Origin: an uncultured Chthonomonadaceae bacterium
GTDB taxonomy: Bacteria > Armatimonadota > Chthonomonadetes > Chthonomonadales > Chthonomonadaceae
Direction of reading: 5' to 3'
Assembly (NCBI GenBank): GCA_963817895.1
Contig: CAWFQB010000004.1
Span: forward strand, 96,001 to 160,000
Length of the DNA stretch: 64,000 nucleotides
Numbering within the stretch: position 1 is the stretch's first letter; each line of letters starts with the position of its first letter. Positions 1 through 64,000 of this stretch are shown piece after piece. The position numbers and the translations under genes are program-made. Under the pieces are notes generated by a model. The model was given only the letters and a program-made list of their open reading frames with translations, had not been told where the DNA came from and did no database searches.

Positions 1-582
1 ATTGTGCGGGCAGAGGCCAGGTCTTGCCAGCGAGTTTTTGGGGGTATTCCAGCGTACATTTCAGTAAAAACCAAGCGACCGGGTTGTAATCTATCGCCGT
101 CACATCGCAGCCCAGGCGCATGGCTTCCAGTGGGATCGCGCCGCCCCCGCGAACATGTCCAGAACGCGGGGCGCGCGTCCGCCATACGCCGCGCGGATTT
201 CCTCGCGGAATCGGGCCATTTCTGCGTCCGTGCGCGCTTTCTCCTGCTGCCGTTTCTTGTCGGCCTTCGGATCGCCTTCCCAATGCAGGATGCCGCCCAC
301 CGTCTCCTCAACCGTTTTTGCTTCCGACTGACTGGTGGCCTCCTTGTGAACGGTGACGACCTCGCCCCCGATACGGCTGACCAGTTCAGCGCGCGCCTGT
401 GCGGTGCCGGGGTCGGGCAGCAGCGCGGCAATCAAGGCGGCGCGGCAGGCAGCAAGCGGACGGCGGGCAGGCCAGATGTGCAGGGTGCTGATGTGCCCGT
501 GCCGGACGTTTTTCTCATGCACACAGTTCAGACTGGCTTGCTTTAGGGGAAAGGCTTCTTCAATGAGGCGTTTATCGGTCAT
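1..582 (-). CDS. DUF1156-family adenine DNA methyltransferase, N-terminal part (runs off window; 1-nt frameshift near 145)
   Basis: N-terminus KRLIEEAFPL...HISTLHIWPARRPLAACRA is typical of DUF1156. Adding one G to the G-run restores the SAM-binding motif [32 protein letters not shown]. Confidence 0.85.
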
Positions 583-1469
583 TGTGTGTTCTGGTCGTTG
601 CTTTCTGAGATACTTTGCTGAAGGTAGGCTAATGGAACAGAATCCTTTTGAACGCCATAGGAAAGTTTCGGCTGCTCCTCCTTATACTCGAAAACCAATT
701 TTACTGGTTCTTTCGCTTCCAGTTCTTCTGGTATGGATTGCAGCATTGCGTCGAGTTTGTGAAAGCCAGATTCAAAGAGGCTATTGATCTGCTCCTGAGT
801 CGGGTTTGATAAAAGAAGATGAACCTCCATTTTCCTCTCCGCTTTTTCTACGGCGAACCGGAAATCAAGTATGTTCTCTTGGGCTTGCGGATTTGTAGGT
901 TGCACATTTTTGCCGTGGTAAAAGCGGCCTAATCTCCTTTTCAAACTATCGTATCCATCCGCACCTACCTTTTGCAGAAAGCCAACAGCAACATTCCCGG
1001 CTAGGAAAATACCTGCTGTAATGAGAAGCACAGACACAGGTTCCATTGAAAACTTGAGCATTTCACTCATGTTTTCATCCGACCCAGAAAGACGAGTAAT
1101 CTCCTCAATAAAATCTTTGTCTTCCGGTGTCACGAACGACGCATCATACTCCACCTTGAACGTTTCTATCTCGTCAGTACACACAACGATGGTTCTGCCA
1201 TCTCCGCGAAAATTTTCAAGTGCGCTGTCCTCATCGTCTGACGCAAACAGTTCGGTTGTGCCCATCAATGCGTACTCACCATCTTCAAGTTGCACAACGC
1301 TAACGTCAATCACTCTGCCAACAGGGGGAATGCGTATATCGTGTTCAATGTTGACGGGAATATAGTATTCTCTGGCAGAATCCACCTGCCTTTCTAAATC
1401 TTCGCGGGTAAACCGTGTCCCATCAGGCAATAGGTGGGTCGTGACCAAAATACCCTGCAAACGTTTCAT
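579..1469 (-). CDS. Hypothetical protein: N-terminal prohead-protease-like segment plus a hydrophobic helix
   Basis: Low-GC ORF with RBS-like AAGGAAG and ATGA overlap with the DUF1156 gene. Motifs PVNIEHD..PPVGRV and VLLITAGIFLAGNVAVGFL. Confidence 0.7.
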   Translation of the reverse strand: MKRLQGILVTTHLLPDGTRFTREDLERQVDSAREYYIPVNIEHDIRIPPVGRVIDVSVVQLEDGEYALMGTTELFASDDEDSALENFRGDGRTIVVCTDEIETFKVEYDASFVTPEDKDFIEEITRLSGSDENMSEMLKFSMEPVSVLLITAGIFLAGNVAVGFLQKVGADGYDSLKRRLGRFYHGKNVQPTNPQAQENILDFRFAVEKAERKMEVHLLLSNPTQEQINSLFESGFHKLDAMLQSIPEELEAKEPVKLVFEYKEEQPKLSYGVQKDSVPLAYLQQSISESNDQNTQ

Positions 1470-1570
1470 GTTGACTTCCTTATGAGACAACTCACACTGA
1501 ATATATTGTGAGTGCGGTGTGCTGGATAACGCGGGGCTGAGGCGCTACGCTTCTGCGCCATCCATGCCGT

Positions 1571-4500
1571 TTACGGCAGCGCGATTTCCACATAGTCAAT
1601 GCCTAGCAGCAAACATTTGGAGCGCACGTCATCGGGAACAGACGGCGCTACAAGAATGCTGCGGATTTGCGCGCATGGTACGCCCTGCTCGACGGCAAGC
1701 AGATGTTTGTATTTCACCGCCTGCCATACGCCCCCATATTCACCAGGCTGGATACCCGGCTTGACTTCGACAGACACGGGAGAACCTGTGGCATTTTGCA
1801 GCAGCACGTCCACTTTATCGCCGGACGGGAACTGGTACTCCGGCTGCACCAGGGTCAGCCCCGGCCCGCATAAATGGGGATTGTTGGCGATTTTGGCTTT
1901 CAGCGCTTGATGGATTTCTCCCTCACCGCCACCGCCGCCAGAACCGGAGCCGCCGCTGCCAGTCGTGTTCCCCGTCCTGCCATGCGAAGTGCCACCGGAA
2001 TAGTGACCGGCTCCTGATGGGGGCAGTGCAAGGTTCTCATTTCGGTTCGGGGGCGGTTGCCGCGTATCTGATCCGGGGCTGTTCTGGGTGTCGTCAGGAC
2101 GGTTCCCAGGTGGAGAGTTGAAATTACTGGCGTTGTTGCCGGTATTGCCTGTCCCACGCGGCGCACCGGAATTATTCGCCTGTGAACTGCCATTTTCCTC
2201 TGTCGCGGCCCCGTCTGTTTCGTCTTGTTCGGCGTTGTCGGGCGCGGAATGGCCCGCCTCCGGTTCCCGTTCGGTTTCCGGCTGTTCTTCATCGTGGGAT
2301 GGCTCTGATTCGGGCGGCTGCTGATAGCGCAGCCCGCGCTTTTTCCAGCGGGCCAACACACGCTCCCACTCACGTTCCGTGTTGGCTTTCAGCAGACTGG
2401 AAACAAACTCGCGCAATTGCGCAACGCCGAAGTAGGTTTGCAAGGCATCGCCAATCGAATCGGGGTATTCGGCATCATCGGCTTTCAGCGTAATCCATAG
2501 GGTTGCTGTCGCTTCGTCGGCTTGCAAGTGACTTAATAGCGGCTCTGGGTCGGCAACCTCTGCGCCGCCCAAGTGGTAGATAACTTGAGCGTCTTCTACC
2601 AGAGCAACAGTTAAATCGCGGAGTATTTCGGTAGTTGCATTTTCATTTAGCCCTTGATTTAAGTGTGGGGATGCTAGAAAATTGGCAACCGGGGTTTGAA
2701 GACGCTGTGTTTTTCGCATCCAATTTTCAAGATCAGAGCGTGCCCCCAATGGAATAAATTCGGTTTGCGCGTGAGAACAACGGGTCACTTCCAAGTAGTG
2801 GGCAAGCGATTCAACATCTACATAGGGCCAGAACGGTAGTACGCCGCTAAAAAGATCGGCATGATAGTCGTGGTCGTTCCACACCAACTCGGAGCGATGA
2901 TAGAATCCCCACTGATCACCGCGACGCCCCAGCCAACAGTGCGCGCCCCACAAGTCCTGCCAGAGCGCCAGCCGCTCGGCCTCCTGGGGAGCCGTTGCTG
3001 CCATTTCGGGCGCTGCATTGGGCAGTTCCGCAAAAAAGCGTTTGTATAGTGTGTGCAGCCGTGTGCGGGCGTGGTCAGACACGTCAATTCGGGCTGCCAT
3101 TTCCAGAGCAGCCTCGACATAATCCGCAAATTTGGCGCTGGGTTCCACCCCCTGCGCGACAAAAAACGCTTGTAGCGTAGGTGCATAATGCACTTTTAGG
3201 TAGCCACGTTCATCGCCGAAGATAGTGTTTTCATCATCCCAGAACGCTTTGTTTGCTCTCCACCATCGGGGAGTCGGGGCTGGCGTGTACAGCAGAGGCT
3301 CCAAAGCAAAAAGGGGCTGTCGTGCGCCGATGCTCTGGTCTTGCAAAAACCGGTAGATGCGCTCTACGTCCTTCACGTCAACGCTTTGCTCGCTCAAATC
3401 CTGTAGCCGCCGAAGCGCCTGCTCCGTCTTCACCGCTAGGTTCACACCAAGCGCTCTGGCAAGCGATTCAGCAGGTCGTTCCTTCACTCCCAAGTCAGAG
3501 TGCAGGTAGTGTACACTGTCGCCAAGCACCGCTCGTGTTTCTGCAATGTCGGCAAAAAGTGTCTCTGGCGTGTAAAACTCGGCATTCGTATCTGGTATCC
3601 ATGCCGTGGTCATCAATTTTTCTGCAAAGGTCGCGTAGAAATTTTTTGGCTGATATTCTGTGTTGCGATTCTTCCATCGGTATATGCCGAAGAAATACCG
3701 ATCCTGTTCCATTTTATCTGTTGGAATACCCCGAACAAGTAGTCGCCAGAGGGCATACGCTGTTGGCAAAGCGGTTTCGCCTCGCATAGCGATGCGTTCG
3801 AGCGCTTTGTCTAAGCCATCCAATTCCCAGTTGATAATATCAATGTCGGAAGTATACGCAGCCCCAGAGCGGATATGTGCCTTTCGCTCTGGGGATAGTT
3901 CATTTGTACTCTTACGCCGTGGAACCACTTCGACGCCGAGGCGCTTGAACAGGGTACACCACCGTTCCACATCTCCATCCTCGTTCAAGTAACTCTCATC
4001 CACAAACCGCTTGTTGGCATCGGCAAAGTAGGTTTCCAAGTCGCTCGACCCAGTGTAAGCCTGGGGCAGATAGGCTCGTTTCGGACTGACATAGCACTGT
4101 GTCTCGCCCATTTCCCTGCGGGCAAGCAGGAAGGGCTGCTCATTGATACTTTCTGATAATGCTTTTGACTTGTCTGACGGAAGCGATTCCAATGTTTTGG
4201 CGAGAAAAGCAACATGAAACCGGTTTTCGGCCTCCGTAAAATTATGCTTTCTCTTGTACTTGGGCAGCAACCATCCACTTAAGAAGCGCTCCGGGTTCAG
4301 CGGTTCAACCCCTATATTCTTGAGGAAAAGTCTGACTTCTTCAACCGCATCCCCTTCGAGCAATGCCATTCTAAAGAAGGGCAGGTTACTAAGAAACGGA
4401 CGGAACGTGGTCTGCTGTGCCTCATCATCCGGGGTGAAAAAGCACCATTCCTGATCAGCGATGACGTGTTCACCATTCTCTAGTCTGGCTAATGGGGCGA

Positions 4501-5999
4501 CTTTCAATCCCTCGTGTTCCACTTTCTGCTGCGCCAAATAGACATATAATGTGTGCAGCCAATCATCGTCTTTCGCCGCATACCAATCAGCCTCTTTGGT
4601 ACATAACCACGTTGCGATCTGCGTCGCAGTGACCTCACGAACCCGTACATCACGTACTATCTGTAATGCTCGCTCATTAGCCTGCACATCAGGATGAAGC
4701 CACGCGGCTCCCTCTGTTTTAGTAATTTCTGCCAAGTCCGAGGCCGAAAATAGTGCGCGCACATTCCGCGTGCGCGGGAAGAACACGCGACTGGCGTGTA
4801 GGCAACTTCCATCTTCGGTAGGGATCAGTTCGCCATCAAGCAGGGCGTTGCGGGCTGCCACTTGTACAGGCTTGAAGAATAGTGGAAATTGGTCACTAGG
4901 GGCTGGCAACGCTTCTAAAAGGTTTACGGTGAGCAGTCCGGCAGTCTTCAAACGTTCCAGAGCGGCTGGAAGCAGTTCCGCTGTTTCTTCCATTAGCCAA
5001 TGGTTCCAAAGAACATCCGTGTTTATGTCGTTGCGAGAGGGAATTGTCTGGTAGCGCGCCTGGATAATAAAACGCAAATGGGTTTCGATGCTTGTAGGTA
5101 GGTAGGCAAAGAGGACGGAGTTTTGTATGGAAGCCACCAAGTCATTCTGCGTAGCGAAAGCGATTTCGACCGGCTGCAAACTCTCCGCCGAGCGCTTAAT
5201 GCGTTCGCGCTCATCATCGTATTCCGCCCGTTCCAATAAATCAGCAATCACTTCTTGGGGCGGGGAAACATCGCACCGGAAAACTACAAACGATTCCAGA
5301 ACTGGTTTGCCCCCTCCGGCATCGCTCATCAATTCAACATGCTGTGCGTCCATTACGCGGGCGTGTGGCTGCCGAGAAGAACAGTATGTGCCTTGTAGGT
5401 TCTGGCGCTCGTCTCTCCATTCGATGGCTTCCAGATTCCGCAAAAACAGAAGCGCCCATTTGTCTAACTCCTGCAATTGAGTTCCAATTCGTTCAATTTC
5501 TCCGTCGCGTAGTCGCTCTTTGAAGGGCAGGCGAAACACCGTTCTGCCAGATGTGACGAGTTGCTGAAATCTCTGTAGACGGAATGGGGATTGGTTCGGG
5601 TTGGATACCTCCAATGATGCGGAATTGACGCTCCCCAGAGTAGATTTCCGGTTGGTCGGTGCAGGTGTAAACTGCCTTGAACCCTATACCATGTGTCCCA
5701 ATCTGGGTGAGGTCTTTGGTACTCTCGCCTATGGAGCATATCGCATGAACACCGGCTTCATCGAAACGCCGCCCGTTGTTCGACACCAGCATTTCACCGG
5801 CACGCAGGACGATGGCAATGCCTTTGCTATTTCCATCAGCGGTTGCAGCAACGCCTGCAAGGGCATCATTGGCGTTCTGAATTAATTCGTATACAAAATG
5901 CGATCCGTTCGGGTAAAGGCGCGTGATAATTCCGATGGCGCGGGAGAGAACGTGGCGAAGTCGTTCATAATCCATTGGGGGAAGGGTGTTTGTCTGCAT
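1571..5999 (-). CDS. Sacsin-like (GHKL/Hsp90-type) ATPase with C-terminal NucS-like PD-(D/E)XK nuclease; frameshift near 5600
   Basis: LYPNGSHFVYELIQNANDA, SNNGRRF, IGESTK, IGTHGIGFKAVY and TVFRLPF are GHKL/sacsin motifs. C-terminus EYQFPSGDKVDVLL...VEVK...QAVKY follows a low-complexity linker. Confidence 0.8.
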
Positions 6000-6040
6000 A
6001 GGATACGTTTCAAAACCTTTCTGATGCCTGCTGGAATGGA

Positions 6041-6924
6041 CTACAATTTGAACTCTTTTTGTTCACGCCTGGCTTCTGCGCGTGCCATGCGCGCAAACCG
6101 CAATACGTCATTCGAGGCGACACTCTCCGCGTTTGGCGGTACGCCCGTAAAGACCAGTGCAGGCAAGCGTAATGCTCCACCATCGATTCTCAATTCGAGC
6201 GTTCCCTGGGCTGGAGCATAGCGCAGTATCAAAGGCTTTTCATCGGGGAGGGCATCTTTCTCGCCGCAATAGCACAGAAAGCGGAAGGCGGCGAAGATGC
6301 CGAGGCGAACAGGTTCCTGCCATGTCCCCGGATCATCCACAGCAATATCGAATTCCATACCCCGCCCTAACTGGAAGGTGTGAATGGGCGTGATCGTCAA
6401 CTTGGCGTTACCAAATTCGGAAGATACGGAAAGAAGAATTTCCTGATCCATGCCTAAACCATCGCGCGTCAGGAAGCGCGCAATTTCTTTTATGGCGCGG
6501 GTGTCGATCCGCAAGCATTGGCTGCCATCCGGCAGCGGAAGGCGTGTGTCCGGGCGCGCATACCCTTCGCAAGCAAGAAAACGATGTAGCACGCCTCCAA
6601 ATCAGCGTCAAGCCAAACGGGAGAAATGTACAATTCATTCAGAAGGCAATATCCCAGCAGACAAGCCCCTCGATCCGGCATCATCTCTGCGGAGGCTCCT
6701 ATTTGCGCATGGTTGCTGTAAAGAACATGCCTTACGTCTTCATCCGCGAGCAATTCACCAAGCATCCCCAGATTTTGGACTCCTCGCAGATACAATGTCA
6801 AATCCTTACCGTTGACGAGAATACCACGTCCATCCTTGTCCATTTCATGTAGACTGACAGAGGGCGCGCATTTGGTAGGGTCGTATTGAATTCCGATTGG
6901 GATTGGATGGCTCATTGGTATCAC
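6041..6924 (-). CDS. Hypothetical protein (two overlapping ORFs, probably one frameshifted gene)
   Basis: ORFs 6490-6924 and 6041-6592 overlap. ATGA overlap with the helicase stop. Confidence 0.55.
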
Positions 6925-9900
6925 ATAATGTTCGGTATTGCGGCTCCCAGCACGCTGGCAGCAGGGATGACAACGCCTCCGCCTTTTGCCAGCAGATTGC
7001 CAAAGGGGTCAGCAACGCGATGAAGTTGCGGCGTGTCCGTGTCACAGTGATACACTGTATACAACCAGTATTTGTCCCGATGATTGGCAGCCTGCCGCCA
7101 TTCGTTTTCCGTCAGTTGCACAGGCGCAAGCCCCGCCCGCCCTTTAACCTCGATGTAAAGCACGAAGCCATCAGGCCGATGTGAGCGTAGGTCGTAGCCC
7201 GTGGCGAGGTTGGGATTGGAAACATCCTCTATCCATGCGCCCTGTTCTTCCTCATGCTGGCGTACTACCTTAAGCGCGACCACTTCGGCCTGCACATCAC
7301 GACGGCGTACAGCCTCCTCTGGCGGCAAGGGCAGGACAAGCGCCCGCGCATAGATCGTGACCGGCCCAAAATTCAGCAAATCAATTTCCTGATACAGTGT
7401 GCTGATTGCCATATCGCGGGCATCATCCAACCCGGTGAGTTCCTTTTCCAGCCTGTCTAATTTGCTTTTTGCCGCAGGCACACCCTTTGTTACATCGTCC
7501 TTCAGACGGCGGCGCTGCGTCATCCCTTCGGCGGCGCGCAAGTTGTACGCCTGTACGAGTTGGTTTTTGCGCTGCGGCAGACGGGCCTGTAATTCTGAAC
7601 GCAGGCGTTCCACCAGGGGAATGCCCTTTTCCTCCATGATATAGCCCTCTATGGGAGCCGGATTGTCCACAATATCACAAAGCACTTGAGGAATAGTAGG
7701 AGGCGCGCTTTCTGCACTCGCAGGCGTCGCATCCATGTCTAGTGTCAGCAGCAGATGCGCGGGGACAGTTTGCATAGCGCCATTGGGCCGCAACACTACA
7801 CCGATCATTTCCTCGCCCAGGGTTTCACGCGCATCGGTCGGCTGCCCCTCACCGTCCAGAACCGGGCGCACAACGGCAATCTTTGCCAGCGCGAATACAT
7901 ACGCTTCCGTCGTGTTCGGGTCGTAAAAAGTCGCACCGCGCTCCGTGCCGTCCTCAAACCTGCCCAGAAACAAATCCATGATACTCTCGAATACCGCCTC
8001 ACCCGGATGCAGGTAAATTGCTTCCGGGCGCATGGCATTCGTGGGCAGGGCGAGGTAGCGGTCGAATGTCAGCCGCGAATGGAGTTCGGGCGGATACGTT
8101 TCGATGGCACGCCGCACGGTTTCCGGGGAGTCCGCCAGCGTGAAAATGCCGTCCAAATCTCCTGCGAAACGAAGCCCCAGCAACGGGGCAGCATCGCGGA
8201 AAAAGCCACGCACATAGGCGGGCATCATACGACGCTCCTCCGCGGTTTCCTGTCCCCGGCGCAGAGTTTGCAGCAGTGCCCGTACTTCGCTGACCTCCAC
8301 GCGGCTTTCCTGAGCCTTCAATTTTTCCGCGAATGTCGCGGGATCGAACGCTTGCGCCACCACTGCCGCCGCCGCAGTTGCTTCCCCCTGTACTGCGGCT
8401 TGGAACAGTAAGTCGGCGAGTGAGATGCCTCCCAACTGCTCGCCGATAACGTCGAAAACCTTGTCGTTCCCCAACCGCTGACGAATAATCTCAATTTTAT
8501 CCAGCAGAGTTTGCAGAACCGCGCCTTCGCGTGTCTTTTCCGCCACTAGCGAAAGTAGCAGTACATCGTGGGTTTGCTTGTACCGATGCACACGCCCCAT
8601 ACGCTGCTCCAGGCGGGCAGGATTCCACGGGATGTCATAATTGATTAACAGCCAGCAAAATTGTAGATTGATACCTTCACCTGCCGCATCCGTTGCGATC
8701 ATATAGGGGCACTCAGGGGATCGAAAGCGTGCCGTCTGCCGCTCACGCTCACGGTAATCCATGCCGCCATGAACGGTCGCGATGCGGTCGGTGTAGCCCA
8801 TACCCTCCATACGCGCCACGAGGAAATTCAGCGTGTCCTTGTGTTCGGTGAAAATGAGTATCTTCGTATCGGGGTGTTCTTTAAGAAGTTCCTGCAACCG
8901 AAGAAATTTGCTCTCCTGCTGTGCATCGTACACAGCGCGTGCCAGTGCCGCAAGCGCCTGCACTTCCAGAAGTTCTTTGGCAAGTTCTTCCGGGCTGCGC
9001 GCAGGCGTCGCGCGGCTCACCACGTCATCGAACCGTTCGCCTTCCTCGGTGCCGTCTTCGCTTTCTTCCTCGTCCCCTGTTTTTTCCTCACGCAAATCCT
9101 GCGTGGGCAATTTGCCCTGTTCGAGGGCAAATTCGTCCGCGGTCAGCATTGCGTCCTGCAAACGTTTCAAATTTTCGGCGAGGATCGCAGCCCGACGTTC
9201 CAGGGAGCGCAGCAACGCCCAGGCGGAGGACGCCAGGCGGCGCTGAATCACCGATAGGGCAAGCCCAACCGAGGAGCGGTTCCCTGCTGTGGTCTTGCGG
9301 TAGTATTCCTCCACGTATTGCGACACGGCTTCGTAGAGCGTACGCTCATCCGCGTTGAGAGGATAAGACACCGTTTTGCTTTCGCGCGGTGGGTACAGAG
9401 GCGTGCCATCGAAGCGTACCATCTCCTCTTTCATGCGCCGCAGCAAATGGCGTCGCCGCACTTCGGGCCGGGTACGATAAAGCGCGTCGGGCGTGGAAAA
9501 CTGCTGCGGATCAAGCAGACGCCAGAGGAAAAAGTAGGGGTCATCCTTGCCCATGTGGGGCGTCGCCGACAATAGGAGAAGGTGCTGGCAGCGCGCCGCA
9601 ATTTCCTCAACCGTTTCATAGCGTTTGGATTTATCCGCGCTCAAGTCAGGATTGCGCCGGGCAGAGAGTTTATGCGCTTCGTCGCAGATTACCAGGTCAT
9701 ACGCAGGCGCATCGTTCAGGGCGGCGCGCACACGATCCTGTCGCGCGGTGTCAATGGATAAGATGGCATGGTCGAAGCGGGCGTCCGCAAAAGGATTATC
9801 GTCGGGACGCACATCCCGGGAGTTTACAATCCGAAACCGCAGGCGAAACAAGTTGCGGAGTTCCTGTTCCCAGTTGCCCACCAGTCCGGCTGGCGGGATG

Positions 9901-10409
9901 ACCAGAATCCGGCGAACCATCCGGCGCAGCATCATTTCACGGACATACAGACCAGCCATAATCGTCTTGCCCGCCCCGGCATCGTCAGCGAGGAGAAAGC
10001 GCAGGCGCGGGTGTGATACAAGCCCTTCAAGGCCATCAGGATGGTCAGCATCGGGTGGTATACCGTACACCGCGACCAATTGGTGCGGGAGCGGATCAAT
10101 CAGGCTGGTTTCCGTAGCGAAAACAGGATTAAACAGATAAGCATGGTTCAGGCGATGCGCTTCCGCCACCAGGCGCACCAGACACGCATCGGCGCGATAT
10201 ACGGCACTATCGCCTTCCAGCAGTTCAAAGCGCTTGGACAACTCGGCTATGACGTAGGGCCTGCGCTCAACCTCCCCGGTCTTAGCATCGCGCAATGTGA
10301 GAAACACCACGCTTGCCTGCGTTTCAACGGATTGCACAAGCCGCTCTTTTGCGCGTTGCCGATCATACAACCGTGTATTCGGTTTGATACTATTCAAAAA
10401 ATCGCTCAT
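6921..10409 (-). CDS. SNF2-family helicase with C-terminal DUF3883 (NOV-like) nuclease domain
   Basis: LLADDAGAGKT, DEAH, LLLSATPH, ATDAAGEGINLQ, WNPARLEQRMGRVHR. C-terminal GYDLRS...IEVKGR...LTENEW...YWLY. Confidence 0.92.
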   Translation of the reverse strand: MSDFLNSIKPNTRLYDRQRAKERLVQSVETQASVVFLTLRDAKTGEVERRPYVIAELSKRFELLEGDSAVYRADACLVRLVAEAHRLNHAYLFNPVFATETSLIDPLPHQLVAVYGIPPDADHPDGLEGLVSHPRLRFLLADDAGAGKTIMAGLYVREMMLRRMVRRILVIPPAGLVGNWEQELRNLFRLRFRIVNSRDVRPDDNPFADARFDHAILSIDTARQDRVRAALNDAPAYDLVICDEAHKLSARRNPDLSADKSKRYETVEEIAARCQHLLLLSATPHMGKDDPYFFLWRLLDPQQFSTPDALYRTRPEVRRRHLLRRMKEEMVRFDGTPLYPPRESKTVSYPLNADERTLYEAVSQYVEEYYRKTTAGNRSSVGLALSVIQRRLASSAWALLRSLERRAAILAENLKRLQDAMLTADEFALEQGKLPTQDLREEKTGDEEESEDGTEEGERFDDVVSRATPARSPEELAKELLEVQALAALARAVYDAQQESKFLRLQELLKEHPDTKILIFTEHKDTLNFLVARMEGMGYTDRIATVHGGMDYRERERQTARFRSPECPYMIATDAAGEGINLQFCWLLINYDIPWNPARLEQRMGRVHRYKQTHDVLLLSLVAEKTREGAVLQTLLDKIEIIRQRLGNDKVFDVIGEQLGGISLADLLFQAAVQGEATAAAAVVAQAFDPATFAEKLKAQESRVEVSEVRALLQTLRRGQETAEERRMMPAYVRGFFRDAAPLLGLRFAGDLDGIFTLADSPETVRRAIETYPPELHSRLTFDRYLALPTNAMRPEAIYLHPGEAVFESIMDLFLGRFEDGTERGATFYDPNTTEAYVFALAKIAVVRPVLDGEGQPTDARETLGEEMIGVVLRPNGAMQTVPAHLLLTLDMDATPASAESAPPTIPQVLCDIVDNPAPIEGYIMEEKGIPLVERLRSELQARLPQRKNQLVQAYNLRAAEGMTQRRRLKDDVTKGVPAAKSKLDRLEKELTGLDDARDMAISTLYQEIDLLNFGPVTIYARALVLPLPPEEAVRRRDVQAEVVALKVVRQHEEEQGAWIEDVSNPNLATGYDLRSHRPDGFVLYIEVKGRAGLAPVQLTENEWRQAANHRDKYWLYTVYHCDTDTPQLHRVADPFGNLLAKGGGVVIPAASVLGAAIPNIM

Positions 10410-11097
10410 GCGGTCTCCCATACATTCACACAGCAAACGTATTGACGTTATTGTGACTGCATGGTTGGGAAGGAAAACGGAAGTGATAAATAGATTCAAC
10501 ACGCTGCTAAGTGCCACCAGCGTTTCTATTATGCAATAGGATCAGGCATAGTGGCAAGGGAAAAGGCTGCCGGTACGTGTTATAGATTTGCCTCGCGGAT
10601 TCCTCCTGATGGACTCTCTTTAACGTGTATTCTCGTTTCTGTACTTGTAAGACTCTTATATGCCTATACATTGGGGTTCAAAAATCAGAAAATGTTGGGA
10701 CGGTTTTGCCCGGTATGTGAGCAGATTTTGGGTGTAACCCTTCGAGGGGAACATGAGCAATTTCTGTAAACGGCGAGCCGCTGGGTGTGCTAAAAGGCAA
10801 GCGAAGGCACGACAATAACTTCCAATCACAAAAAAGCAAGCGGAGACGGACGTACAGTATCTTTGCACTTTTTCAACTTTTGAGATGTGAGCAAGCGAAC
10901 CGGCAAAATCATCTTCCTATCTCATTTTCCGAAAAGTGCAAAGATACTGGGACGTATTCGCCCCGCTACATGCAGATTTCTGCTCCTTTTTGTTTGTTGG
11001 GCTAATAATGTGCAGACCCGGCGAGAAGAATAATGTCTTCGCGCCGGGCCCGCACATATAAGCAACCAATTGCCAAGTCTGCCAACCTGGGTGCGTA

Positions 11098-12349
11098 TCA
11101 GGGGTAAAGCACATTCTGCTTCGTGTTGGCTCTATGGCAATGGTCGAAACCCTCTTTATTACGGCAGTTGGGATTGCTCCTCATTTCCTGCTCAAAGAGG
11201 GCTTCCATCTCCGCCGAACTCATCGTCTCTGGGTTTAGAACATGGTAGTGCTTGCTGTACGCCAAGAGCAGGGCGGCTGTCTCGTAGTTGCGGCAGCCGA
11301 TAGCCACATGGATCGGTGTGATCCCCGAAACATCCGGCGCATCGGGATCAGCCCCCGCTTCCAAAAGCAGGCGAGTAATGTTTATCGTGCGCTGCATCCT
11401 AGCAACGGCATCGGTATAGCGCTTTTCTAAAACAGCACCAGGGCGCGGTTTCAGAACAAAACTGCTGACGTGCTGCATCGCTATTCGGTATAAGGCCGTT
11501 ACGCCTCGGCAGTTCGCGGCTTGAACATCGGCTCCATGAGAAAGAAGAAGGCGCACCATTTCTTCCTTGTTGTACTGGGCCGCAAGGTTCAAGGCAGTTT
11601 CGCCGAGAGCATTGCGCGCGTTGACATTGGCGTTGCATTCCAGCAACACCCTCACCAGCACTGTCCCATCATAAACGATGGCGTTGTGTAGGCAGGTGTC
11701 ACCGGTCTCATCGTCTTGTCTGTTGACATCTGCCCCGGCTTCGATTAAGGCGCGAGCAATGTTGGGGTACCATCGTATCTGATCTGGGACGTGCATCAGG
11801 TAAGCCTGCTCAGGATCGGCTCCGCACTCACACAGCGCACGGATGGACGCTTCTTCTCCACGATCAAGAGCCAGATCGAAGGGCGTCATATCTTTGTAGC
11901 ACACCTTATCGAGACGGTCAGGGTGGCGGGAGAATATCAGGCGGATCGAGATCAGCATCGCCGCGTATGATGGCACAGCGCACCGCCGACATCCCCGACT
12001 TGGGCGTGGCAAACACATCTGCGCCATGTTCAATGAGAAGGCGAACAACCTGATGTATTTGCGAAGTGTCGCCCGTGAGGTGCATCGCTAGGTCGAATGC
12101 TGTATTATAGGCGCTCCTTCGGAGTTGTTGGCTGGCTCCGCGCGCCAGCAGGAAACCCACCATCTTGGGATTAACCTGCTCGATTGCTTTGTGCAGCAGC
12201 GTGTAGTTGGAGGGATCGTGTTTATCGATCAGTTCCGGGCTGTCATCTAACAGTACCGTGAGACTGTCATAATCGTGCGCTTCGAGAGCGTGGAATAACT
12301 CCCGTTTCTGCTCTGCCAATATGTTTCTGTTCTTCTGAATAGTGGTCAT
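11098..12349 (-). CDS. Ankyrin-repeat protein (frameshift near 12000)
   Basis: Repeats TLLHKA, GDTCLHNA, GETALNLAA, GVTALY, GITPIHVA with GADV caps across two overlapping ORFs. Confidence 0.85.
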
Positions 12350-12811
12350 TTCTTTAGTCTCCAATCAGGAAGTGCCAGGGGCACGCCCGCCAGTACAGTA
12401 TAGATGTCCACCTAAATAGTCATTTCCTACATGCCCTCAACGTCACGACGATGAGTTGGCGGGCGGGTTGCCTGCAGGGGCAGAGTGCCTTTGGAGTATG
12501 TCTCGTTGGAGGACACACTTTGAACATGCCAAAGGCACTTTGCTGGTGGTTACTTTTCACGGCAACGAGGCAGAAGAAAATTTGCTTCTGCCTCGTCGCC
12601 GCGCTTACGGAAAATTGTGCGTGAGGTTTCCATATCAACTTGCCACGTAAGTCACCAACCCAATCCACCGCAACTGCCGTACCTTCCGCCTACGCTCACG
12701 TTCGACCTTATCGGCGAGGCAATAGCGCGTCGGATTCATCACACCTGTTTCATCTCTCAGTCCATCCAGCAGGCAATTGATACGCTTCATTTTGTTTTCC
12801 TTTCTCTGGTA

Positions 12812-13603
12812 TTAGCCCAGAAGATAGTCCTGATAGTTGACAGTGTGCGAGTCTAGGGCGGCTCCGGCCTGCACTAAAACATGCGCCGTGTCTGATGTGC
12901 CATACCGCAGCGCATAGTAGAGCGCGTTCTTGCCATTCTTGTCGCAGGCGTGGACATCGGCATGGCGCGCGAGCAGACAAGACACGAGTTCGGAGTTGCC
13001 TCGCGACGCGGCATACATCAGCGCAGTGCAGCCTCTCTCATCGCGCGCTTCGATGTCGCTTCCTCCATCGAGTAATGCTTGCACGACCGCCTCCTTGTTG
13101 CACCATGCCGCGTACTGCAAGGCCGTAAGTCCAAGTTCATTTCGCGCCTCCAGATCGCGGGCCGCCGCCACAACCAGGCGATTGATGCGAGGCGAGAACC
13201 CCATTAGCGAGTGCAATTCAGTGTTTCCGTCCGCCTGTTTTGCGCTTGGATCAATTCCCAATTGGCATAGGGCTTCCACCACCTCCACCCTGTCGCATAT
13301 TTCTGCCAGTCGGAGAACCGTCATCGACTTATGCACAGGATGGTAAATGTCCACGCCCTGTTCGATCAAACAGCGCACTTGATCCACGTTGCCAGTCAGT
13401 ACCGCGTTGCCCATCCTTGTGTAGCCCCCGTCTCCAATAGCGTTCAAGTTACCGTTGTCGGGAGTCCAGCCTCGTTGGGTTGCTTGGCTCTGCGGAGGTA
13501 AGCCGCTCTCGCCAGCGCTGTGTTGCCGCTCCTCTGCAATTGGATGTTGCTGTCGAGGCGCGTGTGTTGTTTCTGTTTCGTAGCCATTTTGTATCTCCTT
13601 CAT
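12812..13603 (-). CDS. Ankyrin-repeat protein
   Basis: GNTELH, GLTALQYAA, GCTALMYAA and GKNALYYA repeats. Confidence 0.9.
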   Translation of the reverse strand: MKEIQNGYETETTHAPRQQHPIAEERQHSAGESGLPPQSQATQRGWTPDNGNLNAIGDGGYTRMGNAVLTGNVDQVRCLIEQGVDIYHPVHKSMTVLRLAEICDRVEVVEALCQLGIDPSAKQADGNTELHSLMGFSPRINRLVVAAARDLEARNELGLTALQYAAWCNKEAVVQALLDGGSDIEARDERGCTALMYAASRGNSELVSCLLARHADVHACDKNGKNALYYALRYGTSDTAHVLVQAGAALDSHTVNYQDYLLG

Positions 13604-13740
13604 TGTGTGGGCTCGCCTTGTAGTGCGATAGTGGCGATAAGAGCGTAGTACAACCGAGTTGAGAATTGGCAGCATCCTTGCTTGAATGAAACGTGTAGAG
13701 CCGCCGCAGGGCTAACCGCACATCAGCCCTTGCAGCGGGC

Positions 13741-14265
13741 GTGGGAGGGCGGGCAATCCCGCACAGAAACACCCGCAATTATTTCCCACAAACTACATAG
13801 GCAACCCCAAAATCGATATTTCTGAATCCGTGCCATTTTTAGCCCCTTTCAGGTGTCCGCTGAAAAAAGTTTTTCAGCGGACACCTGAACCATGACAAAC
13901 CCCGGCGAAAAATCTTCGTCGGGGTTTGTCATACGCCAGTTTATATGGGTGTGCAGAGGATAGAACCTATAGTGTTAGCAGTCGAGTTTCTGACGCTCAA
14001 TTCTCATCACACAGCATGATCGTGGTGGTGCTCCTATCGGCCTCGGTGATGATGTATACCTGCTTCTCGCCAACATGATGCACCGACAGGAGCCGCCCTT
14101 CTTCCATCAGCGCCCGCTCGTTCCGCTGCCAATCTTCCTGGCTCACGTCTCCCCATTCTCCTCGATGATGCCTTTCGAGCAGGGATTGGGGCGTCAATTC
14201 CGGTTTCGTCAAGCATCGCCACGACTGCACCTGTCGCCTCGGTATGCCCCAGTACAAACATGCCC
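13741..14265. repeat. Copy 1 of a ~520-bp diverged direct duplication (small-domain coding sequence, two long hairpins, promoter-like region)
   Basis: Collinear similarity with 15155-15680. The hairpin ATGACAAACCCCGGCGAAAAATCTTCGTCGGGGTTTGTCAT is identical in both copies. Confidence 0.9.
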
Positions 14266-15113
14266 GCCAATGCTTCCTGCTGTCGTCTTTCCAGTGCCTC
14301 CCAGTCTTCACGCCACACCTTGTCATCCCAGTCATAGGTAATCACCTTTTCCGCCCATTCTGCCAAATCCTGGGTCGAACAACCGCGATGACGGAAAACC
14401 TCAAAATCGGGATTAACCGCATCGTAGACACATTGAGGCTGGTAGGGAGCGTAAACGCAACAAATACCCTCTCCTGAGATTGATCTGTGGACTTCCAGAA
14501 CGATGCGATACTCGTGATGGTCACGCCGTACAATCATGCCTGCTTTAATGTCGGCGGACGTGAGGGGTTGAGCAGGTGTGATGCCTAGTTCCATGATTTC
14601 GTCATCATCCAGATAGAAGATGTGTGACATTTCTGCTGTGCGCTGGGTAGGTGACATGCGCCTGATGCGTTCGCGCCTCGCGCCAGAGTGCAGGCGCAGT
14701 AGGCTGAGTTCGTATGCCGTGAATTGGTAACTGGCGCGTCTGGTACGTTTAGCCGTTGGAAACCGCGCCAACTTGGGAAGATCAGGGAGATACCCTGTCT
14801 TGGAGCCAGCAAGAACGTGTTCGTCTTCCAAGCCCAGCAATTCCCAACCAACGCGATGTATGTCATTTTGCTCAGGACTGGTTTCTATCCACAGGCGCAT
14901 CCGAAGGACACCATACTCTGTGCGCGCTTGGTCAGCGTAGGCCACGTCGAGTTGGCACGGCGCTTCTCCCTTTGCGAGCAAATCTGCGTCGGGCGTGTAG
15001 GCATAACCTTCAATGACGCCCTTCTTATCTGCCCCCAACGTAAAATCAAGCAACGCACTCGTGTGCTTGCTCAACTGGCAAAGGCGCGCGAGTTGTTCCG
15101 GCATTCCGTTCAT
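13997..15113 (-). CDS. Hypothetical protein ending in a 'plasmid-related' small domain (frameshift in C-run near 14190)
   Basis: Removing one C gives GIDAQSLLERHHRGEWGDVSQEDWQRNERAL...YIITEADRSTTTIML, a paralog of 15411-15680. Confidence 0.7.
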
Positions 15114-15154
15114 TGGTTTATCTCCTTTATGCGGTAAAGAAATGGGTTGGTAGT

Positions 15155-15680
15155 GTGGGCGGGCAGGCGATCCCGCACAGAAGCGCCCGCCGCATTATTT
15201 CCCACAATATATCTAGTCAAGGCGACATTTGATATTTCTGAATCCGAGCCGCTTTTGGCCCCATTCTGGGTTCCTCCGAAAAAACTTTTTCAGCGGACAC
15301 CGGAACCATGACAAACCCCGGCGAAAAATCTTCGTCGGGGTTTGTCATACGCCAGTTTAATGAACTCGCGGAAGATAGAACCTACAGGTTAGCAGTCGGG
15401 TTTCTGACGCTCAATACTCGTCTGCCAGCATGATTGTTGTCGCACTCCGGTCGGCTTCGGTGATAACGTACACCTTCTGCTCTCCCACCTTGTACACCGA
15501 AAACAGCCGATCCCCTTCCACTAGCGCCCTCTCATTTGCTTGCCAGTCGTCCTCGTCAACATTGCCCCAAAAGCCCATGTGATGCCTCTCAAACAGGGAT
15601 TGGGCTGTCACACCAGCCTCCTCAAGCATAGCCATAACCCCTGGAGTGCCCGATGTTCTCCCCATCTCGAACAAGCCCAT
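15155..15680. repeat. Copy 2 of the duplicated module
   Basis: See 13741-14265. Confidence 0.9.
15411..15680 (-). CDS. Small conserved MGE-associated hypothetical protein
   Basis: LFEMGRTSGTPG...RHHMGFWG..D...N..AL..G.RLFS.Y...VITEADRSATTIMLADEY resembles a family common on plasmids and ICEs. RBS AAGGAG. Confidence 0.8.
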   Translation of the reverse strand: MGLFEMGRTSGTPGVMAMLEEAGVTAQSLFERHHMGFWGNVDEDDWQANERALVEGDRLFSVYKVGEQKVYVITEADRSATTIMLADEY

Positions 15681-15847
15681 TTTCTCTCCTTTCAAAACAT
15701 CCGGGACACTTAACTGCTTGTTTGCGCTGGACTCTTGTTCTATCGAAAATACGGGCGCAAGCCAGTTCCCGTGAGTAACGCAGGAGCCGAAATATCTGTT
15801 CGGCTCCTGCGACCAAGATTAAACGGGCCAAATGCCAAGCCAATGAA

Positions 15848-17147
15848 TTAGGCTGATGCAGATACTTGGGTCATCTTATCCTGCGCGTAGTTAAATCGCA
15901 CGATAGAAAGATATTCTATGAGATTATAACCCTGCTGCCGTTCCAAATAATGCCAGTAATCCTTCCTCTCCTTGCGAATACAATCTGACAAGTAATCCCA
16001 TCCTCGTTGGGCGAGTTGGCGCAGTTCGTGGCGGCTGCTCCTGGCTGTGAGCAAGACACTGGCTTGTCTATTGAAGGATTTCACAGCCACCTCAATCGGC
16101 GTGATGCCAACATGGTTGGAAACATCAGGATCGGCACCGGCGTCCAGCAGCATAGTCAAAACGTCTACACTCCCGTTCATGGCGGCGCGATGCAGGGCTG
16201 TATTGCCATTCTCATCGCTGACATGAACATTCGCCCTTCTTTCGAGGAGCAGGCGCACGGGCGTGTTGTGACCGACACGCGCAGCAAACATGAGTGGAGT
16301 GTCGCAAGGAGTGCCTTGTGCCTCGATGTCGGCCCCCGCATCCAGCAAGAAGGCGACGTACTTTCCATCCGCCTGGAGAGTGGCAATATGTAGGGGCATA
16401 AAATAGGCGTGCGAATAGGAGTTCAATCGCGGCTCCGGCATCAAGCAACAAACGAGCCACGTCCAGACTACCATCTTTTTCGACGACCATGTGCAGTGGC
16501 GTCTCACCGTTCGCGTCTGTGGCATTCACATTTGCGCCGGATTCTAGCAGGACGCGCACAAGGTCTAAAGGCGTATCCTTTTGGATGTAATGTAAGGCAG
16601 TTATGTCATGTTCGCCCCGGATGTCAGGGTCAGCGCCACATTCCTGGCACAGCACACGCACGGTTTCGGTGTGCCCGCACTTGACAGCGAGATGGAGAGG
16701 GTATTGGTTGTTGCAGGAGGTACAGTTTACCTGATCAGGGTTGTTGGTAAAGATGGTGCGCACCAGAGCGGCGTCGTTCTGTTGTATGGCAAGACAGGCA
16801 AGGCATCCAAACTGTCTTGCAGGCAAAAAGGCGTTCGCTCCATGTGCGGCGATTAGACGCAGCAATTGCTGTCCATGCGCATTTTTGCTGGGTACATCCC
16901 ATGCTATGTTGATGGCAGTATATCCACTCGCATTGGGGATGTCGGCGCGCGCACCATGCTCAAGCAGCAAGGCGACCAGATCAGCCTCGCCCCACCATAC
17001 CGCGCGGTGCAAGAGTGTGCGCCCGCCTGCGTCTACCGCGTCTACAAGGGTGGGTGTTTCAGTGAGCATGGCCTGGATAACGTCCATTTGCCGGTAGTGA
17101 AACGCTTGGTGAATGTCTCGTACCTGTCGTGTGATTGAAGCCATCAT
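15848..17147 (-). CDS. Ankyrin-repeat protein (frameshift near 16420)
   Basis: GRTLLHRA, YPLHLAV, ITALHY, GETPLHM, TPLMFAA, GNTALHRAA, GITPIEVA. Confidence 0.88.
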
Positions 17148-17190
17148 TTTATCCTTTGTTGTCTAGCGATAGTAGCAATGCAGTTGTCAA

Positions 17191-18000
17191 TCAGTTTTCG
17201 TCGTCAAAGCCCAAATCTTCGATGTTTTGTGCTACTTGGATTGGACAGCGCCCAGTCAATTTGAGATTGCAATATAAACATGCCTCGCAAGCGGTGGCAA
17301 CGATTTCATCGTGGTCTTGCGCATCTTGAAATGCCGCCGCCAGCGCGCCCACTTCGAGGTTGATCCCTTTCAAATCTGCTCCTCGCCAGGTTGTTACTTG
17401 CACTTCATCGCTGGTGACGGAGTGGATTTCCAGCCGATAGCGTTTGTACCCTTCGTGTTTGTAGCGAAACTTCGCCACGGCTAAATCCATCCATGCCTGG
17501 TGAATGTGCAGCGGCTTGTCCCCACACGCCAGATCAACGACAACGAGAGTTTCACCATCCTCGTCCACCTCAACTCGGTCAAGGCGGGCAGAAACTTGGG
17601 CAACATGACGACCCTGGTAATGTAGTGGGAAGTCTGCGCTTTGCTCCACTGCCAACACTTGTCGTCCAGGCTCATGGAAATCTAAATAGGTAGTTACTAG
17701 GCTCGAAATCCAGCCACTCGCCATCTGTTTAGCAATCTCGTCAGGATAAGCCTCTGATGCAACTGCGCGCCGCAAAGCCACTTCGAGGCGGTCAGTATGT
17801 GGTGGGTTCAATCCATATTTGGGATCAAACAACTCGCGGAATACTGCGTGAGCGGCACGACCATTCAGCAAAAATGTGGACTGCGTGCGTTGTTTAGGCC
17901 AGCGTCTCAAAATGCGAAGTTCTCGATATTTGAATCCACATCCGAGATCACGGATACTGGTTGGGGATATTGGTATAGGGTCGGTCACAATGTCCTCCAT
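17191..18000 (-). CDS. PD-(D/E)XK nuclease-fold protein, Cas4/AddB-like with putative Fe-S cysteines
   Basis: ISPTSIRDLGC, GRAAH, AVEQ, RLDRV, VVVDL, C-terminal CEACLYC-x7-C. Confidence 0.75.
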   Translation of the reverse strand: MEDIVTDPIPISPTSIRDLGCGFKYRELRILRRWPKQRTQSTFLLNGRAAHAVFRELFDPKYGLNPPHTDRLEVALRRAVASEAYPDEIAKQMASGWISSLVTTYLDFHEPGRQVLAVEQSADFPLHYQGRHVAQVSARLDRVEVDEDGETLVVVDLACGDKPLHIHQAWMDLAVAKFRYKHEGYKRYRLEIHSVTSDEVQVTTWRGADLKGINLEVGALAAAFQDAQDHDEIVATACEACLYCNLKLTGRCPIQVAQNIEDLGFDDEN

Positions 18001-18037
18001 AGGTTAAAACGTTGCATGTAGTTACTGTGTCGCTACA

Positions 18038-18066
18038 ATTATAGCGCATCTGTCGCTACGTGTCAA
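18038..18066 (-). promoter_or_regulatory. Consensus sigma70-type promoter driving the leftward nuclease/ankyrin genes
   Basis: TTGACA-N17-TATAAT on the minus strand, overlapped by GTCGCTAC repeats. Confidence 0.8.
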
Positions 18067-18130
18067 GGGGTTTGACAAAATAGCGGTTTCGTCGCTACGT
18101 TGAAGGGTATAATGTTGATGGAGGAGATTT

Positions 18131-18322
18131 ATGACAGACCAAAAGAAACCTAGTAGAGAAACGCTACCTACGAGCGTTAGGCTGTCACCTACTGCAATGC
18201 GGCTATGGCAACAATTAGCCAAAGAGATGCACCTTAGTAAAACGGGCGTATTGGAAAGTGCGATTCGAGAACTCGCTCGGCGCGAAGGGGTTAAAGACAC
18301 AGAGGTGGATACAGGGTTGTAA
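18131..18322 (+). CDS. Ribbon-helix-helix (CopG-like) regulator
   Basis: TSVRLS strand followed by two helices (SKTGVLESAIRE). RBS GGAGGAG; TATAAT at 18108. Confidence 0.8.
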   Translation: MTDQKKPSRETLPTSVRLSPTAMRLWQQLAKEMHLSKTGVLESAIRELARREGVKDTEVDTGL

Positions 18323-18567
18323 CATGGCACCGCTGACATAACGTATTGATATAGTTATATTTGCACCTTCAAGATGGTGTAGGTGCGACTTCGTAGGAAA
18401 GGGCGCGTAACTTCCATAACAGCGGTGCAGCGCCATTGATTAAGTCAACCGGAGCCACTGAATAGCAACACGCGCCTTGCACAGTCCCAGTATAGAATTT
18501 CCCAATCTATGCGAGGGGTAGTGTGGCCCAAGTATTACGCCAGCGAGCGGGCATTTCAATATCAAAA

Positions 18568-18891
18568 TTAGTGTACTGCATCAAGTTTTTGTTGGCTAAA
18601 ACGATACGCTGGCGAAGTTGCGAGGAAGTGTTGGAGGGCGGCTGAACGCTGAGTTCTACCGATTGTGCTTGCAGGAAGGAAGATGGTGAGGTGTTCGCGA
18701 TGAGGAAGCGGGCCAGGGAGTTGTGGATCGTACAAGCGTTTGAAAACTTCGTGGCAGGCAGTCCAGAAGGACAGTATGCTGCTGCATTGAGATTTAACAG
18801 CATGATACTGGCGCTTGACGGCGAGGCGGTCGAAGCGCTTGGTGCATTGGGATAGCCAGAGGGCGTTGCTGGGCGTCAGAGTCAAGGTCAT
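18568..18891 (-). CDS. Hypothetical protein
   Basis: RBS AAGGAG; upstream minus-strand TTGACA-N17-CATAAT (18957-18985). Confidence 0.55.
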   Translation of the reverse strand: MTLTLTPSNALWLSQCTKRFDRLAVKRQYHAVKSQCSSILSFWTACHEVFKRLYDPQLPGPLPHREHLTIFLPASTIGRTQRSAALQHFLATSPAYRFSQQKLDAVH

Positions 18892-19063
18892 AACCTTCTC
18901 CTTTGGTTGCCCTGCAAACGCGGTGTGCGGCACGCGATGCAGGTGGTGTATAGTTATTATGGCACAGCCCAAATTTGGCTGTCAAGAAGGAGATTATGGT
19001 ATCATCAGGTATCACAGAAACACAGTCGTCATATTCCCGAAATTCCCCATACTCGGAGGCAAA

Positions 19064-19255
19064 ATGGCAGCAGAAGAACGATACGCAATGACGATGCGAC
19101 TTCCAATATCCCTGGCAAACGAAATCAAAAAAATCGCAGCGGAAGACAGACGCAAAATAACAGCAACAATAGAAATGGCGTTGGAAGACTTTGTACGCCA
19201 GCGCACAGAGGCAAATGAACGCACAACGAAGCAAAAGGAACCAGAGGAGGCTTGA
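19064..19255 (+). CDS. Ribbon-helix-helix (Arc-like) regulator
   Basis: MTMRLPISLANEIKKIAAEDRRKITATIEMALEDFV; RBS GGAGG. Confidence 0.8.
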   Translation: MAAEERYAMTMRLPISLANEIKKIAAEDRRKITATIEMALEDFVRQRTEANERTTKQKEPEEA

Positions 19256-19305
19256 CATTGTTGGTTTGTTTTGGTATCATGTGGTATCAAATTGAACAAA
19301 CGTTC
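19252..19305 (+). promoter_or_regulatory. Promoter TTGACA-N17-TATCAT with GGTATCA direct-repeat operator and candidate LexA box
   Basis: -35 at 19252, -10 at 19275; GGTATCA at 19273 and 19283; GAAC-AAAC-GTTC at 19294-19305. Confidence 0.6.
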
Positions 19306-19330
19306 TTTCGAGCGTTTTGAAGGTACTACC

Positions 19331-19870
19331 ATGACCACACAAACTGATGAAAAAGAGTATTCAATCAACCACGACGCAGACGCTCTCACCATCACCATCA
19401 CTGCGACAAACGCAAGGGTGTATTCGATACTGCTGGATGAGGTGCAGAGATCAGCAAGTCGCCTTGATGACACAGCCAGAAACGAGATGGAAGATCGCAA
19501 AAGGCAACAAACATTATCAACAAAAAACGCGATTTCCGATTCGATTTACGATTTCTTTGAGCGTGACGACATTATGCTCAAAGTGTGGCTCAAAAACGGC
19601 GACAAACGTATCTATCTGAACAACAACAACGAACAGTTTCAGGTGACGTATTATCATACAGGTAATCGCTGGCATTGCCCATCTGAAGTCGCGTTTGCCA
19701 ACGCGCCTGCGTACGCAGTCAACAACAAAGAGGCATTGGTCAAATTGTTTGAAACAATTTGCAAACAGTACAACGCATTTAACTTGCTGTGTGACTATGC
19801 GACTGATGAAACCCGCGCAAATGTTAAAGCGCGTATAGCAGAGCGCCAGGCGAAGCCAAAATCTGTTTGA
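19331..19870 (+). CDS. Hypothetical protein
   Basis: 179-aa ORF with upstream promoter and downstream terminator. Confidence 0.7.
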   Translation: MTTQTDEKEYSINHDADALTITITATNARVYSILLDEVQRSASRLDDTARNEMEDRKRQQTLSTKNAISDSIYDFFERDDIMLKVWLKNGDKRIYLNNNNEQFQVTYYHTGNRWHCPSEVAFANAPAYAVNNKEALVKLFETICKQYNAFNLLCDYATDETRANVKARIAERQAKPKSV

Positions 19871-19879
19871 TGGCTGCTT

Positions 19880-19929
19880 AAAAGGGCAAGTCGCAGACTA
19901 GCACTTTCTGCGACTTGCCCTTTTATTTT
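19880..19929. terminator. Probable bidirectional intrinsic terminator
   Basis: AAAAGGGCAAGTCGCAGA...TCTGCGACTTGCCCTTTT between convergent genes. Confidence 0.8.
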
Positions 19930-19996
19930 CCCTCGCCTATAAACCCAAATGGAGTGTAGATATGCCTGCTAACATTATCAGAGAGTGATTGAGTGG

Positions 19997-20398
19997 CTAA
20001 CAAGTGTTTTTGAGCACGGTGAGCAGTGACTTATCGCGCTCAAATTCGTCTTTCGTGCTATACGTCGCAGACACTTTCTGCTGCTTGCCATGCACGTTCA
20101 GTGTCCGCTGAATTCGACCAAACGCCGTAACGACTAATTTTTCGTGTCGCGCGATTTCGGCATCAGTTGTGTAATATGCGTATGCAAAGATAAAATCTTT
20201 GAAGTTGATGCGTTGCGTATCTTGGCTCTCGTCGCGTGTCCATGCCGTCAACTTTGAATCGTCGAAAGGCGTAGTTCGCGCCAGCATGTCGTTTTTGTAC
20301 TCTGTCATCCAAGTGTAAAAGCGAACTGGCTCAAACTCCTCAATTTCGAGGCGACTCACGCCAGTCGCATTTGCAATTATGCTATCCGTCTCCATCAT
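19997..20398 (-). CDS. Hypothetical protein
   Basis: ATGA-coupled to the upstream ORF; RBS-like GGGAGA. Confidence 0.6.
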   Translation of the reverse strand: MMETDSIIANATGVSRLEIEEFEPVRFYTWMTEYKNDMLARTTPFDDSKLTAWTRDESQDTQRINFKDFIFAYAYYTTDAEIARHEKLVVTAFGRIQRTLNVHGKQQKVSATYSTKDEFERDKSLLTVLKNTC

Positions 20399-21153
20399 TT
20401 TCTCCCTTTTCCTTGCGCCCGTCGTTGTTCGGCTGCCGCGCGGCGCGCGGCAAGCCATTCCTGAATATGCTGGTGAGATACGTGCCCGGTTGTCAAGGCT
20501 GGTATGTGCTTGTTCACTCCCGACTCCGACAGGCCCATCAGCCGGGCGGCCTCGGCTTTGGGTACAGCGCGATCCGGGGTTTGGACGCTTGCGGCCTGCG
20601 CTTCGAGGGCAGTGGCGATGCGTTCCACCAGGGGCATTAGGGCCCTGGTGGTGTTTTCGCCAGATTGCCGAATTGCCGCGCCCACGACCTCCGCTATCAG
20701 TGAAAGTGCGGACGTTGAACTTTCGACCCCCAAGTCGAAAGGTGAACTTCCGGTCGTTTTGGTAAGGGCGGCGGACTTGGGCGCAATATCGAGTGTCCGC
20801 AGGTATTCGTCGGCATTGGCAGCGCTCACCAGGGGGTTGGTGACGAGGTAGTGCATTTTGTCAACGGCGCTCTCCGGGTAACGAAAGCCTTTGCCACCAG
20901 CCCGTTGCGCGTAAAGAAGTTCGCGTACGGACTCATGGGCGACGAGGCGCTTGATTTTGGCGAGAACGGCGGCGTGCTTGTTTTCGTCCGTCTCGATGCG
21001 CCGGGCGATCTCTACCAGCGTCAGCAGTCCATCCGGGGCATCGTCGTTGTTGAGCGAAAGTGCGAGAGTTGAACTTTCGTCCTGGTGGTTGAAAAATGAA
21101 CTTTCGGTTTTTCCGTTTTGCCCATTTTGTGCGGGCATTGTCGTAGATGTCAT
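20395..21153 (-). CDS. Putative DNA-binding protein with HTH-like segments
   Basis: LLTLVEIARRI and KAEAARLMGLSESGVNKHI resemble HTH motifs. Confidence 0.55.
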   Translation of the reverse strand: MTSTTMPAQNGQNGKTESSFFNHQDESSTLALSLNNDDAPDGLLTLVEIARRIETDENKHAAVLAKIKRLVAHESVRELLYAQRAGGKGFRYPESAVDKMHYLVTNPLVSAANADEYLRTLDIAPKSAALTKTTGSSPFDLGVESSTSALSLIAEVVGAAIRQSGENTTRALMPLVERIATALEAQAASVQTPDRAVPKAEAARLMGLSESGVNKHIPALTTGHVSHQHIQEWLAARRAAAEQRRAQGKGRK

Positions 21154-21177
21154 CGTGTTAATCTCTCTTCTAGGCCA

Positions 21178-22553
21178 TTACGCGGCCTTATCCATCGTGC
21201 TTTTGTTGTCTCGCATCAACGCATCCAGGCAACGCAAGTGCAACTCCTGTTGTCCCATCAGTGAAGCAAGCCACTTTTTGCCTGAGTTTACCTGCTTGCC
21301 GTACCGCTGCAAGATTACTGCGCTTTCGCGGCCCTTGATCTCCTCTTGCTTTGCCAGCGTCAACGACTCCCAACGCCTATCTGCCTCCTCACGCTCACGT
21401 CGCACTGTTTCTGCCGCCTGGAAACGGTGTTGTGCCTTTCGTTTTTGTTTTGCTCCCTGTTCGATTTGCTCTGCTCCTTTTTCACGGGCGGCAATGTAGG
21501 CGAGCGGCAAATCGCGATGTGTGTCAAGGGCGGCTATGAGATAGCCAGCGGCATTCTCGAAATTGCAAAACGGCAGGGCGTCAATCCAGCCGAGGCAGCG
21601 TTCCTCTCCATGCTCCTTCACCAAGCGCGTTGCAGTGGACATAGGCTTTATGCCCTGCTCCATGAGTGACGCCACAGCCGCGCGGCCTGCCTGGAGCCTC
21701 ACCAGTTCTCCTGGCGTGTCCCCAGGCGCGATAATCTCCCCTACTGCCGTCATGTCCGACGCAGGGCGTGTGGAGGGACAGGCTCTCCCTTCGGTTGGAC
21801 GCCCAGTAGGGCGCTCAACCGTCTTGGTGGAACAGGTATTCCGAATCTCATTTTCAGAAACAACAACAACAAGCGCTTCCGCTTGCGACTGCGCTTTTGG
21901 TGGCGCGGGTGTCTTTGTTGTTGTCTTTGCTGTATTCTTTGTCGTAGTCTCTGCTGTAATCTCTGTTACAAGTTGTCCCGATTCGGTGACAACCAACTCA
22001 CCGTTTGGCATAATGTTCTCACCAAACGGTGAGAACCATTTTGCGCAGGCGGTGAGAACGTTGTCACCGTTTGGTGAGAACCACTTCCTCTCTCATCCGA
22101 TTCCGGTGATATGGTTCTCACGGTTTGGTGAGAACGCTTTTTGGAGTCGGACTGGTAGGGGTTTGTGGGCGGATTGGTGACGATCTCATCAAGCAGAGGC
22201 AACAGCACATCCCACACAATCCTAATGTGCGTGGTGGGGCTGCCATCAAACTTCCAGGTGCGAGTTTCGATAATGCCCTTGCTTTCCAGGAGGGGCAGCA
22301 GGCGGTCGGACTGGCGTGGAGAGATACGACACTCCTCCCACCAATCCTCACGCGCCTTCGCCAGCCACATGCACCCTTCGCGCTCGATCCTTAGTTTGCT
22401 GTGACCATGCTCATCCGGCAAGTACCAGTAAACAATCTGCGACAACAGTACGCCTGCGCTCAGATCACCCGCCACGTCAATATACATGCGCTTGACATCA
22501 ATGGCGTTGTGGGAGGCCCGCTCCCAGGCTAGGAATTCCCGGAGCGTTTTCAT
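21178..22553 (-). CDS. Phage/plasmid-type replication initiator (frameshift in the iteron region)
   Basis: N-terminal winged-helix AGVLLSQIVYW...W.AK..EDWWEE.RIS.RQ...L...GIIE, then an iteron region, a Thr-rich linker and C-terminal NAAGYLIAAL. Confidence 0.75.
21996..22135. repeat. Palindromic iterons (probable replication origin) within rep
   Basis: GTTCTCACC-N4-GGTGAGAAC-like 22-mers at 22015, 22060 and 22114, plus half-sites. Confidence 0.75.
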
Positions 22554-22831
22554 TTCACCGCCTCGCTTTCTAACCCGGCAAGCAACGCGATTGCAGTTGT
22601 CGTTTCGACAGCGGGCATGGTGGAAACGGCGAGGCGCAAATAGTGGATCATCGTGCGCGGAGACAGAAAGAGGGCGTGGGCAATCTCCTTGATGAAATGC
22701 CCCTGATCGGCAAAATGAAGAATTGTTGCCGCGCGCTTGCGCACGGAGTAAGGTTCAGGTAAAATAAAACACACGGCGAAAACCTCCTCGAAAGGTTTGT
22801 AGTCCAGGGCGTGATAGGTGCCGCACAACAC
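22550..22831 (-). CDS. Small LuxR-type HTH protein
   Basis: G..IKEIAHALFLSPRTMIHYL; ATGA-coupled to rep. Confidence 0.7.
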   Translation of the reverse strand: MLCGTYHALDYKPFEEVFAVCFILPEPYSVRKRAATILHFADQGHFIKEIAHALFLSPRTMIHYLRLAVSTMPAVETTTAIALLAGLESEAVK

Positions 22832-22852
22832 CTGTCACGCCCGATTTTATTT

Positions 22853-23971
22853 TTAGATGATGCGCGGCTTGCGCTGGCGCACCACCGCCTGCTTGCCCAA
22901 GATGCCCGCGAGAGGCGCAGCGGCCTCATGGACTTCTCGGTTGTGTTCCCGGTCGCTCTCGGCATAAATCTGCGTTGTTTTGAGCGACTCGTGCCCCAGT
23001 ATGTCCTTTGCCGCCAGAGTGCTACGCTTGGCAAGTTTAGTGCCGGTGAAGTGGCGCAGCGCGTGCGGCGTAAACCTCTTGGTGCCCGCGTATTTGACAA
23101 ACTTTTGAAAATGTTTGCCATAGTACGACACCGACAGCGGCTCTCCATTATGTGAGAAAAAGAGCAGGTCGGTTTTTAAGCCCAGTTTCGCGCGCACCTT
23201 GAGCCAGGCTTGCAGTAGCGTGGCCCATTCCGCTGAAATAGGTATGGTGCGCGGCTGTCCGGTTTTGCTCTTGCGTACAGTCGCTTCCTTAGCGTCGAAA
23301 TTAAGATCGTTAAGGGTGAGCGCCAGCAATTCGCCTTCGCGCACCCCCGTGTCCACCAAACCGGCAATGATACAATAATCGCGAGCGGCGTAGAAGCGGC
23401 GCTGCGGAGGCGTCAGGTAGCGCACATCCTCGTTTTTGCGTGGGTCGTAGCGCTCTTGGATTGCAGCCATTATAGCCGTCAACTCCGCCTGCGTGGGCAC
23501 GGGAATACTCACCTTATCAGGCTTGTCGATCTTGTATCCCGCAAGCGGGTTCCGGGCAATCAAACCGCGCAGTGAACAAAACTTGAAAAGCGCTGTCGCA
23601 GCGATCTTGTCGTGGTAGAGGGTGCCGTCCGCAACCGGCTTGCCCCTGCGCCCGCCGTTGGTTTTGCGCCACACAAGATATTCGTCCATCTGCTTCAAGC
23701 CAAACTGATGGAGCGTGACGCCCTGCTCCTCGCACCAGCGCACCAGAACGGTGAGTTGTGTGCGGTAGTAATGCAAAGTTTTTTCACGGGTTTCTGCGTG
23801 TTTGTGGACAATGAAATTGTCCACTGCCGTTTCCCAGGTCGCGTCCAGATTGCCTTTGTGCCTGCGTATTTGCCGCAGGGCTTTTTCCAGGACGAGGGCA
23901 AGTTCTTCGTTGCCCTCATTCTGCTCATTTGTCGTCTCGATCAGGTCAGCGAGACGGGTGGGGGTTGTCAT
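22853..23971 (-). CDS. Tyrosine recombinase/integrase
   Basis: Catalytic R (TGVREGE), K (KSKTG), HALRH, LGH and Y (TQIY); RBS AGGAGG; adjacent to a tRNA 3' end. Confidence 0.93.
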   Translation of the reverse strand: MTTPTRLADLIETTNEQNEGNEELALVLEKALRQIRRHKGNLDATWETAVDNFIVHKHAETREKTLHYYRTQLTVLVRWCEEQGVTLHQFGLKQMDEYLVWRKTNGGRRGKPVADGTLYHDKIAATALFKFCSLRGLIARNPLAGYKIDKPDKVSIPVPTQAELTAIMAAIQERYDPRKNEDVRYLTPPQRRFYAARDYCIIAGLVDTGVREGELLALTLNDLNFDAKEATVRKSKTGQPRTIPISAEWATLLQAWLKVRAKLGLKTDLLFFSHNGEPLSVSYYGKHFQKFVKYAGTKRFTPHALRHFTGTKLAKRSTLAAKDILGHESLKTTQIYAESDREHNREVHEAAAPLAGILGKQAVVRQRKPRII

Positions 23972-24043
23972 ACCGAGTATCCTCCTAAAATGGTGTTTTT
24001 CACTCACAAGCAATGTGATTAACGGTCACAACTGGTAAAAACT

Positions 24044-24078
24044 TGAGGGGTAGAGAAAAATATTTTTCTCTACCCCTC
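24044..24078. terminator. Hairpin between tRNA and integrase
   Basis: GAGGGGTAGAGAAAAATATTTTTCTCTACCCCTC palindrome. Confidence 0.6.
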
Positions 24079-24104
24079 CAAAAACTACGGTATTTAGTTT
24101 GAGA

Positions 24105-24177
24105 TGCGCCCGGAAAGATTCGAACTTTCGGCCTGCTGATCCGAAGTCAGCTGCTCTATCCACTGGGCTACGGGCGC
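24105..24177 (-). tRNA. tRNA-Arg(TCG), CCA not encoded
   Basis: Cloverleaf: GCGCCCG/CGGGCGC acceptor, GCTGA-CTTCGGA-TCAGC anticodon arm, GAAAG-TTCGAAT-CTTTC T arm. Confidence 0.95.
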
Positions 24178-24303
24178 AAACGAGAGCGTGTTATTACTCG
24201 TATCTTATTGTGACGGCTGGAAAGAGAATTGTCAAGGGCGAATTGGGAAAACCTGCGCGGGATTGTTTTAATACGGGGCAAAGCAGGCAAGGAACGGTTG
24301 GGT

Positions 24304-26482
24304 ATGGATAAAGCGAAATGGAAGAAACGGCTGGCAAAAACAATGCTTGTCGGTATGGGTACGGCAGGAGTAATCGGCGGTTGGGGCGCGTGGACGGTTT
24401 ACAGCGTGGCGCAGCATCTTCCAGTCATTACCAGTCTGACCGCGACACAGGCGAATCAAGCCACAACAATTGTTTCCAGCGACGGAATTCTCCTTGCCGC
24501 CCTCCGCACTCGTGATCAGCGCCCCGTTCGTTTGGACGCCATTGCGCCCCTGCTCGTCAGCGCCACTGTTGCCACCGAGGACAGCCGTTTTTACGACCAT
24601 AGCGGCGTGGACGGGCGCGGCGTGCTTCGCGCCCTGTTCGCCAATCTGCGCAGCGGGAACGGGCGCGGACAGGGCGGCAGCACCTTGACGCAGCAACTTG
24701 TTCGCAACCTCACGCTTTCCCGCGAGAAAACCTATCGCCGCAAAATCGCGGAAATGCTGCTCGCCCGCCGCATCGAAGCGCAGTTTTCCAAAAACGACAT
24801 ACTGGAAGCCTATCTCAATACCGTTTATTACGGCAGCGGCAATTATGGCGTGGAAGCCGCGGCGCGGGGTTACTTCGGCAAGTCGGTAAAAGATTTGACA
24901 TTGGGCGAGGCCGCGCTGCTTGCCGGGATTCCGCAACGGCCCTCCGCGTTTACGCCCACCACGCATCTGCGGGCGGCATTGGAGCGGCGGCAGGACGTGC
25001 TTGCCCGTCTCGCGGCCACCGGGCAAATCACGCCTGAACAGCGAACCCGCGCCGAAGCCGAACAGCCTCACATTCTGCGCCCCAACGTGGAGGGGCTGAA
25101 ATCGTGGAAAGCGCCGTACCTTGTGGCCGATGTCATCGCGAAATTGCGCGAACAGTACGGGCAGGAGTTCCTTTATTCTGGCGCGACCATAGAAACCACG
25201 ATTAACTGGCAGATGCAGCAGCAGGCGGAACAAACCCTGCGCGAAGCCGTTCAAAGCGGCAAAAAGTCCGGCGCGAACCCCAATACCGGCGCCATTGTCA
25301 GCCTTGACCCGCATACCGGCTATGTTCGCGCCCTCGTCGGCGGGCCGGACTTTCTGCGGGATCAGTTCGATGCCGTCACGCGGGGCATACGGCAGCCGGG
25401 TTCCGCCTTCAAGCCCCTGCTGTACGCGACCGCGTTCGATGCCGGACTGTGCAGCCTTGTCTCCACCTACAAAGACGCGCCCCTGATCTATCCGAGCGGC
25501 GGCAAAGATTACGTCGTACACAATTTCGACTCCGGCTATCGCGGCGAAGTCACCGTTCTGGACGCCCTGCGCCACTCGCTCAATACTGTTGCCGTCAAAA
25601 TCGGCGAAGATGTTGGCCCCGCGAATGTTGTCACCTGCGCCGAAAAATTAGGGATTCATACGCCGCTGGAGCCAACATTGCCTCTCGCGTTGGGAGCAAG
25701 CGGCGTACATCCGCTTGACCTGTGTTCCGCGTACACCGCTTTCGCCAATGGCGGCGACCGTTACGAGCCGACCCTGATTTCCAAAATAACGAGCGCGCGT
25801 GGCAAAATCGTATGGCAGGACGACCCTGTCACACGCCTCACCCCCCATTTTCTCAAGCCCCGTACCCTCGACCAGATCAACGTAGCCCTGCGCGAAGTGG
25901 TGACAAGCGGCACGGCGCAAACCGCCAATGTCATTCCCGACGCGCATGGCAAAACCGGAACCACCAACAGCCACCGCGACGCCTGGTTCGTGGGCTATAC
26001 GAGGGAACTGGCAACCGCTATCTGGGTCGCCCATTCCCGCAAAGAGACGCATCTTGAAAACGGCGTCACAACCGTTGTTACCCTGTACGCGCCGATGGAG
26101 GGCGCGACGGGCGGGCGTTTGTGCGCGCCAATGTGGGTAAAGTACATGCAGGCCGCGCTTCCCATTCAGCAAAAGGTAAATCAATCGCGCGGGATTACGC
26201 CCTGCATCGTGACGGCCCCGACAACGGAAGTTTTAGTCGCGGATTTACGCGCCGACGCCAAACGCCTTGCGGCGGAAAAAAGGGCGAAACACGCGGAAGG
26301 AATCGCTTCCAGTCGAACCCGGAGCCGTCATCCCCGACAACTACGAGCCGGCGGAAAACGGCAGCGCGCCGATTACAGTTACGGCTCCCAACGATGCGGA
26401 GGAAAAAACAACGGAAACCACGGGGAACACGGGGAGTACGGAAAAAGGGGAGGGGCAGAGGGAACCACAGGATAAACCGTAG
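24304..26482 (+). CDS. Class A penicillin-binding protein (PBP1A family); tail frameshifted near 26300
   Basis: EDSRFYDHSG, GGSTLTQQL, RKIAE, YLNTVYYG; SAFK, SLN and KTGT motifs. Confidence 0.93.
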
Positions 26483-26538
26483 GGGCAAACCCCCGTGTTT
26501 GCCCCAATCTCGTGTTTGTCCGCGCCCGTGTTTGCCCC
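26479..26538 (+). repeat. REP-like palindrome (GTAG-led) with degenerate copies
   Basis: GTAGGGGCAAACCCCCGTGTTTGCCCC followed by CGTGTTTGTCC and CGTGTTTGCCCC. Confidence 0.55.
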
Positions 26539-26602
26539 GCCTCTCATGTTTGCGCGCGCCGCCGAAAGTTATTGTTTATAAACCGTAGCGCAAATCACTG
26601 AT

Positions 26603-27049
26603 TTAGAATTTTGGCGTGGTTCCCTGCATCATTCGTAATTGCGTGATCCTGCCCAGGTGGTAGGCGTCGTGAATCAGGTGGTAGCGAACGCGGTCAATAT
26701 CTTGATGCTCGTCCTGAATTGCGAACCCGATAGCTTCCTGTGTGTGCTTCAGCGCGGCAACGGTTTCGTTCCACGCGGCTTCGGTGACAAGAGCGGGCGC
26801 GGCAAATTCAAATTGTTCGATGGTTTGTTCGTCGGGCGCGTTCCCGCCAGCCATGCGCGTCAGGGTCACGGTTCGCCAGAAAGTGACGTGAACCACCTCC
26901 TGCCAGATGGAGTGACAACCGGGGTTGGGCGACCATGCGGCGTCCGTGGCGCTCAACTCCGCAAGGCTGTCCGGCCACGAAGGAATCCAGTTGCCCTCTT
27001 TCCACATGTCGTTCCAGAGTTCGAGCAGTTCTTTACGATCCAAAGCCAT
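26603..27049 (-). CDS. DinB-family protein
   Basis: HSIWQEVVH and HDAYHLGRI motifs. Confidence 0.85.
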   Translation of the reverse strand: MALDRKELLELWNDMWKEGNWIPSWPDSLAELSATDAAWSPNPGCHSIWQEVVHVTFWRTVTLTRMAGGNAPDEQTIEQFEFAAPALVTEAAWNETVAALKHTQEAIGFAIQDEHQDIDRVRYHLIHDAYHLGRITQLRMMQGTTPKF

Positions 27050-27203
27050 GTCCTCCCCTGATAATTATGGAGGCTACGCGCATGTACGCTGAACATGCCC
27101 GACGCATCCAATGCTGACAAATTCCTTGCAGTCAAAGTAGATGAACATAGATTATCGAGCGGAAAGCCAATTTCCTGCTTATTCAAGAAAATGGAGTGTC
27201 CAG

Positions 27204-27518
27204 ATGGGTTTTGACCAGTACCACGAGCCGCCGGGGGAACTGCCCGAAGAGACGCGCACGTTTGCGCGTATGATGCTGTCGCTGATCGAGGAGGCGCAGG
27301 CGATTGATTGGTATGAGCAGCGAATGGCGGTGGAAAAAGACCGGCAAGCCAAAGCCATCATGCAGAACGCCCAGCAGGAGGAGTTCAAGCACTTCGGAAT
27401 GGATTTAGAGTTTCTGCTGCGCAAAAAGCCGAAGTGGCAGGCCATTCTCCGCGAAATTCTCTTCACCGAAGGCGATATCGTCGAACATGGCGAAAAGGCG
27501 GAAGACGAGGCAAGCTGA
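27204..27518 (+). CDS. Encapsulated-ferritin-like (EncFtn-family) protein
   Basis: YHEP..EL, SLIEEAQAIDWYEQR, EEFKH, ILFTEGDI. Confidence 0.85.
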   Translation: MGFDQYHEPPGELPEETRTFARMMLSLIEEAQAIDWYEQRMAVEKDRQAKAIMQNAQQEEFKHFGMDLEFLLRKKPKWQAILREILFTEGDIVEHGEKAEDEAS

Positions 27519-27547
27519 TACGCGACAAAGAGCCTAATTTCGATAGG

Positions 27548-27591
27548 TTCCCCTTCTCCCAAGTTTGGGAGAAGGGGTTAGGGGTTGAGGG
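27548..27591 (+). repeat. Intergenic palindromic repeat; related copy near 31795-31843
   Basis: CCCCTTCTCCCAAGTTTGGGAGAAGGGGTTAGGGGTTGAGGGC. Confidence 0.5.
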
Positions 27592-27639
27592 CCATTTGGA
27601 ATACAATCGGCAATTTTCCCAAATCAAGGAGAGCAGTTT

Positions 27640-28443
27640 ATGAACCGAATGTTGATTTTGTTGGCAATCTTTCTACTGGCGCGGGTTCCCGCCTCGGCGC
27701 AGGATTGGGCCAAAGCGCGGCTGGAAAAATCGCCGCGCCATCAGGAGTGGGTGAAGATCAAGCAGGGCAAGCGGGAAGTGCAGAGTTTCGTGGTCTACCC
27801 GGAAGTGAAAGACAAAGCAATGGCGGTTGTCATCGTCCATGAGATTTTCGGCCTGAGCGATTGGGTGCGGGGCGTGGCCGATCAGCTTGCCGAAGCCGGA
27901 TACATCGCTATCGCGCCCGACCTGCTTTCCGGCCTGGGGCCGAAGGGCGGCGGAACGGCGGAGTTAGGCGGCCCGGATGCGGCGGTAAAATACATCTCCA
28001 TGCTGCCGCCCGAACAGGTGACAGCCGACCTGAACGCGGTCACAAAGTACGTGACGAAACTGCCCGCCTGCAACGGCAAGGTAGCGGTGGCGGGGTTCTG
28101 TTGGGGCGGCGGGCAGGCGTTCCGATTCGCCACCAACAACAAGAGCGTAAAAGCCGCCTTCGTATTCTACGGGCCGGGGCCAACGGCGGAAGCGGACATG
28201 GCCCGTATCATGTGTCCGGTCTACGGTTTTTATGCAGGCAACGACGCCCGCATCGGCGCGACCCTTCCCACTACCACCGAACTGGCGAAGAAACTGAACA
28301 AGACCTACGAGCCGGTGACGTATGACGGCGCGGGACACGGCTTTATGCGCGCCGGGGAAGCCCCCGATGCCAACGCCGCCAACAAAAAAGCCCGCGACGA
28401 CGCCTGGGAACGCTGGAAAACCCTGCTAAAGGGCGTTGGATAA
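27640..28443 (+). CDS. Dienelactone hydrolase family protein, signal peptide
   Basis: HEIFGL, GFCWGG, GHGF. Confidence 0.92.
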   Translation: MNRMLILLAIFLLARVPASAQDWAKARLEKSPRHQEWVKIKQGKREVQSFVVYPEVKDKAMAVVIVHEIFGLSDWVRGVADQLAEAGYIAIAPDLLSGLGPKGGGTAELGGPDAAVKYISMLPPEQVTADLNAVTKYVTKLPACNGKVAVAGFCWGGGQAFRFATNNKSVKAAFVFYGPGPTAEADMARIMCPVYGFYAGNDARIGATLPTTTELAKKLNKTYEPVTYDGAGHGFMRAGEAPDANAANKKARDDAWERWKTLLKGVG

Positions 28444-29463
28444 CTTTACATTCACAACTTGTAGTTCAAACGCCTGCGCAACCAACTCGTAGGAGCGCAG
28501 GCGTTCCTGCTGTCCGTAGGTAAAGGTTGTCACCATCACCTCATCGGCCATCGTTCGCGTAACTAAATTCTCAATGCGCTGCTTGACTGTTGCGGGCGAA
28601 CCCACGATGTGCAGGGGGCGAATGGATTCCACAACGGCGCGTTCCTGCGGCGTAAAGGGATAGGCCAGCGCATCGTCGGGACGGAGCAGGATAGATTTTT
28701 GCCCTGTGCGCAGGCGGACAAACGCGACAAGCAGACTGGACGCCAAACGTTCGGCCTCCGCATCTGTATCGGCGCACACGACGGAAACGGTCAGAATGGC
28801 GTGGGGCTGCCGCAACGCGCCGGGAGTGAACTGTTCGCGATACGCGCGCAGGGAGGCTTCCGGGGGAAAGTCGCTGAAGTGCGCGGCGAACGCATAACCC
28901 ATACCGAGCATGGCCGCAAGCTGCGCGCTGAAATCGCTTGACCCGAGCAGCCACAGCGGGGGCAGGGGAACATCCGGGGGCATGGCGGCAACCGTCGCCG
29001 TAGAATTGCGAACCGAAAGGCTGCCCCTTCCGAACGCCACCAACTCGGCAAGCCGGTCAGGAAAATCATCGGCGTGAAGCGACTCGCGGGAACCCCGCAA
29101 CGCCAATGCCGTCGCGGGATCGGTTCCGGGCGCGCGTCCGAGTCCCAGATCAATGCGCCCCGGATGCAGCGACTCCAGCATCTTGAAACTCTCGGCAACC
29201 TTGAGCGGGGCGTGGTTGGGCAGCATCACGCCGCCCGACCCGACCCGGATATGCCGCGTCTGCTCTGCCGTCAGCGCGATCATGATTTCCGGCGTCGTGC
29301 TGACTACAGTGGGCATGTTGTGGTGTTCGGCAAACCAGTAGCGCGTGTAGCCAAGCTGATCGGCAAAACGCGCAAGTTCAAGGCTGTTGCGCAAGGCCTG
29401 ATGACTGGTGGAATCATCGGCAAGCGGAATTAAATCTAAAACGGAGAGTGGCAGGTTCATCAT
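28426..29463 (-). CDS. Luciferase-like (LLM-class) flavin-dependent oxidoreductase
   Basis: LSVLDL, YWFAEHH, GSGGVMLPNH, GRIDLGLGRAPG. Confidence 0.93.
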   Translation of the reverse strand: MMNLPLSVLDLIPLADDSTSHQALRNSLELARFADQLGYTRYWFAEHHNMPTVVSTTPEIMIALTAEQTRHIRVGSGGVMLPNHAPLKVAESFKMLESLHPGRIDLGLGRAPGTDPATALALRGSRESLHADDFPDRLAELVAFGRGSLSVRNSTATVAAMPPDVPLPPLWLLGSSDFSAQLAAMLGMGYAFAAHFSDFPPEASLRAYREQFTPGALRQPHAILTVSVVCADTDAEAERLASSLLVAFVRLRTGQKSILLRPDDALAYPFTPQERAVVESIRPLHIVGSPATVKQRIENLVTRTMADEVMVTTFTYGQQERLRSYELVAQAFELQVVNVKLSNAL

Positions 29464-29591
29464 AGCGTTTTCTACGAATCGCCGCGCCCGAATGTGGCAG
29501 GCGCAACAACAATGCCCCGCTCTGTTATCAGGCAGAGCGGGGCGTCGTAATCTCACAGCGGCATCCGGGTTTATCGCGCCGCGTTTTCAGG

Positions 29592-30146
29592 TTACGCCGA
29601 GGTTTCTTCCGGCTGCGCAGACGCGGTTATCTCCTGCGGCGCATTTTGGGACGCGGGCTGTACAGTTTGCGGCACATTCGCGCTGTTGTTGACGGCGATG
29701 CGAACGGGCCGATGCTTCTGCGCTTTGAGGAAGCGCATGCACAGCAGGCCGTTCTCATATTTCGCCTGCGACTGCTCCGCCTGTACCCCGCAGGGAAGCC
29801 CGAACGTGAACGAGAAACGTCCGAAGCGCGGAATACCTTGCAGATGCCGCGTCATGTTCTCTTCAGGTTCAAAGCACAGGAACGAGTTCTGCTCGCCCGT
29901 AAGCGTGAGTTGGTCTTCCAGTATTTGAATGTCCAGTTTGTCGGCATCAAGGCCGGGCAGACTGGCGGCAATAATCACTTCCTCGTTCGTTTCGTAAATG
30001 TCTACCGGGGGAACGTAGGAGTTGACCTCGCCGAAAAGTTTGCTGATGGGCGTGTGTCCCATCGGAGTCATAAACCAGTCCCACATGCGGGATTGCACAG
30101 GGTCAATTGCGCCGAACGGGTTGCGACGCATCAGAGAAGTAGTCAT
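29592..30146 (-). CDS. Hsp20/alpha-crystallin small heat-shock protein
   Basis: PPVDIYET, LPGL, A.YENGLL. Confidence 0.9.
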   Translation of the reverse strand: MTTSLMRRNPFGAIDPVQSRMWDWFMTPMGHTPISKLFGEVNSYVPPVDIYETNEEVIIAASLPGLDADKLDIQILEDQLTLTGEQNSFLCFEPEENMTRHLQGIPRFGRFSFTFGLPCGVQAEQSQAKYENGLLCMRFLKAQKHRPVRIAVNNSANVPQTVQPASQNAPQEITASAQPEETSA

Positions 30147-30459
30147 TGCTGTTACCTCCTTAACACATTCTCAACAGGTTAGACGATAGGATAAGCGGCT
30201 TTGCGCCTGCTTTCATCTAATATTACGGAACACCAATACCGTTGTGTTCCCAAATTTTCAGACTTTTCAAAATTTTACACGGAATTTGTGCCGAGCAGAC
30301 GCGAGGAAATTAGAGCGGCAAATGGCGCGGCGAAGGTTAAATTTTGCTGTATCTCCCGTTTCCTCATCTTTTGGTGTACCATAACGGATGGGAGCGGAGG
30401 CTTCAATGACGAACATACTCCTGCCGCTCACTACGGAAAGTTGAATAGTACCCTTTCGC

Positions 30460-31758
30460 ATGTCTTCAGATTTCAATGGGGAACCGCAATCCCCGCTTGT
30501 ACGCTGGAATTTTCTCGCTCTGCTGCTGGATGTCACCTTTTTTTCGGTGGGCATGGCCTTTACGGACAGCAACGCCGTACTGCCCCTGCTGATGGAGCGA
30601 TTGGGCGCGTCCAGTCCGCTCATCGGCGCGTTCGCGGCGGTTCGGTTTCTCGCCTTCAGCTTTTTTCAGGTATTCGTATCGCAGCTGACGCACGGACGAA
30701 CCCGCCAGAAACCCCCGCTGATATGGATAGCCACGCTGACCCGCCTGCCCCTGTTGCTGCTGCCGTTTCTGCTGTGGAATGCGGATACCGGGGAAACAGC
30801 GCGGCTTGTCGGGCTATGGGCCACCATTATCATCCTTTCCATTTGGGCGTTGGGCGACGGATTGGGCTACATCCCCTGGATGGAGATTGTGGCGCGGACT
30901 TTTTCGGACAAAACGCGGGGGCGGTTTTTCGCCACCACGCAACTGCTGTCCGGCCTGAGCAGTATCGCCATTGCCGCGCTTGTGGTGCGGGGTGTGCTGG
31001 CCTCGTCGCGCCTGCCGTTTCCGCACAACTACGCGCTGCTGACCGGCATTGCCGCGCTGATGTTTCAAATCTCGCTTGCCGGGGTTCTGCTGATTCGGGA
31101 ACCCCCGCCCCCGGCAACGCCGCCGATTCCGCATCCGCCGCTGCGGGCATATTTTCGCCGTTTGCCGCAACTGCTGCGCGACAATCCCGTTTTCGCGCGT
31201 CTCGCGGTTGTGCAATTGTTTGTCGGTTTCGGAGCCACTGCCGCGCCGTTTTATGTGCTGTACGCGGCTTCCCACTTCGGATTGGGCGATCAGTGGGGCG
31301 GCACGTATCAGGTGATGCAGGCGATTGGCGTGGTCGCGCTGATGCCCGCGTGGGCCTGGCTCAGTGAAAAGCGGGGACCGGCAGCCTCCATTCGGGGCGT
31401 TGCGATTGCCTGCCTGCTGACACCCCTGCTCGCCATGACAATCGGCAATATCAACCCCTGGCTGTTCGGATTGGTGTTTCTGCTCATGGGCGGCAGTCTG
31501 GGGTGGGGACTCTGGATTACCTTCAACCACTATCTGCTGGCGCATGTGCGGGAAGCCGAGCGTTCCATTTTCGTCGCCCTGTTCAATCTGCTGTTCGCGC
31601 CCTCCGCCATCTATCCCTATCTCGGCGGCCTGTTGGTGCAGAACAGGCATTTCGTTTCCCTGGGTGGCCTGCCCGCGCTGTTCGTCCTGACGGCGGGCGT
31701 GATTCTGATTGGTCTGTTGCTTGCGCTGCGCCTCCCACCCCCTGTAGAAGAGCTTTAG
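30460..31758 (+). CDS. MFS transporter
   Basis: About 12 hydrophobic segments; RGRFF motif. Confidence 0.85.
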   Translation: MSSDFNGEPQSPLVRWNFLALLLDVTFFSVGMAFTDSNAVLPLLMERLGASSPLIGAFAAVRFLAFSFFQVFVSQLTHGRTRQKPPLIWIATLTRLPLLLLPFLLWNADTGETARLVGLWATIIILSIWALGDGLGYIPWMEIVARTFSDKTRGRFFATTQLLSGLSSIAIAALVVRGVLASSRLPFPHNYALLTGIAALMFQISLAGVLLIREPPPPATPPIPHPPLRAYFRRLPQLLRDNPVFARLAVVQLFVGFGATAAPFYVLYAASHFGLGDQWGGTYQVMQAIGVVALMPAWAWLSEKRGPAASIRGVAIACLLTPLLAMTIGNINPWLFGLVFLLMGGSLGWGLWITFNHYLLAHVREAERSIFVALFNLLFAPSAIYPYLGGLLVQNRHFVSLGGLPALFVLTAGVILIGLLLALRLPPPVEEL

Positions 31759-31927
31759 CCTGTTCAAGAGATTTGTTTATTAGAGCATGAAAAGTCCCTC
31801 TCTTAGCGACGAAGGAGCGGCCAGGAGAGAGGTTGGGGTGAGGTACTCCAGGAAATTTCTTGACACGCGAACGGTAAATGCTGTATGCTGATTTGTGCGC
31901 AACCAACGATGGGGTTTGAACTGCCGC

Positions 31928-32722
31928 ATGACCGATGACAACCCGACACAACGCCCCGGCACACTCCCCGACCTTGCCACGGACGCCGCCACTGCTGCGA
32001 CGCCTGACGCGAACAAGCTTGCTCGACAGTCTTTGATTGATGGCGCGCAGACATTCGGACTGGTTCTGGAACCCGCCGTCGTATCGCGCTTTCAACGCTT
32101 TGCCCTGCTTCTCGATGAGGGGAACCGCCAATTGAATTTGACGCGCATCCGCCCCGAAGACGTGACCGCGCTGCATTTTCTGGACTCGCTTGTTCTGGCG
32201 GCGGCGCATCGCCCCGCGTCCGGCGCTCGCCTGCTGGATGTCGGAACGGGCGCGGGATTTCCCGGCGTGCCGCTTGCCCTCGTGTTTCCCGGTATCAACG
32301 TGACCCTGATGGACAGCACGCGCAAACGGCTGGCATGGCTGGACGGCGCGCTTGCCGACCTGAAGTTGACCAACGCCCACACGCTTCACGCCCGCGCCGA
32401 AGAGTTGACGCGGGACAGTAAGCACCGCGAACGCTATGACGTGGTGACGGCCCGGGCGGTTGCCCCGCTGTCCAAACTTGCAGACTGGCTGCTGCCGTTT
32501 GTCCGTCCGGGCGGGATTGCCGTCGCGTATAAAAGTCAGGAAATTGCCGCAGAAATTAAGGACGCGCAGGCGACATTGCAGGCGCAAGGCGCAATCGTGG
32601 AGCAGGTTGCCGAAATCCCTTTGCCGGGTACGGACATCCTGCGCAAACTGATTATCCTGCGCAAGATTCATTCCGTACCCATGCCGCAAAAGCGGGAGAA
32701 AACAAGGATTAGCCGCAAATAA
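31928..32722 (+). CDS. rsmG: 16S rRNA m7G527 methyltransferase
   Basis: NLTRI, HFLDSL, DVGTGAGFPG, RAEE, ARAVA. Confidence 0.95.
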   Translation: MTDDNPTQRPGTLPDLATDAATAATPDANKLARQSLIDGAQTFGLVLEPAVVSRFQRFALLLDEGNRQLNLTRIRPEDVTALHFLDSLVLAAAHRPASGARLLDVGTGAGFPGVPLALVFPGINVTLMDSTRKRLAWLDGALADLKLTNAHTLHARAEELTRDSKHRERYDVVTARAVAPLSKLADWLLPFVRPGGIAVAYKSQEIAAEIKDAQATLQAQGAIVEQVAEIPLPGTDILRKLIILRKIHSVPMPQKREKTRISRK

Positions 32723-32785
32723 ACGCGAATATACGCAATTAAGAACGGCGCGAATGATATTTTGTATTGGGAAAGAGGAGCGGAA

Positions 32786-33307
32786 ATGAGGACAGGAATG
32801 TTTCGCAGGAGTGTGGCATTTACCGTGTGCGGAATTGTTACCGGTTTGGCCTTGTGGCCGCGTCCCGCCGGGGCGGAGCATTTTGACATTACCCTGCGCG
32901 TGTCCGCGCCGAATAGTCACGGCGAAGCCTTTATGGACACCTCGCCGCCAATCGGCGGCGTCAACAAGCGCCCGCTTGTCAAGGCGAAACCCGGCGAAAT
33001 GGTACGCATTACGTGGAAGATGAAGAACGCTTCGCCGCACGGCGTTTTGAAGAACGTTACCATCCACTTTTTTGTTGTCAAGGAAGCGGAGATCGGCCAG
33101 AAGCCCACGCCCGACCCGTCAGGTGAGGCGGGAATTGTGGATAACAGCGTCACGCAGGACCTCGCGCCCAAATCCGGCGTCAATGGCAGTCTGCGTCTGA
33201 AAGCCCCGGAAGCCGGCAACTATCTCATTCGCGTCCAGAGTGAAGACACCAATGAAGAATTCGGCCACGAACACTTTTCCGCGATTGATTTGCAAGTCCA
33301 GCCGTAA
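32786..33307 (+). CDS. Secreted hypothetical protein
   Basis: Signal-peptide-like N-terminus; beta-rich body. Confidence 0.7.
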   Translation: MRTGMFRRSVAFTVCGIVTGLALWPRPAGAEHFDITLRVSAPNSHGEAFMDTSPPIGGVNKRPLVKAKPGEMVRITWKMKNASPHGVLKNVTIHFFVVKEAEIGQKPTPDPSGEAGIVDNSVTQDLAPKSGVNGSLRLKAPEAGNYLIRVQSEDTNEEFGHEHFSAIDLQVQP

Positions 33308-33625
33308 GCGGAACAAGCCTATTTGAACCCTGTTCTGCTTGAAGTCAGTCGAACGAAAATCAGCCACAGGCCGCAGCGATGCGGTTCCTGTGGCTGATGT
33401 GTTGTACCTTTCGGAAAGCGGCAATTAACATCTGTGCTTGTTGGGCTTGCCCTGCAAACTGTTAAACAACACACCCAATGAACCCTGCGCTATATGAAAC
33501 TCCTCCGTGTAGATAGGGCGCAGGCGTTTGGCTCCTCATGCGCCGATTGTCACGAGGATTATAGCGAGAATGTGGGGAAAGTTCAGGGGGGCGCGGCACA
33601 TTGCGAAATATTTCCTCCTGTCTTT

Positions 33626-36541
33626 TCACCTGCTGATAGCCACTGGCGATAGCCCTTTCGACTGGCGCAATTGCTCAAATCGCCGAACTTCGTCGTTGCT
33701 CACTTGTGTGTTGTCAAGTGAGAGATATTGCAGTTGGGTTAGGGCATTCAGGGGTGTCAGGTCGCTTACTGGGGTGTTAGCGAGGTAGAGCAATTGCAGT
33801 TCGGTGAGTTCACTCAATGGTGTTAAGTCATGCGTCTGCGTGCTGACAAGGGAAAGTTCCAATAGTTTAGTGAGTTTGCTGATAGGAGTCAAATCACTAA
33901 CCTGTGTGTTGTCGGCGGAGAGTATCTGCAGTCGTGTGAATTTGGCGAGAGGAGTCAAGTCGCTTACTTGCGTGTTATCGAGGTCGAGCCATTGCAGTTC
34001 GGTAAGGCTGCTCAGAGGCGTCAAGTCTCGCGTCTGTGTATTCGTAAGAAAGAGCCTTTGTAACTGGGTGAGACTACTGAGAGGAGTCAAATCGCGAATA
34101 TAGGGGCGATACGCTTCCACTGTACCCTCAAATATTTGCAGTCCTGCTAGAATAGAGGGTATCTGGGCGTAGGTGACAACAGCCAGCAGGTCTTCGGGGG
34201 GCAGAAGGGCGGCAAGTTCATTCAGCACGGCGGCGCGATGATCCTGATGTAGGTAGTCGCGCAAACATTCGCGCGCCCGTTCGCTCTGCATCTTGCCCAG
34301 TCCTCGCACACACGCCGCCGCATCCTTTTCCGGCATGTCTTTGCGCCATGCCAGGAACTCTACGGCGGTTTCCCCGGCTCCCGCCAGTGCTTCCGCTTTC
34401 TTGAACGTGTTGATGGGCAGCATCCGCTTGCGCAGACCGCTTACCTGCTGTTCCAGCGTTGTGTCGAGCCGATACGCCAGACGCCCGTGCGCTTTGAGGA
34501 CTATCACTTCACGCCGCTGACGGCATTTCTTGTCCAGCCCCTGCATGTTCATCAGGGCTTCCATTAGGCTTTGCACGTATGTCCGGCTGCTATCCGACCC
34601 GGCGGCAAACAGCAGGATAGGCTCCCACCGCTCCACGTCCCCGGCATCTACCTTCTTCATCAGGAACTCGATCTCACCCTGCTCCACAAACTCCAGCGCG
34701 GCCAGATAGTCGCGCAGGGAGTTGTGAACGAACTCCACATCGTTCTGCCCGCACGGGCGTATCAGGCCGCTACGTTGTTCCAGGCCGCACAACACCTGTT
34801 CCGCTTCCACATAGTCGTGGTTTTGTGCGCCCCCTATCGCGGTCGCCACTTCCCGCGCTGCATTGGCGCGTCCGATACGCGACCCCTCCTCCCGCGCAAT
34901 GAGCCACGCCAGATGCTGCGCCACAGCCAGCCGCATTGTTCTGTTCAGCGCATAGTAGGCGGGCGGGAACACTTCGCGCGGCACTTTATTGAGCCAGTCC
35001 CGGTCAAAAGCCAGCATGTTACACGCGCTCTGGCACAAATCATGCTCGTTTTGCGGCAGCGATTCTCGGTACAATCGGTTCAGAGCGCACAGCAGGGCGC
35101 ACAGCAGCGGATTGGCCGCCAGCAGCCCCACTGCATAGTTTGTCTTCATCTCCGCAAGCAGGCGCTGCTCGCGCTCTGCCAGTTCCTTCACGTCCTCCTT
35201 CGCATCGCCCAACTGCTGCCGCACGGCCTCATGCCAGCGCCGAACACACTCTGCCCGACCAAACGGCGACAGGTCGCGTATCTCGTACTCAACGAAATCC
35301 GCGTCTTTCAGCGCGTTCTCCTCCAACGCCGCCGGTCGGCTCGTTACGACAATCACATTCTCCGCAGAATAATCGCGTGTCAGTCCGCGTATCCATTTCA
35401 GCGCATCCTGCCGCCGCGCCTGCGACAGCTCATCCAATCCATCCAGCAGCAGCAGGCCACGCCCCTCGTTCAAAATACGTTTGGCCCACCCCGGCGGCGG
35501 TTCCTCATCGGGAGCGCCGCCCTTATGAAACTCTTCGGGCGTCGGCAATGTTCCCGTTTCCCAATCCCGCAGCCGCAGGTAAAACGGCGTTTTCTCACGC
35601 CATGCGGACATTCGCCTACCCTCGTCAAACTGCTTTCCATAGTCTTTGTCCACGGGCCGCATTTCGAGTTCCGGCCATTGCCTCTGCGCCGCTTCCAGCG
35701 CCAGCCAGCGCATCATCGTGGTTTTACCACACCCCGCCTTGCCGACAACCAGGGCGCGCTTCGTGGGGGATTTCAGCGCGTCCAGCAGCGCATCCGCCTG
35801 CACATCGCCGGGCAGTTCCGACAGCGACCGCCCTTGAGTCAGCGTCAGCGTCACATACGCTACCGAAAGCGTCTGCTTGCGCGACTCTTTGTGCAGCGGC
35901 TTCCCCTCGATAAACAACTCCACGTAATTGAGCGTGTCCGCCACAACCGCGCGATACTTGCGCTCGAAATCTGCGTATTCCTCCCAATGCGTTGCGGCCT
36001 GCGCGTTTTGCTCATTTAGCGTATCCGTGATATACGCCAGCAATTTCTCCTGATAGTCTGGCATATTCGGAAGCAATGGAAGAAACGCCCGAAGGTTTTT
36101 CACTATCAGTAGGTCGTGATACCTATCGTACTCTACATTGCCGCGCCCCAGAGGAACCGCGCGTTTCGCGTTCCAAAGGGCGGGCAGCCTTTCCAGCATT
36201 ACACGATTTTTCAGCAGTTCCGCAAAGTCGAAACCCGCTTCCATCGTGATCCAAGCCTCTCTGTCTAAGTCATCGATGTCCAGAGTGCAGCCTTCGCGTT
36301 GTGCCTGTTGTTTCACTTCTTTCAGAATTTGTCGCCGATTCTCTTCCAAGCGCAGATTGTGAAGAATGGCTTCCTGTTGCTTTTCCAGCACATCGCTGCC
36401 AAGTGCGAGCGTGCCCGTCACCGCGCCTGCATAATTGCCGGAGCCGACGGCAATCAGCACGTTCGCCACTTTCAGGCCAAAAGCACTTGCAGATTTCAAA
36501 GAAGTCGCTATTGGTTGTTTTCGTTTGTCTCTGTCTACCAC
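33626..36541 (-). CDS. NACHT NTPase with N-terminal helical domain and 6 C-terminal 22-aa LRRs (NLR-like)
   Basis: Walker A GKAGCGKTT, Walker B LLLLDGLDE, VTSR, NPLL, FVHNSL; DLTPL..L..LQ.L.L.NTQV repeats. Confidence 0.92.
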   Translation of the reverse strand: MVDRDKRKQPIATSLKSASAFGLKVANVLIAVGSGNYAGAVTGTLALGSDVLEKQQEAILHNLRLEENRRQILKEVKQQAQREGCTLDIDDLDREAWITMEAGFDFAELLKNRVMLERLPALWNAKRAVPLGRGNVEYDRYHDLLIVKNLRAFLPLLPNMPDYQEKLLAYITDTLNEQNAQAATHWEEYADFERKYRAVVADTLNYVELFIEGKPLHKESRKQTLSVAYVTLTLTQGRSLSELPGDVQADALLDALKSPTKRALVVGKAGCGKTTMMRWLALEAAQRQWPELEMRPVDKDYGKQFDEGRRMSAWREKTPFYLRLRDWETGTLPTPEEFHKGGAPDEEPPPGWAKRILNEGRGLLLLDGLDELSQARRQDALKWIRGLTRDYSAENVIVVTSRPAALEENALKDADFVEYEIRDLSPFGRAECVRRWHEAVRQQLGDAKEDVKELAEREQRLLAEMKTNYAVGLLAANPLLCALLCALNRLYRESLPQNEHDLCQSACNMLAFDRDWLNKVPREVFPPAYYALNRTMRLAVAQHLAWLIAREEGSRIGRANAAREVATAIGGAQNHDYVEAEQVLCGLEQRSGLIRPCGQNDVEFVHNSLRDYLAALEFVEQGEIEFLMKKVDAGDVERWEPILLFAAGSDSSRTYVQSLMEALMNMQGLDKKCRQRREVIVLKAHGRLAYRLDTTLEQQVSGLRKRMLPINTFKKAEALAGAGETAVEFLAWRKDMPEKDAAACVRGLGKMQSERARECLRDYLHQDHRAAVLNELAALLPPEDLLAVVTYAQIPSILAGLQIFEGTVEAYRPYIRDLTPLSSLTQLQRLFLTNTQTRDLTPLSSLTELQWLDLDNTQVSDLTPLAKFTRLQILSADNTQVSDLTPISKLTKLLELSLVSTQTHDLTPLSELTELQLLYLANTPVSDLTPLNALTQLQYLSLDNTQVSNDEVRRFEQLRQSKGLSPVAISR

Positions 36542-36705
36542 TACCTTGCTACCTCGTGCCTCTCCTTATGCCAACAATAATTTCGTTAGAATAGCAACAA
36601 TGAGTTGGACACAATGTGTTCGATCTACTACTCATGGACAACAAGCCGGTAACAGATGAATGGCAAGGGCGCATAGAGATACTCACAGTGCTATAATGTG
36701 GTTAA

Positions 36706-39531
36706 TCATATAATAATTGGTATTGCTGAAAGTCCTTTCGATTGACGAAGCCTCTGAAGGTTCTGAATTTCCTCGTCGCTCACCTGGGTGTTGGTGAGAT
36801 AGAGCATTTGCAGTTGGTCTAGTCCGCTCAGGGGCGTCAGGTCGCTCACCTGGGTGTTGGTAAGATCGAGCCATTGCAGTTGGTCTAGTCCGCTCAGAGG
36901 CGTCAGGTCGCTCACCTGGGTATCATTGAGGACAAGCCGTTGTAGTTGGTTTAGTCCGCTCAGAGGCGTCAGGTCGCTCACCTGGGTGTTGGTGAGATAG
37001 AGCATTTGCAGTTGGTCTAGTCCGCTCAGGGGCGTCAGGTCGCTCACCTGGGTGTTGGTAAGATCGAGCCATTGCAGTTGGTCTAGTCCGCTCAGAGGCG
37101 TCAGGTCGCTCACCTGGGTATCATTGAGGACAAGCCGTTGTAGTTGGTTTAGTCCGCTCAGGGGCGTCAGGTCGCTCACCTGGGTGTTGGTGAGATAGAG
37201 CATTTGCAGTTGGTCTAGTCCGCTCAGAGGCGTCAGGTCGCTCACCTGGGTATCATTGAGGACAAGCCGTTGTAGTTGGTTTAGTCCGCTCAGAGGCGTC
37301 AGGTCGCGAATGTAGGGACGGTACGCTTCCGGTAAGCCGTTATATGTTTGTAGTCCTGACAGAACGAAAGGAATATCAAATATGTTTACCACGGCAAGCA
37401 CATCTTCCGGTAGCAGAATGTTAGCGAGTTCGTCTAGCACAGCAGGACATGGCTTATTATGAAGATAAACCAAAAGAGCATCGCACGCTTGTTCGTTCTC
37501 TATACGCCCCAGGCCGCGTACGCAAGTAATTGCAATATCTTCCGTCTGGCACTCATGCCATTCCAAGTACTCGACGGCTGCCGCTCCCGCTTTCGCAAGT
37601 GCCTCCGCCTTCTCTATCGTATCTACTGGCAGTAATTGCTTGCGAATGGTGGTAATTTGTGTTGTCAACTCCGCGCCTAACGGTATCGGAATGTGCGCGG
37701 CCACTTTCAGTGCAATCAGTTCACGATAGTGGTAGTCGTCAGAATTTTGCCTGCGTTTATCTAATATCTTAGTTAATAACGCTCGTCCGAACTCATAGTT
37801 ACGGTCAGTTGCAGCGGCAAACAGCAATACTGGCTCCCATCGTTCCAAATCTCCCGAAGCTATCTGCCTTACCAGAAAAGCGGTCTCGTTACGTTGCACC
37901 AGAAGGAGCGATGCCAGATAGTCACGCAGAGCGTTGTGGACGAACTCAATTTCATCTTCATCCACTTCCCGCAGCAGACTACTCCGGTCAATCAAGCCTT
38001 TCAGCACATTTTCGGCTTCTGTCTGGTCGGGATTCGCCGCGCCGTGCAGCGTGGTCGCCACAATGTCTATCGCCCCCGCCCTTGACAGCGCCGGGACGCT
38101 TTCTTTCACCAGCGCGTAGGCGAGATGCTGCGCCACGAGCAGGCGCGTCGGATAGTTCAAATTGTCGTAATCGGGAAGGAAATTTTGTGTCGCTATGCCC
38201 TGAAGCTGGTCGCGGTCGTACAGCAGCATTTTGCACGCGCTTTCGCACAGGTCGCGCAGGTTTTGCGGCAGCGAGGCGACATACACGCGGTTGAGGGCGC
38301 ACAGTAGCGCGCACAGCAGGGGATTGGCCGCAAGCAGGGCAATGGAGCGGTTGGTTTGCAGTTCATGCAGCAATCGCGTCTGCTTCTCATCCAGGTTTGC
38401 AATTCTGTCCGGCAGGACGCTAAGGCGTTTGCGCACCGCCGCATGCCACTTCTGCACGAACTCCACTTTGCCCGACGGCGACAGGTCACGCACCCCGTAC
38501 TCGCGGAAGCCTTCTGCGGCCAGCGCGTCCGTCTTCACTGCCTGCGGACGGCTGCTCGCCACAAACACGTTTTCGGACGGCAGGTTTGTGGTCAGTTCCC
38601 GTATCCACTCCAACGCGAGTAGACGGCGCGCGGGCGCAAGTTCATCCAGGCCATCCAGCAGGACAAGGCCGCGCCCCGCATCCAGAATACGCTGCGCCCA
38701 CCCCGGCGGCGGTTTATGCCCCGTAATTCCCCAGGCGTGAAACCCGTCCGTGTCCGGGAACGTCCCGTCCTTGCAGTCGCGCAACCGAATGAGAAACGGG
38801 ATTTTGCTGCGCCACGATTCGGCTGTCCCCCGTTCGCGCTCCAATCCGCGCCGCATCGCTTCTTCCGGCTCCGCGTCCATATCCACCTCGCGCATACGGG
38901 CCGCTTCCAATCCGATCCAGCGCAGCAGCGTGGTTTTGCCGCACCCTGCCGGCCCGACCACCAGAACACGGCGCGGACCTTCCGGCAGATTGTCCAGCAG
39001 GCTGTCTGCCGGTACACTGCCCACCAGACTTTCGCCCTCCCGTCCCCGCGTCAATTCCAGGGTGACGTACGCGACCGTGAGTTCCTGCCGGCGCGCCTCA
39101 TCGGGAACATCCTGCCGCTCGATAAACAACTCCACGCGATCCAGTTTCTTCATCAGGGCATCGCGGTACGTGTATTCGAACTGCAAGTCATGCGCTTGCT
39201 CTTGACTGAGTGGTACTACTGTATGTGAAAGTGATACATCAAAGGATGTTGTTAGAGGTGGCTCTACATCATCTGGCTCTAAGTCCAAGCCAACGGCCTT
39301 GAATAAGGCACGAATAGAACTTAATCGTACAGTTTGAGCATTTTGTCGCCCATATCTAATAGTTCGCACTGTGCTTCGTCCAAGATTAGAACTTTGTGTT
39401 AAAAGTTCCTCTGTCCATCTTTTTTGTTGAGTACCATCGCTAGTCGTAGGCAGACCTGACCCTTGAGTAATGGCTACCTCAAGTCGCGCTACGCCCTTTT
39501 GCGATAAAATGTAAGCATTTTCTTTTGTCAT
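36706..39531 (-). CDS. NACHT NTPase with N-terminal Cro/XRE-like HTH and 8 C-terminal LRRs (NLR-like)
   Basis: WTEELLTQSSNLGRSTVRTI..G HTH-like segment; GPAGCGKTT, LVLLDGLDE; 22-aa LRRs. Confidence 0.92.
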   Translation of the reverse strand: MTKENAYILSQKGVARLEVAITQGSGLPTTSDGTQQKRWTEELLTQSSNLGRSTVRTIRYGRQNAQTVRLSSIRALFKAVGLDLEPDDVEPPLTTSFDVSLSHTVVPLSQEQAHDLQFEYTYRDALMKKLDRVELFIERQDVPDEARRQELTVAYVTLELTRGREGESLVGSVPADSLLDNLPEGPRRVLVVGPAGCGKTTLLRWIGLEAARMREVDMDAEPEEAMRRGLERERGTAESWRSKIPFLIRLRDCKDGTFPDTDGFHAWGITGHKPPPGWAQRILDAGRGLVLLDGLDELAPARRLLALEWIRELTTNLPSENVFVASSRPQAVKTDALAAEGFREYGVRDLSPSGKVEFVQKWHAAVRKRLSVLPDRIANLDEKQTRLLHELQTNRSIALLAANPLLCALLCALNRVYVASLPQNLRDLCESACKMLLYDRDQLQGIATQNFLPDYDNLNYPTRLLVAQHLAYALVKESVPALSRAGAIDIVATTLHGAANPDQTEAENVLKGLIDRSSLLREVDEDEIEFVHNALRDYLASLLLVQRNETAFLVRQIASGDLERWEPVLLFAAATDRNYEFGRALLTKILDKRRQNSDDYHYRELIALKVAAHIPIPLGAELTTQITTIRKQLLPVDTIEKAEALAKAGAAAVEYLEWHECQTEDIAITCVRGLGRIENEQACDALLVYLHNKPCPAVLDELANILLPEDVLAVVNIFDIPFVLSGLQTYNGLPEAYRPYIRDLTPLSGLNQLQRLVLNDTQVSDLTPLSGLDQLQMLYLTNTQVSDLTPLSGLNQLQRLVLNDTQVSDLTPLSGLDQLQWLDLTNTQVSDLTPLSGLDQLQMLYLTNTQVSDLTPLSGLNQLQRLVLNDTQVSDLTPLSGLDQLQWLDLTNTQVSDLTPLSGLDQLQMLYLTNTQVSDEEIQNLQRLRQSKGLSAIPIII
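36775..37302 (-). repeat. Eight 66-bp coding tandem repeats of three types
   Basis: GTCGCTCACCTGGG recurs every 66 bp from 36775 to 37237. Confidence 0.97.
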
Positions 39532-39722
39532 ACAACGTTCTCCTTCGTGTTCATATAGATATTCTACCCCAAATGACGAAATTTCTCAAACAAATTCAAA
39601 CAAACTGAAACAAACAGCATTATGGTGTCGTCTGCAAGTACATACGCTAGGTACTGAAGATGAAAATCAGTACGTTTCTCGGACCGTGATCTATCTATTG
39701 TGATAAGAGAGGACATGCAACA

Positions 39723-40022
39723 ATGACACGCCAGGCACTCCATATCTTCTTTGCCGCGTTTAGTGGCGCTCTAAGCGTTTACGTTTTCGCGCTGGCAGCC
39801 AATTACCAGAAGGCACCTTCCCAGTTCCATATGCCTTCATTCAATGATGTGATCGCCAAGATCATTATAGTAACATTCTACACCATCATTCATCTCTTGG
39901 TTGCTGTCCTCAGCGCAAACAAGAAACAAGCCAGCAATGAAGACGTCACCAAACAGGTGGCAATCGCGTTTCTCGCTAATATGGTCTTGGAACTTGTGCA
40001 GGCTGTGGTCTCTGGTCATTGA
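39723..40022 (+). CDS. Small membrane protein (about 3 TM)
   Basis: Three hydrophobic stretches; RBS-like GAGAGG; divergent from the NACHT pair. Confidence 0.6.
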   Translation: MTRQALHIFFAAFSGALSVYVFALAANYQKAPSQFHMPSFNDVIAKIIIVTFYTIIHLLVAVLSANKKQASNEDVTKQVAIAFLANMVLELVQAVVSGH

Positions 40023-40524
40023 TTTTGCATCATGTGACTGCTTGATTCTAACCTTATCATTGGTCAGCCTGCCTACAAGTAAGAAGGTAGCCTATGGCCG
40101 GATGAGGGTAGAATCTCATGCCTGCACAATCGCCTCCAAGGTTCAAATTTATCTGAAATATTTTCGCGAAAACAGTCTGGGGGTACTTCTAAAATCGCCG
40201 CCCAGTGTTAATATACGGCGTGTACAAAAACCGAATACCGTCCCCACTAACAAGGGAGGGAGGTGCAAAAGATGCCTGTTCACATCCGACCGCCCTGACG
40301 CTTACGAGGTCACGACGCCTCTACTGACAATTAAATAACACAACGAGACCGAGTGCTGAAAGCGCTGCATTGCCATTATTTCGACAACGTCTCCCTATAT
40401 TGTTAGGACACAAACGCGAACAGGAGCCACCCCATAGACCGGGAAGACTCCTGTTCGCATTTACCCATCAATTCAGAAGAAAAAGGAACTTCCTCCTTCA
40501 CCCTTCCACACTTCATCCTTTGCC

Positions 40525-43035
40525 TCAGTGCGCCATTGTGGCCGCTTCCTGTGGCGGGGCGGCGTTGTCTATGTCGTCCGCGATGGAGCCGCGCTTGCTG
40601 AACAGGATCGCGCCCGTCAAAGCCGCGCCCACGACGCCGCAGATCAGGATGCGAACCTTCACGCCAATGTCCTGAATCACGATCCCCGCGATGAGGATGC
40701 CTGTCAGGTTCATAACCTTGATGAGCGGGTTCAGGGCGGGGCCGGCGGTGTCCTTGAACGGGTCGCCAACCGTGTCGCAGATAATCGCCGCTTTGTGGAA
40801 CTCGGTTCCCTTGCCGCCGAACAGGCCGTCCTCAATCTTCTTCTTGGCGTTGTCCCACGCGCCGCCCGAATTGGACAGCAGGACGGCCAGCAGTTGCCCG
40901 CTGACAATCGCCCCGGCAAGATACCCGCCCAATGCCGCCGCGCCCGTTTGCGGATTGCGGAAGCCCAGCCCGAAGCCGACGAGAATCGGCAGGCCGATGG
41001 CGAGAATGCCCGGTCCGAGCAGTTCCTTTTGCGCCGCTGCGGTGGAAATAGCGACGCAGCGCGCATAATCCGGCTTGCTGGTTCCCAACATGATGCCCGG
41101 ATCGTTGCGGAATTGGCGGCGAACTTCTTCAATCAGTTGAAAGGCCGCGCGTCCGACCGCGTTGATGGCGAAACTGGAGAACAGATACGGGAGCCGCGCC
41201 GCCAATCAGCAGGCCGATGAACACTTCCGGCACTTCCAGCCGGATACCCACGTTCCAACAGCCCCGCGTCCGTCATAAACGAGCGGAACAGGGCGACGGC
41301 CGCGATAACCGCTGTGGCAATCGCAAAGCCTTTGGTCAGGGCTTTGGTGGTGTTGCCGACCGCGTCCAGTTTGGTCACGATGCGGTGTCCCGACATGCCG
41401 CTCTTGGTTTCCGTTCGCCCTGCCGCCGCGTCCTCTTCCAACACGCCCGACATCTCGAAAATGCCGTTCGCGTTGTCGGTAATCGGGCCGAAAGTGTCCA
41501 TTGCCAGAATGTAGCCCGTTGTCGTCAGCAGTCCCAACCCGGAAAGCGCGATGCCATACGCGGCGAGCAGCGGGTTGTTGGGGAAGATGGACAGGGCGAA
41601 TACCAGGGTCAGGGCAATGGCGAGCGCGCTCCAGACGGAACTCTCCAGCCCATAGGAAAAGCCGGAAATAATCATCGTGGCCGGCCCGGTTTTGGAGTTG
41701 TACGCGATTTCGCGGACAGGCTTCTTTTCAACGGACGTAAAGTATTCCGTCATCCAGCCGATGACAAGCGCGAGAATGATACCGAGGAACGTACACGCGA
41801 AGAAGCGCCACCACTCCACAACCGCATGCCCATTGGCATCCGGCAACTCTACGCCATGCGCTCGGACGCCATTCACCACATTGAAGACATCGAAGTACAG
41901 ATAGGAGCCGATGCCGAAGAACACAGTTGCGAGAGCGGCAGAAACATAAAAGCCCGTGTTGATGGGCTTCATGGGATCGAGGTCTTCGCGGTCTTCGCCT
42001 TTCACGGCCAGAACGCCGATAATACTGGCAAACACGCCCGCCGCGCGCACAATCAGCGGGTACATAATCAACTGCAACGCGCTGTGCGCAAGCGCGGTGC
42101 TGCTTCCCCAACTGCTTGCGGGAACAATGGCCGCGCCCAGAATGATGGCGGCAACCAGCGTCACTTCGTAGCTCTCGAACACGTCGGCGGCCATGCCCGC
42201 GCAGTCGCCCACGTTATCGCCCACGTTGTCGGCAATGGTTGCGGGGTTGCGGGGGTCGTCTTCGGGAATACCCGCTTCCACTTTGCCCACAAGGTCCGCG
42301 CCCACATCAGCGGCTTTGGTGAAGATACCGCCGCCCACGCGCATAAACAGCGCGGCGAGCGACCCGCCGAAGCCGAAGCCGACCAGAATCAGCATCGCCT
42401 TTTCTTTGTAAATCAGAAAGACCAGACACGCGCCGACAAGCCCAAGCCCGACGGTCATCATGCCCGACACGGCCCCGGCCCGGAACGCGGTTTCCAATGC
42501 GCCTTTAAACGTGGTGCGCGCCTGATTTGCCGTGCGCTGGTTGGCAAGGGTCGCCATGCCCATGCCGACATAACCGGCGACATACGAGGCCGCGACGCCC
42601 AGAATGAAGAACAGCGATACGCCCAACGCTTCATTTATGCCATAGCCAAGTTTGTCCTGACCCTTGTACAGCACAAACAGCAGGACGGCAATCACGACGA
42701 CAAGCGGCGACATCGTCTTCACCTGCTGCAGCAGATACGGCCAGCGCGCCATCTCGAATGGCTTTGCCGACCTCTTCCATTTTCGCCGTGCCTGCGCTCT
42801 GGCTTTTCACCTGCCCGAACCAGACAGCGCCCACGATCAGCGAAATAATACCGGAAATCATCGCAAACCAGATCAGACTGGTTTCCGAAGAAGTGAACGT
42901 GGGAAGCTGGACGGCTTCCGAAGCATGCGCCGCGTTTGCCAACGTCAGCAGCCCCAATCCCATCAAAGGCGGAAGCCAGCTTGCCTTCCGCCGCGCGCAC
43001 CCGGGCCGCCAAAGCCCCATACGGCGTTCTCTCAT
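40525..43035 (-). CDS. hppA: Membrane-bound proton-translocating pyrophosphatase (two frameshifts)
   Basis: [44 protein letters not shown] carries the Lys of K+-independent H+-PPases. Confidence 0.93.
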
Positions 43036-43116
43036 TGTGTTGCCATTCCTCCATATCTGCAAGTATTTGCAGAATTATATGCGATTTGCGGCACATTAGT
43101 CAAGTAGAATTTTGGT

Positions 43117-44382
43117 TTATTCGTGCCGTAGGGCGTCTATGGGATTCAGGCGGGACGCGCGCACAGCCGGAGCCACGCCGAAGAGGACGCCCACAAGGGT
43201 ACATACGGCCAGGGCAAGCCCTACTAAAGCCCAGGTGATGATGGGCGTCAGGGGCGAATAGTGGGCAATCAGGCGGCATAATCCCCACGATACCATCAGG
43301 CCGAGGATGCCGCCGAGCAGGGACAGGACAACCGCTTCCACGAGAAATTGCAGGAAAATGTCGCTGCGCCGCGCCCCGACGGTTTTGCGGACGCCGATTT
43401 CGCGCGTCCGTTCCGTCACAGTGACAAGCATGATATTCATAATGCCCACGCCCGCCACAAACAGAGAAATGCCCGCGATAAGCACGAGCAGGGATTGCGC
43501 CATGTTCAGGATGCGAATGACAAGGGCCAGTCCCTTTTCCTGCGTAATCACGCCGAAGTCTTCATGCCCCTCATGCGTTTTGAGCAGGGCGGCGTTGATT
43601 TGGGACGACATTTTTTCCGCCGGGTGTTTGTAATCGGTTTCCAGCGCGATACGGTTCACCTGACTTCCGGGCAACAACTTCTTGATGGTATCGGAGGGGA
43701 CGTATACAAGCGTATTCAGGGCAAGCAACGCGCTGCCGAGCGAACCGCCTGCATCGGGTTTGCCCAGCACACCGACAATTTTCCAGTCGTGTCCCTGAAC
43801 ATGGACGGTTTTGCCCAGTACAGGCGCGTCCCCGAACAGATCGTGGCGCGGGCGGTAGCCTAAGATACAAACCTGTCCGTCGCTATCCTCGAAATAGCGG
43901 CCTTCCGAAAGCAGGGTGGGGTTCATCTGGACGCCCACTTTATTGGTGGCGACCACAAACGCGCTGGCGGTTTTTTTCGCGTCCCCTTCAATGCTGCCCG
44001 ACACGATGTAAACCGGAGAAATCTTCTCCACGCCGGGAACGCGGCGCAACGCGGCTACGTCCTCTTCCGACAGGGTAGACAATCCGGCAAGCGCGCCGGG
44101 ATTGGGCTGCCCGTTTTCATCCAGTTTGCCGGGAACGACCATGACGAGATTGGTTCCCAAACCCTCAACCTGCTTGCGAATTTCCACTTTCACGCCCTGC
44201 AAAATAGCAATCAGGGTGACAATGGCGATCATGCCGATGACAATCCCCGTCAGGGTCAGGGCGGAGCGCAGGCCATTTTGCACAAGGGCAAACAGGGCGG
44301 CGCGAATGTTGTCACTCAGGGAAGCGACCACTCGGCGCGCGCCGGCGCGGGCGGCAGGAACATATTCTTCAGTTTGCAGCAT
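43117..44382 (-). CDS. ABC transporter permease (MacB/FtsX-like)
   Basis: GIMNIMLVTVTERTREIGVRKTVGA, RASRLNPIDALRHE. Confidence 0.93.
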   Translation of the reverse strand: MLQTEEYVPAARAGARRVVASLSDNIRAALFALVQNGLRSALTLTGIVIGMIAIVTLIAILQGVKVEIRKQVEGLGTNLVMVVPGKLDENGQPNPGALAGLSTLSEEDVAALRRVPGVEKISPVYIVSGSIEGDAKKTASAFVVATNKVGVQMNPTLLSEGRYFEDSDGQVCILGYRPRHDLFGDAPVLGKTVHVQGHDWKIVGVLGKPDAGGSLGSALLALNTLVYVPSDTIKKLLPGSQVNRIALETDYKHPAEKMSSQINAALLKTHEGHEDFGVITQEKGLALVIRILNMAQSLLVLIAGISLFVAGVGIMNIMLVTVTERTREIGVRKTVGARRSDIFLQFLVEAVVLSLLGGILGLMVSWGLCRLIAHYSPLTPIITWALVGLALAVCTLVGVLFGVAPAVRASRLNPIDALRHE

Positions 44383-44541
44383 AATTGACGTAAATAGACT
44401 TTCGTTGTTCAAAATAGGGCGCGGCAGAACGGCGGCGATACAGGCCGAATCGCGCAAAGCGCCGCTTCTTATTACGCATAATCGAAGGATATTGACGTAC
44501 TCACAGGTAAAATACTTTGTAGATGGTTCTTGTAGATTTGG

Positions 44542-47260
44542 TTAGTAGATGTCGCCGACGCCGACGCCGAGGGCTTGACCGGCGGGGCCGCGATTGAAGC
44601 GGTTGGTGGAGGGGAGGCCTTTCACCCGGAGCGCGAAGTAGATTTGGCGGTCGCTGTAAAAGCTGTTGGGGTTTTCGGAGTAGGACACGCTGGCTTCCAG
44701 ACAGTCCCATTCATGCACCAGTTCCGCCGCCCGCGACTCGAACAGGCCCGTGCCGCCGTTGAAGCGCAGTAGTCCCGCGAACCGCCAGCCGCGCGCAAAG
44801 GGAACGTCGAACTGCGTGTTGATCTGGCTGAACTTGCGCCGAATACCCGGTTGCTGCGGGTCCACGCGGGAAACCAGATCAAACGCCAAATCGTTCGCGC
44901 CGCGCAGTCGCATTTGATTGGTGAGCGCGAGGAATTTGCCCGTGTTCGGGTCGTAACTGGTCAGCGAGTCGAAGCGGAGGGTACTGCGGGGCTGCCACAT
45001 CAGGCGGGCGGACAGGGTTTGAAACGGCCTGCCGCTCGTTTGCCCCGAGTAAATCATAGCCGGTTCTTAGCGTGGCCTGAAAATGCTTGTCGTCCAGATA
45101 CCCGCCCTCGCCGGTCATATTAGTGGGAGCGGGTGTACTGGTCGAAAGTAAACGGTGTGCCGCCTTCCGGCTGGTCGTATAGATAGTTGATGTCGAAGCC
45201 GCTGCGCCCCAGAATGTGCTGCCGCAATCGCGTGTTGTTGCGGGTTTCATACTGCGCCGCGCCATCCCCGTACAACCGCTGCTCGAATCCGCCGCCCGTG
45301 ACAATTTCCGTTCGTCCCCGTATAACGGTTATCTGAGGAATGTTGAAGCCGACGAGCAGGCGTTCGGTAAATGTTTTGCTGGCGGGTTCGTTGAATTTGC
45401 CCAGATCGGCGGTAAAGGTTGTCGGCAGTTGCCGCAGCAGTCCGCCCTTGAAGTTGATGGTATCCGCTGTGAACTGGAATTCGGGCAATTTTTCCAGTGT
45501 GCCAATCGAAGTTCCCGCCGACTGAAAGCCGATGGGCGTACTCTTGTTGGCAGACAGCATGTACTGGTACTCGCGGGCCGTATGCTGAAACTGGAACTGC
45601 GTATCGGCCCGGGCGGTACGGTTGATGGTATCCGATAGCGGGCGTAGTGTCGGTGGCAATGGTGGACTGCGTGTTGAGCAGGCGCGACACGTCAATCTGG
45701 TACGACAGGGAGTTGCGGTTGCTGCCCTGCGACGCGAACTGAAACGAGTTGCGCAGGCTGCCGGAAATCTGATTGGTGGAGTAGGTCGTCGAGTCGTTGG
45801 TCTGGATGTTGATGGAGCCGAGCAGATTGACGCCATGTACGCTGTCATCGTGGGCAAGATCGAAGCGCGTGTTTTGCGTGGTCTGCCCGGAAGAAACCAG
45901 ATAGCTTTGCTTGGTCAGTTCCGTGCTGAAGCCGAAGCGGTTGTTGCCGCCGAACCCCTGCTGATGCCGCAAACTGGTGGTGAAGTTGCGGTTGAATCCG
46001 CTGCTGGTATAGCCCTGAATGGTGAAAATGCCGCCGCTTGCCGGACCAAGCCCCGTTCCCAATTGCGGCAGGCGCGGCCCAATGTTGCCGTATCCGTAGG
46101 CCGAAGTGACGGCTCCGCCCGGATCGCTGCTCAGACTGCCCGCCCCGCTGAATCCGCCGCCATACCCGTACCCGGACGTATCGAACTGGCTGGCCTGTTT
46201 GCCCGCAAGATACTCCTGCTCGAAGCGCAGGCGTTCGCCGAGTTTCTGCGTGAGCGCTGACCTGCACGTAACTGGCCGCGTCCTGTCCGATGGGGAACTC
46301 GTAGGGGAAACGTCCGTAATAGCCCTCCTGCACGTTCTGGCCGAATTCGGGAAAGTAGCTGGGGCGGTCGCGACGTTTGGGCGGTTTTTTGTCAAGTGGT
46401 ATGACGATGTAGGGAATGGTTATCAGTTTCACGCCGAACAGAATAACGCTTGTCTGGTGCAGCACAAGCCGCTGACCCGGCAGCAGATAGGCATCGCGTG
46501 ACCGCAGTTCGTAATGGTGAAACGGCTCGATACACGTTGTCTCGGTCGTGTTGTCGGCAAACGTGGTTCCCTGCCGGTTGCCGAACACATCGCGGCCCGT
46601 AACGAACACGTTGTCGTACACCCGGTTTTGCAGCACGTCGGGCGTCAGGATGCTGCGCGGATTGTCCAATCTGTAGCGGCGAGTTTGCGGGTAAAAGTGA
46701 ATGGTATCGGCGTAGGCGGTGGTGGTGGCCGTGACGATGCGCGCGTTTCCGGTGAGAATAACTTCCGTATTGAGATTGCCGGACGCGCGATCTGCGGTAA
46801 TGGTAGCGCCATTTCCGGCGATACTCACGTCTTCAGCCTCGAAACTACCTGTTATTGGGTTCGCGCTGTAAACTTTAGCCGTAATTTCCGGCAATTTCGC
46901 TTCGGGCGGGACATTATTGGGAGTGACGGCATCGGCAGGCGAGGGCGTTCCCTGCCGGGCTGCGGGCTGCGGGGCATTGCCTACAGGCGGACTTCCGGCA
47001 GGGGAGGCTTGACCTTTCGTTACAACCGGCGTCGTACCCGGCGCGGCAGGCGGCGGTTGTGTTCCGGCTTGTGTTTGCTGCGCTTGCGCCGGACTGCTGT
47101 TCCCTGTCCCCTGTTCCCTGTTCCCTGAAGCAGGCGTGACGGGAGGAGCCTTGTCCTGACAGGCAGAAAGGCGGGGGAGCAGGGCTAAAATAAGGGCAGC
47201 CAACAGCGCAGCGCGGGGGGGTACGATGCGGGGGCGATGGATGGTTGGGAACAGCGTCAT
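44542..47260 (-). CDS. LptD-like outer-membrane protein (several frameshifts)
   Basis: Lipobox-like LSAC, T.TTC...HYE motif after an OstA-like region, beta-strand-rich C-terminal fragments ending ...WDCLEA...; four overlapping ORFs. Confidence 0.6.
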
Positions 47261-47463
47261 GTTCCTTCCGCAAAGGTTAAAAGCCTGCGAAAGCAGAAGC
47301 GAAGACGAACATCAGGCAATCGTATGTCATTATAGCATGTCAGGCAAACGTTTTCATCGTTTTGCCGCCGGACACGAATCTTTAACACGCCCGCTTACGG
47401 CAATCGTGACAGCAACACGCGCCCAAATTATGTGTAACCATTTGGTTTTAGATTGGATAGGTT

Positions 47464-47943
47464 ATGTTTACGTCGAATACGGTTGTGATGCGGGGGGAAG
47501 CGGCAAAGATCATGCCGCGCATTTATCAGTTGGTGGCGGACATTCAGGATTGGCCGACCCTGTTGCCGCACTACCGCTATATGCATATTTTAGAGCAATC
47601 CGAAAGCCATAAAACGGCGGATTTCGGGGCGACGCGGACGTTCCGGTTTGGCCCGCTTGCAATTAGATTTCCGTGCAAGTGGCAGGCGCGGCAAGAATTA
47701 TTCCCGGATGATATGCGTATCACGTATAAACATGTTCGGGGAATCACGCGGGGCATGTGGGTGGAGTGGCGGCTGGAAGATTGCGGCGATCACGTCAACG
47801 TGACCATTGACCACGAACTTACCTACAATATTCCCATTCTCGGCCCCCTGTTCGCGCAGTACATTGTCGGCAATTTGTTCGTTCATCCCATCGCGGGGAC
47901 AACACTTAATTGCATCAAAACGAAGGTCGAGACAGAGGCATAG
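47464..47943 (+). CDS. SRPBCC/polyketide cyclase-dehydrase family protein
   Basis: VADIQDWPTLLPH, GMWVEWRL. Confidence 0.8.
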   Translation: MFTSNTVVMRGEAAKIMPRIYQLVADIQDWPTLLPHYRYMHILEQSESHKTADFGATRTFRFGPLAIRFPCKWQARQELFPDDMRITYKHVRGITRGMWVEWRLEDCGDHVNVTIDHELTYNIPILGPLFAQYIVGNLFVHPIAGTTLNCIKTKVETEA

Positions 47944-48075
47944 GTTGTTAGTTGTTAGTTGTTAGGTTTTTGGGTGGCTAACGGGTTAGTCCGCGCAGGC
48001 GGACTTCGTTATCACAGCCGCGCATTTCAATGCACGGCCTGCTGCGCGCGGATTTGTATCAGAAAGTGAACGCGA

Positions 48076-49320
48076 ATGACAATAGTACGCCGTGTTGTTG
48101 TAACGGGAATTGGGGCCGTCACCAGCATTGGGATTGGCGGGGAGGGGCTTTGGAGCGGGGTGAAGTGTGGACGCTCTGGTGTTGGGCCAATCACACACTT
48201 TGACGCGAGCAATCTCCCGTGTCGGATAGCCGCCGAAGTGCATGATTTCGACCCGACTCCCTATTTTGAAGCCAAAGCCTTGAAACGGCTGGATCGCCCG
48301 GTTCAGTTCGCCATTGTCAGCAGCAAACAGGCCGTTGCGGATGCGAAATTGGACATTGGGCAGGAGGACGCGGAGCGGATTGGCGTGTGCGTGGGCAGCG
48401 CGTTGGGCGGCTCTGCGTTTGCGGAACAGCAGCATACGGCGTACTTGCAGGAGGGATTGCGGGGCGTCAGCCCGCATGTTGCCCTGCAAACGTTTGTCGG
48501 CGCGAGCAGTTGCAGCGTGGCGATTGCGCTTGGCGTGACGGGGTATAGTTCGTCCAATGCGGATAGCTGCGCGTCCGGGCCGATTGCGATAGGCAATGCG
48601 TGGAACGCGATTCGGCGCGGCGAAGTGGATGTGATGCTTGCCGGGGCGACGGAGGCGTCGCTCGCGCCCCTGTGTTTCGGCGCGTTCGCTCTGATTCGCG
48701 CCATGTCCACGCGCAATGATGACCCGGAAAGCGCGTGTCGTCCGTTTGACCGCAACCGTGACGGCTTTGTGATGGGTGAGGGCGCGGCGGTTCTGGTTCT
48801 GGAAGAGCGCGAACACGCGCTGAATCGTGGGGCGCGGATTTACGCGGAACTGACCGGGTTTGCCTGTACCAATGACGCTTTTCACATGACCGCCCCCCGT
48901 CCCGATGGCACAAGCGCGGCTCGGTGTTTGAAAAACGCCATGCGTATCGGCGGCGTAACGCCCGAACAGGTGGACTACATCAACGCGCACGGCTCTTCCA
49001 CGCCGCTCAACGACTCGACGGAAACATCGGCCCTGAAGCAGGCGTTGGGCGAAGATGTCGTCCGTCATATCCCTATCAGCGCGACCAAATCCATGCACGG
49101 TCACGCGCTCGGCGCGTCCGGCGCGATTGAGGCCGCGATCTGCTGCCTCGCGATGGAAAACAATTGGATACCGCCGACCATCAACTACGAAACTCCCGAC
49201 CCGGAATGTGACCTCGACTATGTGCCGAATGTGGGACGCCCGAAAACGCTCAACACGGTGCTTTCCAACTCGTTCGGTTTCGGCGGCATCAACGCGGCGC
49301 TGGTATTCAAACGAGATTAA
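48076..49320 (+). CDS. fabF: Beta-ketoacyl-ACP synthase II
   Basis: RVVVTGIG, SCASG, INAHGSST, KSMHGH, SNSFGFGG. Confidence 0.9.
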   Translation: MTIVRRVVVTGIGAVTSIGIGGEGLWSGVKCGRSGVGPITHFDASNLPCRIAAEVHDFDPTPYFEAKALKRLDRPVQFAIVSSKQAVADAKLDIGQEDAERIGVCVGSALGGSAFAEQQHTAYLQEGLRGVSPHVALQTFVGASSCSVAIALGVTGYSSSNADSCASGPIAIGNAWNAIRRGEVDVMLAGATEASLAPLCFGAFALIRAMSTRNDDPESACRPFDRNRDGFVMGEGAAVLVLEEREHALNRGARIYAELTGFACTNDAFHMTAPRPDGTSAARCLKNAMRIGGVTPEQVDYINAHGSSTPLNDSTETSALKQALGEDVVRHIPISATKSMHGHALGASGAIEAAICCLAMENNWIPPTINYETPDPECDLDYVPNVGRPKTLNTVLSNSFGFGGINAALVFKRD

Positions 49321-50246
49321 GCCAGTTGCTTTTCGCGGCTAAGTCCTTCGACCTCGTTGTCTTGCAGGAAGTTGCGAACAAATGTGTGCAGGTCGTACTT
49401 CTGGTCTTCCATCAGTAGATGCCCCGCGCCCGCCAATCGCACCATGCGTTGCCGGTTGAACAGGTTGTGCCAGCGATCCAGCGAATCCAGATGAATGAAC
49501 GGGTCCTGCATTCCCCACAGCAGCAGGGTAGGAATATCCTGTATCGCTTCGCGGGACCGCCACAGGCTTTCAAACCAGTCGCTCGAACCGATCAGTTCCC
49601 GCGCAGCGGTCAGGTTGCCTTTGCGCGAGTCGGGCGTGGGAAGGGCGTTGATATACTGCGCCTGTATGTTTTTGGGCAGATTGTTTGTGTCTTCCACCGC
49701 CTGCTTGAGCATAAACCGCGTCTGGAAGTTCATCTTCTCGTAAAGCCACGCGCCCACTTTCTTGTTCAAAAACGTATTCGCTTTTTCCAGCGTCGGGTCG
49801 CCTTTGAGTGACCACATCCATGTGTTCATCACGACAAGGCGGCTGATGTTGTGCGGGTTATTGATAGCATAATTGAGGCCAATCGGCCCGCCATAATCAT
49901 GCACCATGAGAATGATGTTTTTCAGGTTCAATTCGCGGATCAGCGATTCGAGATTGTCCGCGTGGTCGGCGGGTTTGTAGGAGAACTTTTTCAGTTTGTC
50001 CGACAGGCCGAAACCCAGATGGTCGGGCGCGATGCAGCGGTACTCGCCCGACAACTGCTTGATGAGATGGCGGTACGCGAATGACCACGTAGGATTGCCG
50101 TGTACCATCACGATAGGCTGGCCGCGCCCTACGTCCACGTAGTGCATCCGCCCGCCCCGCGCCTTCTGATAGTAGTGGGACTCGAACGGGTATTCCTCGC
50201 GGTCAATCCACACGGAACTTTTCACGGTCTTGACGGACTTCTTCAT
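49317..50246 (-). CDS. Alpha/beta hydrolase (haloalkane dehalogenase-like)
   Basis: HGNPTWS, APDHLGFGLSDK, HDYGGPIG. Confidence 0.9.
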   Translation of the reverse strand: MKKSVKTVKSSVWIDREEYPFESHYYQKARGGRMHYVDVGRGQPIVMVHGNPTWSFAYRHLIKQLSGEYRCIAPDHLGFGLSDKLKKFSYKPADHADNLESLIRELNLKNIILMVHDYGGPIGLNYAINNPHNISRLVVMNTWMWSLKGDPTLEKANTFLNKKVGAWLYEKMNFQTRFMLKQAVEDTNNLPKNIQAQYINALPTPDSRKGNLTAARELIGSSDWFESLWRSREAIQDIPTLLLWGMQDPFIHLDSLDRWHNLFNRQRMVRLAGAGHLLMEDQKYDLHTFVRNFLQDNEVEGLSREKQLA

Positions 50247-50427
50247 AGCGCGGCTCTCCTGCAAAAATCAACAAATGCCGAAATCATCCAACTTCCCCGT
50301 TGGTTTACGGAGGCTCTTTCCATCATTATGGCACAGACGGCGCGGTTCAGAGAATCAATGTGCCGGAAGCGAACAAGAACAATATGGGAGGGGCGTCATT
50401 TCCCTGTGGCGCAAAATTTGTGTACAG

Positions 50428-50673
50428 TTACGCGCTTCGCAGCACAGGCTCTGGCGTGGCATAATCGCGCAGAATTTCTGCGGGAGATTTCTCCTCCCAC
50501 TCCGCGAGTAAATCCTCCAGTGGATGCCCCGCTTTCACCAAATTGCTTAACAGTTCTACCATCCGCGCATCCTGCTCTAACTCTTCTCTGGTCACTCCCG
50601 TAGCCAGCCATTCATTATCTATGTGTTCTCTTGCTTGTTGAAGGGCGCGTTCATACTTATTATCGCTGTTCAT
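50428..50673 (-). CDS. Small hypothetical protein
   Basis: RBS TAAGGAG; downstream of the GNAT-like gene. Confidence 0.6.
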   Translation of the reverse strand: MNSDNKYERALQQAREHIDNEWLATGVTREELEQDARMVELLSNLVKAGHPLEDLLAEWEEKSPAEILRDYATPEPVLRSA

Positions 50674-50742
50674 ACATCTACTCCTTAGGTGATTTATTCT
50701 ATCAATTACATCCATAGTTGTTTGTATATATGAGCGTCATCC

Positions 50743-51300
50743 CTACCTCAGACAAACCGCTTCAAGTAACACATTTGCTTCAGCGACATTGAGAATGTAA
50801 CGGTGCCGCTTCACTGACTATACCGACTTGAAGCCAAGCGCTTTGTAGAAATCTTCTGTGCCGGGTCGCGCCTGAACCAACACTCTTCCCTGCCCGCCAA
50901 GCAAAATACTCTTTGCAACCAGTCTTGCTACCAGTACACGTCCTACACCATGATACGCTCGTCGCGTATACCAGTGTTGATTGAAGGGCGCGGCTTCCAA
51001 AAGACTGTTCATAAGAAAAATATCGTTTGGCTCAACTTCGCCCAAATGGAGAATTCCTTGAATACGCTGATCCTCTGTATCATCAGCAATCAATTTGAGA
51101 ACCCGTTTGCTGCCGACAAGCTGAAGCCAGTTTAGCGCGAAAATGGCCTGTGACCAGTCCTCATTTTTCAATTCTGCCGCATCTTCCGCCAACAAAGGCG
51201 CAAAGTGTACGGGAACAATACTTCCTGTTTCGGCATCCGTGATGAAGTAAGGCCGCGTGTTTGCGTCTAGGTCCGACAAGTCTCTCTCCAACAGGTTCAT
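50743..51300 (-). CDS. GNAT-like acetyltransferase with in-frame TAG at 50818-50820
   Basis: LEAAPFN, YHGVGRVL, FYKALGF; 24 plausible codons follow the TAG in frame. Confidence 0.6.
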
Positions 51301-51675
51301 CTTGTAGATATTTGCTTTCAATCCGTCAGCATTTAGACGGAACAGGACGGTAGAAGTTTCATGCCCGGCAGCTTAGGGAGGCACTTAGAACTCAGTTGGA
51401 CTCACTTGGACTCAATCTTTACCACTTAAACGTAAAAAATTTATGAAGCGGCGGAAGGAAAAGGAGTCAGGCGTGGAGAAATACGCGCCGGAATCATGTT
51501 TTTGCCGTATGATAGCGGTAAGTCGCGGTTCTTGGTTTCAGAATCTCATTCCCGAACATTGTTCCAGCACCTTCGGAACGATGCGCAGATTTTCATCACT
51601 CCCTAAAAGTTTCAACGTCCCTTTCCCGCTGCGGCTTCGCGATTCCTGCGCTGCTGACGCGGGTACGAGTCTCGC

Positions 51676-52867
51676 ATGTCCAAACCCAAATCCCGGAAAT
51701 CGTCCCGAACCCGCGTGTCCTCGAAAGCGCAGGCCGAACCTGAGCCGCCCGCTTTGCCCGTCAACAGAGTCTCTGAAAGGCGATTGCCGCGAATTGCTGG
51801 CGACCCTGCCACCCAAATCCGTTGACCTGATCTTTGCCGACCCGCCGTACAACCTGCAATTGAAGCATGAACTCTGGCGGCCTAACCTGACCCACGTAGA
51901 TGGGGTGGACGACGCATGGGACAAGTTCAACAGCTTCGCGGAGTACGACTGCTTTACCCGCGAATGGCTGGCCGGCTGCCGCCACGTTCTGAAAGATACG
52001 GGCGCAATCTGGGTATGCGGTTCTTACCACAATATCTATCGCGTGGGAAGCATCTTGCAGGATTTGGGCTACTGGATACTTAATGACGTGAGCTGGGTTA
52101 AAAAAAATCCGCTGCCCAACTTCAGGGGAACGCGGTTTTGCAACGCGCATGAAACGCTGCTGTGGGCGAAAAAGTCGGAAAAGCAGCCGAAATACACGTT
52201 CAACTACAAGGCGCTGAAAGCCGGTAACGACGATTTGCAGATGCGAAGCGACTGGCACATTTCCACCTGCGGCGGCGAGGAGCGGCTGAAAGTAAACGGG
52301 CATAAAGCCCACGCGACCCAAAAGCCCGAAGCCCTGCTGCACCGTATCATTCGCGCCTGCACCCATCCCGGCGATGTTGTGCTGGACCCGTTTTTTGGGA
52401 CAGGAACGACGGGCGCGGTTGCGGCCCGCCTGCGTCGGCAGTGGATCGGTATCGAGCGCGAAGCCGCGTATGTGGAACTGGCCGAAGACCGAATCGCGCA
52501 GATTGTCCCGCCCCTTCTGCCGGATGAGATGACGCCGCCGCCACTGGATACGCCCAAACGCAAAATCCCGTTCGCCACGCTGCTGGAACATGGCCTGCTG
52601 GCTCCCGGCGATACGCTGCGATTGGGACGCTCGGAATTTGAAGCGACGATTCTCGACGACGCCACTATTGCCTGCGGGGGCGAACGCGGCAGTATTCACA
52701 GCGTGGCCGCCCGCTGCCTGAACAAACCCTCCTGCAACGGCTGGGAACACTGGCACTATCGCCACCCTCTGACGAGCGAATACCTCCCCCTCGATACCCT
52801 GCGCGAACGCATGAGAGCCTTGATTGAAAATAATGGGCAGGTAAAACCGACTATTGCGGCGAAATGA
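51676..52867 (+). CDS. CcrM/M.HinfI-like beta-class adenine DNA methyltransferase with C-terminal RAMA-like domain (1-nt frameshift near 51772)
   Basis: FADPPYNLQL, VDDAWDKF, GSYHNI, HATQKPEALL, DPFFGTGTT, GSIH...SCNGWEHW. Confidence 0.88.
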
Positions 52868-52876
52868 ACAGGCAAG

Positions 52877-52984
52877 GGTATTCGGTATTCGGCGTTCGGT
52901 ATTCGGAAAATCCAATAGCAGACGAATTTTCTTTTACGGAATAAACTATCAGCCGAACACCGAACACCGGATACCGAATACCGA
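52877..52984. repeat. Inverted pair of heptamer tandem arrays
   Basis: (GGTATTC)n ... (CCGAAYA)n. Confidence 0.85.
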
Positions 52985-53007
52985 CATTGGGAAGGGAGCG
53001 TGTTGAA

Positions 53008-54342
53008 ATGAGCGAAGAAATCAAAGGCGTATCGCGACGGCAACTGCTCGGTACGGCGGGGCTTGTGGGAACCAGTCTGGCGGCGGGAATTCTGCCGGTT
53101 CACGCGGAACCGATAACGCGAACGCGCAGAGTGGGCGCGAATGACAAAATTGTTCTCGGCTTGATCGGGTGCGGCGGCATGGGGCCAAGCGATATGCGGG
53201 AGCTGATGGGCAAGCCGGAAGTGGAAATGGCCGCGCTGTGCGATGTGGACAGCGCGCAAATGGGCAAGCAAGTCGGTAATGTGGAAAAGAAGTACGGTAA
53301 ATCGCCCGAACTGTTTTCCGATTACCGCAAGACTGCTGGAGCGCAAGGATATTGACGGCGTTATTGTCGGCACACCCGATCACTGGCACGCCCTGAACCT
53401 GATTCACGCGGTCGAGGCGGGCAAGGATGCGTACTGCGAAAAACCGATTTCGCACGACATCATCGAAGCGAAAACGATGGACGCAGCCGTGAAGCATTAC
53501 AATAAAATCGTGCAGGTGGGAACGTGGCAGCGCAGCACAGCGGAGTTCCATAGCGCGGTGGAGTACGTGCGGTCAGGCAAGTTGGGCAAAGTGGTTCTGG
53601 CGCGGGCATGGAAGGTGGAGGAGCGGGGCGCAGGCAAAGCGATGCCGACAACGCCACCCGCCTCGCTGGATTTCAATACATGGGTCGGGCCCGCCGCCAT
53701 GTTCCCCTATCAGGCGAACAAAGTTCACAACAACTGGCGCTGGTTCTTCAACACGGGCACGGGCAAAACCGGGGACTGGGGCGTACACATGATTGATATC
53801 GCCCTGCTCGGCATGAGCAAGGATACCGATCTGGTGATGCCGACCGAAGTGACCGCTTATGGCGGCAAAACTCACTTTCTGAACGATGACCGCGAAGCCC
53901 CCGACACGGTTCAGGCGATCATGCGCTTCAAAGACCCGGACTTTATGCTGCACTGGCAGACCGGGCAGGACTATCCGGGCGTCCCGATCACGGCACGGAA
54001 TGGGTGGGCGCGGACGGCAGAACCGTGCGCGTCTGGCGTGGCGGGTGGGAAATCCTCGACCCGAAGGGCGAACAGATGCCCAAAGAGCGCGTTCCCGCCA
54101 CCAACGACCACTGGCAAAACTGGCTGGACTGCGTGAAATCCCGCGAACAGCCCCGTTCCAATCTGGCTTCCATGGCGCAAACGACCATCACCTGCCACTT
54201 AATCAACGTGTCGCTGCTGGCGGGCGAAACCGTCCATTGGAGCAAGGAGAAGATGGATTTGGTCGGCAAAGCGGGCCGCAACTCTATCTACTACTCCCGC
54301 GAGTACCGCAAACCCTGGCATCTGCCGGTCTACAAGGCGTAA
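53008..54342 (+). CDS. Gfo/Idh/MocA oxidoreductase with Tat signal (two frameshifts)
   Basis: SRRQLL, LIGCGGMG, TPDHWH, YCEKP, DWGVH. Confidence 0.9.
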
Positions 54343-54595
54343 AGAAGAGGAGAGTGGGAACCGCGAAACACACGAAATAAACGAAAAATGACAAAATGAA
54401 GGCAAAAGGAAATAGACAGGATTAACAGGATTTTCAGGATTAAACAGGATTGCTCACAAGGAAGGTTTGACCTGATGTTCTTATCCGTGGGTATCCGTTT
54501 CATCCGTTCTATCCGTGGTTCGTATCTCCGCTTTTGACTTTTTTCGATTGTTTCGCGTTTCCCATTCTTCTTTTCTGCGTATGTTGGAAACAACT

Positions 54596-55261
54596 ATGAA
54601 ACTGATAGTAGGGCTGGGCAATCCGGGGGCGGAGTATGTGGGGACGCGGCACAACGTCGGCTTTGAGGTTGTGGACGTGTTGGCGAAGCGGCATGGCATT
54701 GCGGTCACGAAGCGCAATTTCAAGGCGGTTTATGGCGAGGGCGTGATTGGGCCGGAGAAAATTCTGCTGGCGCGTCCTATGACGTATATGAATCTGTCGG
54801 GAGAAGCGGTAGGCGCGATTGCGCATTTCTACAAAATTGAGACGGCGGACATAATTATTGCGCTGGATGACCTTGCCCTGCCCATTGGGAAACTGCGGCT
54901 GCGCTTCAAGGGTTCGGCGGGCGGGCAGAATGGATTGGACAATGTGATCCGGCATTTGAATACGCAGGAGGTGCCGCGTATCCGGCTTGGGGTGGGGGGC
55001 GCGCCGCCGGGAGATATGCGCGGACATGTTCTTTCTCGCTTCCGCAAAGAAGAACTGCCGGTGATTCAGGAGGCGTATGAACTGGCTGCCGATGCCGTTG
55101 AGTGCGCCGTCAAAGAGGGCTTTGATATTGCGATGAACCGCTTCAATGTTGGAGAAAAGCCCGCCGCAAATATCAAGAAGGCGGAAAAGACACAACAAAA
55201 GGATGCAGGCGATGCGGGGCGCGAGGTCGCGCCGGAAAAGGCGGACGGCCATGCACATTGA
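54596..55261 (+). CDS. pth: Peptidyl-tRNA hydrolase
   Basis: LIVGLGNPG, TRHNVGF, TYMNLSG. Confidence 0.95.
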   Translation: MKLIVGLGNPGAEYVGTRHNVGFEVVDVLAKRHGIAVTKRNFKAVYGEGVIGPEKILLARPMTYMNLSGEAVGAIAHFYKIETADIIIALDDLALPIGKLRLRFKGSAGGQNGLDNVIRHLNTQEVPRIRLGVGGAPPGDMRGHVLSRFRKEELPVIQEAYELAADAVECAVKEGFDIAMNRFNVGEKPAANIKKAEKTQQKDAGDAGREVAPEKADGHAH

Positions 55262-56063
55262 TTTACAGGGTAAAGTGGCGCTGGTGACGGGCGCGGGGCG
55301 CGGCATCGGCAAAACCATTGCGCTGACGCTGGCCGCAGAGGGCGTGACAACGGTTGGCACGGATATAGAGGCGGGCGGACTGGCGGAATTGGCGCAGGTA
55401 TTTGCCGAACAGGGCTGGAAAGGCGGGGCGCAGGTCTGCGATGTTCGGAACCCCGACGCTATTGCCGCGCTGGTCGCCAACATGGTTCAGAACTACGGGC
55501 GCATAGATATTCTGGTCAATAACGCCGGCGTCGCCATTACGAACCCGATTGACAAACAGGAGCCTGCCGATTGGAATTTGAATATTGACACCAATCTGAC
55601 GGGCGTATTTCTGATGTGCCGCGCCGTCGTTCCCGTGATGAAGCAGCAGAAGCAGGGGCGAATACTGAATGCCGCATCGTTTGCCGCAATTGTACCTTCG
55701 ATTGGCAGCGCGGCGTATGCGGCATCGAAGGCGGGCGTTGTGGCGTTTACCCGTGTGCTTGCGGGCGAAGTGGGTCCTTGGAACATCACAGCGAACTGCT
55801 ACGCGCCCGGCATGATACCCACGCAAATGAACCATTTTGCCGAAGCGTCGCCGGAGCGTCAGGAGAGGTTGCTGGATACGCTCACGCTGCGGCGTTGGGG
55901 CGAAAAAGAGGACATTGCGCGATTGATCTGCTTCCTTGCGTCGGATTTAGCAGGGTACATCACAGGCGCGATGATTGACATCAGCGGCGGCAAACTGGCG
56001 ACGCAGATACCGCGTCTGGCCTATGAGCAGGCCGCGCAGGAGGGCGCGTTTACGTTTGAATAA
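55251..56063 (+). CDS. SDR-family oxidoreductase
   Basis: TGAGRGIG, NNAG, YAASK. Confidence 0.93.
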   Translation: MHIDLQGKVALVTGAGRGIGKTIALTLAAEGVTTVGTDIEAGGLAELAQVFAEQGWKGGAQVCDVRNPDAIAALVANMVQNYGRIDILVNNAGVAITNPIDKQEPADWNLNIDTNLTGVFLMCRAVVPVMKQQKQGRILNAASFAAIVPSIGSAAYAASKAGVVAFTRVLAGEVGPWNITANCYAPGMIPTQMNHFAEASPERQERLLDTLTLRRWGEKEDIARLICFLASDLAGYITGAMIDISGGKLATQIPRLAYEQAAQEGAFTFE

Positions 56064-56086
56064 ACGGCGGAAAGTTCCGTAACCAC

Positions 56087-56116
56087 TTGACAGAGATGTA
56101 AACGTTTCGATATAAT
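56087..56116 (+). promoter_or_regulatory. sigma70-type promoter
   Basis: TTGACA-N18-TATAAT; the spacer holds LacI-operator-like TGTAAACGTTTC. Confidence 0.6.
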
Positions 56117-56241
56117 ACGCCGTTCGCTGTAGTAAATTGTTCATCAGGAAACGTTCGTCAGGAAACTATGGAAGCCTGCCCGCGCGCTCGACAGACCCTC
56201 CTGTACGAGTTGTTGTTTGGAAGCAGGCGAAGGAGAAATTC

Positions 56242-56793
56242 ATGCGCTGCAATCGTTTAGGTTCGTCACGCCGTTCACTGTTTGGCGCTATGGGCGCGCT
56301 GCTTGCTGTTGGAGTGCTGGCGGGCTGTGGTGGTGGCGGTTCCTCAACCACGCTCAACAGCAACCCGGTGACATCCACCCCGCGCACCGTTGACAATCTG
56401 CAATTCACCCTTTCGGCGGACAAAACCGTTTATGCCAGCGCCGCGCCTGTCAACATCACTTTCACGGTGAAGAACGTCAGCGCGGCCCCCATCAGCGTCA
56501 CGTATGCCACTCTCGGACCGGACTTTGTTCAGGTCGCGCAGGGCGGCACGGCAACATGGAGCGCGCAAAACGGAACCGGCGCGCCGCCACAGGTTTTAAC
56601 GTTTGCGGCGGGCGAAACGAAGACCTTTACGGAAACCTGGAACCATCAGAATCTGGAAACCGGGGCGCAGGCCAGTGGCGGCACATACAACGTGGATGCG
56701 CAACTGCGCGCCATCGCGATTAATGGCGTGACAGTGGCGGCGCAGACCAGCCGCGATTTAGCGGCAAGCACCATCCAGGTGACCATCCAGTAG
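56242..56793 (+). CDS. Lipoprotein with Ig-like (BsuPI-like) domain
   Basis: Lipobox LAGC; LSADKTVY, FTVKNVS, GETKTF..TW, GTY. Confidence 0.7.
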   Translation: MRCNRLGSSRRSLFGAMGALLAVGVLAGCGGGGSSTTLNSNPVTSTPRTVDNLQFTLSADKTVYASAAPVNITFTVKNVSAAPISVTYATLGPDFVQVAQGGTATWSAQNGTGAPPQVLTFAAGETKTFTETWNHQNLETGAQASGGTYNVDAQLRAIAINGVTVAAQTSRDLAASTIQVTIQ

Positions 56794-56833
56794 CTTGATT
56801 CTAATCTGTTTCTAAAAAGTTTAAAATACACCC

Positions 56834-57005
56834 TTGACAAATCCGAGCCGAGGGTGTATATTAACCTTGCTTCCATACACGGAGGTAGAAAATGGTCAAC
56901 CGACAATTTTCTACATACCGAAAATGGGAGTGATTTCAAAAGTAAAGACGGCGATGAAGAATGACAAAAATCGTCCTTGACAAATGAAATCAAGTATGGC
57001 ATACT
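56834..57005 (+). promoter_or_regulatory. Tandem rRNA promoters P1/P2
   Basis: TTGACA-N17-TATATT (56834-56862) and TTGACA-N17-CATACT (56977-57005). Confidence 0.8.
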
Positions 57006-57266
57006 AGAGTGTTGCCGCGAAGAACTCCAGAGTGAGCGCGGAAACAAATGAACCTTTACAATCACGTTTTTGACGTTTTGTGTGGACTTTGAGTTCTTGC
57101 GTCATACGTACCATAGTGACTTCGGAAATTGCAGTTGGCTGAAAGGCCGACTGCGGAATGAAACGAGCAAGGATTCGTTCTTTCCGCTTTCGAGTGGATG
57201 AACAAAAACAGTTTGTAATCTCGTCTTCTGGATTTATTCAGAAGTTCGAGTTCGCATCAAGTTAAA

Positions 57267-58973
<1,707 letters not shown>

Positions 58974-59150
58974 TGGACGCGGAAATTATGTGGGATGTTT
59001 GAGGCTTACGTTCTGCTCTTCGGAGTGGCAACGCTTGAACATGATCACCTTCCCTCCTAGGTCGGTTCTTTGCTCAGAAGTCACATTAGGTTCGTAAGAA
59101 GCAAGCCTCAGAGTCCACACAAGACTAATTAACGTGATTGTAAATAGTTC

Positions 59151-59194
59151 AAACAAGGCCGGAAAAGCACACGCTTTTCCGGCCTTGTTTGTTT
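59151..59194 (+). terminator. Intrinsic terminator of the 16S transcript
   Basis: AAACAAGGCCGGAAAAGC...GCTTTTCCGGCCTTGTTTGTTT. Confidence 0.85.
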
Positions 59195-59213
59195 GGCAGG
59201 GTATAATGCATCT

Positions 59214-59270
59214 GGTGGAGGTTCGAGTCCTTCCGTTCCCAATGGGAATGTAGCTCCAACTGGCAGAGCA
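59214..59270 (+). ncRNA. Circularly permuted tRNA-like RNA (T arm, closed acceptor stem, D arm; no anticodon arm)
   Basis: GGAGG-TTCGAGT-CCTTC; CGTTCCC-AAT-GGGAATG; TA; GCTC-CAACTGGCA-GAGC; A. Confidence 0.75.
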
Positions 59271-59316
59271 AAAAGCCCCGGCAACAACATGAAGATTGTT
59301 GTTGCCGGGGCTTTTT
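59271..59316. terminator. Bidirectional intrinsic terminator
   Basis: AAAAGCCCCGGCAACAA...TTGTTGCCGGGGCTTTT. Confidence 0.85.
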
Positions 59317-59331
59317 ACATCAAGGATTTCA

Positions 59332-60525
59332 TTAGTTTTTCAACGGTTGATTAGTCTCGAACGAAAATCCCGCGAGAAACTGAACCGCTTGCGTAAGCGG
59401 CACACGGAATTGCCCCTTTGCGGTTGTGTAACCATGTTCTAATCCAGCTTCGCCGTGTGGCGTGTACGTGTTGCCGTGCGGGTTCCAGAGTGTCACCCAA
59501 TCAATCGTCGGGTCGTAATCCAGAATGGCATACGCATGGTTGCTGGTGACGCCGGGAACCTTGACGCCCGCGCCCGTTCCCGCGCACACGAGACGCTTGT
59601 TCTGCATGGCTTCCGTCAACATTCCGCGCAACCTCTCCAATCCCTCCTGCTTCTGCGGTTCTGTTATATCTGACTTGCGCAACGGAGTACAGGAAAACCG
59701 CTTAATCTGATGGCCCGTGACAAACGCCACCATCGTTCCCGCCGAACCGCCTTTGCCTAACACGTCCAGCGGGGATGCGCTGCTGTCGGGTGACAAGGTT
59801 TCCTTGCGGCATATACCTACCGCTTTCTCGTACAGGTTGACCCACACGCCGTCCAGACTGCTTGAAGAGGTCAGCGCGATTTCGGCATCTGTCGGGGCGG
59901 AAAGACTGACACGCTTTTTGTTGCCGAACTGCACCAGAATTGTGCCGTCGGCATTGGCCTGAAACATCTTCACCACGTCCTGCGGATCCCGGTGCAGCAT
60001 CGCCCCAAGCGGAGCCAGACAAAAGCAATCTCCTAACCGTCCCTGATGTAGCGTGTCCAGATTGGGCGAACCGGACACAAACAGATCGCGCTTGATGCTT
60101 TGTATCCGCTTCCACGCCCCCATGTACAACGCCTCATAATCCGGCTGTTTGCCCCGCATTTCTTGCGTCATGGGAATACAGCGCGTGATGTTGTCCAGAG
60201 TGAGCGCAGGCGGCGTAAACGTCTTGCTGCGCAGGGAGCGTTTCAGCGCGACAATCGCGGCAGCCGATTTGCCCGTTGTTTGCGGGTCGGAAACGGCCTT
60301 ATCCACCTCCTGCTCGGAAAGCGTACCGTCGTGGTCACTGTCCCATTGGACAAAATGCGCCGTCACTTGTTCCAGAAACGGCGAGGAAACCGAAGCAGGC
60401 GCGGAAGCGGCAGGCTGTTGCGGAGCCGTCTGCGAAGAAGATTGCGCCCACGAAGCAGTGTTTACGCTAAGGGCTAAAAAACAGATGTTTGCGGCAAGCA
60501 GGGAAAAACGACGCGCAGTTCGCAT
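59332..60525 (-). CDS. Secreted calpain-like (C2) cysteine peptidase with EF-hand-like motif
   Basis: QGRLGDCFCLA, NHAYAIL, LWNPHG; DSDHDGTLSEQE; signal peptide. Confidence 0.85.
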   Translation of the reverse strand: MRTARRFSLLAANICFLALSVNTASWAQSSSQTAPQQPAASAPASVSSPFLEQVTAHFVQWDSDHDGTLSEQEVDKAVSDPQTTGKSAAAIVALKRSLRSKTFTPPALTLDNITRCIPMTQEMRGKQPDYEALYMGAWKRIQSIKRDLFVSGSPNLDTLHQGRLGDCFCLAPLGAMLHRDPQDVVKMFQANADGTILVQFGNKKRVSLSAPTDAEIALTSSSSLDGVWVNLYEKAVGICRKETLSPDSSASPLDVLGKGGSAGTMVAFVTGHQIKRFSCTPLRKSDITEPQKQEGLERLRGMLTEAMQNKRLVCAGTGAGVKVPGVTSNHAYAILDYDPTIDWVTLWNPHGNTYTPHGEAGLEHGYTTAKGQFRVPLTQAVQFLAGFSFETNQPLKN

Positions 60526-61165
60526 AATGGGAAAACCTCGGAAAATGGAGAGTTAGGGAGAACCAAGATAACACCGGTATTTGGACGCAGACTGACCCCT
60601 AATGTTCATGTATAAGGCACAAACCCACATTGAAAACAGTATACAAGAGAAATGCTGTTTTCTGTATGCGGAGACAACCATGAATTCCGAATTACAACCT
60701 TCTCATCTTCCTCCAAAACTGAAGCAGGAACTTCAATCCTCGAAAGAAGCGAAACAGGCAGCCGAGCTACAGGCAATGCGGCTACAGACTGCCATGATGA
60801 AAACTCTGCTGTTGCTTCGCGGGTTAGGAGTTACACTGGGAGAACCGAAACAATTCTTAATGGAAGTCTATGAAGACGCGGAACGAAAACAGCACGTTAT
60901 CCTCGCCAGATGGAACTTGAAACCGACCAAAAAGGAACGTTGCAAGTTGTTGTTCGAGTTTAGTTTCGACAAGGACGAACTCACCATGCGATGGTTTGAC
61001 AAATCCGTTGCTGCAAACTTGCCGGATACACAGGAGCGTAAAGCTGTAGATGCCAAACGCTGGCAGGCGCTCTATAAATGCTTTATAGACCTCGATAAGA
61101 GAGATAACCTGTCTGATATTATTAGCTTCTCGATCTCTGATTCTGAAAACGAGGAAGACAGACAG

Positions 61166-62792
61166 CCCTGTGTGCCACAATAGGTTGAGACAAAATCCCG
61201 TACACGAAATAGTGTAGATCGCCAGGGCGGAGAATGGATTTCTCAGATGAATACGCCGTTGACAGACAGCCCAACCACTCGCCTCACCAACAATGGACAC
61301 CACAGCGCGCCCTCCCCCGCGCTGCGCCCGGAGGCGCAGGTGCAAACGCGCCCCACGCGCCGCCGCTTTACCGCTGCGTACAAGCTGCGCATCCTTAAAG
61401 AAGCCGACGCCTGCGTCAAGCCGGGAGAGTTGGGGGCGCTGCTTCGCCGCGAAGGGCTGTACTCCTCCACGCTTGCCAACTTCCGCAAACTGCGCGAGGC
61501 GGGTCAGTTGGGCGAGAAGAACTCTGCCCAGGCGCAGAAGCAGCGCAAAGACAAAGAAGCCGCCCGCCAACGCGATGCCCGCAGGATGGCCGCTCTGGAA
61601 ACCGAGAACCAGAAACTGCGCGTTCTGCTGGAACTCCAAAAAAAAGTAGCGGCCTTGCTCGACCTGACACTGGAAGAAACGCCGCCCGAATAAGCCTGGT
61701 TGCCGAAGCGGGCGCAACGACCGGGATTGGCCGCGCCTGTGATGCGGTGCAACTGAGCCGCGCCCGCTTCTACCGGGAGCAACACGCTGGTACGGGCACA
61801 ATCCAAGAAGGCGTCCTTGTTCCCAAAGCACAACGGGGTTCTCCTCGCCGCTTGTCGGAAGAGGAACGCGCCCTGTTGCTCAATCTACTCTTGTCGGAAC
61901 GCTTTGTAGACGCTTCGCCCCGGCAGGTGTATGCGCAATTGCTGCAAGAAGGCGTGTATCACGCTTCCTATCGCACGATGTATCGCCTGCTGCACGAACA
62001 CCAAGCCATCTGTGAGCGTCGGCGGGTTCGCAGGCATCCGGCGTATAGCAAACCTGAACTTAAGGCAACCGGCCCTAATCAGGTGTGGACATGGGACATC
62101 ACCTACTTGAAGACGCCCATTCGGGGTCGCTTCTATTACTTATATGTGGTTATGGACATCTACAGTCGTTATGTGGTCGGCTGGATGCTCGCAGACCGGG
62201 AGTGTCAATACCTGGCGCACAAGCTGCTGCAAGAAACCTGTCGTAAATACAACATCGCGCCTAACCAACTCACCCTCCATGCGGATCGCGGCGGGCCGAT
62301 GAAAAGCCAGTCGGTAGCGCAGCTCTTACTTTCGTTGCAGGTGACCCGTTCGCACAGCCGCCCGCGTGTCAGCAACGACAACCCGTACTCGGAAGCCGGG
62401 TTCAAAACGATGAAGTACAGCGCCTACTTCCCGGAGCGCTTTAGCAGCCAGGAAGACGCGCAGACGTTCTGCCAGGACTACTTTGTCGGGTACAATACGT
62501 GCCACCACCATACCGGCTTGGTGTTGCTTACGCCCGAACAGGTGCATTTCGGCGAAGCAACGCAGGTATTGGCGCAGCGGCAAGTCACGTTAGATAACGC
62601 CTATGCCGCGCATCCGCAACGCTTTCGAGAGCGTCCGCAGGCGGGGCAGTTACCCGACGTCGTCTGGATCAATGCGCCTGCGTTGCCCGTTGGCGAAGGC
62701 ACAGCACCGGTTGCCGGTTGAGTGGCGAGGAATGACTGCTCGCTACATAAAAATACTTTCGCTTTTTGTCTCAAAATCCTTGACACATTCCG
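61166..62792 (+). mobile_element. IS3-family insertion sequence with 3-bp target duplication (CAG)
   Basis: Imperfect IRs sharing TGTG.CA...TTGAGACAAAA; CAG at 61163-61165 and 62793-62795. Confidence 0.8.
61247..62721 (+). CDS. IS3-family transposase OrfA/OrfB, probably joined by a -1 frameshift
   Basis: OrfA HTH RRRFTAAYKL; A8G at 61638-61646 with an open -1 frame; DDE motifs WTWDIT, HADRG, DNPYSE. Confidence 0.9.
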
Positions 62793-62937
62793 CAGCAGTA
62801 TTTTATCTGTCTGAGAGTTAGCAGGCGGATGATCTGTAGGTATGGAATTGATAGCAATCTAATCATTCGAACTCAAGGTTCCAGTTTCATATATGAGCGA
62901 CAGCGGTAATTCCGGTAGAATCAGGACCGAGAGTGTC

Positions 62938-64000
62938 ATGGATACACAACATTGCTTGCAGGCGCTAGCGGCACATGGCATTACAGAAGCCGATAGCGCT
63001 ATGCTGTTGCCTCTATTGTTGGATGGATTGCGTCTCAGCCCCGACTCGGATCGCGCTTTTGCCGCGTTTGAACGCTGGCTTGCCGCGCTGGAAACGCCAC
63101 GCGACTATCTGCCCCTGTTGCAATCGCTGGATGTCCTCAACCGCTTCTGCCTCGTCACCGGAAGCAGTCAGTATTTTGCCGACCTGCTGATTCGTAATCC
63201 TGACGATATTCATATTCTTGTACACCCGGAAGGCTATGGCGAACGGGAGACGCCCGCGCATCGCTATCGCGAAGTCTCCCGACTGATGGAGGGCTGCGAC
63301 ACACCCGAACAGCAGCGCGACGTTCTGCGCCAGTGGAAAGCCCGCGAGATGCTGCAAATCGGTGTGCGCGACCTGCTCGGACTGGACGATATGCCCACAG
63401 CCGCCCGCGAATTTTCTAATCTGGCCGATGCTTGCGTACAAATGGCGCTGGAGATTGCATACGCGACGCTGGAGGAGAAAGGAGAAGGGAAAAAGGAAAA
63501 AGCAACGGATAGTGGGTCTTTCTCCTTTCTCCTTTCTCCTCTCTCCTCTCCTCTGACCGTTTTTGCTCTGGGCAAGCACGGCGGGCAGGAACTCAACTAC
63601 AGCAGCGACATTGATCTGATTTTCGTTCATGCCGATGGATTGCCCGCTTACATCACATTGGAAAGCGGCAGGCGAATGGAATCGCCTGCGTATCTTGCGA
63701 AATTGGCGGAAACGTTGATTAGCGTTTTGAGTGAAGACGGCGGGCAGGGGAATGTGTTCAGGGTAGACATGCGCTTGCGCCCGGAGGGACGGTTTCGGGG
63801 CGTTATCGCGGTCGCTGACGGGGTATCGCGCTTATTATGAAAAGTGGGCGGAAAACTGGGAGCGGCAGGTGTTGCTTAAAGCGCGGTTTGTAGCCGGAAA
63901 TCGCGCGCTTGGCGACGCTTTTATGGCGATGATTGCGCCGCTTGTGTACCGCCGCCAGATTTCGAGCGCGTTTCTCAATGATATTCGTGTCAACAAACGG
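62938..64000 (+). CDS. glnE: Glutamine synthetase adenylyltransferase, 5' part (frameshift near 63800)
   Basis: ALGKHGGQELNYSSDIDLIF, FRVDMRLRPEG; the next frame has WERQVLLKAR. Confidence 0.9.

Follow-up and report, generated by a model that had tools for sequence, protein, structure and literature searches.

The 64,000-nt stretch of DNA analysed here (the window) carries two adjacent genes, A and B, that, judged from their sequences, are members of the known bacterial NNH1-NACHT-LRR family and belong to different branches of it. The two were probably derived separately and are now neighbours in a variable slot that borders a genus-specific repeat, with each likely serving as an infection sensor of its own. 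The family is already known, and the repeat-linked defence context around the pair was recognised in this analysis.

Two adjacent NACHT-LRR genes

36706-39531, minus strand: gene A, 941 aa, with an XRE-type HTH, NACHT module, helical region, eight LRRs and C-cap
33626-36541, minus strand: gene B, 971 aa, GTG start, with an NNH1-like helical domain, NACHT module, helical region, six diverged LRRs and C-cap
37852..39186, minus strand: A NACHT module, ~residues 116-560, with Walker A GPAGCGKT, Walker B DGLDE and WHD histidine H532
34640..35971, minus strand: B NACHT module, ~residues 191-634, with Walker A GKAGCGKT, Walker B DGLDE and WHD histidine H606
36778..37305, minus strand: A LRR array with eight repeats of 66 bp, three types in the order a b a c b a c b, mutually 0-13 nt apart
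33698..34093, minus strand: B LRR array, six units, mutually 14-32 nt apart

The initial annotation described two co-oriented NACHT-LRR paralogs of NLR architecture, with 22-aa LRRs and a common LRQSKGLS, and these features were all confirmed. A and B are intact ORFs in the same orientation, 164 bp apart, and both scored above the Pfam cut-offs for NACHT (PF05729; 59.8 bits for A and 74 bits for B) and LRR_4. The proteins are 49% identical across 822 residues in an alignment that starts at A118/B192, while their N-termini, which are distinct domains, did not align. Both fit the bacterial NACHT motif definition (GxxGxGKT Walker A and D[GAS]hDE Walker B) and carry an invariant or nearly invariant WHD histidine within FVHN, H532 in A and H606 in B, which is probably equivalent to NLRC4 H443. 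Both also have the bacterial NACHT layout of a C-terminal repeat sensor and an N-terminal effector position. Amino-acid variation among the eight LRRs of A is confined to unit positions 9, 13, 15, 17 and 18, which are predicted to be exposed. A C-cap similar to LRQSKGLS was also seen in family members P0006, P0003, P0004 and P0009 and thus is not specific to A and B. A PDB sequence search with the A core gave a single P-loop peptide match only, and Rfam gave no matches across 33200-40600.

An NNH1-like N-terminal domain in B

35972..36541, minus strand: B NNH1-like all-helical domain, residues 1-190, divergent, with low model confidence for residues 14-41

Among the homologues of A, 40 of 84 carry NNH1 (PF22733), and the head of B resembles this domain in position, size and all-helical model. 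The Pfam NNH1 model did not match B at E 0.1, and direct HHalign comparison of B-type heads with NNH1 was weak (22%, E 1e-3). Using HHalign in two steps, B-type heads were linked to nine intermediate relatives (99.5%, E 9e-23) and these to 47 NNH1-positive heads (98%, E 2e-13), compared to 0.1-0.3% for the reversed control. Atlas leads for the head were NNH3/NNH1 at 0.90 and 0.86. By these profile comparisons, the head of B is NNH1-like, not NNH1 proper, related via the intermediates, and is the default for the family. The initial description of an unrelated ~190-aa helical domain is correct in that the fold is helical and the N-termini of A and B are unrelated to each other, but the domain does have relatives in NNH1. 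Elsewhere in the family, heads can be trypsin-like (PF13365), and the motifs of others presumably indicate a metallophosphoesterase or cyclase.

The hydrophobic N-terminal segment that had been noted in B is moderate only, with a best 19-residue Kyte-Doolittle mean of 1.31, within the 0.66-1.69 range of 16 relatives. B starts with MVDRDKRKQP, and we detected neither a transmembrane helix nor an MDPIT/MEPIS-like start in it; an M[DE][PA] start was present in 7 of 46 NNH1 relatives. Fold searches with the head, which also bear on pore-forming bundles of the HeLo/MLKL/CC type, gave no Foldseek match at E 0.001; the best hit had Z 5.8 with 103 residues aligned at an rmsd of 5.9. This result excludes no family. 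The suggested membrane output for B gained no support from hydropathy or the fold search. Our literature search, whose coverage was incomplete, retrieved no paper on NNH1 function.

An XRE-type HTH in A and a candidate operator upstream

39256..39531, minus strand: A XRE/Cro-type HTH, residues 1-92, low GC3 (0.20-0.35), standing in for the helical N-terminus of the family
39561..39589, minus strand: sigma-70-like promoter candidate TTGAGA-17-TAGAAT, 10/12 consensus match, 30 bp upstream of A
39585..39614, minus strand: three direct repeats of 10 bp, TTTGTTT(C/G)A(A/G), that overlap the putative -35 hexamer; candidate operator for the A HTH
39723..40022, plus strand: hydrophobic 99-aa ORF of low GC, divergently oriented to A, without a family match above cut-off

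The HTH-like domain initially assigned to the N-terminus of A held up as an XRE/Cro-type fold. In a model built on two sequences, this region adopts a compact helical HTH fold (pLDDT 79). The top Foldseek rows were C.Esp1396I, HigA2 and HipB (prob up to 0.99) and most of 50 VIA rows were XRE-type (Z 5.0-7.3). The model matches XRE controllers and antitoxins, though even the best hits are of modest strength, at E 0.035 in Foldseek and Z 7.3. Pfam matched no family at E 0.05, including HTH_3/HTH_26, and an Atlas lead pointed to a cyanobacterial HTH_3/HTH_26 cluster at 0.88. GC3 is 0.20-0.35 in the HTH region versus 0.65-0.85 in the core. Going by the predicted fold, the head of A is a grafted, low-GC XRE-type HTH that replaces the family default. 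Of four hits other than A, P0093 has the same HTH (43%) on another leader; P0094 was rejected as a spurious Ig-repeat match, and P0095 and P0096 as weak HTH-repeat matches. A homologue search with A 1-115 recovered A itself alone among 158 candidates, and no XRE-HTH joined to the LRR clade of A was found among 84 homologues or 84 loci.

Upstream of A, the promoter candidate is a consensus match only, with 3 such sites in the region against an expectation of 4.6. The direct-repeat motif is unique in the 7.5 Mb genome and was absent from 84 other upstream regions. The position of the direct repeats over the putative -35 box suggests that A is likely self-regulating, although XRE proteins usually bind inverted repeats and those found here are direct. 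The divergent 99-aa ORF had no match in 200 other phylum genomes.

We consider it quite unlikely that A acts outside immunity, as a STAND transcription factor of the AfsR or MalT kind whose signal is metabolic or stress-related and whose neighbour B is a bystander. The N-terminal DNA-binding fold and the repeats at the promoter would fit such a role, as would the precedent of AfsR, which is described as an NLR-like regulator that binds a 22-bp repeat (10.64898/2026.09.02.748808). However, a single occurrence of the repeat motif in the genome leaves A with no regulon, the HTH form of A was absent from 400 phylum genomes, and neighbouring slots hold RM, Ssp, DISARM-like, Septu-like and Thoeris-like parts. 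Cyanobacterial HTH-NACHT proteins (L144 and L149) as well as AfsR and MalT are like A in having an N-terminal DNA-binding domain on a STAND core, but the head of A is 21% identical to the two cyanobacterial heads, from which it also differs in NACHT clade and sensor, and AfsR, with SARP, NB-ARC and TPR, is unlike A.

Separate ancestry of A and B

33308..40524, no strand: variable block, ~7 kb, between a conserved 181-aa gene and a gene that we take to be membrane pyrophosphatase-like; junctions approximate

In the tree, A groups with P0003/P0004/P0007 and B with P0006/P0086. An AU test run on 15 of 32 rows with a simpler model rejected A and B as sisters (p-AU 3e-42) and gave p=0.034 for A with the whole B clade. 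These values argue against a recent in-place tandem duplication followed by exchange of an N-terminus; an artefact of assembly is the other form of this reading. Adjacency and common C-terminal words could be read in this way, but we regard either form as highly improbable given also that identity at the DNA level is 66-75% and in patches only, and that three short contigs from run X1 agree with parts of A without any difference, although none of those listed spans the HTH junction. Among sequencing runs with matching sequence, no RNA run was listed, and one DNA run had a small share.

The family was detected in 13 of 401 phylum genomes (three candidates scored per genome), with two matches on one contig only in the genome studied here. 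A third family copy in this genome, with an NNH1 match of 135 bits, is split by a transposase. In congener G002, three of four family copies are frameshifted; conserved genes are frameshifted too in both assemblies, and the G002 frameshifts may be assembly errors.

No second family member was found beside any of 84 family loci (mostly actinobacterial, best 80 of 298), 57 of which have at least 3.5 kb on both sides. The B orthologue in G002, with 82% core identity, is solitary; the effector and LRR regions of the two proteins compare at 0.63-0.67 and the core at 0.80-0.90, indicating that the core is slower to diverge. The site of the variable block is ~200 bp in congener G001, which lacks the block, and has other content in G002 and G020. 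The initial annotation had proposed a two-receptor immune module and named synteny in relatives as a check. The pair was not conserved in anything searched, an outcome that the annotation itself had counted against its proposal, and A and B are not closest relatives. No paper on a bacterial NACHT-LRR pair was found in the literature covered.

A dedicated sensor/executor pair is unlikely. In that reading, the fast-changing LRRs of A would do the sensing, A would co-assemble with B or activate it, and the helical head of B would execute. Such a pair would account for adjacent, co-oriented genes with no predicted terminator between them, for an A with homogenised LRRs and no default head beside a B with the head and diverged LRRs, and for the similarity of the cores. 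Speaking against it are the lack of conservation across the 84 loci and 400 phylum genomes and the solitary B orthologue. In addition, homogenised LRRs are frequent in solitary members (mean identity of at least 0.75 in 12 of the 15 other arrays scored), and Walker motifs are intact in both A and B. Since A and B occur together only in this genome among those searched, come from different branches and lie by a defence-rich repeat, we favor independent phage sensors over a plant-style pair. The pair itself is no evidence for plant-style paired NLRs in bacteria. Plant pairs of the RRS1/RPS4 type are head-to-head, conserved and interdependent; A and B likewise are two linked genes, one with an extra DNA-binding domain, but are head-to-tail and not conserved.

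A dispersed repeat beside defence genes

40156..40401, plus strand: dispersed repeat copy, genus-restricted, core of a ~440-bp MITE with ISAs1-type terminal repeats, both of which are missing here

The NLR genes lie on the low-GC side of this copy of a repeat present in ~47 copies in this genome and 137 in G002. In the full-length form, the terminal inverted repeats match two transposase-bearing elements in this genome, which we take to be of the ISAs1 family from the transposase sequence and ends. An inverted left end is found 398-425 bp away in 5 of 46 copies, with both ends scoring above 13 in two of these, and for the copy in the window no end scored on either side. The left end is gone from most copies and the right end from many, the inner core being better conserved than the ends. 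A consensus RNA fold had 22 pairs, none compensatory, and so gave no support for a structured RNA.

DefenseFinder or PADLOC had been suggested as a check. PADLOC, which we ran, has no relevant model for A or B, but revealed a defence-rich neighbourhood. In flanks sampled unequally (4.3 kb on the left, with 150 of 157 ORFs submitted, and 1.5 kb on the right), hits were enriched on the left, low-GC side (33/150 proteins versus 1/51, p=4e-4); the contrast was weaker for clear defence components only (20/150 versus 1/51, p=0.018). The remaining genes of the window contain a defence cluster (9/46 hits) and for that reason were not accepted as a neutral control. All family loci examined are on the left side of the repeat (4/4 in G002 and 2/2 in this genome), and five of six NACHT-like ORFs of this genome (E<1e-8) are within 3.6 kb of a copy, with a chance of 2-5% each. 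Collectively, these data support the proposed defence association at the level of context.

One-sided insertion at the repeat is the likely way in which the slot is filled, and would account for the unrelated defence genes on the same side of other copies. ISAs1-family IS/MITEs are like the repeat in their terminal inverted repeats, but the repeat differs in having foreign, defence-rich DNA on one side only. A search for a far end common to the cargo blocks turned up nothing but an IS and further short dispersed repeats, inverted left ends far from the repeat were seen in 2 of 46 copies only, and neither a second end nor a mobilising enzyme for the cargo was found. The literature search, again incomplete, found no paper on ISAs1-type MITEs marking defence cargo. 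With dozens of defence-rich slots marked by it, the repeat can guide the search for unannotated defence genes in an unexplored genus, and an undescribed gene-capture route may lie behind it.

Arrival with foreign DNA could also mean that A and B are passengers or decaying cargo, one or both idle, with the HTH of A an accidental graft. The frameshifted G002 copies, the transposase-split third copy and the singleton HTH fusion are consistent with decay, which we nonetheless think rather unlikely: both ORFs are intact across 2.8-2.9 kb with every NACHT motif present, the LRR changes in A are limited to predicted exposed positions, and the G002 frameshifts are possibly assembly errors.

Possible function and relation to known systems

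For two independent sensors, known NACHT proteins suggest that the LRRs would bind a phage or damaged-host ligand, and that the NACHT module would exchange nucleotide and oligomerise, clustering the N-terminal domains. Clustered NNH1-like heads of B could then halt growth or kill the cell, directly or via a host partner. The clustered HTH of A would act as a DNA binder, with the direct repeats at its own -35 box as the most likely target, giving signal-dependent autoregulation. Given that B is 164 bp downstream with no predicted terminator between, A may also set the level of B, a coupling that would be local and recent. We hold a more elaborate reading to be doubtful. Here, the repeat core would serve immune cargo as a landing pad, dispersed over ~47 to 137 slots in each genome and open on one side, where NLRs, restriction systems and further defence genes would all be received, and a newly built XRE-NLR sensing infection via a shuffling LRR array would activate its own promoter and a downstream killer NLR, an NLR-to-NLR transcriptional relay by cargo stacking. 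Whichever applies, A is a clean natural effector swap, an XRE-HTH on an LRR-NACHT protein with a candidate operator, and this makes transcriptional output of a bacterial NLR directly testable.

We know of no tested bNACHT shown to belong to the A/B clade. Kibby et al. (10.1101/2022.07.19.500537) describe bNACHT proteins as effector-NACHT-sensor with the D[GAS]hDE Walker B and WHD histidine, and one of these, bNACHT16, bears LRRs. Domains of the NNH and HTH types and 'adaptor' effectors that bind DNA are also listed there, and effectors differ between members of the same genus. A and B resemble these proteins in tripartite layout, Walker B, WHD histidine and, for bNACHT16, the LRR sensor. NNH1 (PF22733)-NACHT-LRR proteins of Streptomyces, Amycolatopsis, Actinoplanes and others are of the same NACHT clade (25-35% identity) and have internalin-like 22-aa LRRs, but the head of B is too divergent for the Pfam model and A is without an NNH1 head. 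Dyrka et al. (10.1101/2020.01.06.895854) describe NLRs with high internal repeat conservation as being of the WD and TPR types and prokaryotic NLRs as typically without LRRs. A shares near-identical units and variation at exposed positions with those NLRs, but its units are LRRs.

Genes A and B are NACHT-LRR paralogs of separate descent

The genome holding the window (G000; 7.48 Mb, 14 contigs; window at C4:96001-160000) carries, 164 bp apart, two genes from a single family, both intact and of NLR architecture:

33626-36541, minus strand: gene B, 971 aa, intact ORF
36706-39531, minus strand: gene A, 941 aa, intact ORF

In both proteins NACHT and LRR_4 score above the Pfam cut-offs, and GxxGxGKT, DGLDE and FVHN are present. 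They are 49% identical over 822 aligned residues with the N-termini outside the alignment, in agreement with the initial annotation of two co-oriented paralogs with unlike N-termini. The C-cap that it described as shared is present in both but is also common to other relatives. PADLOC had no relevant model for either gene, and NCBIfam returned internalin matches only, all below cut-off. Pfam NNH1 was found on 40 of 84 homologues of A residues 1-745, many of them actinobacterial. In other family members the head is replaced by trypsin-like domains or by what we take, from their motifs, to be phosphoesterase or cyclase domains. One branch, from Cyanobacteria, Planctomycetota and others, has long homogenised LRR arrays and a long head starting WLHLSDLH, presumably phosphoesterase-like (loci L066, L069, L085, L087, L096, L103, L112, L115, L121, L128 and L138). 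The head swapping, LRR sensor and NNH or HTH heads of the A/B family resemble those of bacterial NACHT proteins in the part of Kibby et al. (10.1101/2022.07.19.500537) considered here, which describes such effector variability and lists these domains; their Table S1 may already include the A/B clade or the HTH-NACHT-LRR architecture. The terms LRR, HTH and NNH were absent from the searched part of a second report (10.64898/2026.01.04.697583); PMC7159879 was likewise considered in part.

A and B had been proposed to form a dedicated two-receptor immune module, like plant sensor/executor NLRs. This reading is unlikely, as the linkage is not conserved and the two are not sisters. In the tree, A falls with the homologues P0003, P0004 and P0007, and B with P0006 and P0086; an A+B sister grouping was rejected (p-AU 3e-42, 15 rows), and grouping A with the B clade gave p=0.034 in the same test. 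A family member was present in 84 of 92 fetched loci and a second in none of the 84, with at least 3.5 kb available on both sides in 57 and on one side in 21. The B orthologue in the congener G002 (82% core identity) is solitary at a different locus, as are three further G002 copies. Among 401 phylum genomes, with three candidates scored per genome, the family was matched in 13, and two members on one contig only in G000. NACHT/STAND clustering does occur, since two fetched loci have a distant second STAND gene and a metagenome contig (L146:662-12364) carries a tandem of three NACHT-like genes, all from other families. That the arrangement reflects duplication or an artefact is very improbable.

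The A/B slot itself is variable. In the congener G001 the flanking genes lie ~200 bp apart, and a further relative (G020) has a different 3.7-kb insert. DNA identity between B and its G002 orthologue is 0.80-0.90 in the core and 0.63-0.67 in the head and LRRs; for housekeeping genes it is 0.80-0.81. Other neighbourhoods of family members were as follows:

L038:7233-9745 (G020): B-type relative next to an AAA_21 ATPase and putative nuclease
L037:1105-5384 (G002): B-type relative beside a type III restriction-modification pair
L040:5452-9901 (G000:C7): third NNH1-NACHT-LRR gene, interrupted by a transposase insertion and adjoining a repeat copy; genes for a NotI-like endonuclease and a methylase lie nearby

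In A the LRR array is built of three kinds of 66-bp unit, eight in all (a b a c b a c b), which vary at 5 of 22 positions; B has six diverged units. Mean identity was at least 0.75 in 12 of the 15 other arrays scored, homogenisation being characteristic of the family's non-actinobacterial branch. The same homogenisation is reported, for WD and TPR repeats rather than LRRs, in the part of Dyrka et al. (10.1101/2020.01.06.895854) considered here.

The head of B is a divergent NNH1-like domain

The closest relatives carry a ~190-residue head that goes undetected by Pfam. In profile comparison the head of B matched these intermediates (99.5%, E 9e-23), and the intermediates in turn matched 47 NNH1-positive heads (98%, E 2e-13); compared directly, B and NNH1 scored weakly (22%, E 1e-3), and reversed controls reached 0.1-0.3%. 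The head of B is thus a divergent version of the one that is standard in the family. It had been annotated as a helical domain, unrelated to the head of A, with a hydrophobic segment. Its model is indeed all-helical (pLDDT 84.7; residues 14-41 mostly <50), but its top hydrophobic 19-mer (1.31) is ordinary within the family. A structure search with the model gave no clear match. B also lacks the MDPIT/MEPIS start that the consulted part of the bNACHT11 study (10.1101/2024.12.17.629029) ties to plasmolysis.

A carries a grafted HTH and a unique repeat at its putative promoter

Residues 1-120 of A have a GC3 of 0.20-0.35, the NACHT core 0.65-0.85 and host genes ~0.7. Searches of 400 other genomes of the phylum and of 158 candidates similar in length did not turn up the head. 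Its one real homologue is P0093 (43%), in which it precedes what appears to be a different NACHT-type leader. The HTH-like assignment was borne out by a two-sequence model (pLDDT 79) that resembles, with modest scores, the XRE-type controllers and antitoxins C.Esp1396I, HigA, HipB, DdrO and CapH.

A candidate sigma-70-like site lies 30 bp upstream of A, with three 10-bp direct repeats overlapping its -35 hexamer. The motif occurs once in G000; comparable triplets occur ~12 times per Mb on the window's contig and upstream of related genes in 0 of 84 regions. The NLR-like regulator AfsR binds a promoter repeat, according to the part of 10.64898/2026.09.02.748808 considered here. From the XRE-like head, the repeats over the -35, the unique motif and this precedent we reasonably infer, rather than observe, that A may autoregulate its own promoter. 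A second target could be an orphan gene, because the intergenic region with the repeats is common to both:

39723-40022, plus strand: 99-aa hydrophobic ORF, divergent from A

Non-immune regulation by A, with B as a bystander, is distinctly unlikely. We consider it probable that A and B are separate family members in which, by analogy with bNACHT11 and bNACHT01, the sensor would bind a ligand, the NACHT would oligomerise in a nucleotide-dependent manner and the heads would cluster. The output of B would likely be growth arrest or death, and that of A promoter binding, perhaps reaching B.

A dispersed repeat marks a defence-rich flank

A genus-restricted repeat lies beside A and B:

40156-40401: flanking repeat, one of 46-48 G000 copies

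It occurs in both congeners (137 exact end motifs in G002, at least 11 copies in G001) and in 0 of 58 other relatives. Five copies show, 398-425 bp leftward, an inverted end matching the ends of two transposase-bearing elements; the full form is therefore a MITE with ISAs1-type ends (the family label is our assumption). This left end is absent from most copies, including that in the window.

At 43 of 46 copies GC content is lower on the left flank, which here carries A and B, than on the right (0.528 vs 0.591). Across 40 copies, PADLOC matches at E 1e-12 numbered 33 among the 150 left-side proteins analysed, out of 157, and 1 among 51 right-side proteins (p=4e-4). Counted by hand, 20 of the left-side matches are unambiguous defence components, spread over 15 of the 40 loci (p=0.018):

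left side: type II/IIG/IV restriction, SspB/C, DrmD, TmtA, OLD/Gabija-like, QatC, PDC-M41, ThsB, PtuA

STAND-TPR and NACHT-HEAT genes also occur there. Family loci lie left of the repeat within ~0.7 kb of a copy in 4/4 cases in G002 and 2/2 in G000. Of the six NACHT-like ORFs of G000, five lie within 3.6 kb of a copy. In G002 the same gene end has the repeat too, next to different cargo. The loci do not count as independent draws. No second cargo end or dedicated enzyme was found among the copies and flanks; we infer one-sided insertion anchored at the repeat. A and B are quite unlikely to be passenger cargo. Through the repeat, many candidate defence genes that lack annotation can be located (L163-L202), and the effector swap of A and this repeat-linked cargo are of more interest than the pair itself.

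G000 also contains many families of small dispersed repeats, and short hairpin repeats lie at 33354-33403, 33484-33524 and 40069-40123. Other genes in the window were:

103-10517, minus strand: defence-like cluster with SNF2 helicase (HmaA/DrmD models), large TmtA-like ATPase and HmaB-like methylase piece
11101-16525, minus strand: co-oriented gene run, three with ankyrin-type PDC-M72A matches
40525-42752, minus strand: conserved gene in two frames, whole in G001, G002 and G020
51443-52864, plus strand: type II/orphan DNA methyltransferase

The two-frame gene, which we take to be membrane pyrophosphatase-like, probably reflects an assembly indel.
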